Shown one piece after another: positions 1 to 64,000 of a DNA stretch of 64,000 nucleotides. Under the pieces are notes generated by a model. The model searched no databases. It saw only the letters and a list, made by a program, of their open reading frames with translations, and was not told where the DNA came from. Source of the DNA: Podarcis erhardii (taxonomy: Eukaryota); the NCBI GenBank assembly GCA_964252035.1, contig OZ176216.1; one strand, given 5' to 3'. Made by a program: the position numbers and the translations under genes. The number at the start of each line of letters is the position of its first letter. Positions within the stretch are counted from its first letter, which is position 1.

Positions 1-942
1 GCTGGTTTAGACCACAGGGCTCTTAATTTAGAGTAGACCCACAGACTGTACTCAAATTCCCCCAGATTAAATAGGTTATAGATTGAAAAGTGCTGCAGAC
101 ATGTACCAGCTTCTCTGCTTCTTCTCCTTCTTCCCCGCCCCACAAAGTACATTTGAGCTTGCATAAAATAATTTGGTGGCAGAGATTCAATGACCAGATT
201 TCCCACTTATTTTTTTAAAAAAGAAGAAATGCCACTGGGACCACCATCTGGATCATGGCCTCAGTGCTGCGGGAGGTGAAGTTTGCTCTTCCTCCCTCTT
301 CCAAGCTTTTGCAAACAAAATTGGAGCTGCTTTTTGCACCACTGGGCTAACCCCATAGTACAGTAGAACATCTCGTGGTTTTTTGGCCTTGGTGGTAAGA
401 GCAGCAAGGTTCCAACTTGAACTGCAATAATTCGAAACAAATGTGGATGGTGTCTTAGCATGAGAGAAGCTACCTCAATGCAACTAACACCAAGAGCTAG
501 AGTTGCACTTATTTAGGTACACCTATAGAAGGAGGGTTTAGGTTTCAAATAGGAGTTGTTCTGATGTAGCACTGCAAGCAAGAGCATGTAAATTTGAGAT
601 GCACAGGTGAGGAAGAATGCAGAAAGCTGCATGTGGCTGTGAATGCCTAGGGAGGAAAGAGGAAAGCATTTGTGGAAAGCAGCACAAAATCATGACCAGA
701 CATTAATAGCACCGTAGAACTATATAGGTTTCATTTTGCAAATATTCAGGCTGCTTTGGGGGAAAGGTGGTATTGTTCAAAACAGCTACAATGGGGATGG
801 GGCTCGAAACCCTTGCTTACTCCCCGTCAGCACTGCCTGAAATCCCTTCACTGGAGCTACTGGTGGCAATGTAGTGCAGATAGAGCATAGAAAGTTAAAA
901 ATACCCCCCCCCCAAAAAAAATAATAATCTATCCACACTTAC

Positions 943-1025
943 CTTTCCTCTGCTCTTTCCAGGAACAATCTGCACTTCAAAGCTCTATGTCCAAGGCCCT
1001 TTTGTTTTTTGCTCTGGAGCTTTTC
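943..1025 (-). other. Candidate internal exon (83 nt) of an unidentified minus-strand transcript
   Basis: Minus strand reads ttttcacag|GAAAAG...GGAAAG|gtaagt with a perfect donor. One open frame: EKLQSKKQKGLGHRALKCRLFLERAEE. No homology recognised. Confidence 0.3.
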
Positions 1026-1463
1026 CTGTGAAAACCCGCTCTTTAAAGCTCAATCAGAGGAAACAGCAATCTGCAGAAAATCTGATACATGCATGAGGAA
1101 CACTGATTCCACAATAAGTATTCATCTGAAAGCATCCCATAACACTTAGAAATATGGGGCCTTATATACATTAATGGTGATGAGGCATAATGTGTCCTTC
1201 CTAAGGAGAGGGAGAGGTCTTTCTCTGTGGTGATGCCATGGCAAGGAACTTACTTCCCATTGGACTTGCAATGAATTCCTGCACTGTAGGCTGTTTGGAA
1301 GTCCCCCTTCACCTTTCCCCTCTTGCTTCAATTGGCCTTTCAGATGTGATGTTTTTTAGCTGGGTGATGGTCTGGTTGAATACTATTCTTTCCCTGCTCT
1401 GTTAGAGTGTTGCTGAAGTGTAGTTTCAGGTTTGTGTATTATGGCCCTTCTTAATGTTGGTTG

Positions 1464-1464
<1 letters not shown>

Positions 1465-1509
<45 letters not shown>

Positions 1510-2250
1510 GAATTAGAATTAGAATTAGAATTAGAATTTATATACCGCCCTATACCTGGAGGTCTCAGGGCGGTTCACAGAATAAAATCAAAATAGAAAA
1601 CCACAAAATACGGATGTGAGAGAAAAAGGGTATAAAGAAAAAGATTCAAAATTTCAAACAGAAAATGTTAATAATGATGTTAAGATAATTTCAAAAATGT
1701 ACAAAATTTTGTTGGAATGGCATACAATAGATGAGGAAGTAAAAGCGGTAATGATTCCGACTTTGGAGTAATGAAGTACCGACTTTGGAAGAATGGAGAA
1801 CAAAATTAACAGATTATGCAGAACTGGATAAACTAACTGGAAAAATTAGATTCCAAAAGGATCACAAGTTTTTTGAGGACTGGGGAAAATTTACAGAGTA
1901 TTTGAAAACTGTATGTGAGGAATGTACAACACTAGTGTGTTTTAAAGAAGCTTTGTGAAAATACAAGGAATATTGTAAGAAAGTAAAAAGGGATAGAAAT
2001 ATAGTATTTAAAGGCAATATTAAAATTAAGGAATGTGAAGATAGGACTTTAATTACGAATGATTGTCAGAGAAGTTGAGGGAGGTCCAACAAGTCAAAAT
2101 ATGTGATGTGGAAATTGGTATGATTGGAGTTTTTATGGAAAAATCTTAATAATTTTTTTTTTAAAAAAAGAAAACCACAAAATACATAAGCAACATAAAA
2201 ACAACAACCCAATAACCCCCACCCACCCCAAAAAAATCATTTTAAAAGGG
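1465..2250 (-). mobile_element. L2-like LINE 3' remnant with (TTA)n/(TTAGAA)n tail, split by an L1 insertion
   Basis: Microsatellite tail followed by tttatataccgccctatacctggaggtctcagggcggttcacag, typical of reverse L2-type 3' ends. The sequence resumes after the second L1 TSD at 2186. Confidence 0.5.
1612..2168 (+). mobile_element. L1 LINE, 5'-truncated and internally deleted (ORF2 C-terminus plus 3'UTR)
   Basis: Translates KIISKMYKILLEW...PTLEEWRTKLTDYAELDKLTGKIR...EDWGKFTEYLK. A-rich tail. 17-bp TSD agaaaaccacaaaatac at 1595-1611 and 2169-2185. Confidence 0.85.
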
Positions 2251-2935
2251 GAAACGATCCGCACAACATTTAAAATAAAACAATTAACAAACCTGGACAA
2301 GAGCCACTCACTGGAAAGACCATTATCTCAGAAATGTTTGCAGCAATATTTATTTATTGGCAACCAAATTGGCCAGCAATTATTGTATGCTGCTTTTGGA
2401 CATTCATCCAGAAAAGTGGCCTAAAAATGTTTAAATAAATAAAAAATATTTTAGGGCGTTGGCTGACCCTACTGGGGATTTTAGTCAATATACCAAATGC
2501 ATGGACCTTGTGAGGGCTGCAAAAAGTGAATAGGGGGCTGGAACACTGCATCTAAAAGTCACAAGGAAGAAACTGACCAGCAAAGCAATCTCTTGTTGAG
2601 CAGACATGCCTGTAATTGTCCGCCTTGCTGTTGTTCTTCATCTGTTTGCCCTTTGACTCTGTAGCTGAATGTCTTAGCGGTGAATCAGAAAGGCTCAGCA
2701 TCTATATTACTGGTGGGGTGTCTAAAATCTGTAGGGAGATAGAGGAAGATATTTTCTCTGCGCACTGCTTTCAGTCCTGTTGATTCTGAGCATAACCAGA
2801 CTCTGCAAGCTGCATAGTCAAGCAGACAACGTTTTCAAAGAGAAGTGTGATGTGAAGCACATTGCTGGAAACTTTGATTAAATGTTTCCAGCCTCACCTC
2901 ACAGATGGAGAACTGGGGCACAGAGATGGGTTGCA

Positions 2936-3227
2936 TTTATTTACTGCTCTGCTGTATATCTGAGAAGCAAGACAGGTGGGTCTTTACAACAGGGCTGGGG
3001 AGACATTGACAGCCTCAGGGTCTGGACAACCTTTTGGCAGTGAGGGACCAATGGTGGTGGGTGGGGTAAACGCAAACGTGGGTGGAGCACCAAGCAAGGC
3101 TGATGAAGGAAATGGTTGGGTGGAAGGAGATTCCTGGGGCCAGATAGAAAGGCTTGGAGGCTCTGAGTTTTCCAATCCCTTCTTTACAACAACCCTGCGG
3201 GATCTGTCAGCATTATTCACATTTTTA
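2936..3227 (-). other. Candidate terminal exon (stop at 2984-2986, AATAAA at 2936-2941)
   Basis: Pyrimidine-rich acceptor ccttcatttcttactag, open frame KNVNNADRSRR...PEAVNVSPALL*, then AATAAA about 45 nt downstream. Product not recognised. Confidence 0.35.
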
Positions 3228-6114
3228 CTAGTAAGAAATGAAGGATTAGAGGGGAAATGGAACAGCCAGGGTCACCTCATGAATCTATTTCTGAGACTGA
3301 ACAGTGGACAGAGGCTTTCCTTCAGTCCAAACTAATGGGCTATAGTGTGAGTAGGATTTCTAACCCTGAATGAGCCAAGAAAAGGCAAGCCCAGTTTTTT
3401 AGAGGCAGAGGAGTGGATCAAAATGAAAGTAGAAAGAAACTACTCTTGGGTCTTTTTGTGGCAGGGGTGTGAATTTTGAGGGTGGGATAAAATTCATACT
3501 GCTGTTCCTGAGCTGGTAGCCACCATAGTGATTTCTTCAGAATGCTTGGAACAATATCATGTCAGGCTTAAAGATGGGGGTGAAATTTACCCTCTCCAAA
3601 ACAAAGTGAAGATCCCTGTTGAGTCTACCTACTAGCTTTCCTGTAAAGTGCATGTTTATTACTTAAACAGAATGACTTCTGCGCACACAACAGAATGTCC
3701 CCTCCCTCTCCTTTACCCTTGTGTCCCTGCAGCTGAAGCCTAAAACATGAGCTTAACTTCCCACTGAGATAACCAAGAGAAAATGTTTTCTCAAAAATAA
3801 CTCCCAACTGAAATCAGCTAGATTTAATCCAGAGTAAGTATGCATAAGTATACCTTAATGTGTTCAGCTTTGGCCAAATTCTGCTCTAAATGATTATGAA
3901 TAATAGCCATCTCATGCAACTTGTTTGACCTCTACATTCAAGCTAATGCCAACAAGGAAGATGAAATCTATCACAGAGTCCTTCTCCAGATGTTGTTGAA
4001 CTCCAGGCCCATCAGCCTCTGTCAACATGGTCAAAGCTAAGGGATGGTGGGAGTTGTAGTCCAGTAATACTTAGAAGGCCTGCAGGACCCCATCCCCTTT
4101 TTTTTTCAGTTTTACAAGTTGGGGGGGGTCATTCATAGGAGGCTTTGGGCTCCAGCCTGTTCAGAGCAGCCTCTGGACTCTTGAACACAATCCTTTGTCT
4201 CCCACTTCTTTGCTTTTTCTTTCACAAGTAAGGCATTAGGGAGAATATCAGAGGTCAGTGTGAAACCATTAAGGTTTACCCATGTCCCTGGGCTCTCTCC
4301 GCTGATGGCTCCCATACGACATAAACTGATTAGTGGGATGGCTAGAGGCAGGAGAGAGGCATCATTAAGAAAGGAAGAAAAAAGAACAACAAACCCCCAC
4401 TAATTTTAGAAAATTGTTACCAGTTGTCTGCACCACAGAGCTTGCTCATCCGTGCTGAAGATGTCAGGCCAGGATCACACGCCTTCCCCTCTCAGCCTAG
4501 GCAGCAGGCTTCTGGGACTCTGATTACAAATATATCTTCCATGTTGATTGTGATTCTTTTTCTATAGTTCTGTGCTGTATCTGTATCTTTCTTAGGAGCA
4601 TGACAGATACTTGGCACAAGGGCATTCCCCAGCAGGAGCACCAGACATCCATCACCAGGTGCAAAATCTTATTATAGGCCACGGTGCTGCGAACGAGTTG
4701 GGGGTGGTGTTGGGGCTCTTTGGCTGAGTCTGCCTGGCTAACTGCAGTTTGTTAAAGTTGGCTCAAGCACTGAAATTCAAAACAGGCCTTGGATTAAGGC
4801 TCTCACGGAGCATGCAGAGGTAGATGCCTCTTGAAGTTCTACACAGGCAGAGGGTTGCTTTTCAAAGGTGCCAAGATCCTCAGCCTCTGAAATGATGATG
4901 GACTGGTCTGAAATCAAAGCTTGAAGAATGGCTAGCAGACAAATGTAAAAGCAGCTCTGAATTCCTCCAGTCCCAAAGGCACCAAGGAGAATGGGGCCTG
5001 CAATCTGGGGTCTGGGCCATGTTGAGCTGCCAGATGTCACTTGGATCAGCGATTCACAAATGATCCTAGGGTCATAGGTGGCATGTGGGTAGGTCACCAA
5101 GGTAGGCCACCAGAGCTAATGCAAAGAGCTAATGCAGCAGAAAGCAGAGGGGGGAAAGGTTCCACTGCAAGGTCAAAGGTTGGAGGCAGCAAATGGCTCT
5201 AAGCAAGCTAACTGGCAGGGCTGGATGACGACGGCACTTTGCCAAAATTTGCCCTTGAGGAGCATTCCAGTGATACGACAAGGGTTTATTTAAATGGATC
5301 CATGCAACATTAACAGCCGATATTCGACCTTGTTCGTCAGCAAGGGAACAAAAGTGTTTCACACAAATTCAGTCACATTGCCAAGATTTTAATATGACAT
5401 TCCAAAATTTAAAATCAGGATGTGAACACTGGAAACTGTCTTATTTCAGGTCAGATGTATCCACGTAACCAGTATTATGTACTCTGATCAGCTGCGGCAA
5501 TCTGGGATCCCAGGCAGAAATGAATCTTAGCCCCAGCCAGCACAGGACGATAAGGGGTGTTATGCAGCAACATCTGGTGGGCCATATCCCTGCCATAAAG
5601 GCCCTCTTCATGGGATGGAGTCTTGGAGGACTAGCTACATCCAGGAGGGATATAAGGGCTCAGTTGGATCAACTTTTCTCTTCCATGTGACTGCCCTTGG
5701 TCTCTAACCCAATGTTCTTGACCTTGGCTTGGGCACAGAGAGTTACATTCAATGCTAGGCCGACTCAGAATAGACCCATTAAAGTTAATGAACACGACTA
5801 ACTTAGGGTCATTCATTTCAATGGGTAGAACTTAGTTGACTACAACCCATAGTCCCTGCCTGCTGTTTTCTGCTCTAGAATTCTCTCTAAGTCCCCTGTC
5901 AGTTTACTTTGAGCTCATTGATGGCCTTTAGATTCCATTTTAATAAAATGTGTTGTTGTTGCTATTGTTGTTGTTGTTTTTAAAAGGATTTGCAACCCCA
6001 TTCTGCTGCTACTTGTAAACTTGTAAACTTGTTCGTATTTGTGTTAAATCTACACTGACTGATACCAACTCTCCAGTATTTCATTCAAGGCGCTCTCTCT
6101 CTCTCTCTCTCTCT

Positions 6115-6193
6115 CCCCTACGTGGAGGTGCCAGGAATTGACCTGGGAACCTCCTGCATACAAGACCAAGGCTCTCCGACTGAGCTACAGCCC
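6115..6193 (-). mobile_element. tRNA-derived SINE head fragment
   Basis: Reverse complement reads gggctgtagctcagtcggagagcc...caggtcaattcctggcacctcc, giving A-box and B-box-like motifs like the copies at 10722 and 11835. Confidence 0.6.
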
Positions 6194-6534
6194 TTCTGGG
6201 TTTTCAGCTGCGTACTGTTTATTTATTTCTTAATATAAATCTATACCACTTGATGTAATAAAAATATGTAAAGTAGTTTACATAAAAATATTAAGAATAC
6301 AATGACATTCAGTAAAATTTCCTTAAAACTAGATAAAAACAGAGCAAAGCTTTTTATCATAAACAAAACTGAGCAGTGTATTAAATGGAAAATTTAAAAT
6401 CAAGAGTCAGAGTCCAGGAAAGTTTGAGTAAGCATATAAGCTTTGAAGGGGTCTTTGCAGTCTTTGCCTACTGTTGCTTTAAGTATGTTGTAAAATCTCC
6501 CCCAAACCACCAGAGGGGAAAAAAGAGATTGGGA

Positions 6535-7080
6535 GACAGGGTTGTTTAAAAAATAAACAAATCTGTGAATGTGCAGAACATTCATTTTAAGATATCTGTG
6601 TTTGAATTCACATAAGCAAGTTTGAGATGGCAGGATTTACTTATTTCCACCTAAATGTGTTGCAGATCTATAAGTCTGCTTACTCCTGAGACGGATCTGC
6701 AACATTGTGGGCCAGCACTGCCACCCCCACCATGATCTATTGTAGGGGGCTGCCTGGCCAGCGAGGAGGCTTAATACTCACCTCATTGGCCAGGAATTGG
6801 CTCCAAGCCTGCCTGCCAATGGCAGGGCTCTCCTTGGGGAGGGACTGACAGAGCATGTAGGCTTCCCTCAGGTCCATTCCCAGGGCATTTAAGGCAGCCT
6901 GCCCAGGCCCTGGTGCTCACAAAGAGACAGGGTTAAAAAAAACCAACCACTAACTAAATAGGTTAATTAATCTGTGAATGTGTAGAAAATTCACTTTAGG
7001 AAAATCTGAATTTGAATTCACATAAGCAAGTTTGAGATAGCAGGGTTTTCTTATTTCCCCCCAGATGCATTCCAGATCTA
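6535..7080. repeat. Old local direct duplication (about 6535-6670 vs about 6925-7080)
   Basis: Shared colinear blocks gagacagggtt, aatctgtgaatgtg, tttgaattcacataagcaagtttgagat, cttattt and cagatcta. Confidence 0.8.
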
Positions 7081-7391
7081 GACGTAACCTAATCCAGTAC
7101 AAGATTCTCTCATGGTGAGTCAGCACTGATACTATCAGAAGTGACATATGGTGATTGCAGTTATGCAAATGTCAAAAATATCTGATTTTGGATTGCCTCT
7201 GGACTGGGGGCAAGGAAAGAAATGATCCAGATGCGTATGTGCTTTCACCTCTGGGTTAATTGCCAGAAATATATGTGAAGAAGCCAGATATGTGATTGTA
7301 AGAAATATTGAAGTAATCACTTTCATTTTGTGCATATTCTTAAACTGTCTGAGAGCAAGGTGGATGAACTCAACTCTCAACTCAAACATAC

Positions 7392-7457
7392 CTTTTCCCA
7401 TTTGGTTGGCTCTGAGACTCCAAAGGGAACCTGTGTGTGGTTTCTTCAGAAGATCCC
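7392..7457 (-). other. Candidate internal exon (66 nt, frame-symmetric)
   Basis: Acceptor cttttccacctctgttcag, donor AAG|gtatgt. Two of three frames are open (DLLKKPHTGSLWSLRANQMGK or GSSEETTHRFPLESQSQPNGK). Confidence 0.4.
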
Positions 7458-8029
7458 CTGAACAGAGGTGGAAAAGCGAATATGGTGATGTGGCAACAAG
7501 AGTCATAATTTGTTTTCCCCCCTCAAACCTTGATCCTTGGACACCCTCTCCCTGTGACCTACCAGGCTCATGGCACCAACCACATGCCTGAATAGGTAAA
7601 GTCAAAATGTGGCATCCCTATTTGCTACTATTTACCAGGGAAAGTAAGCCACTCTCCTTAGCTTCTCCCTAATTTTTGCCTTTGGGAAATACTTTGCAAA
7701 ACTTCAGTATGAGTTGCTAAATTGTTCATTTCAAGAAGCATTCCAAAATCTTTATCCCAGATGGCATCTGTTCTGGATCTGAGTTGATTTTATGTATATG
7801 TTATTATTTTAAACTCTACTTATATGTATAGCTTTTAAAAAATGTTTTTATATGCAATTATCTTTAATTGTTTTTATATACGCAACTGTTTTATAGACAT
7901 AATTATATCCCAAGTCAATTTAAGATGCCTCTTGGGAAGTGATTCATAAATAAATCATCATCATCTTCAAGGGTCAATCTCCCAGGTTTCTAGAAGCCAA
8001 GGGTTATAACCAGCTATGTTCTACTTCTC

Positions 8030-8800
8030 TTTTTAAAAAATATTTTTATTGAATTTTACAATTTGATCAGCATGATTTATTAACATAAATCACATAAGAA
8101 AGTAAACATACATCTCCTTTCCCCCACCCCTCCCCCCACCCATAGACTTCCCTCAACTTCCCCTTCCAGTTCTTTCTAATAGTTTCTCATTCTGCATATT
8201 CTAATCTAATATTAATATCATTCCTCTTTACCTAAAAACTCTGTTTTCTTCCAAAATCTTCTATAACAAACCATTTAAATTCCATATTCTGCTTGTTTAT
8301 TTCCACATCATTTTTCAACATCTACCACATTCTATTTTGTCACCTGTAAGTGTTTACTCAAAACCTGCAAGTGAGTCTAGTTCTTTACAATATTTCTGTA
8401 TAAAGTTAAAGGGACCCCTGACCATTAGGTCCAGTCATGACCGACTCTGGGGTTGTGGCGTTCATCTCGCTTTATTGGCCGAGGGAGCCGGCGTACAGCT
8501 TCCGGGTCATGTGACCAGCATGACTAAGCTGCTTCTGGTGAACCACAGCAGCGCACGGAAACGCCGTTTACCTTACCTTACCTATTTATCTACTTGCACT
8601 TTGACGTGCTTTTGAACTGCTATGTTGGCAGGAGCAGGGACTGAGCAATGGGAGCTCACCCCATTGAGTGGATTCAAACCACTGACCTTCTAATCGACAA
8701 GTCCTAGGCTCTGTGGTTTAATCCATAGTGCCACCTGCGTCCCTAATATTTCTGCATATATAAAATAAATACATTCCAATCTTTTTTAAAGTCTTTGTTG
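8030..8800 (-). mobile_element. Degraded L1 3' end, interrupted by a Sauria SINE
   Basis: Begins with T-rich tttt...atatttttattgaa (reverse polyA/AATAAA). Composition and motifs resemble the other L1 3' ends. Continues after 8744. Confidence 0.5.
8404..8743 (-). mobile_element. Sauria SINE
   Basis: Full-length match to the other copies, from the tRNA-like head to the ...cctttacc tail. Near-perfect TSD aatatttctg(t/c)ata. Confidence 0.95.
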
Positions 8801-8859
8801 TCCAACTATGTTCTATTTCTAAATACTGTTGGCCTCTAACACCCAGCACGGAATTTAAA

Positions 8860-9720
8860 TCAGGACAGAGTCCCATCTACTCCACCCCCCTGTTCTCGTA
8901 GTGAATCCCCAAAGCAGAACCTGAGTGCAACAGCATTCTGCCCACTTGCAATTCTCAGCAGCTGATATTCCTGGGCATCCTGCCTCCGACAGTTCAGATA
9001 GAACACAGCCAATGTGGTTAAGTAGCCATTGATCCTCCATGGATTTGTCTAATTCTCTTTTAAAGTCAACCAAATTGGGGGCCATCACTACATTTGGTGG
9101 AAATGAACTCCATCATTTAACTATGCATTATGTAAAGAAGTCAATGACAAACCTAGACAGCATCCTAAAAAGCAGAGACATCACCTTGCCAACAAAGGTC
9201 CGTATAGTTAAAGCTATGGCTTTCCCAGTAGTGATGTATGGAAGTGAGAGCTGGACCATAAAGAAGGCTGATCGCCGAAGAATGGATGCTTTTGAATTAT
9301 GGTGCTGGAGGAGACTCTTGAGAGTCCCATGGACTGCAAGAAGATCAAACGTATCCATTCTGAAGGAAATCAGCCCTGAGTGCTCACTGGAAGGACAGAT
9401 CGTGAAGCTGAGGCTCCAATACTTTGGCCACCTCATGAGAAGAGAAGACTCCCTGGAAAAGACCCCGATGTTGGGAAAGATGGAGGGCACAGGAAGAAGG
9501 GGACGACAGAGGACGAGATGGTTGGACAGTGTTCTCGAAGCTACCAGCATGAGTTTGACCAAACTGTGGGAGGCAGTGGAAGACAGGAGTGCCTGGCATG
9601 CTCTGGTCCATGGGGTCACAAAGAGTCGGACACGACTAAATGACTAAACAACAGCAACAACATGTGAAGGAGCACTTCCTTTTGTCTCTCCTGAATACTC
9701 CTACATTCAGGCCTATTTTA
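8860..9720. mobile_element. CR1-type remnant interrupted by Bov-B
   Basis: gatttgtctaattctcttttaaag...ttaactatgcattatgtaaagaagt on the left and cacttccttttgtctctcctgaat on the right. Same family as 25815-26200. Confidence 0.55.
9142..9660 (+). mobile_element. Bov-B (RTE clade) LINE, 5'-truncated 3' end
   Basis: Open frame LDSILKSRDITLPTKV...AFELWCWRRLLRVPWTARRSN...RRGRQRTRWLD...VHGVTKSRTRL is diagnostic of Bov-B. (CAA)n tail. Confidence 0.97.
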
Positions 9721-10721
9721 GATGTCTTCAATTTCTAGTATTCTCCAAACTGTGTATAAAGTAGATTTTTTTTTGAGGGGAGGGGGGTTACTCAGCTCTA
9801 CAATGTTTACTGTGATTAGCAATCATTCTCCTGAGTCTTAGGAAGAGGTTTTTCCCAGCCCTTAGACTTCAGATGCTTTTAAGTCCTAGGGATTGAACCA
9901 TAGCTGTCAACGTTTTCCTTTTTTAAAGGGAAATTCCATTATTCCAAATAGGATTCCTCGCAAGAAAAGGGAAAAGTTGACAACTATGGATTGAACTTGG
10001 GACCTTTTTCATGTGTCACCTTCTCTTGCAAAACTGAGTGGATTCCTCTGAGGAAAAGAAAGAGCCATTTCTGGAGTTTCTCTTCTCCTCAGTGCCAAGC
10101 GTTTGGTTTCACTTGTCCCTTCTGTTATGATCTCCACCTTCCTGAAGGCAGTAGGGCATGCTGGTCAATATCATTAAACACCCAGTTTAATGATATTGCT
10201 GCTCTGTGATTGTATTTTACTAGAGGCCTTGCAACTGATACATCATGCTTAAAAACATATTAATCCTCCACGTGTTATGTGTTCCTTCTCAGTCAATATC
10301 ATATGTTGGCTCAGATATTGTGCCAAGTGCCTGGCCATTCCTGCCTGATATTATATGGAGAGCAGGGAGGCGCCTGCTGTTTTACAAGGTAACACACCCT
10401 TGGTTCCATCAAGGAAAATGGGCTCGCATCTGGAATGAACTTAGTCCAGAAACGTCACATCAGGAAATTGAGTTCTTTCAAACAAACCTCCTGGTGATCA
10501 GCCGGGGGAGCTGCTGGCATGCAGCCATACGTTTTGCACAGCCCACCACTCCAGGGCAAGTGCAGCAATGAGTAGAAACACAGCTGGTAATGTATGAGCT
10601 CCTAAATGTTTTTTTAATCTCATTTCTAGCACATTTATATCCCACTTATCTTCCATCATAGAACTCAAGCTGAGCCAGTATAGGTAGGTTTCCCTCAAAG
10701 TTTTCAATTAGGGCATTGACG

Positions 10722-11530
10722 AGGGCTGTAGTTCTGTGGTAGAGTGCCTTGTTCACCGATAAACCTTGGCTTAACACCATCAACGAAACCTCCATCTTAT
10801 TTAGCTACCTTATCTGTGGTGACGCACAGGTATGCCTTTATAAAGGCTAGATTCAATGTTTTCCCATCTAATGTGTTGGGTAACAGACTCTCCAACGGAC
10901 AGATCTCACTCCTCTGCAACCGTAAAAGTGGATCTATAGAATCGTTATATCATATAATCTTCTGTTGTCCATTACATTCGCCTTCACGGTCCAAGTTTCT
11001 GGCCCCATATTTATCGAGAATTGCTGACGGACCTCAGGAAGCCCAAATAATATACTTATTAAACGATGAAGATACAAGTAGATCCCTTGCAGTCGCTAGA
11101 TACCTGATTAATGTTTTATTTCAAAAGAGGAGAAATGGAGCACTGTATGACTCTGACAGCTTAGCTAAACTTAAGAACCATTAATAAGTGCCAGAACCAA
11201 GACGCATACCCCCCAAAATCTGATGGATTTGAATTGCGGTTTACATAGAGGGAGCTTATTGTGTATAGAGTATACTTAACTGAAGTAAAATTGGTTTTAT
11301 ATGGGTGTTTTAACTTGGAACTGTTTAAATTGTATTGTTTATGGATAAATCTGGATGTATTGTTTTCGTTATGGGCCAATGGCCGTAATAAAATCCCTAA
11401 CAAAGTGGTAGAGTGTCTGTTTTGCATGGGGGAGCCTCCTGGCTCAATCCCCAGCATCTCCAGGTAGGCCTTGGGATGTTACTTGCCTGAAACCTGGAGA
11501 ACCCCTGCCAATCACTGTAGGCAGCACAAG
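10722..11530 (+). mobile_element. tRNA-derived SINE split by a LINE insertion
   Basis: agggctgtagttctgtggtagagtg at 10722-10746 resumes at 11405 as gtggtagagtgtctgttttgcatgg...ggctcaatccccagcatctccagg. Confidence 0.75.
10747..11404 (+). mobile_element. Non-LTR retrotransposon 3' end, RTEX-like (C-terminal Cys/His region)
   Basis: Intact frame ...RYAFIKARFNVFPSNVLGNR...LC...SIESLYHIIFCCPLH...R to the stop at 11184, then 3'UTR with AATAAA. Perfect 11-bp TSD gtggtagagtg at 10736-10746 and 11405-11415. Clade assignment is from motif memory. Confidence 0.75.
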
Positions 11531-11582
11531 CGCCACTTGACAGTGCAAGATAAATATGCTCCGATGCTCCTGTTCAACAAAA

Positions 11583-11834
11583 AAGAAGAAGAAGAGAAGA
11601 AGAGTTTGGATTTGATATCCCGCTTTATCACTACCCTAAGGAGTCTCAAAGCTGCTAACATTCCCCTTTCCCTTCCTCCCCCACAACAAACCCTCTATGA
11701 GGTGAGTGGGGCTGAGAGACTTCAGAGAAGTGTGACTAGCCCAAGGTCACCCAGCAGCTGCATGTGGAGCAGCAGAAACGTGAACCCGGTTCACCAGATT
11801 ACGAGTCTACCACTCTTAACCACTACACCACACT
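11583..11834 (-). mobile_element. MIR/Ther1-derived SINE (Squam3-like)
   Basis: Reverse complement starts agtgtggtgtagtggttaagagtggtagactc...gggttc (tRNA head), then a CORE-like ctgggtgaccttgggctagtcac, an L2-like end and a (TTC)n tail. Confidence 0.75.
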
Positions 11835-12005
11835 AGCTCAGCAGGAGAGCATCTTCTTTGCATGTAGAAGGTACCAGGTTCAGTCCTCAGCATCACCAGA
11901 TAGGGCTGAGAGAGACTTCTGCCTGAAACCCTGGATGGCCACTGCCAGTGGGTGTAGGCAATACTGTCCCGTGGGCTGACTTGGTATAAGGCAGCTTTCT
12001 ACATT
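11835..12005 (+). mobile_element. tRNA-derived SINE (same family as 10722)
   Basis: agctcagcaggagagcatcttctttgcatgtagaaggtaccaggttcagtcctcagcatc...ggtataaggcagctttcta. Confidence 0.7.
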
Positions 12006-12292
12006 CAAGCCCCAAATGTGCTCATCTTCAGCAGCATGAGTGCATCAGGAGACTGGAGACTGTGCCATGGGGCAAAAGACAAGAAGCAGTTCAGGTCTGG
12101 ACACAAGGACTTGCTTTGCTTAGTAAACAGATGTGTAGGAGGAAGCTTAGAGCCCATGGCAAATGGCAGCAGTTTTCTGAGCTTCCTCCAGGGCTATTTC
12201 CTACCCACAATGTTATCTGTGGAAGGACAATAAGACATTGTTTGGGGTTGGATGCTCAGTTTACTGCTTCCCACCCAACAATGCCCCTAGAA

Positions 12293-12430
12293 CAGGGGTG
12301 GGAAACTTGTGGCCCTTTGAATGTTGCTGGACTGCAACTCCCATCATTCCTGGCCATTGGCCATGTTGGCTGGTACTGATGGAAGCTGGAGGCCAGCAAC
12401 ATGTGGAACGCCATATGTTCCCCATTCCTG
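12293..12430. mobile_element. Palindromic hAT-type MITE (old copy)
   Basis: caggggtgggaaacttgtggccc...atatgttccccattcctg imperfect TIRs. Degraded relatives near 3980, 31400-31600, 44107-44236 and 53510-53640. Confidence 0.65.
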
Positions 12431-13329
12431 GTCCAGTGTTATTTCTGAATTTGGCCACCAAATCCAATAAGTGTTCTTTAATAATTACATTTCCTCTCAA
12501 CTAAACCCCTGCTTGCCATCTTCCGTTCATTTCTTCATTGTTTATATTCCTGCATATCTTGACATTATTCTTCCTCCTCCTCCAAAAACCCACTTCACTG
12601 TTTCTGCAGGTTTTGCTAGCAACAACCCCCTGCTCTGCTGAAACCACTACAAAAACCCACAACCAACTCGCCCGTTTCCTGGCCCTTCCTTCCGAGATGC
12701 CGCCCTCCGAAAAGGAATATACCATGGAATATACAAGTTAGCACTTCAAAGCAAATGTTGGGGTCATGATCCAGCCAACTCCACATCAGAGGAAATTAGG
12801 TTGCTAGGATCCCAGGATTGTTTATTACGCTCTCAGCTTTAATTAGCTGTAAGTAACATCACGTCAGAGTTCTGCCACAAACACTCAACCTGTCAGCATG
12901 ATTTTACTGACTCTGACAGTTTAAATCAGAAACAAGAAAGTCAACATATCAATAATGGGACTGGACATGATGGATGTATTAAGGGGAGACCTGAAAAGTT
13001 CTCCATTTCATTATGTCTTATAACTGATGTCAGAAAACAGTGTGCCTCGATGAAAAGGTGGGGGGTGGGAAGAGGGTGAAAAGCTTGGAGAGATTACCCT
13101 GCTTGTTTCTCCATTACTTCACATCTAAGTTTGTGCCTCCCATACAGGATCCATTTGAAACAGATGAATGCAAAAGCTGAAGGTGGTTTCTGACCTGTTT
13201 GGGGCTTGATTTCTCTCTGCCACTATGTGAAAAGAGAATACCAAGAGGTTGCTCATGTCTTGCATTGAAGACAGGTACAAGTTGTCTCCATGTACAAGTG
13301 CTTGTTCACATTCTACACTGAACTGGAAA

Positions 13330-13745
13330 TTGAGGGGATTTGATGCAGTTTGGTTCTTCATGCAAATTTACCTGATTTGAATTTTGCAAAACAAAACAAC
13401 AACAACCCCCCCAAAAAACTGAAAAATATATTTCCTTCAAACTTTGCCACTTCTCTGAAAATTGTGATGCAGTTTTCCAGCCAAATAATGCATACAGAAA
13501 TGAACACCAGAGGGAATGCGTGCATGAAAATGAACATATCCGTGAAAATAGTATATAAAACACATTATATCAGGAAAATTGTTTGCAGAGGCACATCGTG
13601 CAAAATTTCACACATAAATTTGGTGAAATTTTCACTAAAATGTTCGTTTTGACTTTAAAAATAAAGAAACTGAGGCAGTGATGAGCTGAACTTAAGACTA
13701 GAAAAAATGAGAAATGGAGAAAAACCAAAACTGAGATATTTGACC
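13330..13745. repeat. Unclassified AT-rich interspersed repeat (relatives near 43090-43460, 50030-50355, 56620-56905, 61830-62150)
   Basis: Recurrent aaaatgcatat/aatgtgca, tttt(c/g)tgaggac and aactgaa(c/t)ttaaga...aaatgagaaa motifs in the same order. Confidence 0.5.
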
Positions 13746-14841
13746 ATTCATACTCTGAACACAGACGCTCTACACATGCATGAGTGTTTGAGTGGAAGTG
13801 GGTTTGTACAGCTAAACAATTGTATACATAGGTCCTACAGACTGTTACACTTACTGCATGTTACATGTGGATAACTGTGCATGTGTACAACACAACTGCT
13901 CTCACACATTTTATGCTCATTGATTGTAACGTGTGCACAGGTTCATCTGTGATGTTCATAGGTAAGCAGGCTGTGCACTTGTTTAATGTACCCTGTGAAC
14001 ACTACACACGTATGTTTTAAGAAACATGCCACACATATTATGGATGGGTGGCATCCCAGTTTTGGGGGGTCACATTTTAGTGTGAATCTACCCACATCTG
14101 CAATGCGTGTACCAACCATTACTTCAAAACGTTCATTTCTCCACATTTTGCAATGCAGTCCTCCTTTTTAAAAATGCATTTAAAAAGCATATATTTGGGG
14201 AAAGTGCACAGAAAGATTTGTGTGCTAATTAAAATCTACCCTCAAAAAAGAGGGGGGATTTGCTTGTGAAAATGCTTGTTAAACAACTTAGTGTGAAAAA
14301 TTGAATATGTTTGAATATCCACAAAGGTGAATAGAAATTTTTGGGTGGATTGAAAATAAAAGAGCCAAGTGATGTGGAAACAGGGTGAACTAAACCTAAG
14401 TTTCACCCATGCCTTTTACATATCCTGCTTGCAAATAAGTAACCCTTCTATAAATGGAGGCCATTTACTGAACACTGGAGTGTTATTATTTATCCGTTTA
14501 TTTACATACTGTCTCTCTTGGCCTCTGTGTGGTGGCTCTAGCCCCCGTACTAAGGCTGTCACACAACTGTCCCATTCCCTGTTAAGCGCATAAGAGGGGG
14601 CTCAAAGCACAGAATGTACAATGTTGGAGTTCAAAGCAATATTGGAGTTCAAAGCTTGCCCTTGCTTTGAATTAGCTTCACTTGTCTTCAGTGATACCAT
14701 CACATAACCCAGTCTGAATGGCTATGAGGTGGTATCACTGTTTCCTGGAAGAGATGACCGAGTTGGAGAGATGGAGAAAAATGGTGCCAACGCAGTGGGC
14801 AATTGTTGCAGGTGTGGGCACAAACACCACAAGAGGTAGTA

Positions 14842-15180
14842 AGGTAAAGGTATTAGGTCCAGCCGTGACTGACTCTGGGCTTGCGGCGCTCATCTCACTT
14901 TATTGGCTGAGGGAGCCTGCGTACAGTTTCCGGGTCATGTGGCCAGCAGGACTAAGCCGCTTCTGGTGAACCAGAGCAGCGCACGGAAACATCGTTTACC
15001 TTCCCGCCAGAGTGGTACCTCTTTATCTACTTGCACCTTTGACGTGCTTTCGAACTGCTAGGTTGGCAGGAGCAAGGACTGAGCAACGGGAGCTCACCCC
15101 GTCACGGGGATTCGAACTGCCAACCTTCTGATCGGCAAGTCCTAGGCTCTGTGGTTTAACCCACAGCGCCACCCGCGTCC
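14842..15180 (-). mobile_element. Sauria SINE
   Basis: Full-length copy. 12-bp TSD caagaggtagta at 14830-14841 and 15181-15192. Confidence 0.95.
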
Positions 15181-16282
15181 CAAGAGGTAGTATTCAAGCC
15201 TAAATGATCATTAAAAACATGTGTGAAGATTTTCTCAAAATGCGACACCCGCAATGCAGATTGGCCCAAAGATGGAAGGGGTCCAAGAACTGCACTGAAG
15301 GAAACGAATGCTGCATCTTCCCCTGTTACAGCCCCTGGAAGCATTATGCCATTGAAGCTTTGTGAATGATCCCAGGACTGTTCATGTATGCTCATTAAAT
15401 AGCCAACATCATCTAACCTCCCTGCAAAAAAAATCAGGCTGAATGCTCAACAAACAGGTCACCTGGAGGCTTTATTGTGGTTTCTTTCTTTGTTTAGGAA
15501 CTGATTTGCTAATTTCCATTTCAGAGTGGGAGAAAACACATTTAAGTAAAATACATATAATTATCGCCGAGCGCTTTGAACCATTATGCTAAAGGCAGGT
15601 ATTGTTTCAGTCTTTTTTTAATAGCTGTGTTAAGCACAATATGATGGGGGATGAGGGTATCAGGGCTGGGGTGGAGGGTGGGGTGACCTGGCTCCAAATC
15701 TGCACCCCTGTTGTGAAACTCTCCAGGTGACCTCAGACCAGCTGCTACCTCTCAGCCTAATCTACCTGAATGAGTTCTTGTGCTGATAAAATTGGGGTAA
15801 ATGAAACCATGCATGCTACCCTAAGGTGCTTGAACGAAGAGAGAAAGTTGTTGTTTTTAAATGAGCTCAGAATATTCATTTGCATGTCATTTCCCCTTTT
15901 TTCTTCCAACACTTAGATATATGCAAGAAAATCTCAGGCAATTTAAGCTTTATGGAGGGAAACCCACTTTCCACTGGTTTTCTGGCCAACTTAAAACTAA
16001 CCTATTTAGTGGATTCCTGCCCCCAATCTGAATTTGTCACAGGCCATCTTTAAACACACATACATTTAAATGAATTACAGTATGCAAATAAGCAAAGGCT
16101 AGTGAAATTGTCACTGGGATAATTTTAACAAATCTGTCTGATCATTTGCACTTTGGGGTTTGGCGTGTGTGCTTGCATGCCTGCCTGCCTGCCTGCCTTC
16201 ATGTTTTAATTCAGCTGCAATGCCAAATATATACTGTGCGACGCAGCCTTCAGCAACCTGGAGCCCCTAAGTAGTTTAGTCT

Positions 16283-16936
16283 TGTTGTTGTTGTTTAGTT
16301 GTTTACTCGTGTCTGGCTCTTCGTGACCCCATGGACCAGAGCACGCCAGGCACTCCTGTCTTCCACTGCCTCCCACAGTTTGGTCAAACTCATGCTGGTA
16401 GCTTCGAGAGCACTGTCCAACCATCTCATCCTCTGTCGTCCCCTTCTCCTTGTGCCCTCCATCTTTCCCAACATCAGGGTCTTTTCCAGGGAGTCTTCTC
16501 TTCTCACGAGGTGGCCAAAGTATTGGAGCCTCATCTTCATGATCTGTCCTTCCAGTGAGCACTCAGGGCTGATTTCCTTCAGAATGGATACGTTTGATCT
16601 TCTTGCAGTCCATGGGACTCTCAAGAGTCTCCTCCAGCACCATAATTCAAAAGCATCAATTCTTCGGCGATCAGCCTTCTTTATGGTCCAGCTCTCACTT
16701 GCATACATCACTACTGGGAAAACCATAGCTTAACTATACGGACCTTTGTTGGCAAGGTGATGTCTTTGCTTTTTAAGATGTTGTCTAGGTTTATTATTGC
16801 TTTTCTCCCAAGAAGCAGGCGCCTTTTAATTTCGTGGCTGCTGTCACCATCTGCAGTGATCATGGAGCCCAAGAAAGTAAAATCTCTCACTGCCCAATCT
16901 CTCATTCATGGAGCCCAAGAAAGTAAAATCTCTCAC
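16283..16936 (-). mobile_element. Bov-B LINE, 5'-truncated, one frameshift, inserted in a hAT MITE remnant
   Basis: Minus-strand ORFs 16711-16905 and 16295-16726 give the Bov-B RT C-terminus. (CAA)n tail. 8-bp TSD tttagtct at 16275-16282 and 16937-16944. Confidence 0.95.
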
Positions 16937-17044
16937 TTTAGTCTACAACTCCCATAAACCATGCTGGCTGGGAGGATGATGGAAATAGTGTCCCAAACCA
17001 TTTGGAGGGCACTAGGTTGAAAAGGGTTAGTGTAACATACGTGC

Positions 17045-17325
17045 AGTGCCAGATTAATGTATGAACTCAACAAGCTATAGCTTAGGGCCTCATTCTCTTG
17101 GGGGCCCCAAAAAAATTAAAGGGGGAAAAAACTGGGTGNNNNNNNNNNNNNNNNNNNNNNNNNNNNNNNNNNNNNNNNNNNNNNNNNNNNNNNNNNNNNN
17201 NNNNNNNNNNNNNNNNNNNNNNNNNNNNNNNNNNNNNNNNNNNNNNNNNNNNNNNNNNNNNNNNNNNNNNNNNNNNNNNNNNNNNNNNNNNNNNNNNNNN
17301 NNNNNNNNNNTAAGTAATGGGCCCT
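17045..17325. mobile_element. Probable hAT MITE spanning the assembly gap
   Basis: Starts cagtgccagattaatg and ends taatgggccctg after the gap. The interior is hidden by Ns. Confidence 0.4.
17139..17310. other. Assembly gap (172 N)
   Basis: Run of n. Confidence 1.
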
Positions 17326-17778
17326 GCCTGCTAGCCTGCTCCCTAAAATATAACTGGTTTGCTCATTTCTATATATAGGGTGCCTACATTCTGCATGGAC
17401 TGGTTGTATGGCAACATCTAGCATGCAGACTGCAGTGCAACACAGTTGATTGTAGGTCAAAGCTGTTGTACCTGTTACCTAATATTAAAGAGTGCTTGTA
17501 GACTGATGATCAGGCAGCATAGACTGAGGGTATGAGTATGATTTCATGTAATATATTATTTATTTTGATGCCATTATAAAATTACTTTAGAAAAATATTC
17601 ATCTTTATTATTTAGTAGGCCTATATTATTATTTACTAGTATAGTTCCCACTTGCTGCTATAATACTATATAAATATAGTATTTATATAAATATTATAAA
17701 TATATTAAATATTTTACTTACTTACTTATAAAGTAAGGTTACCAGATTTTTTTCAATGAATCAACTTCCTACTAAATA

Positions 17779-18453
17779 CAGTGGTACCTCGGGTTAAGAA
17801 CTTAATTCGTTCTGGAGGTCTGTTCTTAACCTGAAACTGTTCTTAACCTGAAGCACCACTTTAGCTAATGGGGCCTCCTGCTGCCGCTGTGCCGCCACTG
17901 CACGATTTCTGTTCTCATCCTGAAGCAAAGTTCTTTTTTTTTTAAATAATTTTTTATTAATTTTCCAATTTTTAACACTAAACAACAACAACACACAAAC
18001 ATCAACAAATACGAACACACACAAAAAATATCATTTCTTAACCTCATTTTCATACGCCTCGTTTCTCGGACTTCCCCATACCTCACCCTTTTCACATCCT
18101 TATTTTACAGTTTTTCAACAACCCTTTTTGCCAATTAAATTTAAACTCATTGTCATTCTCAATTTCACCTTAAATCATCAAACAGTTTTAGCTGCAATTC
18201 TGCATCTTCCTTCCCCTTGACATTTTATCACTCCTCTATTTTACAACAGTTCTTAAGATATAGTTTAAACTTTTTCCAATCTTCCTCCACTGTCTCTTTC
18301 TCTTGGTCGCGGATTCTGCCGGTCATTTCTGCCAGTCCCATAAAGTCAATCACTTTCGTCTGCCATTCCTGAAGCAAAGTTCTTAACCCAAGGTACTATT
18401 TCTGGGTTAGCGGAGTCTGTAACCTGAAGTGTATGTAACCCAAGGTACCACTG
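17779..18453 (+). mobile_element. Tc1/mariner-pogo (Tigger-like) MITE split by an L1 insertion
   Basis: TIR cagtggtacctcgggtta / taacccaaggtaccactg with flanking TA on both sides. Confidence 0.9.
17936..18366 (-). mobile_element. L1 3' end (ORF2 C-terminus plus 3'UTR)
   Basis: Minus strand WQTKVIDFMGLAEMTGRIRDQEKETVEEDWKKFKLYLK, with AATAAA and polyA. 18-bp TSD tcctgaagcaaagttctt at 17918-17935 and 18367-18384. Target TTCTT/AA resembles the L1 endonuclease consensus. Confidence 0.9.
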
Positions 18454-18483
18454 TAGATGGATTTTGTCAGGGAACTGATTTGC

Positions 18484-18706
18484 ATCTGGCGAGCCAGCGC
18501 AGCACACGGAAACGGCGTTTACCTTCCCGCCAGTAAGTGGTCCCTATTTATCTACTTGCACCCGGAGGTGCTTTCGAACTGCTAGGTTGGCAAGCGCTGG
18601 GACTGAACAACGGGAGCGCACCCCGCCGCAGGGATTTGAACCGCCAACCTTTCGATCAGCAAGCCCTAGGCGCTGAGGCTTTTACCCACAGCGCCACCCG
18701 CGTCCC
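18484..18706 (-). mobile_element. Sauria SINE, partial (head present, tail missing)
   Basis: Matches the 5' two thirds of the other copies. Confidence 0.9.
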
Positions 18707-18739
18707 TATTTCCATCCTTACCTTTTAAAAAAATTATTC

Positions 18740-19480
18740 CATTTATGTTTCTTCCCTTCTTTTCCCAAGAAAAGCACATGGCCCTTTCTCTCTCTCTCAG
18801 TGCTATTGGTACCAGGCTCAAGGTGTCTCTCCACCTCTCCATCCATGGCTTCATTCCACTCCTCCAGAATCACAACTCCACCATTTGACTGTTTCATTCC
18901 TCCAAACACCTGTGTGAAGGACTGTTTCCATTTCACCCTCTGATCCCTCCAACTCTACCATTTCACCCTCCTCTTCTGCCAGTCCTTTATCCATATTCTT
19001 CTCTGAAGTCTCTGTGTCATCTTTGATTCCGCTTTTCATTTCATTCATCTCTGGTTTACTTTCATTCTGCATTAGATCAAACTTTGATCTAATCAATTTA
19101 TTTGCTCATCAAACATTTGCTGAAGGATGCCAACTGTTGATGGAACATCCAAAGATGTACTTGCCATACTGAATGTTTTTGATCTTATTAGCAGTTCAGT
19201 CTCATTACACCTCCCATCTCTACCTTAAGACTTTCACACCCTTGTCTCTTACTAGAATCAACACATTTCTTTCCCATAGAGGAAGTATCAAGTGGCAGAA
19301 TTACTTTCGATTTCTAAGCAACACTTTCAATGAGGGAAAAAAATAAAGAAAATAAAAATTCTTAGCACACAGAACTCCCTTGCTTGTTTAAAACTTTCTT
19401 GACTCAAACCATTAAAGCAGGCTTTTTCTGCCTTCAACCCTTTAACAGTTGACTTCGCTTCCCTTCTTCTTGAAACCAGG
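18740..19480 (-). mobile_element. Degraded L1 5'UTR/ORF1 coiled-coil remnant
   Basis: Minus ORF 18851-19096 (IRSKFDLMQNESKPEMNEMKSGIKDDTETSEK...) is K/E/M-rich, like a LINE ORF1 coiled coil. Confidence 0.45.
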
Positions 19481-20079
19481 AAGCAGCTCACACATCAAAA
19501 GCAAATTTCTACCTACAGACGGATAAATCTCTCTTGGTTATAAATTTTAACCATCTCAGAAATAATTTTAAAAGTTCACCAGCATTTTAGTGTAAATTTC
19601 TCCTAAGATACAGATGTCTGTGTGCACTTTTGTCTAACATACACAATTTTACAACGCAATTTCTCTCCCAAATAATGCATCTTTGCATGTTACTTTCACT
19701 ATTATATCCTTTAACCCAGTGCATGCATGTTTGTATGTATTACTTGCCTGCAGGGCCGCATTGCAAAATTCAGAATAGTTCAAATTTGAAAGGACAGCTG
19801 TGTTTCAGTTCTCATATTGTTTTGGAAGTGCAGGTTAGGAAAGTTCAACCATAAATGTGAATTGAAATCTGCCCTTATCCCTACCTTTAGGGATCTCTTT
19901 TCCCCTATGGAAAAGGTGAATATTCCACTCCATTCCCAATGCCTGTGGTTTTCAACCGATGCATAACACTGCTGCTCAGGACAACTGAAGCTAGACTGGG
20001 AGAGAGGGCAGATGGTGCACTGCAAAGCCTCACCTTTTTGAGGGGCAGGGAGAACCGGATTATGAGGGGAAGGTGATTG

Positions 20080-20505
20080 TGCAACTAGAGGCTGCTCTGT
20101 GGGGATTTATGGCTACGGAGCTGCTCCCCCTTCTGTTGACTTCCACGCATTCATCAACAGAGGCACTCCCAGGCAAAGCCTAGATGGAGCTGCTTGTCAG
20201 AGGACAATTTTCCATTGCTTCCCCGCAGCCCTTCTCTCACCTCCCCATGATGTTCTTTATAGGGGGAATAAACAAACAGCCATTAACGATCTCTCTTCCT
20301 AGCCTGGGCCATGTGCGGGTTCCCTGATGAGCTGGCTTGTGGCATTTATTAGACCAAGTGGAAAACTGCTTGCTTCATCATGGAGCACAGCTGGGTGCAG
20401 AATGCTTTTCAAAGGCAATGCCACTGACCTCCAGATCAGCTGCTGGATGCCAGGGTATTGCAGATGCAGTAGATTTCACCCTCTTCCCCGTTCCTTTCAC
20501 TCGGT

Positions 20506-20554
<49 letters not shown>

Positions 20555-20900
20555 TGTCTTCCCCCTCTCTCTTTTCTCTCTGCAATGTCCTGACCTTGCA
20601 AGGCCTCGGTCTCCCCTATCCATCTCCCAGCATTCATTCTCTCCGGTGAACTCACGCTGGGAGATTAATTGCCACCATCACCCCTAATCCATCACACTTC
20701 CCCAAGATTGTTTTGACATCTAGTTAATTTTTGGCTGATGATTTATCAAATTCTTATTACCGCGCTCTGAAAGGGGTCATTTATTGTGTTGATTCATGGT
20801 AATGATAAAGGGGAAGCTTTTTGAATTTTAACTACTAGCCTTTTGCCCAGCTCAGTGAAAAAAAAGGGGAGGGGGGAAGAAGAGAAAATATGGTCAGTAA
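20080..20900. promoter_or_regulatory. Candidate conserved non-coding element (enhancer-like)
   Basis: No recognisable TE, retained CpGs, TGATTTAT at 20739-20746, TAATCC and TAATTG motifs. Inference only. Confidence 0.35.
20509..20549. repeat. (CT)n microsatellite
   Basis: About 20 perfect units. Confidence 0.98.
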
Positions 20901-21338
20901 TTCCTAAACTATCTGGTGTGTGAATAGTTTTCTTCTTCTTTAAAACCTTCCCTTATTTGTTTGAGAGCTGAAGTCTGAAAGAGGTTAATATATAGTAAGA
21001 TGTATTTTTGGAATCCTGGTCTGGCCTGTGTTTCAACAGCATCCCCTAAGGCTCTTTAAACCTTTTATTACCCTGTAATGTTACCTAAATGTCTACTACC
21101 ATTTTATTCAAATAGAACTTAATAGGGAGTGATGTCAGTCATGTACCAGTGGAAATATAAAACACGCCTCTTGTCCAAGCCATAGGGCAATTCCAGCATT
21201 TTAAAAAGTACACAGAGGGTTTTTTTGTAGCTCTTTATGTCACTCCCCCATCTCAGTTCCACCTATTTTAATTTGCTGCTCAGGATTTTATTTTTTTTAA
21301 TATAAGCCCAGATGGTGAAAGGGAGTACATCGTGAAAC

Positions 21339-21920
21339 ATGCATTCACTGTTCCAGAAGACTTGGGAAATCCAATATGCTAGGCTGGAAGAAGAGATACT
21401 AATTACATGGAAGGGAGGAGATACCCAAATGGAACCAATAATAAATAAGACAGTGGATACATTTGTATTATACATGATCGGGGGCAGTATGAAGGGGACT
21501 AATGATAAAGGAGGGCTGTTGCTTTCATGCCTTGCTTCCGGATTTCCTACAGACATCCAAATGGCTAGTGGTGATGATGTGAAGGACCGAGGACTAGATA
21601 GACCTCTGTTCCTATTATGAACAAAGCCATTCAAAAGCTGGCCTGTTATGTCTCCTTCTCCAAAATACACTAAAAGTTGCAGTTTTGTAAAGATGCTAAC
21701 AAGTGCTTTGGAACAGTGGTCACCAACTCCTGCACAGACCTTCAGATTCCTGGATTCCTTGTCTCGGTGGGAACCCTCGACCAGTGGTAAATTGCTTTTG
21801 GATATGTCCCAGGCTCTGGAATTCCTTGCCAAGGAAAGCCCATTTGGCCCCTTCTGTGATGACCTTTTGCCAGCAGCCAATGATGTTTTCATTCAGACAG
21901 GTTGTGGCCTCATTAACTGA
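21339..21920 (+). pseudogene. Unidentified coding-like segment with one in-frame stop
   Basis: ORFs 21339-21620 and 21648-21920 are in the same frame, separated by a single TGA. The in-register antisense frame is open for 209 codons. Confidence 0.35.
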
Positions 21921-22208
21921 CTTCTTATAGCAACTGTTAAATGTCATCCAAATATTGTCTGTAAAAGTTTTATTTATTTTCCTAGCTATTTTAGGTGAAC
22001 ACATGTAGAATCCTCATTGTGATTGGGAACTGCCTATTAACATCAGCCAGGCAACCTCTCTATATTGTTTTAAGTGCCACCTGAAAACGTCATCGTTTCA
22101 ACAAAATTACACAGGCATGAAATTCTGCTATATGTACAGTACCTGGCTTTGTTGTTTTTTTAAAGTCTGTTGGTTTGATTTATAAATTTTTATAATCTGG
22201 ATATGTTT

Positions 22209-22565
22209 AAGGGTAAAGGTAAAGGGACCCCTGACCATTAGGTCCAGTCGTGGCCGACTCTGGGGTTGCGGCGCTCATCTCGCTTTACTGGCCGAGGGAG
22301 CTGGCGTACTGCTTCCGAGTCATGTGGCCAGCATGACTAAGCCGCTTCTGGCGAACCAGAGCAGCGCACGGAAATGCCGTTTACCTTCCCGCCAGAGTGG
22401 TACCTATTTATCTTCTTGCACTTTGGCATGCTTTCGAACTGCTAGGTTGGCAGGAGCAGGGACCGAGCAACAGGAGCTCACCCTGTCGCAGGGATTCAAA
22501 CCGCCGACCTTCTGATCAGCAAGTCCTAGGCTCTGTGGTTTAACACACAGCGCCACCCGCATCCC
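22209..22565 (-). mobile_element. Sauria SINE
   Basis: Full-length copy with (GGTAAA)2 tail. Confidence 0.95.
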
Positions 22566-23186
22566 CTGAATATGTACACTTGTTTTAAAATCTTGATGAT
22601 AATATCTGCAATTTTTGATAAACATTTTACACCTTTTTATGTAAACTTATTTATTTATTTATTTATTCATTCATTCATTTATTTGACTAAGGATGCATTC
22701 AGACATGAATTTTCTTTTAATTGCTTTCTGGTGTATTATCTTTATCATTATCATGATTACTGCAATTAATTTATTAATCACTGTCTAAACCACCATCTCA
22801 AGGCAATTTGTTGCTGGCATCCATCTGTCTCAGGAGAAACACATAAGGTAACTAAAAACAGTTTAAAAAACACAAATGCAACAAATACATTTAAAATGAG
22901 ACGAGAACCCTAATAACTTGGTGCTCATAGTAAAACCTAATTATCCAGCTAGGAATGATGGTCAGAACAAAAAAAATGTATTCAACTGTTTCCAGAAAGT
23001 GCTTCTGGTGGGCACCTGTTCCACGGAATATGGGCAACCACACTCAAGGTTACTGCAGAGCGGGTTTCTCCTATCTTTGGACTTGCAGGAGAAACTGCCC
23101 CACAGATGGTAGTGATCTACTCTGTTTATAATGGATAAGACAGCCTCTCATGTAACTTGGTCTTGAGCCGGATGGGAACTTATATG

Positions 23187-23935
23187 TTGCGTGGCAATTT
23201 CCCACTTCCCACCACAAGAAATAAAGACACAAGACACCATAGCTTAAGGTTAGTGGGCGAAAATTGGCCACAACTTTATTGATTGCAGGAAATGAGTGGT
23301 ATTGGCCTAGGCATTGGCCCTATCAAGTATCCGGCTTCAGGCTGTATGCCTGAGAAGCCTGGAAGGGTTAACACCAGCAGGGGGAGCCCTGCTGATGCAC
23401 ATCAACTAGGCACTCCCCTGGGGTCACCGCTCAGGGGCGTGCCTTGGGCCCTGGCCTCCCTAGGCTTCGGACGGGGCCATGCCCCCGTAGTCCTTTACCG
23501 GACTACCCTTTGCAACCGGGGGAAGTGATGGCGTTCCTCCCCCCCATCCATCTACATAACAATACCCCAACCAATGCCTTACCGCCAAACCATGGAAGCT
23601 GTGACGATTAGCTACGAGGTAGGCGAAAAAAACAAATGGCCGGTGCCAATTTGCCAAGTGGAAAAATTCCTACCAGGCCCCTTAACGGTGACCAACCAAA
23701 GTCTATAGCAAGGTCAAAGGGAAACCTTAAAGGAAGGGTGGGTGGGAAATTCCCCAGCTGATTGGCAGCGGCAAAGAGGGAGCTCCTTTGCCACACATGC
23801 CTTAAGAGCGGCAAGCCACACCCCCTGAGCCAGCCGATAGGCTGGCCAGGGCATGATGTGGCAGAGAATTCCCCCCTGTACGCACGGGGCTGAGAGCCAG
23901 CCTCCGCACAGGAGTTGGGGGCGGGAAGCCCGCAA
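23187..23935 (-). mobile_element. No-TSD element with TTGCGGG...CACGCAA termini (candidate Ngaro/DIRS-type solo repeat), copy A
   Basis: GC- and CpG-rich island. Termini and internal motifs are colinear with 42109-42903, including aataaagttgtggcc.aatttt. No TSD and no ORF homology. Confidence 0.6.
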
Positions 23936-24662
23936 CCCCACCTCCTCCCTAGGGTCAGAAATGGCTTTAGTACCAACACCTTGAACTTGGCCCAGTAGCA
24001 AATTGGCAGCTAGTGCAAATCTCACAGGCAAGCTGTTATATGCTGCTGGTAATTTGCCCCCACAAGCTGCCACATTCTGCACCAGTTGTAGGATCTGGAC
24101 CAATCCCAGGGGTAGCTGCATATAGAGCAGATTTCAGTAGTTCAGCCATGGGGTTATCAATGCATGGGCAACTCTGTCTAAATTCTACTGAGCCAGGAAT
24201 GGCCATGGCTATCTTACCAACTGAAGTTGGCAAAAACCACTCCTAGACACTGAGGATACCCATGCCTCAAGTGACAGATACAGACCTGGATCGAGGAGTA
24301 CACCCAAATTATGCTCCAACTGCTTCAGGGAGTGTGTGATCCTATCCAAGGCAGGCAACGTACTGACCTCCCAGAACTAGGAATGACTCATCTGAACTAT
24401 GTACTTTCAAGAATTCAGTCTCAGTTCATTAGCCCCCATCCAGCCCAGAACCCAAGGCCAATGCTGCAATGAGGAAAGGCAATTTGCCACAGGCAGCAGA
24501 TCCATCCCCCTCTCTGCCTCTACCACTGTGTTGCTGCCAACCCCATTGTGGCTTTGCCTCTGCCGCCACCACTGCTGCTACAACACCCTTGCTGATCCTC
24601 ATTTTCTAGAATAATAGCACTGATGAAAAGTGTTGTGGGTGCCAGTGAAAAACTGATGACAT

Positions 24663-24666
<4 letters not shown>

Positions 24667-24696
<30 letters not shown>
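24667..24696. repeat. (AG)n microsatellite
   Basis: About 15 units. Confidence 0.95.
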
Positions 24697-24703
<7 letters not shown>

Positions 24704-25080
24704 CTATTGGGTACTGTCACAAGAATATCACTGAATTAGAGGCGCTGGGGGTTGGCAGTAGGCCCTTTACTGGGACATGGGCCAGTGCCCAACAATGCTG
24801 CCCATTTGGTGTTGGCCTGGCTGATAAGCGAATGTAGTTTTGCAGACACATGATGCAACTTGCTATTTATTTTTTCATATCCACTATGAATATGAAAATA
24901 GTTGTGCATGATAATCAGAGGTTTTTAAGTGGCCATTAAACATTAGTAACCTGTTTCCATTTCTGCATTTAGCAATTCAAGTGATGTGGACACATACCCA
25001 TGATTAATGAATGCTGTGAGCGGGAGGCATTGTTTTTGTTTGTTACTATATGTGCATTTTTTTATATATATATTGTAAGA

Positions 25081-25386
25081 CATGGGTAGGCAAACTAAGG
25101 CCCGGTGGCCGGATCTGGTCCAATCGCCTTCTAAATCCAACCCACAGACGATCCGGGAATCAGCATGTTTTTACATGAATAGAATGTGTCCTTTTATTTA
25201 AAATGCACCTCTGGATTTATTTATGGGGCCTGCCTGGTGTTTTTACATGAGTAGAATGCGTCCTTTTATTTAAAATGCATCTCTGGGTTATTTGTGGGGC
25301 ATAGGAATTCGTTCATTTTTTTCCTTCAAAATATAGTCTGAGGGACAGTGGACTGGTCCCCTGCTGGAAAAGTTTGCTGACCCCTC
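25081..25386. mobile_element. hAT (Charlie-like) MITE with internal 70-bp duplication
   Basis: TIR catgggtaggcaaact / agtttgctgacccctc. 8-bp TSD ttgtaaga on both sides. Internal repeat at 25166-25229 and 25238-25300. Confidence 0.85.
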
Positions 25387-25814
25387 TTGTAAGATAATCT
25401 GATCCTCAGATGAAGTGTGGTATAGAAATGTTGTTGTTGTTGTTGTTGTATCATGATAAGTTCCTTTATATCTGCTCATTTTGCACCAGTGGGATGATAA
25501 TGAGCCAGACAAGGTTACAATGTACCAAGACAACCCCAATTGAAGGGTCACAGAACAGATTCAGAGCTCCAGTACATGTTTGATAAGACTGTGAGTCATT
25601 AAGATATGAAGGCATATGCGCTGCACTCCTTTCTTATGGTTGAATTACCTGGTGAATTTTGCACTGATGGTGACAATTCCCCATTCTAAGGGTGGTGGAC
25701 ATATTTGGATGGCTTGCCTAGGAAAACTGGTGGAAACTGATGTGTTCCTGTACGCTCTGGATGATTCTCCAGCAGACAAAGATGACAATTCTGTCAAAAC
25801 CCTGGCCCCACTAT

Positions 25815-26200
25815 GGAATAGCAAGATGATCCTTGATGGATCAGACAAAAGGTCTGTCTAGTACATTGTCCTATTTTCCTCCTGGCTATTGGATGCTTTT
25901 GAGATGCCTGCAAGCAGGACCCAAGTGCAACAGCACACTTCCCAGATGTGATTTCCAGTAACTGGTACTCAGAGGCATTCTGCCTCCAACAATATAGGGA
26001 GAGCATTGTCTTATTTTCCATGAATTTGTCTAATCCTCTTTTAAAGCTGTCAAAGCTGGTGACCACCACTACATTCTGTGACAGTGAATTCCATAGCATA
26101 ACTATGTGCTGTGTGAAGAAGTACTGTCTGTGGTCTGTCCTGAAACTTCAAACATTCAGCTTCGGTGTATTGCCCTAAGTTCTAGCATTAAACACATTTA
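25815..26200. mobile_element. CR1-type 3' remnant
   Basis: gaatttgtctaatcctcttttaaag...gaattccatagcataactatgtgctgtgtgaagaagtac, homologous to 8900-9140. Confidence 0.6.
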
Positions 26201-26839
26201 CCATGTTCCCCATTACTCATCTGTTTTTGAAACAAGGCCCAAATTCTGTAACCTTTCCTCCTGGGTATATCTGGCGAGAAAGAAAAAAAGAATTTTTCTT
26301 TTGGTTCTTAATAACCCAGTCATTAATATATCTACAGCCCAATCAGCCTGAACCAAAACTTATTTATTTAGAAGTGAATTCCACTGTGTCCAGTTAGATT
26401 TATTAAGTGTCCTCAGGCTCTGATCTGTAAGTAATTTAGATACCTTCCTCAAGAGTAGCCGCATTGACTTACACTTTGGTCTTATTCTTGGCCATCAACA
26501 TTTAAACCAAAAGAGAGCCTCTGTTGAATTTACTGTCAGTTATATTTAGGGTACTTTTACACAGCCAAACTTCAGTAATGTTGCCATCGTTAACAATGGA
26601 CAAGTTGTGTCAGCTTCCAGACAGGTTGTCCTGAGGCAGGATATATGCAGACTGCTGGCTGTAAAGAGAGGAAGATGTAGAATATATTACATCCTCTCTC
26701 TGCTCCTTTCCCGACCATCTCTGCTGCCCCCTTTTCTGGCTACACCTTATACAAGAACAAGCTTTTAATTTGTTTGCTGTGCAACTGAAAGTCTGGACCC
26801 ATGATAAACAAGGTTAACCAAGACCTTAGGCAAACTCGT

Positions 26840-28110
26840 CTCCTGCTAGCCCCTTACATTTTTCCTTTTTGCAATTCGTTTTGTTAGTTTTGGTCGAGTT
26901 CTCTGATCTGTTAAGGTCATCTTGAATCCCAATTCTGACTTCTGTGGCATTGACTCCTCCTCCCAGTTGGGTGTCATCTGCATATTTGATGAGCATCCAC
27001 TCAGTACATTCATCCAGGTGGTTTATAAAGATGTTGAACAACAATGGGGCCAGGACAGAACACTGCGGCATCCCACTTGTTATCCCCCCCCCCCCCCAGA
27101 AGATGAGAAATTGTTAGCATGCACTCTTTGGGGTTGGTCAGTGAACCAACTACAAATCCACATAACAGTTACTTTGTCCAGATCACATTTTACCAGCTTC
27201 TCCACAAAAATAGCATGGAGATCTTTGTCAAAAGCCTTACTGAAATCAACATACGTCGCTGTATGTCCACATCATTCTCTTCATCCACCAAGCTTGTAAC
27301 TCAATCCAAAAAAGAAATGTTCATCTGGCATGACTAGGGTTTTTGGGTTTTTTAGTAACTACTGTTGAGTCTTAAGTAATCACAGCATCCTTTTCTAAGT
27401 GTTCACAGACCAATTGTTTAATTATCTGTTCTAGGACCTTTCCTGGTATTGACGTCAAGCTGACTGGTAGGTCTTTTTCCCCCTTTTCTGAAGATGGGAA
27501 TATTTGCCCGTCTCCAATCCACAGGGTCCTCATCTGTTCTCCAAAAATTCCCAAAGATTATAGACAGAGACTCTGAGATTACATCCACAGGCTCCCATGG
27601 GTGCAGCTCATCAGGCTCTGGAGATTTGAATTGGTTTAACATTGCTAGTTGTTCCCTTATCACCTCTTTTCCTATTTTGGGCTGCAGCTTCCTCTTTGCA
27701 TCATTTATTCCATTATCACCAGGTTGGGCACTGCTTTCCTTTTAAGTGAAGACAGAGGCAAAGTAGGTCTTCAGTAGTTCTGCCTTCTCTCTATCACCCA
27801 ATAGCATTGCTCCATCATCTCCATGCAAAGGACATACACAAACACAGACAAAGGAATATATATATAAAACCTCTCTTGCAAGCCTGAGCTTATTCTGAGC
27901 TTTGGTCCACCTGAACCCACCAGGGTTCAGTAGCCCTGAAACTGTTGGCTACTCATGTATCCTTTCATGATTTCTCTTTTCTTCCATTTCTTATACATGC
28001 CCTTCTTACATCTCAGCTCATCTGTAAGCTCCTTATGCAGCCACACCAGATTCTTTAGATGCTTCCCCCACAAGGTTCTCTGTACTTTCATTTCATCAAT
28101 TGGTTCCTCT
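26840..28110 (-). mobile_element. CR1 LINE RT fragment (frameshifted, old)
   Basis: Minus frames give PQCSVLAPLLFNIFINHLD...KYADDTQLGG, PVSLTSIPGKVLEQIIK and PVDWRRANIPIFRKG, which are CR1 RT motifs. A 130-bp unrelated block lies at about 27832-27960. Confidence 0.9.
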
Positions 28111-29035
28111 CAGTTGGTGAGGTGGGTTGACAGAGGAGTGATGTTGCTGAAGCAACAGTCAACCTTAGAACCTTAGAACCTTACACAGGAGCAGTAGTTC
28201 TGTCTGAATTGCAAGCTCTGCCTTCACTGAAAGTTGCCTCTTCGGTGAAAGTTCCAACACTGCTCCAGAAAATGTTTACTCCAATGGTTGCACTGCAGGT
28301 TCTGGGATGGTGTCATCTGAGTCAGAGGGTCACAATGCATCATTGTTGGGCTGGAGGGGACTGGCAATATGGCCTTATCTTGCAGTTTTACTTCTTGGGC
28401 TGACCCTGCTGATTCCTCTGTCTCATTCCATGATCCAGCCTCAGAATTATGACAGTAAGTGCTGGCTAGGAAGTAACAGGAGGAAAGATAGATATACTCT
28501 GATCAAAGCAAAGGAAGCTTGCCTAAATGATTAGGGTATGAGGAAAAGATTTCAATGCCTAAAACTAATAAGAGCCCACACTGATGGGACAGGCTTTCTT
28601 GACTTTTATCCAGTGTTCTATTTCAGCTAGCACAAGGTCTCTTGCACTAGTAGATGGGTGAGTTTTAATATTGTGAAATAGGAGAAACTTATGCAGGCAT
28701 TGTGCAAGTGGGGACTCATTGTACTTATCAATCAATTCTCCTGTATAACAATGTTCAACAGCTGCAAACCATTTCACCAGTGGTGCAAGTATACTGTTAA
28801 GTGACAATAACCTATTGCTGCATTGCACAGAACCTTTGGAAATTAGCTTCTTGAGACATTGCAGATCATAAGAACATAGGAAAAATCTGCTAGATCAAGT
28901 CAGTAGACCATCTCATGCAGCACCCTGTTCCCACAGGGGCCAGCCAGAGGCCTATGGGAAACCCACAAGCAGTGCATGGGCACGGGAGCCTTCTCCCTTC
29001 CTGCAGATTCCAGCAACTGGTATTCTGAAGCATTA

Positions 29036-29261
29036 CAGTGGTACCTCGGGATAAGAACATAATTTGTTCCAGAGGTCCGTTCATAACCTGAAACTGTTCT
29101 TAACCTGAAGCACCACTTTAGCTAATGGGGCCTCCTGCTGCCACCGCTCCACCGCTGCTCGATTTCTGTTCTCATCCTGAAGCAAAGTTCTTAACCTGAG
29201 GTACTATTTCTGGGTTAGCAGAGCCTGTAACCTAAAGTGTATGTAACCCGAGGTACCACTG
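29036..29261 (+). mobile_element. Tigger-like MITE, inserted in a CR1 remnant (about 28868-29310)
   Basis: TIR cagtggtacctcggg / cccgaggtaccactg, TA flanks. Confidence 0.92.
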
Positions 29262-29477
29262 TACTGTAACCTCTGACCATAGAAGCAGAGCACAGGCCTC
29301 ATAGCTAGTAGCTCTCATTTATAAAGGATATAAATAAAAGAGTTATTGCCATTTATAAACCCATATGGTGTCTTTTCTTCTTATTATTACTGGAGTCTGG
29401 TGCAAATGTATGATCAAGTATGAACATTTTCACACTCTTAATTATACCACCCACTTCATTTTCTAGTGCAGGGAATA

Positions 29478-29852
29478 CAGGGGCTTCTTACCCATAGAGG
29501 CTAGTGGTGTGGGGCGCCAGGGCACCAAGTTCTGGAGGGCGCCATGGAAGAGGTGGAGGTTGGACTTGGCGCCTCCCAGCATTACCTCACCGCCCTCGGC
29601 CGCCTCCGCCATGCAGAGCAGTGCTGGTCCCGGAGCCTCCGGGCAGCCAGCTGAGCCGGGAGGTGCCGCGTCCAGCCTCTGCCTCTTCCTCACCGGAGGA
29701 GCTGCCCTCCAGCCGGAGGAGCTGCCCTCAAGCCACTGCCGGCCTCCTCCAGCCCCGCCAGCAGCACCGTCCTCCCTAAAAAACTCTGGGAAATGGGGGG
29801 GCGCCAGAGGGAGCTTTGCACCATGGCGCCGGATATGCTTAAGACGGCCCTG
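29478..29852. mobile_element. GC-rich hAT-type MITE
   Basis: Right end atgcttaagacggccctg. Degenerate left end caggggcttcttacccat. Repeated gggcgcc subterminal motifs. No TSD seen. Confidence 0.6.
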
Positions 29853-32315
29853 TTTACCTTCATGAGAACAGCTCGAATTATGTGCAAAATAATAATAATA
29901 ATAATCAGGAATTGATCATAATCTATGTGCTAGAGACCACATCTGATCACTGGAAGATGAAAGTCTACATTCATCAGCACTGAATACCAAGCTCGCTAAG
30001 GATTATCATTTAAATTTAACACAACCCTCACTGCTTTATACAGTCCAAAACCATATGCACAAGTTTTCAAAATGTATTTTTCAGCCTTTGATGAAAAGAC
30101 ACTTCAGGTTTGTGGAGGAGAGTCTCCTTGTGCCTAATCCAGAACAAAATTTGGCAAGCCTTTCTGTAAACACCCAAGGTTTGGAGAAGCTGATGAAAGA
30201 GTACTACATATTCAAATCAACACTTATTTAAATCATACTCTCTTCCTGGCTTTCTCTGCATTGCACTCTCTCTCTGCCTCCTCCCCCCCTCCCAATTTTC
30301 CACCCCTTTCAGTGAGGTCACCTTGATTGAATGAAGGACGCGTGGAGTGAGAGAGGTCAGGCATTAGCAGAACTATAACTGCACTGCTACTGAGAGTAGG
30401 AGGGCCATCCATCACTAGCTACACTACTCCATTAGGCCGCACATGAAATATTCCCTGCTCTGAATTGCAGGGTCATACATTTCCCAGTCTAGACACCTTC
30501 CTGTTGTGTGGAGATCAATGCCGCACGGTCATGCATCATGTGTCATCCCATAGCCCTCGCTCTAATAATCGTGTCTATTCTCTAGTCTGCTGTATAAATT
30601 ATGGCACTGGCAAAAGAGCTATATTATCCAGCAACCTTGGTCACTAATGGATTATTGGTTTATTGGCTGATAATGTGAGCTCCCCTTTTTTTTGGCTGAA
30701 ACTCACATTTATTTATTTATCTTTTCTCATTATTGCTCAGTATGAGTGATGGCTGCTGGGTATTCCTCCCTTTCTTCCCTGTCTCTGCTGATGCAAGACA
30801 AATAAACAGCAATAATAAATACTGGAATGCAATAGTGGCAATGCACAGGCTTTTCCAAGGAAATATGTCCTGGAAACCTCCCCCAGCAGAGATGGAGAGT
30901 AGTTTCAGGTCTTTTGCATTCAAAGGCACATAGCAAAAGCAAGCTTTGCAATGCAATGCCCAGTAAACCAGAGTTTACCAGACTGAGCATCTGAGCATCA
31001 CCAGTTTTCCTTTTGTGAAATGGGTATTTTGCCATGTACTGGGAAAACATGTGGCTTGCATTTGGAGTCGTTCCCTCCCCCACTTGGAAAAGTAATTACG
31101 ATAAATTTTGACTGAGTGCTGAATGGAACTATTGATGGACAAAGGAAGCAACTGGCTAAGAGAGGAGGACTGGAAGTAGGAGGGGCTAAGCCCACGGCTT
31201 AAATCTTAAAACAATATTGTTCAACTGGATCTTTAGTTGCACATGAAATTCATAGATGACAAAGTGGAGAGGTTATTTCACAAAATACTCTCCAGGTATT
31301 CTCAGCAACTTTAAGAGAAACTTGAAAAAGAACCCCCCCAAAAAAAAAAAAAATAATCCAAAAAAATTATGGGAAATTTTGGCTCAGCCTTTGGATATTT
31401 GCTATTGCACTGGGGTCCTACATGAGAATCTAGTGCTACAAAATGAATGCAGCAGAGATAGAGAACCTGTAGCTTCCCAGAGGTGTGTTTTTAAAAAATT
31501 ATTTGCTAAACTACAACTCCCAGCATCCCTTACCATTAGCTATGCTGGCCACGGCTGATGGGATATGTTGCCCAGCTTGTGGAGAGCCACAGGTTCCCCA
31601 CCTTGGTATATAGAATGACAAATAATGAGCCAAATAATGACACTACACTACCCAGGAATAAAGCCAATTAATTCAAGGGGACTTACTTCTGAGTAGCCCG
31701 CTATAGGATCGTACTGCTAACTTGGAAAAGTTCCAGCATAAGAGGTGTACATTTTGGAAACATTCTCCATGTAACAGTTATAGCACTGAATAGAAAATGG
31801 CTACATAAAGTACATATAGTACTTGTTTCATAATGTGTGTGAGTGCAGCGCTGTCTCACCCACAAACCAGACTCAGGTAGCTGCTTTGGGCAGTGGAATC
31901 CTAAGGTCTGGAGCCCCATGGGCATTCCACCCATGCCTGCTGCCACCAGAGGAGTGAGGAGAGGTGGAGGCAGTGGCTTCCAGTGAGATCTTGTGAGATT
32001 CACAAAGACTGATTTATCTACTAGCTAAAATGGCTGCATGGAACAAACCCTTGTTATATAGAGATCGTATAGCCTCAACTCCACAGCTGCTGGCGAAGAA
32101 CATCTGCTCACATGCCCTGCATGTGGGTTTCCCAAAAACATCTGATTGGTTACTGTAGGAAACAGGAAGCTGAATTAGATAAACTTTACTCCCATCGTTC
32201 TTGACCATTGCCCATGTTGGCTGGGGGTGAAGGTAGTTGTAGTCTTATCAACATATGGGGGTCCAAAGCTGGGGAATGCTGAATTATTATCTTAATTTAT
32301 TATAATGATTTACTG

Positions 32316-32438
32316 TAAGGTTACCAGACGTCCCCGTTTCCTGGGGACAGTCCCCGGATTTACACATCAATCCCCATACAAAATCCATTGAAGTTGAAAA
32401 GTGTCCCTGGATTCATTGAAAAGAATCTGGTAACCTTA
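32316..32438. mobile_element. Short hAT-type MITE (TAAGGTTACCAGA TIRs)
   Basis: Perfect 13-bp TIRs. A one-ended relative lies at about 17736-17765. TSD not evident. Confidence 0.75.
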
Positions 32439-32446
32439 CTGTAAAG

Positions 32447-32773
32447 CAGGGGTCAGCAACCTAAGGCCCATGGGCCACAAGTGGCCCATGGGGATCGTTT
32501 AACCAGCCCATGGACCCCCGCTGCCCACTTAGGGACCTCCACCACCCACTCAGTTGGCTCCCATACACCACGCTAAATTGACCCAGACCACCTTCCGCGA
32601 CACTGGAAGCTCCTGCAGCCAATGAAAAGCTGTGCAAGCCTCCTTCACGCTGGAAGGAGCACCGGAAATAGCATTTGTGCATGTGTGTGTGTGTGCATGC
32701 GCACACTCCGGCCCACCGCAGTGTCTTTGGGACCGTGAACCGGCCCAAGCCACAAAAACCTTGCTGACCCCTG
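32447..32773. mobile_element. hAT (Charlie-like) MITE
   Basis: TIR caggggtcagcaa / ttgctgacccctg. Perfect 8-bp TSD ctgtaaag. Confidence 0.92.
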
Positions 32774-33289
32774 CTGTAAAGTGTCTTGAACCAACTACTG
32801 GAAAGGAGGGGTAAAGATACATTTTAAGAAAAAACACCATATTTAAATAAAACAATTTTATTGAGCTGCAATTGAGACTTTCAAACATTCCATACATTGC
32901 TTCATGTCTTTCCAGTTCAACATTCTTCTCGATGTGTTCATAAGAAGTGCATGTATCATTATCATATGTATGATGGCACTGCATGTGCAATGCTAATGCC
33001 TGCCTAAGAAGAGGGAACTGGCAGGAAATGAAAAATCCCCAGCTTCCTTCTTGCAGCAGGACCAGAAATTGCTTTCTTCTGAAATTACTTCTTGCTACAG
33101 TGATATAGCGTTTGCAGTGCATGTTGGGATATGCAATCCATCTTCCGACATACAAAGTCAGCGAGGGCGGGGTGCTGAATCTGGGGAACGAGGGAGAAAG
33201 AGAGAGAGGGAGAATGAAAACCACAATTCCTACACACATTTCAGCATTGGTTTTGATCCATGGCCAAGGTCCTCCACCTGCAGAAATCT

Positions 33290-33950
33290 TCAACTATCAC
33301 ATTTCCACTGCTCTGGCCGATAACGAAGATAATTGTTTCATCCACTTTGTCAAGCTGAAATGAAAAGAGGGCAAAAGCAAAATGATGCCGCCATAAATCA
33401 CAGCCCTGAGACAGCGCAAAGGGGGGGAAAGGACAAGATAGTGACTTCATTAAGGGTTATGTATTGTGTCATTAAGTTGGCAGGGGTCACCTTTCATGTC
33501 ACGCTGGCATCCCATGATGCATTGCCAGCTCCTCTTTCCAATAAAATTAAACGTAGATGTAAAACTGATTAGGCCGTGTTTGCTTCAGCCCAAGGCAAGG
33601 AAACGGCTCGGGGAATAATTGATACAAGATCACGACTGATTCGTAATGGCAGCCATTTCTCATCCTGGTCATTTCATTGCTGACCTTGCCCATTAAAATA
33701 AGCCCAGCTGCCTTGAAAAGAGGCACTTTATTTGCGCCCCCTTCCCCCTCGACCTTCCTTGCCAGGAATTCATTTTCACATACTCCTCTCCTTGGAATTT
33801 TTCATTCAAAATTATTGCCAGTGAAATATGAATGCTAGCAGCTGAGTGGCTACCCTGCCGTTGGTTATGACAAAGTGCCCAAGAGCTACCCTTCCTGCAT
33901 CTCCTTGATGTCACAGCTGACACCAGCCTCATGTTTCAATGAGATTGCTG
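33290..33950. promoter_or_regulatory. Candidate conserved non-coding element
   Basis: TE-free with retained CpGs. ccataaatca at 33391-33400 equals TGATTTATGG (PBX-HOX consensus), plus several TAAT cores. Confidence 0.4.
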
Positions 33951-36900
33951 CTGGTGTCCAACCTTACTGCTGGCGTACTTGCATCCACTCACCACTCCCT
34001 TGCCAGCAGAATAGAAATCTAGTTCCACCATTGTGCAGGCTGGCTCAATAAAATATGGGAGTGTTGGAGGCCAAATCATGGTTTGGAAGCCACACGTGGT
34101 TCTTAGGGTGGCCATTTAAGCATCAACCAGAGAGAGAAAGAGAGAGAGAATGCAACACCAAAAATGAAGGCATGTATTTGCATATCCTAATTTCTGTTCA
34201 TAGATGAAAATGGATACTCTAACTTGCATAGAAATACATTACACCACCAGTTTCTCATGGGACACTGTGGAATGATACTTAAAAAACCCCAATAACAACA
34301 CCTATTCTCATTGTACGGCACCACTTTAAGTCTTGGATTTTAGTGGGCAACTTCAAAGCCTCTTCTGCTCTCTTCCCTTCTTACGGTTCTATATCTTTAA
34401 ACTGAACTGGGTCAGTCAGCCTTTTATTTAGAGGACAGTTCTCCATGAAGCAAGACACATGACTTCCCTAGTGGTTCTTGAGTTCTTTGAACGGCTGCTG
34501 AGAAATTTAAGACACAGGAACCCCTCCAGCCACTTATTGTATTTTCTCTCATCTCTCTGTTTGCCTGCTGGATCCATTTTCCTGCCCTGTGAGCCACAGA
34601 GAAACTTCTCACCCTCTGCTGATGGACAAATGGCACTCAGAGTTATCAGCATTGGCTAGAGAAAGATAGAAAGGACCATCATTCTCTACACTTCCTCCTT
34701 CAATATGCTACTGCATTCTTTGAATGTGTCAGGGATGCACTGTAAGCAATTCAATGAGGGAGCCAGGAACTAAGAATTATGCCAGGGTGTTGGAGCCAAA
34801 AAACAACAACACAGAGATTTTTTTTTATTGAATTTGTTAGTCACTTTATACTGTATTGCCCAGGAAAACCCAAAGTGACCTGCAACCAAACAGAGAAAAG
34901 CCAGACAAAAAACCCCCCAAATGTAGTATGGGGGTTCTTCTGGAGCCAACTCTGCCCCTGGTAGTCCAAATGGAGTCTGTGGCAATGATTCCCCACTATC
35001 TGCTATGGCTGATTCAACAGCTACAGTCATTCCTGGACAGAGATAGCCTTGACACAGGGATCCATGTTCTGGTAACCTCCCAATTGGATGTGAAGTTCTG
35101 AAGCAGCAGCTATTGGGGTGTTCAAATGAATATACACAGGCTATTGGACTACTTGAGACCCAGAGCACATAGATAAACCCTGAAGAGTTCTGACTCTGGT
35201 AACTCACGGGGGCTTTTTGTGTGTGTTTTTTTGTTTTTAAAAATGCAAGTTATTATCCAAAGACCTAAATGGAAAAAATGACTTAACATGGATAAATATC
35301 AGAAAATAGGGTTCATCCCTGGTAGATAGGAATAGCTGCAACATAAAAAATGCTAGACATCCCAATACAAATACTAAATACACCAAATCCAGTGCTGTCA
35401 CAAAATGAAACTTGCTATGTAGCGGTGTAGGCCGGAATGGAATGGAATATAATGGAATTGTAGGTGGGAATGGAAACAATTATATTGCAATAGCTTAGTT
35501 GATTTTTAATAACTTTTAATACAACTACTTCTATTTTTATTATGATACAGCTTCATTTTTATTGTGATGGAGAGCAATAATGAAATCAAGAGCTATACAA
35601 AGTGCTGGTATTTGGACCAGAAGAATAGGGTTAATGTTTAGTCCCGTTTTGCATTATGTTAAGCCTCTTGGACCAGTGCCCCTCTGAGAACCTGGGAGAT
35701 TTAGACATGCAGCTCCTCTGTGCTTAGATAACAAGGTGGCCATAAATGTGTCCTCTCAGAAACTTATCTATAGCCCCTCAAATGAGATTTCGTTCTCATA
35801 CAAAGAGCGAGCTTGGCCTCATAACTCAATTTATTTAGTTCCTGACTGCCCTTTCTTCCTTACTGCAGTGTCCATCCCATAATAGAGAGCACACGATGGC
35901 ATGCCACATATCAAAGCAGGCCTCCCCGGTGCTTTATATATCATTGTGCCAGAATAACCTCTTCAGATTTATGCTCCTTATGTTTACCACACTTTTTTCC
36001 CCTCTCAAGGAAGGTTAGAGAATGTGAGTTGAAGGCAGGTAGAAAGAAAGTGGAAGGAAAGTCATCAGAATTTTTAAAGTTCTTTCTCTACTTTTCCTGA
36101 GGCTGTGATCTTCCTGTAACAGCATGTTGTGGAGGCATAATTCCATCCCGACCTAGAAGTCTTTATAGTAGGTACTGTATGTGCACTGGCTCTGGCTGAA
36201 TCCCAGATCCCAAACCAAGTTGAGGTGATTCAGTTGGAGTGTTGAAGTAACCCAGATTATTTCAGGTCAGAATAGGTCCTCCTGGAGTGATCTGGGGCTG
36301 TCAAAAGGAAGATGGTCAGGTGGCAAGGAGAGAGGGGAAAAGGATATGCAGGCAGGCAGACTTCATTCATCTCCTCCCCCCCCCTTCCTGACCGCATGTT
36401 TAAACCCCAATTGAGGGTTGTGCAAGGCCCTTGACCCTGTCAGCACCTGGATCTGGGTCTCGTCAGCCCCAGAACATCAAGATCATATCATAGCTGTCCA
36501 AAGTGCTGAATCAGATTGTGTGTGTGTGTACTTTAAAGTCCTTCCAGATCAGCAGCAGTCCATGGCTGACCTGGTTGGGGGAGTCATGAAGAGCCTAGCA
36601 ACATTTACAGATCAGGAGGAGTCAATGGCTGCCCTGGATCATCACTGAATCATCAATAGCAGTCAGTAGTAGTCAATGACTACCATAGATGTGGAAGCCA
36701 TCAAGATCTTAGCAACACTCCCTTGCCATTCAAGCAGCAGCATAGTCATCCATGCATTCCCATTTCTAGAAATAAAAACAGTGTTGTGGGAACCATATGT
36801 TTCACTAGGTTTCCTCTTTACTCTGAAGCCTGACTCTCCACACTCAGTGGTCTTTATAACTAGCCCATAACTAGAATGACTGAAGCAACAATATATCTTT

Positions 36901-37589
36901 TTGTATAGCTCTGAAAGGCAAAGTCACTAATTATGATCCTTATCCAGTGTGCAACCATGAAAGAGATGGGATGTCAGGAACTGCTGAGCACTGTTCCTTA
37001 TGGTAAGCTAAGTCAGTGCAGCTTCTTAGTGAAGAACCTTCCACTGTGACTCCACCCAGGACCTATTGGCTATGCCTGTGCACAAAGGAGTGTAAGGGGA
37101 CTTCCTGTCTCACTAGGACCTTGCTTGAGCTTCAGTATGTCTTGCATTTCTATTCTTACTATTCAGTTCTGCCTTCTGATGCTGATGGCTTTGACTCCTG
37201 ACTTGCTTTTTAGTCCTGACTTCTCCCCCCATCCCTAATTGCTCTTCAACCCTGCCTCTTAGTTCTAGGTTCTTGATTTGTTTCAGGCTGCTGTCCATAA
37301 CCCATGCCTGGTATGTAACCAGTAATTTAAACCCATTTCTGTATCTCAGCTGGAATAGAAATAGCTCACCAGGTGGGGTGGAGTTGCTGTGATAGCTTCC
37401 AAGCATATGGGTCACTTTGGCTTACTGGAAAGGAGAGGGAGAGGGTTGAAGTGGTGTGGAGGTCAGCATGGTGCAAACACATTGGTCGGATTACTGGATT
37501 GGCTCTATCAGTGTGTTTCCACTGCGCTGACCTCCGTTTCATCTTGCCCTACTAAAAAAACAGCAACCAACATGAAGGAAGAGCTAGCA

Positions 37590-38260
37590 TAGCAGCTCTA
37601 CCTCACCTGGTCAGCCGCTTCAGAGTTTGAGAGGTACCAATTTTTAATGTAGATGGTGGGAGAAAGCTGGAACCCTATATGGAGAATGGGGAAAAAAGAT
37701 ACCCTCTTCTTTTCACACAGTAGCAAATGTGATGGCAAATAGAAGTCTGGGGCTTTCCTGCCATAAACAATAAATAGAAATATCAACCTTTCCCCCCCCC
37801 CCATCTGGCACAGATGGCCACAACGTTTATTTGACATTTTTCTCCCATGTATATATTTCATAACCGAATTCAGTCATTTGTGAACAATGTGGTAATAAAA
37901 GTGAATAATAATGATTGGAAGCATCTTAGTGTTATTTTAATGGGTCCCAGTGATTCTCATGGACCAACCCATTTCACTTCAAATACCCCAAGCCAGCTGC
38001 TCTAAAGGTGTAAATGTTGTTGACGTTGATGGGCAATTGAGGCCATTATTCTGTGGTAATGATTGCAAATGGTAAATGAACAATGCTGAAACCTGAAAGT
38101 GTTTCAGTAAGGGAGGTTTAAAAATGCTATATTATATTTAACGCCAAGAAATATAATGGGATACAACAAACAATACAGATGTTAATCAATTTCCATCAAA
38201 CTTTTACATTTGAACAGCTGTGTGCATTTGAACGCCATTGTCAACCACCAGTAGTAAAGC
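37590..38260. promoter_or_regulatory. Candidate conserved non-coding element
   Basis: TE-free. ccataaa at 37761, forkhead-like taaacaataaata, CAGATG/CAGCTG E-boxes and homeodomain cores. Confidence 0.3.
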
Positions 38261-38469
38261 TTAAGAAATCAGATTTGTGCAAATCTCAATATAAAATGAC
38301 TTTATTCTCTCCTTATTCTCATATACACATTTTCTCATGCATTTCCCCATGAAATAGTTATTGAATCACATTTATTGCATTTATGTACAAAACCCCCCAC
38401 ATTTTGTACACAATATGCTTCTTTTTATGTGCCTTTTCGTATACAGAAAATGGATTGCAAAATCTGAAT

Positions 38470-38628
38470 CAGTGGCGTAGCGTGGGGGTTGCAGGGGGGG
38501 CTGGCCGCACCGGGCGCAACATCTGGGGGTTAGGGTTAGGGGTAGGGTTAGGGGGCGCAAATCCATGGGTTAGGGGGTGCAAATTACTTGCCTTGCCCCG
38601 GGTGCTGACAACCCACGCTACGCCACTG
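38470..38628. mobile_element. hAT MITE carrying TTAGGG-like repeats
   Basis: 17-bp perfect TIR cagtggcgtagcgtggg / cccacgctacgccactg. Perfect 8-bp TSD atctgaat. Interior contains gggttagggttaggggtagggttaggggg. Confidence 0.92.
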
Positions 38629-40129
38629 ATCTGAATAAATGTGTAACTGGAAGTTGCATTCCAATCTGCAAGCAAATTTGGGAGTGCAAATAGCAAAAAA
38701 CAAAATAAACAAGTTCCTCACCCATCCCTACTCCAGAGGCCCTGGATCATGAAGGCTGTTTGTCGAACCTCTTGCTTGCAAAACTTGATAGTAGCTTGGA
38801 GACATTTTTAACTGTCTGGACCTGTTTTGTTTTTAAAATTCTGGGCTGAAATTTCACCAGAGCAGAAGTCTTCCCTCTTTCATATTTTCTCAGTGAGCAC
38901 AGAGAACTTAGGCAGTGGTTGTAGTGGAAGGTAGTCACCGGGGCCCCCTCAGTTCTAGAGTGCTACTTCTGCTGTTTTTACTGCCCCACAATGATGCCAC
39001 ATCATGATGTAACATCCTTCTGGGTGGCATTTTCAAAAACTTTGCCAGATATCTCTAAAATTAAAATGTAGCCAGCGGGGGCTGCCATTTCTCTCATAGA
39101 ATGCTCCTCAAAATGATACTATGGTGTAGCATTGTTCAAGGGTATTGTGAGTTTCTAAACACACACACACACACACAATGGCAGTCAGTGGCAGAAAGTA
39201 ATTGGCAGGGGGTGTCAATGAAATGCTCCTGTCTTCAAATCCCTCAGCCCCTATAAAAACAGTTCTGCAACCTGTGAATGGGAACATTAAGAAAGGAGAA
39301 TTCACTCAGAAAAAGCAATTCTCTAGTTTATGGCATTATGGGAAATTTTGACAGCAGTTCATCACCTGACATGGACCTGAGTATGCCTGTTGTTCACCAC
39401 CAAGTAAGCCCACCAGGGACCAACTGCTGTAGGGAGCATCCCACAAGAGGACATTCTTCTGAAGTCTTCCTAAAACCTGGGGCTGGCCCTGTTTCTATGT
39501 ATACATGCTTGTAGTCCACCCTAACCCATCCAGCTTAGTGTTGTCACCATTGACTGCCAGTAGCTCTCTGGCATTTCAGGCAGGAGTCCTTCCCAGCCCC
39601 ACCTGATGATGCCAGAGAGTGAATCTGGGACCTGTTGCATCCAAATCACGAGTTCTACCACTGCGCTGTGGCCCTTCCCAAAGCAACATGTGGCTATCCC
39701 ATTTCATCCTCCTGTGAGATAAGGGACAATCCAAATAGAATCCAATGAATCAGAGATTTGAATCCAAGCCTCTGCCTCTTGAAGCTTTAGCTGCATCGCC
39801 ACTTTGTTTTAGACATTAACTTTTGGCAAGTGATGTTAAAATATGATGCAAGGGCCACCCTTGTGAATGTCTTTAAAGAGAGGAGTTTCACCCCCATAGA
39901 ACGATGCTTCTTTCCCCCCATTCCTTCATTCTGACCTTGGCATTTTCTTTCTCCACTCCCAAGTTCCTTTGCCATCCTCTGTCCAGCTTTGCCTCCCATT
40001 TGTCAATGTTGTTATTGAATTTTCAAATGCCAGGAGTGCACATAAATCAATGGCCCGCTTCTCCCCAGTGGCATATCCCTGCCACATGTGGTCATTCATT
40101 TTTTTTAATAAGTCTGCCTCTCCTTTCTC

Positions 40130-40490
40130 CCATTTATAAAAATGCATCTTGGTCAGCCATTGCCGTCCATCATTCGGGGAGTCCAGCTATTTGTTGTCCT
40201 CGAGTGCTTATTCATCAACGTTTTCAAAAGCAAAATCACTCTTTGCCTCTTGCTCTTATTGTGCCATCAATCTTGACTGGAGATCAATAAACTGCACTGT
40301 TGCAATTTCCCTCCTCCGCCCCACTGACAACGCACCCAGGCTAGCTTTCCCGGAGTAAGTGTTTTTATTTACATTTTTAACTGATCGTTTGGTGCCAGGC
40401 AATGGCAGTGTCATCGCAAAGAATGCTTTCATAGGCTCCCAGAGTAACAATAACTATCCGAGCATCGGTCATTTCATGCAGTAACCCCAA
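40130..40490. promoter_or_regulatory. Candidate conserved non-coding element
   Basis: TE-free with many CpGs. ccatcaatct at 40264-40273 (PBX-HOX-like), ctgaca (MEIS-like), ttggtgccaggcaa (NFI-like). Confidence 0.4.
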
Positions 40491-40895
40491 AGAAATGGAT
40501 ACTCAGCACATCCATTTGCTTTGCTCTCATAGCATCAATCATAGCGGGAGAAAGAGAAGGAGGAAGGGATGCAGGGATGCGGAAGGAATTCAGCATGGTT
40601 CACTTTTTAATGTGGGCATACCAAATACATGCTTAGCTTTCATGCTTTCCAGTTGCTGGAAACCACAGGAGAGAAGAGTGCTTTGGGGCTCAAATCTTTC
40701 CCCACTGACATCTGGTTGGCCACTGTGATAGCAAGATGCTGGAATAGGTGGGTCATTGGTCTGATCCAGCAGGCTCTCCTTATGCTCTTAGGTGCACACA
40801 TCTATGCATCCAGTGTGCTCCCACTGCTTTCTGTGAAGCCATACATTTGACGCTAGCCACAGTCCACATCTGTCCTGAAGTTTCTTTAGAAATGG

Positions 40896-42053
40896 AGGGA
40901 CCACTAGGGGCGCATCAGAAGATGGCTGACAATAACTTCTCTCCGACCCACATGAGGTAAATTGGAGGCTGTGATGGGAGTAAATAGCCTCCCTACCCCT
41001 CCCCAGGATTGTGGTGGGGGACTGCCCTTGCCTGCTGTGCCCTATACCACCCCCGAATTTGTGGGGATGGGGGCACTAGGCACAATGCCCTCCTGTGAGA
41101 TTTCGGCGCTCCTGGATGCCGTCTCTGATCCGCGCCACTAGCTGCAAGAACTTCAAAAGAAACAATTTGGATGAAGCGAATGCACATGTTTCAAGGAAGA
41201 AGGGGGAATAAAGACTGCTAACAGAAGAGATCTCTGATAAAACAAGACGAGTCGGAGGAACAAATATAAATCATGAGAAGATACGCCAAGACTTGGTATG
41301 GCAAAGGGACTGATGGGGGAGGGGGAAAAAACTTTCCTTTCTTTCCCTATGTGATTAAACAAGAATCCCCCCCCCACAAGTCAGAAATGTCATTTTAAGG
41401 ACTTAAGCTGTGGATTTAAGGCTGTGTGGAGATAAACTTTCGAACCAAAGCATGTTTTAAGAAGAGCGTGGAATGTATAAGGGCTTTGGAATGACGCAGT
41501 TAAAGATTCCGTCGCCATATTGGGAAGTTCTGTCGGAGGACTTAAGTCTGAGAGGAGAAATAGAGAAATAGAGCTGTTTTTATATTGTGGGTGAAACTCC
41601 TCAGTGGGACTTAAGAACGACAGTTCTGTAATTAATGATGGAAAGAGCGCTGTTATCTATGAAGGCGATGATATATGGAAACCATCTTGATTTGAGGATT
41701 GGAAGAACGGAAAAATTCACACAGGATTATTATTGGTGTTTATCGGCTTAAGGAGACTATCAGAAGAGATCATAAAGAAAAAAGAGAAAATATATGAACA
41801 AGATGTGAGGTGGAAACAGCAAGATAAGACTGGATAGAATTATGAACTTTGTTTGGACTGATTTGGACATTAACGCAGTGGCAAGAAGATGATCAGAATC
41901 CCCCTTCGGATCTTGAAATATGGGTTCCCTCAACAAAATTTAAAATTCGGCTTTGTAATTTGGAATTTATGTGATGTGATTTGATTTGATTTGATTTGAT
42001 TGGCCGGTTAATAAAAGTTATTTTTTAAAAAAGAAGAAGAAGAAGAAGAAGAA
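40896..42053 (+). mobile_element. ORF-less 1.16-kb non-autonomous retroposon (LINE-mobilised)
   Basis: Perfect 19-bp TSD gaagtttctttagaaatgg at 40877-40895 and 42054-42072. 5' end ggggcgcatcagaagatggctgac. 3' end (TTTGA)n, AATAAA, A-run and (GAA)n. No internal plus-strand ORF of 60 aa or more. Confidence 0.8.
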
Positions 42054-42108
42054 GAAGTTTCTTTAGAAATGGTGTAGTTTAATGAGCACTCACACTTTGC
42101 AGGATCCT

Positions 42109-42903
42109 TTGCGGGATCGCGCATGGTGCTACAGTTCCTAGGAAGCTTACTGGTGAACAGGGGCCGGCTTGCCTCTCAGTGTTAATTTTTGGAGGTTCAC
42201 GCCCAGCCTCAGTAATCAAGTTTCTTGCTGGGAGGTGGGGCCAGCCCCATTTATAAATAGGTGGTGGAGCCGACAATAGCCAGGCAGTCGGCTCTGGAGA
42301 TTCACCCTCCCTACCCTCCCTTTGTTTAATGTTTCTTGTTTGCAGGTTAACTTTTTCTTCCTGTTTAGCGGGCTCTGCCAGTCTTTGACTGGTTGCTGTT
42401 GAAGGACCGGGAAGAAATTTTCCTGCATTGGCAAGTTTTGTCTTCCCCATAGCAATTCATCACAACTTTGGCGGTTATGGTCTTGGGTGGAATCCTTTAG
42501 TCTTTTCTTCCCTATATGGGGGGGGGGGCATGAAGTGGTGACTCACCCCCCTGTGGCGCGATTCCAGGGTCCCCCTCTTAAAGGGGTTTTATATACATGG
42601 GTGTCACTGGCCATACACTGAAAGGTCATCAGTGAACTACCCTGCGTGCAGGGATATGGGCTGGGCTACCTGCTACACTTACGTCTCACAGAGCACCCCC
42701 ATATCCCATTAACCCTGATGAGCCTCAGTTCCCCTCGGATGGGGGGCTGAGAGGGATACACACCCAAGGCCTAAGCCAAGGTCTTCCTACATTCAGAAGT
42801 ATAATAAAGTTGTGGCCTAATTTTAATTCCATATAACGTTGTCAGTCTTTATTCCTTCCTCATGATCCCTGGGGGTTGGGGCTGTCGCTGCCTGGTCACG
42901 CAA
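42109..42903 (+). mobile_element. No-TSD element with TTGCGGG...CACGCAA termini, copy B
   Basis: TATA-like tttataaata at about 42250, aataaagttgtggcctaatttt at about 42803, colinear with 23187-23935. No TSD. Confidence 0.6.
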
Positions 42904-44465
42904 TGCATTACCTCTCAATCTTCAGTCCGATTTGGAAATGTAAGCTATATGAAGCCATATACACACACCCTCCAAACGTTGGTGTGGACTGCCCTGATAT
43001 GTGCAATAACATGCAAGTGTGAACTGGAATGCAGTGTGGGCAAATGGCCTTGCTGTGTTTTAAGCTGGTAATGTGTAAACAGTCAGTGAAAAATATGAGA
43101 ACCAAAACACAGATATCTTTCAAAATTCACACTTCTACAAATTTTGCAATGCAGCTCCCAAACCCAAAAAATATGTGTACTAAAAATATGCATTAAAATG
43201 CATATATCAGTGAAAATAATAACAATAATATAAATGTACTGCATTAGGCAAAATTGCTTGCAAAATGTGTATACTATGCAAAAATGCGCAAAAGTGGGTG
43301 CATTAGGAGAAACAGCTGACACATAATAAAGTGTGACACATAATAAAAGGCTGACACATTTTCGTGAGGACTGATGTGGAAATATGGCAAACGGAACTTA
43401 AAATGATACATTGGGAAATGGTGGGAAATGGAAAAATAAGAAACAAAAATGGATAGAGTGAGCCATCTCTAAACGTATGCTAGTTTGAAAAATAACAGAA
43501 CAGCCTGGTGACGCACCCTGGGGAGCCTCCATTCACATAGTTGTGAACATGTGAGACGGGCTAAAGGAGTCACTCTAAGAGGCTTGCAAACAGAAATGCA
43601 AACAAAAACATCAAGAATGCAGGAGGACGGAATCAGCAGAAACTAGAAACCCCCTTTTGCACAGTGGTGGGTGTTTCCTTTTGTATAAAGGGCTCTCTGG
43701 ACCTCTCCCCCACTCCCACCCCAATTTGAGAAAGCTCACTAAAACAAAGGTTAGGAATAAATGATGCATTCTGATCCTGTGTACAAATTAATCTCCAAGC
43801 ATATTAATTGCTGATTCATGGCTTGAGTTGCCGTCCTGCTCTATCTCAAAGGCTTGGGGGGGTAATTCTGTCACCTCTAAAATTCTGTGCCTCATCTTCT
43901 CAGTCCCACATGCCAACTGCTTTATTTTGCAACAGAAATTGTGAAGAACCTATCTACTTATCCGGTATTTTCCCATTCACCTGTGCATGAAAAATAGCCA
44001 CCACCTGATGACTTACTCTCATGACGGCTGCAGCTTGTGGAGTTGGCCACCACGTTGTATTTCAGCACAATGCAAAACTTTCTAGCAGCATGGAGTTTGT
44101 TTACGTCATGAGTGAGGAACCTGTGGCCCTTCAATTATGTTGCTCAGCTCCAATACCCATCAACACTAGCCAGCATGGATAGCAGTCAAAGACTATGGTA
44201 AGTGCAGTCTGCAGGGCCACAGGTTCCCCATCCCTGGTCCACATGACCTGGAAATACAACATGGTATACCTACCTCCACGGCAGGAGTGAGGATAGATCA
44301 TATTGATGGTGCTGTTTCAAATAGCATGCATATAGTAGGCAGTCATACACTTAATTCTGCACGTTTCTCCTAATATGTGCATTTTTGCATGCAACTTCCC
44401 ACCGCAATATTCCCCAACAGAGGCATTTCTGTACAGTCTTTTAGCTAATATATGCATTGTGTGCT

Positions 44466-44831
44466 GGGACATGGGTGGCGCTGTGGTCTAAACCACAGAG
44501 TCTAGGGCTTGCCGATTGGAAGGTTGGCGGTTCGAATCCCCATGACAGAGTGAGCTCCCATTGCTCGGTCCCAGCTCCTGCCAACTTAGCAGTTCGAAAG
44601 CACGTCAAAGTGCAAGTAGTTAAATAGGTACCGCTCTGGCGGGAAGGTAAACGACGTTTCCGTTTGCTGCTCTGGTTTCGCCAGAAGTGGCTTAGTCCTG
44701 CTGGCCACATGACCCAGAAAAACTGTCTGTGGACAAATGTCGGCCCCCTTGGCCAGTAAAGCAAGTTGAGAGCTGCAACCCCACAGTCATTCGCAACTGG
44801 ACTTAACTGTCAGGGGTCCTTTACCTTTTTT
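44466..44831 (+). mobile_element. Sauria SINE
   Basis: Full-length copy. 14-bp TSD tatgcattgtgtgc at 44451-44464 and 44832-44845. Confidence 0.95.
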
Positions 44832-44984
44832 TATGCATTGTGTGCACACATTCCCATAATATATGGGAATACTGTACATTCATTTTGTTGCTGTTGGAGA
44901 GGGCCGAGATGGAAGGGATGCTGCTGTGGTGCAAACAAACCATAAGGAGCACCAGACTGGCTCTGCTGGTGTGTTTGCACCATA

Positions 44985-45506
44985 CTTACCTCTCCACCAC
45001 CTTATCCCCTCTCCCTTCCAATAAGCAACATTGAGCTACCTGCTGGGAAGCCAAAATAGCAACCCATTTCTGCTATGGTGCCTAGTTTTTTATATAAACT
45101 TGCTTCACTTTTGAAGTGTCTATGGGGAGTTTTCTACGTGCCCTTTCTTTCATTCTTTGAATCAGCTTACTAATGCTTACATTCTGCAGCCTTCCTTTGT
45201 CCCTGTACTTCAGTTAACGCCTGGGAAGAACATCATGAGATAGCTCTTACCTCTCCACCACCTTATCCCCTCTCCCTTCCAATAAGCAACATTGAGCTAC
45301 CTGCTGGGAAGCCAAAATAGCAACCCATTTCTGCTATGGTGCCTAGTTTTTTATATAAACTTGCTTCACTTTTGAAGTGTCTATGGGGAGTTTTCTACGT
45401 GCCCTTTCTTTCATTCTTTGAATCAGCTTACTAATGCTTACATTCTGCAGCCTTCCTTTGTCCCTGTACTTCAGTTAACGCCTGGGAAGAACATCATGAG
45501 ATAGCT
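44985..45506. repeat. 261-bp x2 near-perfect tandem duplication
   Basis: Units start at 44985 and 45246 and differ only by two compensating 1-bp T-run indels. Confidence 0.95.
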
Positions 45507-46811
45507 CTTTGCACTGAGACTTTTTTCCACATCAGAAATTGTGGGCAGCCAGGCAGGCTGAAAAATTCTAGGGAAAGGAATACAGGAAAAAACAGAAAAC
45601 ACACGTAGAGCCCCTCTGCTGCCTCACAATGATAAGGTAAGCTCAGAATCCCAAAGCAAGTGGAATTCTAAAGAAATTCTCAATTGCACATGCACAAAGT
45701 AAGCCTTTTCCTCAGAGAAAGAAAACTTTCTAGAAACACAGGGACAGTTTTTGGCAGAGCATTAGTCACCCATGGCCATACCATAGTTAGCCTCACACAC
45801 AATAGTTTGCAAAACCACTTCAAACCAGGGCTTCGGATTCTGGCCGATTGGCCCATTGCAAACCACTGTCTTTCAGGAGTGTATCAAAGCTGGGGAGGAA
45901 ATGGCCTTTTGAAGATGTTCTTAACAATGCAAGGAAATATTGCATGTAAAAGTATTGAAGAGGAAGAGGAAATTAGAGGCAGTTTGAAGGAAACAGTTGA
46001 ATGAAGGAAGCACCTGCCTTGATAATACATGCAGGCCTCAATTGGTCCTATTCTGTGGTTTGATGCTTAATTGATTAATTTGAGGCAACAAGATTTAGTG
46101 TAGCTATAGATTAGTGTCAGAGGGATAATCATTGCTAAGCTCTTATTTCCAAGCAGGGTTTCAGCTGCAGTTTGAGCAGACTAAAGCCACCTCTCTGTAG
46201 CCAATTTGAAAGGTTCTTGGAAGAGGTTCCTTTCCATCCCTGTGCAGTGGGAATACAATGGAAAGGTCAGGCGTAGACAAAATCCCTTCCTATAATGTAT
46301 GTGTTTATTCTCAAATTTAATATATGAATGTATTATTTGTTCTTAAAATGTCATTCAATAGATTGTAAGCTTGGGTTTCCTGGCAGACCTTTGAAGCTTA
46401 AAGAGTAATGTAATAAGAGTATGTTAATCCATAGGCTATACAGCCATCTCTCTGCAGACACCATCCCCCGCCATCTCCTGCCAAGAACTGGCTCTGAAAC
46501 ACAGCGTCATCCCTGCCAGCAATCGTTCAGAGGAATTTCCCTCTAACAATAACAGGCTTGTTAGATAATTACAAGCCTGAAAAGCTGCTTTGGTTCTGTC
46601 CACCTTTATATTCAGCCTAGTTCTCCCTGAGGTGGTGAACCTGGGTCTGGGCTCTACTGTTTCGAGATGGCAGGTGGTGAACTGACAGGATAGACAGGGG
46701 TCCCTGCAGAACAAAACTCTGCACATGGAGGTGCCAGGTAGAGAAAGTTGTAGACAGCAGCAGCAGGGAGATTGGCCCAGTTGAAATGGAGGAGAGGGCT
46801 CTCCATGGCTA

Positions 46812-47170
46812 CTCAGTTAAATTTTTCTCTAGGACTTTCGTTTTCATCTTATTCAACTTAAAGCCTGCTACCTGACCAAATTCTTGAATCAGTTCTAATA
46901 CTCTTTTAGCGCTTGATTCTGGCTCCTGTAAAGCCAGTACCAAATCATCAGCAAATGCTTTCAATTTGTACTGTTTGGCTCCCACTTGTATACCTTTTAC
47001 CAATTGGTCCCTTCTAATCCTATTTAACAAAACTTCCAGGACCGATATAAAAAGCAATGGAGAGATTGGGCAACCTTGTCGTGTTCCTTTCTCAATCTTA
47101 AATTCTTCCGTCACTACATTGTTCACAATTAATTTAGCCTTTTGTTCTGAGTAAAGTGTCCTTATGCTCG
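46812..47170 (-). mobile_element. Internal L1 reverse-transcriptase fragment
   Basis: Uninterrupted frame ...KGTRQGCPISPLLF...LKAFADDL...FGQVAGFKLNKMKTKVL. No tail and no clear TSD. Confidence 0.92.
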
Positions 47171-47280
47171 AATCCTGCTTGTGGATTTCCCACAATCATC
47201 TGGTTGACCATTGTAAGAAAGGACACTGGACTAGATGGGTCAGTGGCCTGATTGAACAGGCTCTTCTTATGTTCTTATGT
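47171..47280 (+). mobile_element. CR1 3' end
   Basis: ctggactagatggg...caggctcttcttatgttcttatgt with the 8-bp repeat tail typical of CR1. Confidence 0.7.
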
Positions 47281-47326
47281 AAAATGCTCTGGCTGGCCTG
47301 GCTTAAACCAGACATAAGACACAGTA

Positions 47327-47555
47327 CAGTGGTACCTCGGGTTAAGAACTTAATTCGTTCTGGAGGTCCGTTCTTAACCTGAAACTGTTCTTAACCTGAG
47401 GTACCACTTTAGCTAATGGGGCCTCCTGCTGCCACCGCATGATTTCTATTCTCATCCTGAAGCAAAGTTCTTAACCCGAGGTACTATTTCTGGGTTAACA
47501 GTCTTTAACCTGAAGCGTCTCTAACCTGAAGCATATGTAACCTGAGGTACCACTG
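47327..47555 (+). mobile_element. Tigger-like MITE
   Basis: TIRs and TA flanks as in the other copies. Confidence 0.93.
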
Positions 47556-47750
47556 TACTGATTGGCCAATTCGCTGTTCAACTCAGGCTCATACAACTCC
47601 TTGGTTGCAATAGTAATCACTTGACTCTTTCTCCTTCAGTGTGATGTTCAGTGGAAGCTGGACAGGGATGTCTTCCAACAAACTACTCAGACCCTCCTTG
47701 CCACCAGTCTTAGTAATAACCTCCCAATCTTCTTTGCCTTTGACAAATCT

Positions 47751-48102
47751 TGTCAAGACCACCATAACGCGCAGCGTAAATTAATAAAACAGAGTCTTCT
47801 TCAGTAAAAGAATAAAAGCTTTACTGAGTTAAAATAAACTCGTTTGCAAATGACAGCATAGTGGACAGAAGATTAAACTAGCTTCAGAGCATATACAGAG
47901 TTACTGAGTCACACAGAAGCACCACACACCAAACAGTCTCCATTGAGCACAGGCTCCACCACACTGACACACAGATACTGATACACACTGAGTCTGCCTG
48001 CAAGCAGATACAATGCTTATACAAATAAGGAGTCATCCTCAAGGTGAGCCACAGTGATTCAGCATGCTAAATGATTCTGCAGCTTTTCAGCATTTCACAA
48101 CA
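47751..48102 (-). mobile_element. Probable Gypsy-type solo LTR
   Basis: Minus strand reads TGTTGTG...TTGACA, 352 bp, with a TATA-like tataag and an AGTAAA signal. Flanks aatct and tttct match only 3 of 5. Confidence 0.5.
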
Positions 48103-48419
48103 TTTCTGGACTCCTTTACTGCTTCTGCTCTCAAATACCTTTGTCACATAACACACCACTCCTTGTTTGATGCCATGGGGCTTATGACACCAGCAGGAGC
48201 ACCAGACTGCCCTTATCACTCTCACTCCACCTGCCAGAAAGCTAGCATGGTAGCTCCTCACCACTGCTTCTGGTTCTAGCTTAATCTTCTGCCTAATAGT
48301 TCTAGTTTTCCATATGCTGGACAAAGTTTTTTTGTATGGGAAAGCATAAAGTTATGATTCCCCTGTTTGCCATATGAAGTGGCACAGTCTAGAAACAGAT
48401 TTAGCTCATTATTATCTTC

Positions 48420-48535
48420 CTACTCTGTCTGGTAGTGGCTCGCAAGGGTTTCAAAGTGGGGGCATTTCCAACCTGGAGAAGCCAGGGATTGAACCCAGAG
48501 TCAAGCAGATGCTCTACCACTAAGCCACAGTCCTT
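48420..48535 (-). mobile_element. tRNA-derived SINE, degraded
   Basis: ctggagaagccagggattgaaccc...gcagatgctctaccactaagccacagtcc is the reverse of the A/B-box head. Confidence 0.6.
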
Positions 48536-49105
48536 TTCCTCTCCTTTGTCATCTCAGTGACTCTTTATGTCAGTGCTGACATAAAGGATCTGTGACCCTC
48601 CTGGTGTTGCTGGACTCCCAACTCCCACCACCAGCAGCCAGCAGGCCCAATGTATCAATTCATACCATTGCACATGATTTATTATGCTCTTGTGGTTCTT
48701 CTGTTGCTAGCCATCTTGAGACCCCACATAGGGGAATGCAGGGATGCAAACTGGTTTAATCAATGCATCAATGCTTCTGTCTTTTTTGTTTTTAATTGAC
48801 TCAATGGCTTAGTTACTGATTATCATTTTATTACCCTTTGAATATTGTTAGCCACCTTGGCTGCTTCTCTGGTTGGTGGAAGATATTCTGATTACAATAA
48901 ATAAAACTCCACAGAGGAATAATCTTTGGAATCATCAATATGATCACATCAAGAATGTGTGGGTTGTTGTTTTTTAATGAATCTTCTATTATGACCTCAC
49001 ATCTTCCCTCCAATGGCATTTCCTGGATGTACATCAGTCAGGGTAGAGAGAGCGGCATGAAAATTGGTAAACAAAGAGCTCCCGTGCCCTTCAGTCACTT
49101 TACAG

Positions 49106-49241
49106 CAGGCATGGCCAAATTTGGCCTTCCAGCTGTTTTGGGACTACAATTCCCATCATCCCTGACCTCTGGTCCTGTTAGCTAGGGGTGATGGGAGTTG
49201 TAGTCTCAAAACAGCTGGAGGGCCTAGTTTGGCCATGCCTG
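49106..49241. mobile_element. Palindromic hAT MITE
   Basis: TIR caggcatggccaaa / tttggccatgcctg. 8-bp TSD ctttacag / ctttgcag. Confidence 0.9.
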
Positions 49242-49909
49242 CTTTGCAGCATTAAGATAAGCACCCAGTTACCAAAATAACCCCCAAATTACATTAAAAA
49301 TTATCTAATCCTCCTCACTTTTTGTGCGGCTTTGTTTCATTTACTCCTTCTCACCAACTCCCCCTCCCCCCAAAAAAACACCCTAGCTAAAACGATTGTT
49401 TAAGCTCTGGGTTGGATAGACTTTTGAGCTAGCTGCCAGGCACTTGGGAACCACAGCACAAGGGATGTTGTGAGTGCCAAGTGCAAGGCTGTCAAAGAAG
49501 TGTGCCTTCTGGAAACTTGAGCAGGGTTGAAAATACACCCAGCCACACACCACTCATCAGCTGATGAGCGGGGAGTTAAATCCTGCTGTGTTGGAGGTGC
49601 ATGCCTGTTCCCAGGCAAGAACAGGTGCACACAGCCAACAAAGAATTAAGTGGCATCAGCTGATTGGCAGGTGCAAATGGTTTGGGGGAAATGGCCTTGC
49701 AGGCCAAATTGGGCCTCCTGGTGGGCCAAGAATGGCCTGCAGGCTGGACACTCCCCCCCCCCCCCCCGCGCGTGCTTTAGCTAATAGTCTGTACCGCTTG
49801 GCCTTTTACATAATCTCCACCTGAACCAGCAACTTCAATAGTGTACTGATAATATTATAATGGAGGTAAAATGCGGTTGTTTGTGGACTTCCAAGAGGAT
49901 GAGGAAAAA

Positions 49910-50019
49910 CATGACCCGGAAGCTGTATGCTGGCTTCCTTGGCCAGTAAAGCGAGATGAGCACCGCAACCCCAGAGTCGTCCACGACTGGACCTAACGGT
50001 CAGGGGTCCCTTTACCTTT
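49910..50019 (+). mobile_element. Sauria SINE, 5'-truncated
   Basis: 3' third of the consensus with the cctttaccttt tail. Confidence 0.9.
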
Positions 50020-51026
50020 GCATTTTATTGTGAACTGATCTAATTCACCCTTGCTGAACCAAGGGAACTTTTGAAAAATTGAATTTCCTATGAAATTTGC
50101 AGTTCTCCAAATGTTGTAAAGCAGTTCTCCCGCCAAATAATGGGTATACAAAATGCATATTAAGGAGAAATGTGCAAAAAATAAAAATGCATATATTGGC
50201 AAACATAATATACAAATAATTATGATATTACATGTAGTTCAGTGGGAAAATGTGTATACCAGCTGGTGAATTTTTGTAAGGACTTCCTTTTTTTAAAAAA
50301 AGGAAACTAAAGCAGAAATGTGGAGAACTGAATTTAAGAAGAGGGAAATGAGAAACTAATAGGAGCTTTAATTGACGGGTTTGTCCCTCTCTGCGCTAAG
50401 AGAAATGTTCATCAGAAATGCAGAGGCAAAGCAGGAAATATATCTGACCGTGACCCCTTGGATCAGACAGCCATAAAGGTCACTGCGGGAACATTCCAAG
50501 ACCCTTCTCCTCTGCTTTTGTAATGGTATTAGCAATGACTGTTTCTTACTCAATCACACTCCCAAAGGATTTTCAATAAACTTTTTATGTGCCATAACTG
50601 TTACATTAAATAAAGCTGAAAGTATTGAGTAAACTGACGGTAAATCACTCTGGATGCCTTGGAATTACATTAAGTGTGAGAATTATAGATCTTTCACTGT
50701 GCGCAGAAACACGGAGATGACAGAGCCAAACATTTTTATGCTGACAGTCTGGCTGGATATTTTTTATTTAAAAAAAAAAATTGTGGTGCGACAGGCTTCC
50801 CCTCCAATAAATGGCTTGTTCAGAGTCACAGGGGAGGAAAGAAGTTGAGTAGCCAGTTGCGCAGCCTGGGTTCTAATGTATCCTTTCCTTCAGATATTAA
50901 CGTTTTTTGAGGTTTCAAGAGATCTCCCAACTCCCTCTCCCAAATTACAGGGAACCCCAATATGCAGCTGGTTGGGCAGGGGTGGGGGCGGAGCTTGCTC
51001 CCCTCCCACCCAATTGAAACCAATTA

Positions 51027-51252
51027 CAGTGGTACCTCGGGTTACATACACTTCAGGTTACAGACTCCGCTAACCCAGAAATAGTGCTTCAGGTTAAGAA
51101 CTTTGCTTCAGGATGAGAAGAGAAATTGTGTTCCGGCGCCATGGCAGCAGCAGGAGGCCCCATTAGCTAAAGTGGTGCTTCAGGTTAAGAACAGTTTCAG
51201 GTTAAGTACGGACCTCCGGAACGAATTCAGTACTTAAGCCGAGATACCACTG
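51027..51252 (-). mobile_element. Tigger-like MITE (reverse orientation)
   Basis: Reverse complement of the 47327 copy, with TA flanks. Confidence 0.92.
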
Positions 51253-52264
51253 TAGTGGTTTTCCATGGAATGCTACACGGTCAACCTAAATAAAGTTTGC
51301 ATCTTGTTTAGGAAGCTGCAAATTATGTAAGTTCACCTTTAAATGCGAACTGAATTGAATTTTCATCCCGATGCCAAGAGCAGATCTAGGAAGGCATGAG
51401 AGGGGCTCCTTGGCACCAATGAGGCTTGCTTATTGGGGGAGGAAGCTGGCAAGATTTCCCATGGGGCTAGAGACAACAGCTTGCGAGGGCAATGGGTGGG
51501 GGGCAACGTCGCGTGTGTGATGTCAGGACATCATGAGGAACTGGGATGGCACCAAACATGGCGGCCATGTAGCTTCAATGGCTGGTGGCTCCTCCACCTC
51601 CACTTCCTGCTGCCACCCTCTCTGCGGCAGGAGAAGGAGGAGAAGGAGCCAGCCACTGGAGTGGTGCCACTGTCGGGGGGCAAAAGGGCTCAGCCCCTAG
51701 AACTGGCACCCCTTCAAGGGGTTATATTAGTGGTTACTTATAAACAGCTCCTACGGTTTTCATTTTGGCTGCCATGAATCATGCTGTACATTTTCAAGCC
51801 AAAATTGTCAATCAGCTATTTTTAATGCCCCAAACAAACGGCTCTATCTTGGGGGGAAATAGAAATACAATGCAGAAGCCAACCCCCCCCCCCAAAATAC
51901 ACATCTCTATATTATTTGATTTGTTTGGGCCATGTTCATTATGCTGAGGGCAAGAGGAATAATTGGGAGAGGAGGGGAGTAATATCCTCTTAGTAATTCC
52001 CCCTCTTCTTTATCTTTCCCCTTGCTGGGATTGTTTCTGTGTTCAGAAAATAATTGCACACTGAGCCCTGTAGTTCTGACAAGACATCTTCTTGTTGAAA
52101 CTTTGGCAAAGGTTGCTGTACCTTTATCATACAGAAACTTGGGCATATTGGAAGATGCGTCAGGGACCCTGTGAATCTTATCTACTAATAGTGAACTCAT
52201 TCTCAGATTCTGAACCTTTATGTAGTTGGAAGCAGGCTTGGTGGAACTAACTCTGAGATCTGCA

Positions 52265-52297
<33 letters not shown>

Positions 52298-52310
52298 CGC
52301 GCATGTACAC
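52265..52310. repeat. (GT)n(GC)n alternating purine-pyrimidine tract
   Basis: 46 bp of alternating purine and pyrimidine, including a run of consecutive CG dinucleotides. Confidence 0.95.
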
Positions 52311-53983
52311 ATCCCCCCAAAAGAAAAAGAAAAAAGTTAATTGGGTGAAAATCAATTCAGGATTTCTTGCCACACACCTGTTTTTCTTTCTCCCTTTTCT
52401 CCCCCACTTCTCACACATCCCATACAACAGGTAGCAAAGCTAGGCATTTTCCAGGGCCCTGAGACCAGCAAGCATCCCACTGCCTTAAAATGCAGCCATT
52501 TCTCCTTTGGATCAGATATCTAACAAGATCAGATGCAGCTAATGTGAATTCTCAGTCAGTAATGTGCTTCTTCCAGGTTAGAGGGACTCATTGTGGGTTC
52601 AGTGCCATTTGCACAGAGGGAGACTAATCACTGAAATGATTTGTGTGATCTTGAGTAGGCCTGTGATTAAGGGCTAGCATATGTGATTAGGGATTGGAAA
52701 CCTTCCCCAAATCACATAATGATCAGGTAAGGAAACATTGAGGAAATGGAATAAAGTGCTATCTGACTGCAGCCTAGGTAACCCAAGACTGAGCCTGTGG
52801 GGTCAGCTGAAAATTGCTGCAGCCCAGATGGTATCCTCACACAGCAGAACTGTCAGCCAGGTTTGCAGAACGGATCTGAGGGGCAGGAGGAACTTTCCTG
52901 CTGGGTGGTCCATTTTTGAGTCTCCTCCTAACTCTGTGCCTTGCAGAGTCCTTGATGCTCCACCTTCAATATATTCTGGAGAGTGGGCTCAAGCTGTTTC
53001 AGAAACCATTTATTTTCTCAAAGATCCTCATTTATCTCCCCCACCCTACTCGCTGGCAGCACCATGTTTTCTTAGCCTCCACTTAAAAGTCAGAAAGGCC
53101 CAAATAAATTACCCTCTCTAGTCTGATGAATGTTGAAAAGAACCAATTCCTCCAGTTCTGAGTGGTAAGGGGCAAGGAGGAATCATTTCCTTTCCAAAAT
53201 TGGGACTGGGTTTGGAAGAGAGAACTTGGCAGTAAATTACACCAGTTGGCAAATTCCTATGGCAATTAGTAAATCTTATGGTGTTTGCTATAATAACAGA
53301 AATACGTGTTCCCGTATTTTTCAATTTAAATGAAAATGGAACCCTACTATAAATACCAAAGAAATCAATCACCAGCCTACACAAGCAAGCTTGTTCTGAG
53401 GCAGTGGCCTTATTGAACTCCACAGAGGAGCATTACAAAGGCCACAGCAGAGTCATAAGACTGTTTACCATACCCTGAAACACCTACCATCTGCTCAGGC
53501 ACTACGGTAGGGGTAGCCAACATTATGCCCTCCAGATGTTGATGGATGCCAACTTCCATCAGCTCCAGCCAGCATAATTAATAGTCAGGAATGACAGAAG
53601 TTGACATGCAGCAACATCTGGACAACCCTATGTTGAATATCTGTACACTACAGTCTCTGCCATTCAATAGGTTGGGTGTTTTTTCATATCCTCCAACAGG
53701 GGGCATATTGCTTGTCTATTAATACCATGGGGTGACCACTTAGACATAATTAAAAGAAGACAAGAGATAACACGGATTTGCATGAAGTTTGCACATGGCA
53801 AGTTATATATGTACAGAGTCAGCCTTAGAAATAACTTAGACTGATTACTCTAATTTAAACAGAAAGTGCATCCTTTGTGCCGGCTAGCCAGTTCAGGTGC
53901 TAACGATTCATGGGTAGTGCCCCCAATAGTTATTTATCTTTAAGAGAAAGCTGGACTTGGATTAAATATCCCTTCAAATAGAG

Positions 53984-54119
53984 CAGTGTTTCCCAACCTT
54001 GGGCCTCCAGATGTTTTTGGCCTACAACTCCCATCATCCCTAGCTAGCAAGACCAGTGGTCAGGGATGATGGGAATTGTAGTTCAAAAACAGCTGGAGGC
54101 CCAAGGTTGGGAAACACTG
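53984..54119. mobile_element. Palindromic hAT MITE
   Basis: 17-bp TIR cagtgtttcccaacctt / aaggttgggaaacactg. Perfect 8-bp TSD aaatagag. Same core as 49106 but different termini. Confidence 0.92.
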
Positions 54120-54766
54120 AAATAGAGGACTGTCCTCTGTAAAATAGAGCACATGGCCACTTGAGTGTAGCACCTCTATCTCCATGCAAAACTCACCCCC
54201 CCCCCCAACTTCCTGCCTGCCTATCTATCATTGATCTAGTGTCTAAAAGGGCTAAACAATGAACTACTGCTAATTTTTCCTACTGGTTATGCCACCCACT
54301 ATGTACACACAGAAGCACACATTGTAAATGAGGTTGGTGGTGGTGGGCTAGATCCTTACCTCCCCATCCCTGGAAGGCCAAACGTGAAAAGTGAGCACAA
54401 CCATTGCAGAGTCAAAACCCACCAATTGCTCCTCAGCTGGCATTACCCCACCCCCTCTCAACTGGGGCAACATCTGATGATTGTGGTTTTTCAAACATGC
54501 CCTTGCAGGCCAAATTTGATCCCTTGGCTAGTCAAAATTGACCTATGGAATAGATGACCTATGGAATAGATGCCGTATTGTAAATGACATTCTATCCCCT
54601 TCACCAAATATTGATAATGGACTGCTTAATTGCACAATGGATCTGATGGCACTTGTAGAACAGCCAATAATAATGGAAAATAGTTTACTTCTGGCTTTTC
54701 ATCCTTTGCTTGTATTCCTTCTCCTGAAGTCCCTGAGAATGGAGCAAATACTATTCTACTACACCT

Positions 54767-55125
54767 GCGCAGGTGGCACTGTGGGTAAAACCTCAGTGCC
54801 TAGGGCTTGCTGATCGCATGGTCAGCGGTTCGAATCCCCGCGGCGGGGTGAGCTCCCGTCTTTCGGTCCCAGCTCCTGCCCACCTAGCAGTTCGAAAGCA
54901 CCCTTAAGTGCAAGTAGATAAATAGGTACCGCTTTATGGCGGGAAGGTAAACGGCATTTCCGTGTGCTGCGCTGGTGCTGGCTCGCCAGAGCAGCTTCGT
55001 CACGCTGGCCACGTGACCCGGAAGTGTCTCCGGACAGCGCTGGCCCCCGGCCTCTTAAGTGAGATGGGCGCACAACCCTAGAGTCAGACACGACTGGCCC
55101 GTACGGGCAGGGGTACCTTTACCTT
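54767..55125 (+). mobile_element. Sauria SINE, distinct CpG-rich subfamily
   Basis: Variant 3' half (...gggcgcacaaccctagagtcagacacgactggcccgtacgggcaggggtacctttacc). 7-bp TSD tacacct. Confidence 0.93.
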
Positions 55126-56092
55126 TACACCTTGAACTGACCAAGCTGTGGGCTGCATTGCAGCAGTAACCCACATACTATACAACGGAGAGGGGGTGCA
55201 ATCCTTCCTATTCAGGCTGCAGCATGCTTAGGTTGTGCTTTGCAGAAGTTGGTCCTCTGTTTGAACGGCTCTCCAGTTTGAAGATAAGGGAGAAGAAGAA
55301 GAGAGAGCCCATCAACATATAGCACCCGAGCAGAAGACTGAGAAGGCACACAGGTCATTTGGTCAAACCCTTGTTGCCCACTTTGCTGAGATGTTTTCTA
55401 TTTATATTATAGTAACTGAGCTGTATCCAATATTTTTTGTCCACTAGCTCAATATTTCTTCGTCCTCTAGCAGGCAGATGTCATTTAATGTTGCTCAATG
55501 GAGGAACCCAATACAGCAGTGCTCTAATGGAAATTTGTTGTGGAACAGCAGCCTGCCAACGTTACAAAGCCAGAAGAGTCATCCACTATACTGCTCTGGG
55601 TTCCATGGGTCAATTATGTGGTCTTGGAGGACACGACCTCAAGTTTTAGACTTGGTTCATGGTCAGGTTCTACATCGCTGTGGACTTAGCCAATTAACAG
55701 ATTTAGACATGGACCTCGAGCCACAAACATAGTGGGTGATGTTTGGACGGGCTCCACTTCATTTTTTTGTTGGTACCCTAGCGAGAGAAACATGAGGTTA
55801 AATGAATTCATGACCACAGGGTACTCTGCATGCTAAGAAGTAATGCTCTATAAGTGAACCAATACATGCATATTATTTCCTATGTACAGGGAATGTTCCA
55901 CAGAGCTGGGATGATTGCAAGGTTGAAAGATCACTTGCCAGGCCTTTGTTTGATCTTGGTTGCTCAGCGCATAGCTTTCAAAACTACAACTTGATGTTCT
56001 GATTGGGTAGTCTTCATTTCCTTTCTTTTCTTTTTGCCTTCAACTACAAGGACAATTTTCTGATCAGCTCCTAATCTGAGGCAATCTAGGGC

Positions 56093-56097
<5 letters not shown>

Positions 56098-56139
<42 letters not shown>
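56098..56139. repeat. (AT)n microsatellite
   Basis: 21 units. Confidence 0.98.
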
Positions 56140-56142
<3 letters not shown>

Positions 56143-57918
56143 TGAAACACTTAGATTTTAATGGCATCTCATTTTCGTAAAGTACCCCCGTGGCCCCAGA
56201 GAATTAAAGGCTGTCCTTCAGAGCAGGAACGGAGAGCCATCTAGTTTGCAGACACCTGTCATAATTAAACTAATAGCTCTGAAAATGGGCCTTGATATTA
56301 AATCTATCTTGCACAGAGGAGCAGGGCTGATTAAAACCACTGTTTGACAGTTAATGATGAACCTCTTGCTCGCTGAGCTCCATAACTGGAACAGACCAGT
56401 TCATCCTTCTTCCTTTCAGCATCTCTTCCTGGCTCCCTCCTCCCTGTCTACCCTATTGACCAAGGAAGAGAGTTTTTTTACTTGCTCCTGTCCTGCAAAG
56501 GAAAAGTGAATGCTCTGTAGCTTATGAAGCAAGTATGTTGAAGTAATTCAACTACTGAGAATTTCAATGTGAACTGCCCTGGTCTGCACGCACACACACA
56601 CACACACACACACACCCGACTAATGTGCAAATTGAAATGTAGCTCCCCACCCACTAACACCCAAATTCTGTGAGGCAGTTCTTAGGTCAAAAGAATGTAT
56701 AGAAATATGTTTTAAAGTGTATATTTCTGAGGGGAAAAAATGAAGTTTTTAAAATGTGCAATTTTTGAGAAAATGAATTTAAAAATATGTATGGCAATGC
56801 ATTTTTTTATTCATCTGATCTTATTTGAAATCATAGATTAAAGTGGAAATGGGGCAGGAGAGTCATATAATTTAACACATGCAAAAGTGAAATTGACCAG
56901 AAATTGATTCATTCATCGCTAGTTAGAAGTGGTGCAGAACTAGAGAATATGTGATACTTTTTTGTTTTTATTAGACAGGAAAGAGTCCCATCCCACCATT
57001 CCAATCCTTCTTTGTTCCATGGATTAGCTTTGTCCTGCTCCCTATTAATCCTGAATTCTGATTTAACAGGTAAATTTCTGGCACTGTGGGGGGGACACAC
57101 ACCTTCAAAGGCTTCAGGGATTGCATCAAGCTGTGTGTGTTTGGTTGTGGTATTCTGCCAATGTACACATGCACCCTGCAAAGTAATTTTGATATTGCTT
57201 TTTTATGGTGCTTTATCAGTGCATCAGAATACATGTGGATAGTTAAAAACAGTGCCTTTTTCTGGGGGGGGGCACAGGGGTACCATACCCCTAAACATTT
57301 TGTGAATCTAACAGAGGAAGAAATTTATTTATTTATTAAAAAAATAGTTTCTTCTCTAGCACGGTGAATTGTCAGTTCTGTTGAATAGCATGGTGAATTG
57401 TCAGTTCCGTTGCTACCCCCGATGGCAGCCTCATTTCTTGTCACGCTGTTTCCCGAGTCTCAGATGGAATGAGAGCATCCCTAAACATTTTTTTTTAGAA
57501 AACACTACACAAAAAGGGGTCCTGTGGCATCACTAACACATTGGTTCCACTGCAGAGCAAAACTAGACTCCTGTTCAGGTGCCTGGTGTCCCTGAGAATC
57601 AAATGCATGAAGGTAACAGTTGAACAAAAGGACTAGTTCTAGTGCCTCAGTGATGATGTGCAACCCTGAGCCTATCCGTACCTGACAATACAACCGTTTG
57701 GAGATGTTAGGAAATGCCCTGGGGTGCCCCTGCAACCCTGGAACGGCGAGCATCCTCCGGTATGCGCAGCTCTGGAAAAGGCATTTCTCTTCTCCAGTGC
57801 GCTTCATTGACATATATCAAATGATATATGCACACTCATCTTCTAGCATAATGCAGGAAGAAGCGTGAGAGACTGTAGAGCTAATCTACGTATTTATTTA
57901 CACACTATGTACAGACAA

Positions 57919-58283
57919 GGGACGCAGGTGGCGCTGTGGTGTAAACCACTGAGCCTCTGGGCTTGCCGATTGGAAGGTCAGTGGTTCAAATCCCCACGAC
58001 GGGGTGAGCTCCCGTTGCTCAGTCCCAGCTCCTGCCAACCTAACAGTTTGAAAGCACGTCAAAGTGCGAGTAGATCAATAGGTACCAGTCCGGCGGAAAG
58101 GTAAACAGCGTTTCTGTGCGCTGCTCTGGTTTCGCCAGAAGTGGCTTAGTCATGCTGGCCACATGACCCAGAAAAATTTTCTGCAGACACATGCTGGCTC
58201 CCTCAGCCAGTAAAGCAAGATGAGCGCCGCAACCCCAGAGTCATCCGCAACTGGACTTAATTGTCAGGGGTCCTTTACCTTTT
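57919..58283 (+). mobile_element. Sauria SINE
   Basis: Full-length copy. 13-bp TSD tatgtacagacaa at 57906-57918 and 58284-58296. Confidence 0.95.
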
Positions 58284-60121
58284 TATGTACAGACAAAGAA
58301 TTCATGGTGTCCTTTCTCTCCAGCTCCGAGAGAAGAAACAGGCAGAAGTAAAAGCAAAAGTACAGCACATAGTACATACAGCGGAAGAGATAAGACTGTC
58401 TTCCGTTCCCACACTCTTCCCAGACAGGAATGTGATTTACACCAACCTCATCTGCAGCATCGGAGGAGTGAAATACTAACAGTCAGTACATGCAGTGATA
58501 ATCAGGGGAGAGCACTGTTCCAATACCTTCTTTGTGCATTCAGAAATCAGTACTTGGGCTCAGGTAATTTGGACACCCAAAACCTGGAGCAGAATTTAGA
58601 TCATGAGAAAGTCAGTAGCACCTCTAGTTGATATGCATCCTTCCAGATGGTCGAGGATGGAGGGTAAAGAAGATGAAGTTTCTTCCAGGACTCAGCTGTT
58701 ATTCTATCGTTTTACCAGGCAAGACAAGCACTTGTAAAGAGAACAGTGCTCCGGACGCTCATTGGCTTTCTTACCCAGCAAAAATGCCATCCATTGCCAC
58801 AGCAGTAATTACCAGGAGATTAGGCAGTATTAAGCACTCCTTAATTTGACACAATGCAATGATCTCCACTTCAGCCTTTCTGCCTGAATGATTTTCCATA
58901 AATAGTTTGCAAGGCCACCAAAATAAACAGAGGCTGCTGTGTTTGCACAGCTGAGGTTCTCCCGACTTTTGAAAATCCAAGTCACTGTGCAAGGGTTTAG
59001 AGTGGACCCAGATGAGGTAGGAGGTAACAGCCAGCTATGATGGTGGGGTTTGATTTTTAGTCAATATGGTGGTGATGGTGGTGGAGGCGATTCATTTATT
59101 TATTCCATTCCATTTATGAATTGCTTACAATGAAGCACCACAGAGCAAAAACATCGAAAACAAAAATAATTAAAACAATTCCACATACACACACAAATAA
59201 AACACACAGGGGAAAAAATTGTGTGTGTGTGTGTGTTCATTAATATAATAGATGCTTCATTGTTGAGGACAATTTAATAGGAATTTCTTTCATTTTGCTT
59301 TTTTTTTAAAAAAAAACAGGAAGCTAGTAGAACTTATGTAACATGTGCCTACATTAAGAAAACAAATAATTACATTGAAGGAGTTTTGTGTGCATACAGA
59401 GAGAGAGAGAGACGTATATTGTTAGCCCAGACATGATTTATTAAGTAGTGAAATTGAGGATCATTGTTAATACAGCAATAAATCCTAAGGGACTCTATTG
59501 CTTGGAGGAGGAGATCAGCTGACAGTTATAATACACAAGTAGACTAATATACTTCCCTGCATTTGGTGGATTGCTGCTTCCACTCCTTCATCACTTTGTG
59601 GTCCAAATTAGCCATGGGCTTCCCAAACTGAGATGATAGGCCCTTTATAAAGAGAATATGATTACAGCTATGGGTCACATAGATAGGTCCGGCAAGGGCC
59701 AGTCATGCCATGGAGCAAGTTGAGCCTTCTCAGATGGTCAACTGGGAGGGTGGTGGCATGGATGTGTGAGGGCCCACTGTTTCTGTCACACATCCGTTGC
59801 TGCCACCACTACCTGCTCAAGAAGTTATTTGCAATTGTCAGACCTGAAGCAGCCGCCACTAAAGTTCAATCCAAGTGGAGTTTTGACCAGCACCCATGCT
59901 TTAGAGTGCTTCCCCTGATTTGCCCCCGGTGCTCTAGGGCTCTGCAATCCCTTGCTCTTAGGTAGCACACTGCATCATGACATAGCACACACACACACCC
60001 TTTGTGAGGTATGTTCTACTTCCACTGTCAGAGGCAGTAAGTGTCTGAATTCCTATTGCTGGAAAGCAGAGTAGGAAAGAACGCCCTTATTTGGCTCCAG
60101 CTAGCACTCATCCCATGGGCA

Positions 60122-60253
60122 GGTAAAAGGTAAAAGGTAAAAGGTAAAAGGTAAAAGGTAAAAGGTAAAAGGTAAAAGGTAAAAGGTAAAAGGTAAAAGG
60201 TAAAAGGTAAAAGGTAAAAGGTAAAAGGTAAAAGGTAAAAGGTAAAAGGTAAA
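60122..60253. repeat. (GGTAAAA)18 array forming the tail of a Sauria SINE
   Basis: 18 perfect 7-mers plus one GGTAAA, contiguous with the SINE 3' end. Confidence 0.97.
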
Positions 60254-60590
60254 GGTCCCCTGGACAGTTAAGTCTAGTCAAAGGAAACTATGGGGTTGCA
60301 GCACTCATCTCGCTTTCAGGCTAAGGGAGCCGGCGTTTGTCCACAGACAGCTTTCTGGGTCATGTGGCCAGCAGGACTAAACCGCTTCTGGCACAATGGA
60401 ACACTGTGACGGAAACTGGAGCACACAAAAACACCATTTACCTTCCCGCATTTACCTACCTATTTATCTACTTGTATGGCATGCTTTCAAACTGCTAGGT
60501 TGGCAGGAGCTGGGACAGAGCGACAGGAGCTCACCCCGTCACAGGGATTCAAACTGCCGACCATCTGATCAGCAAGCCCAAGAGACTCAA
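60122..60590 (-). mobile_element. Sauria SINE with expanded tail
   Basis: Body at 60254-60590 matches the family. The extreme 5' head is missing. Confidence 0.92.
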
Positions 60591-63500
60591 TGATGCTGGA
60601 CTAGGTGGGCCATTGGTCTGATCCAGCAGGCTCTTCTCTTGTTTTCTTCTGGGTCCCTGCACAATATGACCACCTCTTACAATTTTGGAGCTTGGGGTGG
60701 TTGGTATAAGGATCGACAACCTGTTATTTGCCTACCTCCCAAGTCATGTTGGACTTTATGCCGCAAGGACTCATCCAATTAACTTTCCCTGACTCAGTTT
60801 CCTCCAGGTGTACCAAATCTCCTATCAGTCCCAGACAGCACCTTCATTTGTTTGAGTTTTTGCTGGAACAGACTTAACACTCTCAGGAAATCTATTTCTT
60901 CCCAAAGTAGCTGCTCTTTTAGCAGTAATGAAATCTCCTCAAATGTCCCTTCCTGGAGTGCTAAGTAAACTGTCTCCATTTAGGGTGTCGATAGCAGGAC
61001 AGCATCCTCCTTGTTCGTCTAGAAGCCCTTAACAGATTGTGGTTGGCTGACAAGCCACTGATTCCGATTCCCAATGAAAGCTGTCAATAGACGTGTCAAT
61101 AAGATGCAGGGGCTATTGACTAGCATAGGCATTTGGGGTCACTGGTCGATGGGAGCTCTCAGCGCGTGATGTTGGAAATGAGCACTTTCAAATACAAGCA
61201 GCAAAGTGAGACTCCCCAAGGAAGAATAATATGACTCAATTTTCTTCCATGTTCTGGCTTTGTCAATTTCCCTGCAGCTGGAAGAGGAGAAGGAGAGACT
61301 TTGAATTCAGAGCGCTAACCTCTAAACATCTTGGGGGCAGATAAACAACCAGCCACAATTAAACCACACATGAATACCCGACATGCTGCCTATGGGGAGG
61401 AAAGAGGACAAGCACAGGAGCTGTTCTCTGTCAGACATACTGTGATGTCTCAGGAGACACACCCTTTCACCACAAGGACATTTAAGGCAAGCTGCTTGGC
61501 ATCAGGTTCTGGGCTGAGAATTTCTGACCACCCGGAAATGGGAGATGCGTTGAATTGGGAGTGGGGAGTCAATGGGTCAAATTTCTTTGGGGCAGGTTGA
61601 AAGGTCAAAGAGTTGAGGCCAGAAATGAGGCAAGAAGTTGATTCTGAGTAGAAATGTGTGGCAGGGAGTATGACATTTTCTACAGAGTTAAGGACCGATC
61701 AACACTTGCTGGGAGTCATTTGGCCATGAATTTGTATATCCATAAAAAGTGAAGAATACAAGTTGCGAATGCACCTTGAACACAGACTAGAACTTTAGCC
61801 TTATTTCCAATATTTATTTATTTTTACCTTGGGGAAAAGCAATGGGGGAAATTAAATTTTGTTCGCTTTTAAAGTCAAATCTATCTAATTGTCACTTTCT
61901 GAAACTATCTGCAAACTGAAACCCTGGCATCCTTTAAAATTCACACTTCTCCAAATTTGCAATGCAGGTCTCCAGCCAAGTAACCTGTACAAAATTGCAT
62001 ATGCTAGGATAAAGTGTGCATAAAATGTATATGTTAGGGACAATAACATACAGAAATACATTAAATTAGGGGGAAATGCTTTGCAAAAATGCAGTTTTAA
62101 ACAAAAACTCTCTCAAAAAATATGCATTTTAATTAAATGCACTTTGATACTGCATTGGAACATTCAGGACGTGTGAAAGCCAGAGGGTAATTAAATTCTG
62201 ATCTGCTTATTAAACTGAGTTGTATGGAACAGGTCAGTCCATATCAAAATTCACAAAGATCAAGTTCCTCAAGTATCTGTAGACACGTGTAAAAACAGCA
62301 CACACTACCCCTTGCAATCAGCAGCTATGGAGACATTGAGAAGCTCTAATAGTGGGTGTCAAGCTTAGGTGATGAAGCTTTGCCCAAGCTTAGGGATTCT
62401 TTGCCCTTCCAAGTATGATCACTAGATCTTATAGATAATAACTGGTGGCATTTGGAGGGAAAAGTCATTCCCTAATAGCTGATGAAGCTCATAGAACTGA
62501 AATCCTGAACATGAGTAAGCAGCTCAACTAAGGCTGATAAAAAGAGAATAACAGGCTATTGGCGAAGACTCTGGGGGAGAGCTTCCATGGGGATAACAAC
62601 TTTTTACTGCTAGTGGTGGGTTTGCCAATGTTAGCACTATCAGTGCTATGAAACAGCAAGAAGTCCAAAGCTTTGCTTGTCAGCAAAAACCTTGTTTATT
62701 CAAAGGGCCACTCCACATTATGGTTTAAAAAAACCAAAAACCTGTGTTATCGCTCCTTGCCTCCTTGTGCTGAGGCACATTATGCTCACCCTCACTTGAG
62801 ATGGTGCTGCTACCTCTGACCCTTTCTTCTGAGATTCCTTAGACTAGTTTTATGCTGTGTTTATCTATTCATTTAATGCATTTATATCCCTTTTCCTACC
62901 AGGAGCTCAAGATGCCTGGTCCACACTTGTTTGCTGTTATTGTCAGCAACAGTGAAATTGCTTTGATGCATTTTTATTTTTATTTTTTTAAAATAGAGAG
63001 GGTTCCATCCTTTCATCCTGGCCAAGAGAACGCAGCCAATCAGGGATCATCAAAGAAGCTTGATGATGTCACACAGCACCATATAACCAGTTAGATTTGG
63101 CAGTATAGTGCCTACTCAAAGCCAAGTCAGAGTGAGAGCAATGCTTCCTAGAATTTGCTCCGAATTGGAAAACATTTTTGCCCAATTTTGAACTGCTACC
63201 AAAATGGGGAGGGGGTTCATTAAGGGGTGATTTAGTGTGTGTGAACTGCACCCCTCCCTGTTTTGACTCAGTCCAACATTTGCCTTATGAAAAATTCAGT
63301 GAAACTCAAAAATCCTGCAGGCTAACATCAATAACATAAGCTGGCCCAATCCTGGGAGTATCTTCAATCCTTTGATTCCTTGGTGCTCATGTGTGATTCC
63401 ACAGATCTGATCTGTAAATGTCAAAGACTGTGTGTGAAAATGAATAAAGTTCTGTCTGACTTTAGGCCAAGAGTAGGGAACCCTTTTCATCCAGAAGACC

Positions 63501-64000
63501 CTATTTCCTCATGGCCAGCCCTGAGGAGAGATGCATACCGATGACGGACAAGAAAAGAGACCCAAAGTGGATAGAGCAAAAGATGTGATCTTATGCTTTC
63601 ACAGCCATGCTTTAATTGCAGCCATGCATAAACCAGAGATTTCTACAAACACCACCTCTCTTTTATTTTGGCAAGAGTTTAAGGGCATATGCCTGAGTAG
63701 GGTGTGGCCTGGGAGAGGCCAGATACAAAGTCCTGGAGGGCTGCTTCCAGCATCCCAGCCTGAGGTTCCTTGCTTCTGTTTTGGGGTCAGTTGGAGGTGA
63801 AAGTAGCTACAGTCAATGTACTAATATAAAGATGCAGGATGTCCTTGTGGGCCATGCATCCAACCACCCGCACACCCTTTGCTCAGGCTATAAACCAGTT
63901 GGTGGTGCTGTAGGGGGAGATCTCCTACTAGCAGGACTCCAGCGACGCAGCCAGTGTGAGAAACAATTTGCAAATAAATAAAAAGGATTTGCAAATATTG

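Follow-up and report, generated by a model that had tools for sequence, protein, structure and literature searches.

Two probable solo A-C-B units of Ngaro-type retrotransposons in the genome of Podarcis erhardii and a covarying hairpin at the repeat seam of their relatives

Two diverged elements, E1 and E2, located in a 64,000-nucleotide stretch of contig OZ176216.1 of Podarcis erhardii (hereafter the window), are with high probability solo A-C-B units of two Ngaro-type subfamilies, likely inserted at AA through recombination and likely left after loss of the coding interior. They are considered solo terminal units because intact elements of the same genome, organized as A1-[gag-like, RT, tyrosine recombinase (YR), SGNH]-B1-A2-C-B2, end in an A2-C-B2 tail of this kind. 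Long split-repeat copies with RT, YR and this tail, a search for which had been proposed in the initial annotation, were thus found. That annotation had described the units as solo A-B units of a tyrosine-recombinase retroelement; a solo Ngaro unit was obtained indeed, and the layout had to be changed to A-C-B, with about 160 bp of non-repeated C. Homology, motif order, 3′ end and absence of target site duplication (TSD) were retained from it, and the 5′ ends, inverted ends and TT|AA core were abandoned. Judging by architecture and the SGNH ORF, the assignment of the parents to the Ngaro superfamily is supported.

E1 and E2 are homologous to each other. Their global alignment scored 139.5 against a mean of -45 in 100 dinucleotide shuffles (z 10.0), the local alignment gave z 17.6, and the identity was 63% (461 of 727 aligned bases). 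The alignment contains the proposed chain of motifs in both units and in the proposed order; for the motif ttggcaa, the structural position is not equivalent in E1 and E2. Each unit belongs to its own dispersed family with candidate copies in the thousands. Both units are non-coding, the longest stop-free frames being 119 and 125 aa.

E1 occupies positions 23187-23968 of the minus strand (782 bp, with AA at both ends). The nearest intact tail, A2-C-B2 of the complete element L103, is identical to it at 589 of 758 aligned bases (78%). Repeat A (23747-23968), mapped from the 221-bp A1/A2 repeat of L103, starts with a 5′ end (23931-23968) that comprises the AA core, an inner hairpin and TTGCG, whose partner across the B|A seam is the CGCAA of the 3′ end. 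It is followed by segment C (23588-23746), which corresponds to the A2-B2 interval and is single-copy in the full element, and by repeat B (23187-23587), which has AATAAA at 23280-23275 as well as a GT-rich tract and ends in CACGCAA. Within C, an ENE-like U-rich internal loop of predicted function lies at 23618-23674, with the lower stem GGTAGG/CCTACC.

E2, a unit of the second subfamily, occupies positions 42081-42903 of the plus strand (823 bp, with AA at both ends). Comparison with L283, a copy that carries YR and SGNH and belongs to a young sister family, gave 74% identity to its tail (559 of 754 aligned bases). Repeat A (42081-42304) has TATAAA at 42252; its end, set from unit position 224-229 in L278 and L280, is accurate to within about 5 bp, and its 5′ inner hairpin is damaged, being 6 nt shorter than in the family. 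Segment C (42305-42468) contains the corresponding ENE-like U-rich loop of predicted function (42409-42447, lower stem GGGAAGA/TCTTCCC), and repeat B (42469-42903), which contains AATAAA at 42803 and ends in CACGCAA, has its start set from unit position 389 in L268, L278-L280 and L282-L296. The scan of E2 against Rfam (E up to 10) gave six weak matches, all far under gathering scores.

At least 119 YR loci were counted in this genome. Split direct repeats A1...B1-A2-B2 with the unique C were recognized in 8 of 11 YR loci and 5 of 14 junction loci, and the E1-type B|A junction pattern gave 27 matches against one control match; B was found upstream of the unit in 10 of 20 loci examined. PF00589 was above the cut-off in 11 genomic matches and in L081, and the YR match of L103 was under the Pfam cut-off. 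Upstream of YR, RVT_1 was matched at E 6e-14, and downstream of it Lipase_GDSL_2 at E 3.7e-05 and 0.0018, both under the curated cut-off. The profile scan of 10 ORFs revealed no RNase H family reaching the threshold and no methyltransferase match, and no gag family was detected in the parent ORFs.

For E2, the parent candidates are limited to deleted A-[SGNH tail]-B remnants and the 74% sister family, whose B start is identical to that of E2. The B of E2 is joined to an SGNH tail in L278 and to an RT-ORF fragment in L268. Pattern searches aimed at the exact E2 family, for a complete parent or a B|A junction, gave no matches in the first round; for the junction, the second gave none among the 20 examined out of 43 matches, and the third gave one match, which was not E2-like.

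Family copies made it possible to check the proposed boundaries, and the two termini behaved differently: the 3′ end held and the 5′ end at TTGCG was lost. CACGCAA does mark the 3′ boundary: it was anchored in 28 of 30 loci of the E1 family and in 27 of 30 of the E2 family. At the other side, family homology continues beyond TTGCGGG for a further 33 bp in E1 and 28 bp in E2, so that E1 truly begins at 23968 with AAAGCCAC... (anchor present in 25/30 loci) and E2 at 42081 with AATGAGCAC... (26/30). Since the 5′ terminus lies beyond TTGCGGG, TTGCG and CGCAA are not terminal inverted repeats, in disagreement with the "short inverted ends" reported before. For the same reason the TT|AA core is replaced by AA, common to both ends: removal of the element leaves a single AA, and nothing is duplicated beyond it. 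The AA slot was occupied in 69 and 63 of 72 cases at the left end and in all 85 anchored cases at the right.

The evidence of an empty site is paralogous. In one copy of the host repeat, TACTAA is followed by CATGTAAG, that is, by the flanks of E1 with a single AA. The comparison with orthologous sites, recommended earlier, gave a filled site instead: E1 is present in the related organisms compared, where contigs of three runs cross its 3′ junction by at least 28 bases and those of one run cross the 5′ junction. Among contigs from 4 of the 24 listed runs, no orthologous empty site and no contig cleanly skipping E1 was found.

These ends also bear on two other identities. A TATA-like box, AATAAA, a GT-rich tract and a length of about 800 bp are reminiscent of ordinary gypsy/ERV solo LTRs, but the units are devoid of TG...CA ends, as had been noticed initially, and of ordinary TSDs (5-6 bp in none of 67 full units, 4 bp in one, 3 bp in 3-4), and their parents carry split repeats and encode YR; this identity is refuted and its probability is practically nil. 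The same is true of non-autonomous Helitron2/Helentron-type elements read on the opposite strand. These are characterized by terminal TTGCG, subterminal CGCAA, a 3′ hairpin and a T-rich target, and the end geometry fits superficially. However, RT/YR elements carry this unit as their repeated tail, the hairpin spans their internal B1|A2 junction, and the partners found encode RT and YR instead of the required Rep/helicase; split-repeat RT/YR parents thus refute this reading.

Isolated units of this type are a known kind of remnant. In Cafeteria burkhardae, solo AB repeats of Ngaro are scattered over the genome and ascribed to inter-repeat recombination (PMC8547959, as far as its accessible text goes). 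The Podarcis units are likewise isolated Ngaro end units, and they differ in thousands of candidates, many subfamilies, the A-C-B layout and a resolved AA core. In Trypanosoma cruzi, SIRE consists of A2 and B2 of VIPER with an exclusive internal part of about 30 bp (PMC6681497, accessible part). Both SIRE and the Podarcis units are A-spacer-B derivatives of a YR retroelement, belonging to different superfamilies, and the Podarcis spacer is longer and includes an ENE-like loop. Ordinary as remnants, the solos nevertheless show that the genome contains a Ngaro population that is large, varied and still young.

The structure closest to that of the parents was described for the Ngaro element DIRS-53_XT (order DIRS) of Xenopus (PMC9210276, accessible part), which has the same split direct repeats A1-ORFs-B1-A2-B2 in near-identical copies and the same succession of RT, YR and an SGNH hydrolase ORF of vertebrate type. 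Repeat A is of similar size (about 215-230 bp in the lizard parents, 236 bp in DIRS-53_XT), whereas repeat B is 385-450 bp long against 152 bp, and the lizard elements have an extra single-copy C of 160-190 bp between A2 and B2. That part of the source mentions no solos, hairpin or ENE.

Solo A-C-B units would arise when A1 and A2 collapse into one repeat, and the A-ORFs-B form, which is common as well, when B1 and B2 do so. According to another scheme, solos are born short: the recombinase, or template switching of RT, would resolve a two-junction intermediate into A-C-B and A-ORFs-B circles, which integrate separately. This seems to us rather unlikely. It agrees with the high proportion of solos among loci of the L103 family, a young one (21 of 30, and 14 of the 23 whose identity is roughly 94% or higher), with the single A-ORFs-B copy (L299) opposed to many solos, though B is longer and closer than A, with the extension into C/A of 27 of 30 loci ranked on the B of E2 alone, and with the existence of tandem B-A-C-B-A arrays (L113, L189). 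The same question of origin and mobility is left open for SIRE in the accessible part of PMC6681497. On the other hand, both products of homologous collapse are present, 36 of 60 YR loci having one B, and the permuted order A-C-B-A-ORFs-B did not occur among the 12 single-B elements, out of 20, in which A could be recognized. Moreover, the A-ORFs-B count is a lower bound because no more than 119 of the 1089 candidates received a score in the protein search. The choice between the schemes concerns the origin of solos, as a mobile by-product or a product of decay, and not their identity.

To our knowledge, the integration mode of YR retrotransposons is largely untested. At the B|A seam of full elements TTGCG pairs with CGCAA in a hairpin with many compensatory changes, and the crossover falls exactly at the edge of its internal loop. 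Pairing was retained in 89.2% of 539 cells, against at most 54% in slid controls, and two-sided changes occurred in 11 of 18 pairs; the controls for covariation do not preserve phylogeny, and a further two covariation measures did not exceed shuffles (73/500 and 498/500). Folding of the junctions was uneven, with z from +0.4 to -6.8, weak for some of them. The ends of old solos, joined in silico, gave only weak folds: the median z was -1.5, and the termini paired in 16 of 23 cases in the E1 family and 12 of 23 in the E2 family. Single-strand folds of the 5′ ends in the window were not clearly better than shuffles.

A Ngaro element may insert through this hairpin as a folded DNA site. Cleavage would take place at the margin of the hairpin's internal loop, and the recombinase would join the element to a short target, approximately R-A-S-A-A in the E1 clade and A-T-A-A-T in E2. 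Our preferred reading, held tentatively, is recombination of the seam in a folded, single-stranded state. The seam resembles attC of integrons in the imperfect hairpin, recombination point inside, bulged base, unpaired centre, variable loop and pairing kept while the sequence varies (PMC3458562, accessible part), which is a resemblance only. A broader version, in which Ngaro is integron-like, with a folded single-stranded seam, exchange of one strand at AA and a short degenerate target, and replication-made A-C-B units released at the seams insert themselves, is in our opinion unlikely. Under it, the same reaction between two seams would release A-C-B mini-units, and solos would therefore be a mobile class. 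The seam features named in connection with it are a bulged base, a 2x2 loop and an invariant T.G.

Alternatively, the hairpin could act in RNA, as a signal for B1 read-through, for packaging or for pausing of RT, or as a dyad bound by the recombinase in double-stranded DNA, and not as a folded single-stranded substrate. We place the chances of this alternative a little below even. Folding favours the sense over the antisense strand in 30 of the 31 junctions, whereas the cDNA of DIRS-1 is antisense (PMC7192593, accessible part); the hairpin is formed at B1|A2 only, inside the transcript. The YR model (pLDDT 68.8) has a Cre-like fold, unlike integron IntI: Cre ranked first (TM 0.62) and the integron integrase 2a3v only 46th (TM 0.52). 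Against an RNA, G.T oppositions, apart from one invariant T.G, occupy 3 of 509 cells, with two-sided changes in 85; such scarcity of G.T beside many two-sided changes is not typical of an RNA helix. Cre-type sites have a spacer of 6-8 bp, and the outer arms of the hairpin are separated by about 30-38 bp in linear DNA, well over what a dyad of this type allows. The exact position of the crossover at the internal-loop edge also speaks against both variants. Variation of AA hints at the antisense strand (p 0.024 versus the right end, p 0.13 versus the neighbouring base), which conflicts with the folding preference.

If the preferred reading, recombination of folded single-stranded DNA, is true, it would provide a eukaryotic parallel to integron recombination, with a target requirement of two to five bases. 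In any case, the seam, 55 nt long, strongly covarying and with a crossover defined to the base, is a concrete substrate for a test of YR integration. For DIRS-1, the cDNA was mostly linear and single-stranded, and the specificity of the recombinase is said not to have been investigated (PMC7192593, within its accessible part). Among the papers listed by the literature searches, none described a folded Ngaro junction or a Ngaro ENE.

The second conserved structure is the ENE-like loop of the single-copy segment C, in which covariation is kept. It combines a U-rich internal loop with G-C-rich closing stems; the lower stem is paired in all 54 cells, with two-sided changes in 4 of 6 pairs, and the lower stems of E1 and E2 are compensatory to each other. 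Folding of the region was not clearly above shuffles (z -1.8 and -0.3), and a third helix, paired in 72.7%, was rejected as poorly supported. Covariation here and in the seam hairpin strengthens the earlier suggestion, according to which the conserved islands correspond to cis-elements of the recombinase or of the RNA. RNA would start near the end of A1, read through B1 and be polyadenylated in B2, so that the putative ENE in C, upstream of B2 only, might protect the poly(A) tail.

Single-domain ENEs are exemplified by KSHV PAN and Arabidopsis Evade, and those of transposable elements are reviewed for plants, fungi, slime mould and stickleback retroviruses (PMC12501189, PMC7583470); no Ngaro or reptile element is named among them in the accessible part of that review. 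The C loop is similar to the single-domain ENEs of these sources in its U-rich internal loop, G-C flanks and position 5′ of the poly(A) signal outside the repeated end, and differs from them in its distance to AATAAA, which amounts to about 350-360 nt in Podarcis.

The two repeats E1 (23968-23187, minus strand) and E2 (42081-42903, plus strand) are homologous. The motif chain that the initial annotation had reported is colinear in both copies, and their alignment scores well beyond those of 100 shuffles (global z 10.0, local z 17.6), 63% of the 727 aligned bases being identical. Both belong to dispersed families. First-look candidates in the genome search numbered 4876 for E1 and 1895 for E2, figures that are not copy numbers, and the best other copies among the 40 scored per element reached 89% (E1) and 91% (E2). 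Of the proposed termini, CACGCAA proved to be a sharp 3' end; TTGCGGG is not the 5' end, copies having 28-35 further bases in common upstream. This extended homology starts with AAAGCCAC in the E1 family and with AATGAGCAC in the E2 family. These anchors are present in 25/30 and 26/30 loci, respectively, and the loci missing them, the E1 of the window among them, are truncated or mutated copies. An ordinary TSD is absent, as had been noted: 5-6 bp duplications were found in 0/67 full units of three families, and a 4-bp match in one.

An integrase-family search gave 11 loci, eight of which have the structure A1-ORFs-B1-A2-C-B2, where A and B are split direct repeats and C is a single-copy segment. 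In these eight, the repeats are 93-100% identical, and the poly(A) motif and the end are the same as in the solo units. The pattern of the E1-type B|A junction gave 27 matches against one control match; B was found upstream in 10 of the 20 loci examined from these matches, and intact elements of ~8.1-8.4 kb in 5 of 14 longer stretches. Pfam analysis of the parent ORFs revealed reverse transcriptase (RT), together with weak-to-moderate matches to tyrosine recombinase (YR) and GDSL/SGNH, and no match to gag or RNase H. Long copies with RT and YR ORFs and this unit as their tail, of the kind that it had been suggested to look for, exist, and their layout matches that of vertebrate Ngaro in PMC9210276. 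E1 is 78% identical to the tail of L103, the intact element nearest to it. Junction-pattern searches yielded no exact E2 parent among the matches examined. Loci ranked on the B of E2 alone included L265, where A is followed by an SGNH-like tail and B, and L268, where a fragment of the RT ORF precedes B. By way of the L265 tail, a young sister family was found that has YR, SGNH and B1-A2-C-B2; it is 74% identical to E2, and its B starts at the same base as in E2. Given the intact parents, L265, L268 and the sister family, E1 and E2 are thus both end units of the form A-C-B. The earlier reading as solo A-B units of a YR retroelement is supported as to solo units with RT/YR parents, and its layout lacks segment C. 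In our opinion, E1 and E2 very probably represent a known kind of remnant, the solo end units of Ngaro-type retroelements. Beyond this kind go a resolved AA core, a covarying hairpin at the B1|A2 seam and a predicted ENE-like loop, no description of which was found for Ngaro in the literature searched, which did not extend to Tycowski 2016, the first descriptions of Ngaro, supplementary files or Repbase/Dfam.

AA stands at both element ends. At the left end, A occupies the two core positions in 69/72 and 63/72 cases; at the right end, AA is present in 85/85 anchored ends, five of 90 without an anchor being left out, among which two could be genuine variants. Host-side preference is weak: A at -4 in 43/72 sites and C/G at -3 in 40/46 E1-clade sites, with T following the core in 18/27 E2 sites. 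E1 is inserted within a host repeat. One paralogue of this repeat in related organisms shows TACTAA followed by CATGTAAG, and a second carries AG at the position of the core, a pattern compatible with a pre-insertion site holding a single AA. The check for an orthologous empty site of E1 in related organisms revealed none, E1 itself being present there.

Where B1 and A2 meet in natural junctions, the TTGCG of the initial annotation is base-paired to CGCAA. The hairpin has a constant layout. Its outer part consists of 3-4 bp, a single bulged base (A in 27/30 junctions) and 5 bp ending AA/TT; a 2x2 purine-rich loop, an inner stem of 8-9 bp and a variable loop follow. The insertion point lies at the boundary between the outer stem and the 2x2 loop. 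The outer stem is present in the minimum-energy DNA fold of 26/28 distinct junctions (z +0.4 to -6.8). Over 30 junctions, 89.2% of 539 cells are paired, two-sided changes occur in 11/18 pairs (85 cells) and a single T.G never varies (30/30), the structure having been derived from the very sequences tested, which are related to each other. None of 500 shuffles matched the percentage paired, cell count or score; the two pair-type measures were not above shuffles (equalled by 73/500 and 498/500), and slid structures gave at most 54% paired. In the E2 of the window, the inner stem is damaged.

We infer that the seam hairpin is the recombination substrate. That it would act as folded DNA is favoured by three points, and two others are against it or neutral. 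Oppositions of G.T, apart from the invariant T.G, are rare (3/509), and the spacing of the hairpin arms exceeds that of a Cre-type duplex site, whose arms lie much closer together. DIRS-1 cDNA is described as mostly linear and single-stranded in PMC7192593, like attC substrates in PMC3458562. On the other hand, the YR model (pLDDT 68.8) appears more like Cre than IntI, and strand clues are in conflict: the left AA varies in a way that hints at exchange of the antisense strand (p 0.024 or 0.13, according to what it is compared with), whereas the sense strand folds better than the antisense in 30/31 junctions.

In segment C, two U-runs are opposed between stems, which matches single-domain ENEs as described in PMC12501189 and PMC7583470. 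Pairing of the lower stem is complete in 23/23 sequences, and 4/6 of its pairs have two-sided changes, E1 versus E2 included, in nine sequences hand-picked to span clades. Folding energy alone gives this loop no support, and an Rfam scan of E2 gave nothing near threshold. Because C precedes B2 only, the loop would protect complete transcripts only. At 42330-42370, the C of the E2 clade also contains pyrimidine tracts that resemble splice acceptors and end in TTGCAG|GT; the sister family (L283) has them too. By eye, putative stem-loops of unrelated sequence follow TTAACCCT upstream of the poly(A) signal in both copies (23300-23375 and 42705-42780).

Among 60 YR loci, two B motifs were found in 23 (20 confirmed as repeats), one in 36 and none in one. 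In single-B elements, A is visible in 12/20 and C-B precedes A in none of these 12; such elements are therefore A-ORFs-B. The simplest origin of solo A-C-B and A-ORFs-B is as two products of collapse between repeats, a process also proposed for Cafeteria solo units in PMC8547959. A purely passive collapse fits poorly with the young L103 family, which, among the matches listed, has 21 solos in 30 loci versus one A-ORFs-B copy, even though the B repeats are longer and lie closer together than those of A. L109, L290 and L295, internally deleted with A1 and B1-A2-C-B2 kept at 99-100% identity, are possible young non-autonomous derivatives. Tandem B-A-C-B-A arrays of end units, or a unit directly abutting another A start, occur in L113 (6738-8086, oriented), L189 and L211, and in L285 a young sister-family element directly adjoins a reversed E2-family piece. 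Contig C19 (30.4 Mb, 2% of the assembly) carries 45 of at least 119 YR-bearing loci (binomial p ~1e-44) and 0/40, 0/42 and 1/40 of the scored solo loci; a non-recombining sex chromosome is one possible identity of this contig.

Other repeats of the window include a 450-bp inverted pair (9211-9660 and 16282-16731; 96% complementary, 6.6 kb apart) and a perfect (GGTAAAA)n array heading a SINE-like repeat (60121-60253). A repeat with CAGTGGTACCTCGGG ends, which we take to be of a MITE-like class, has copies at 17771-18463, 29028-29263, 47319-47557 and 51017-51260.
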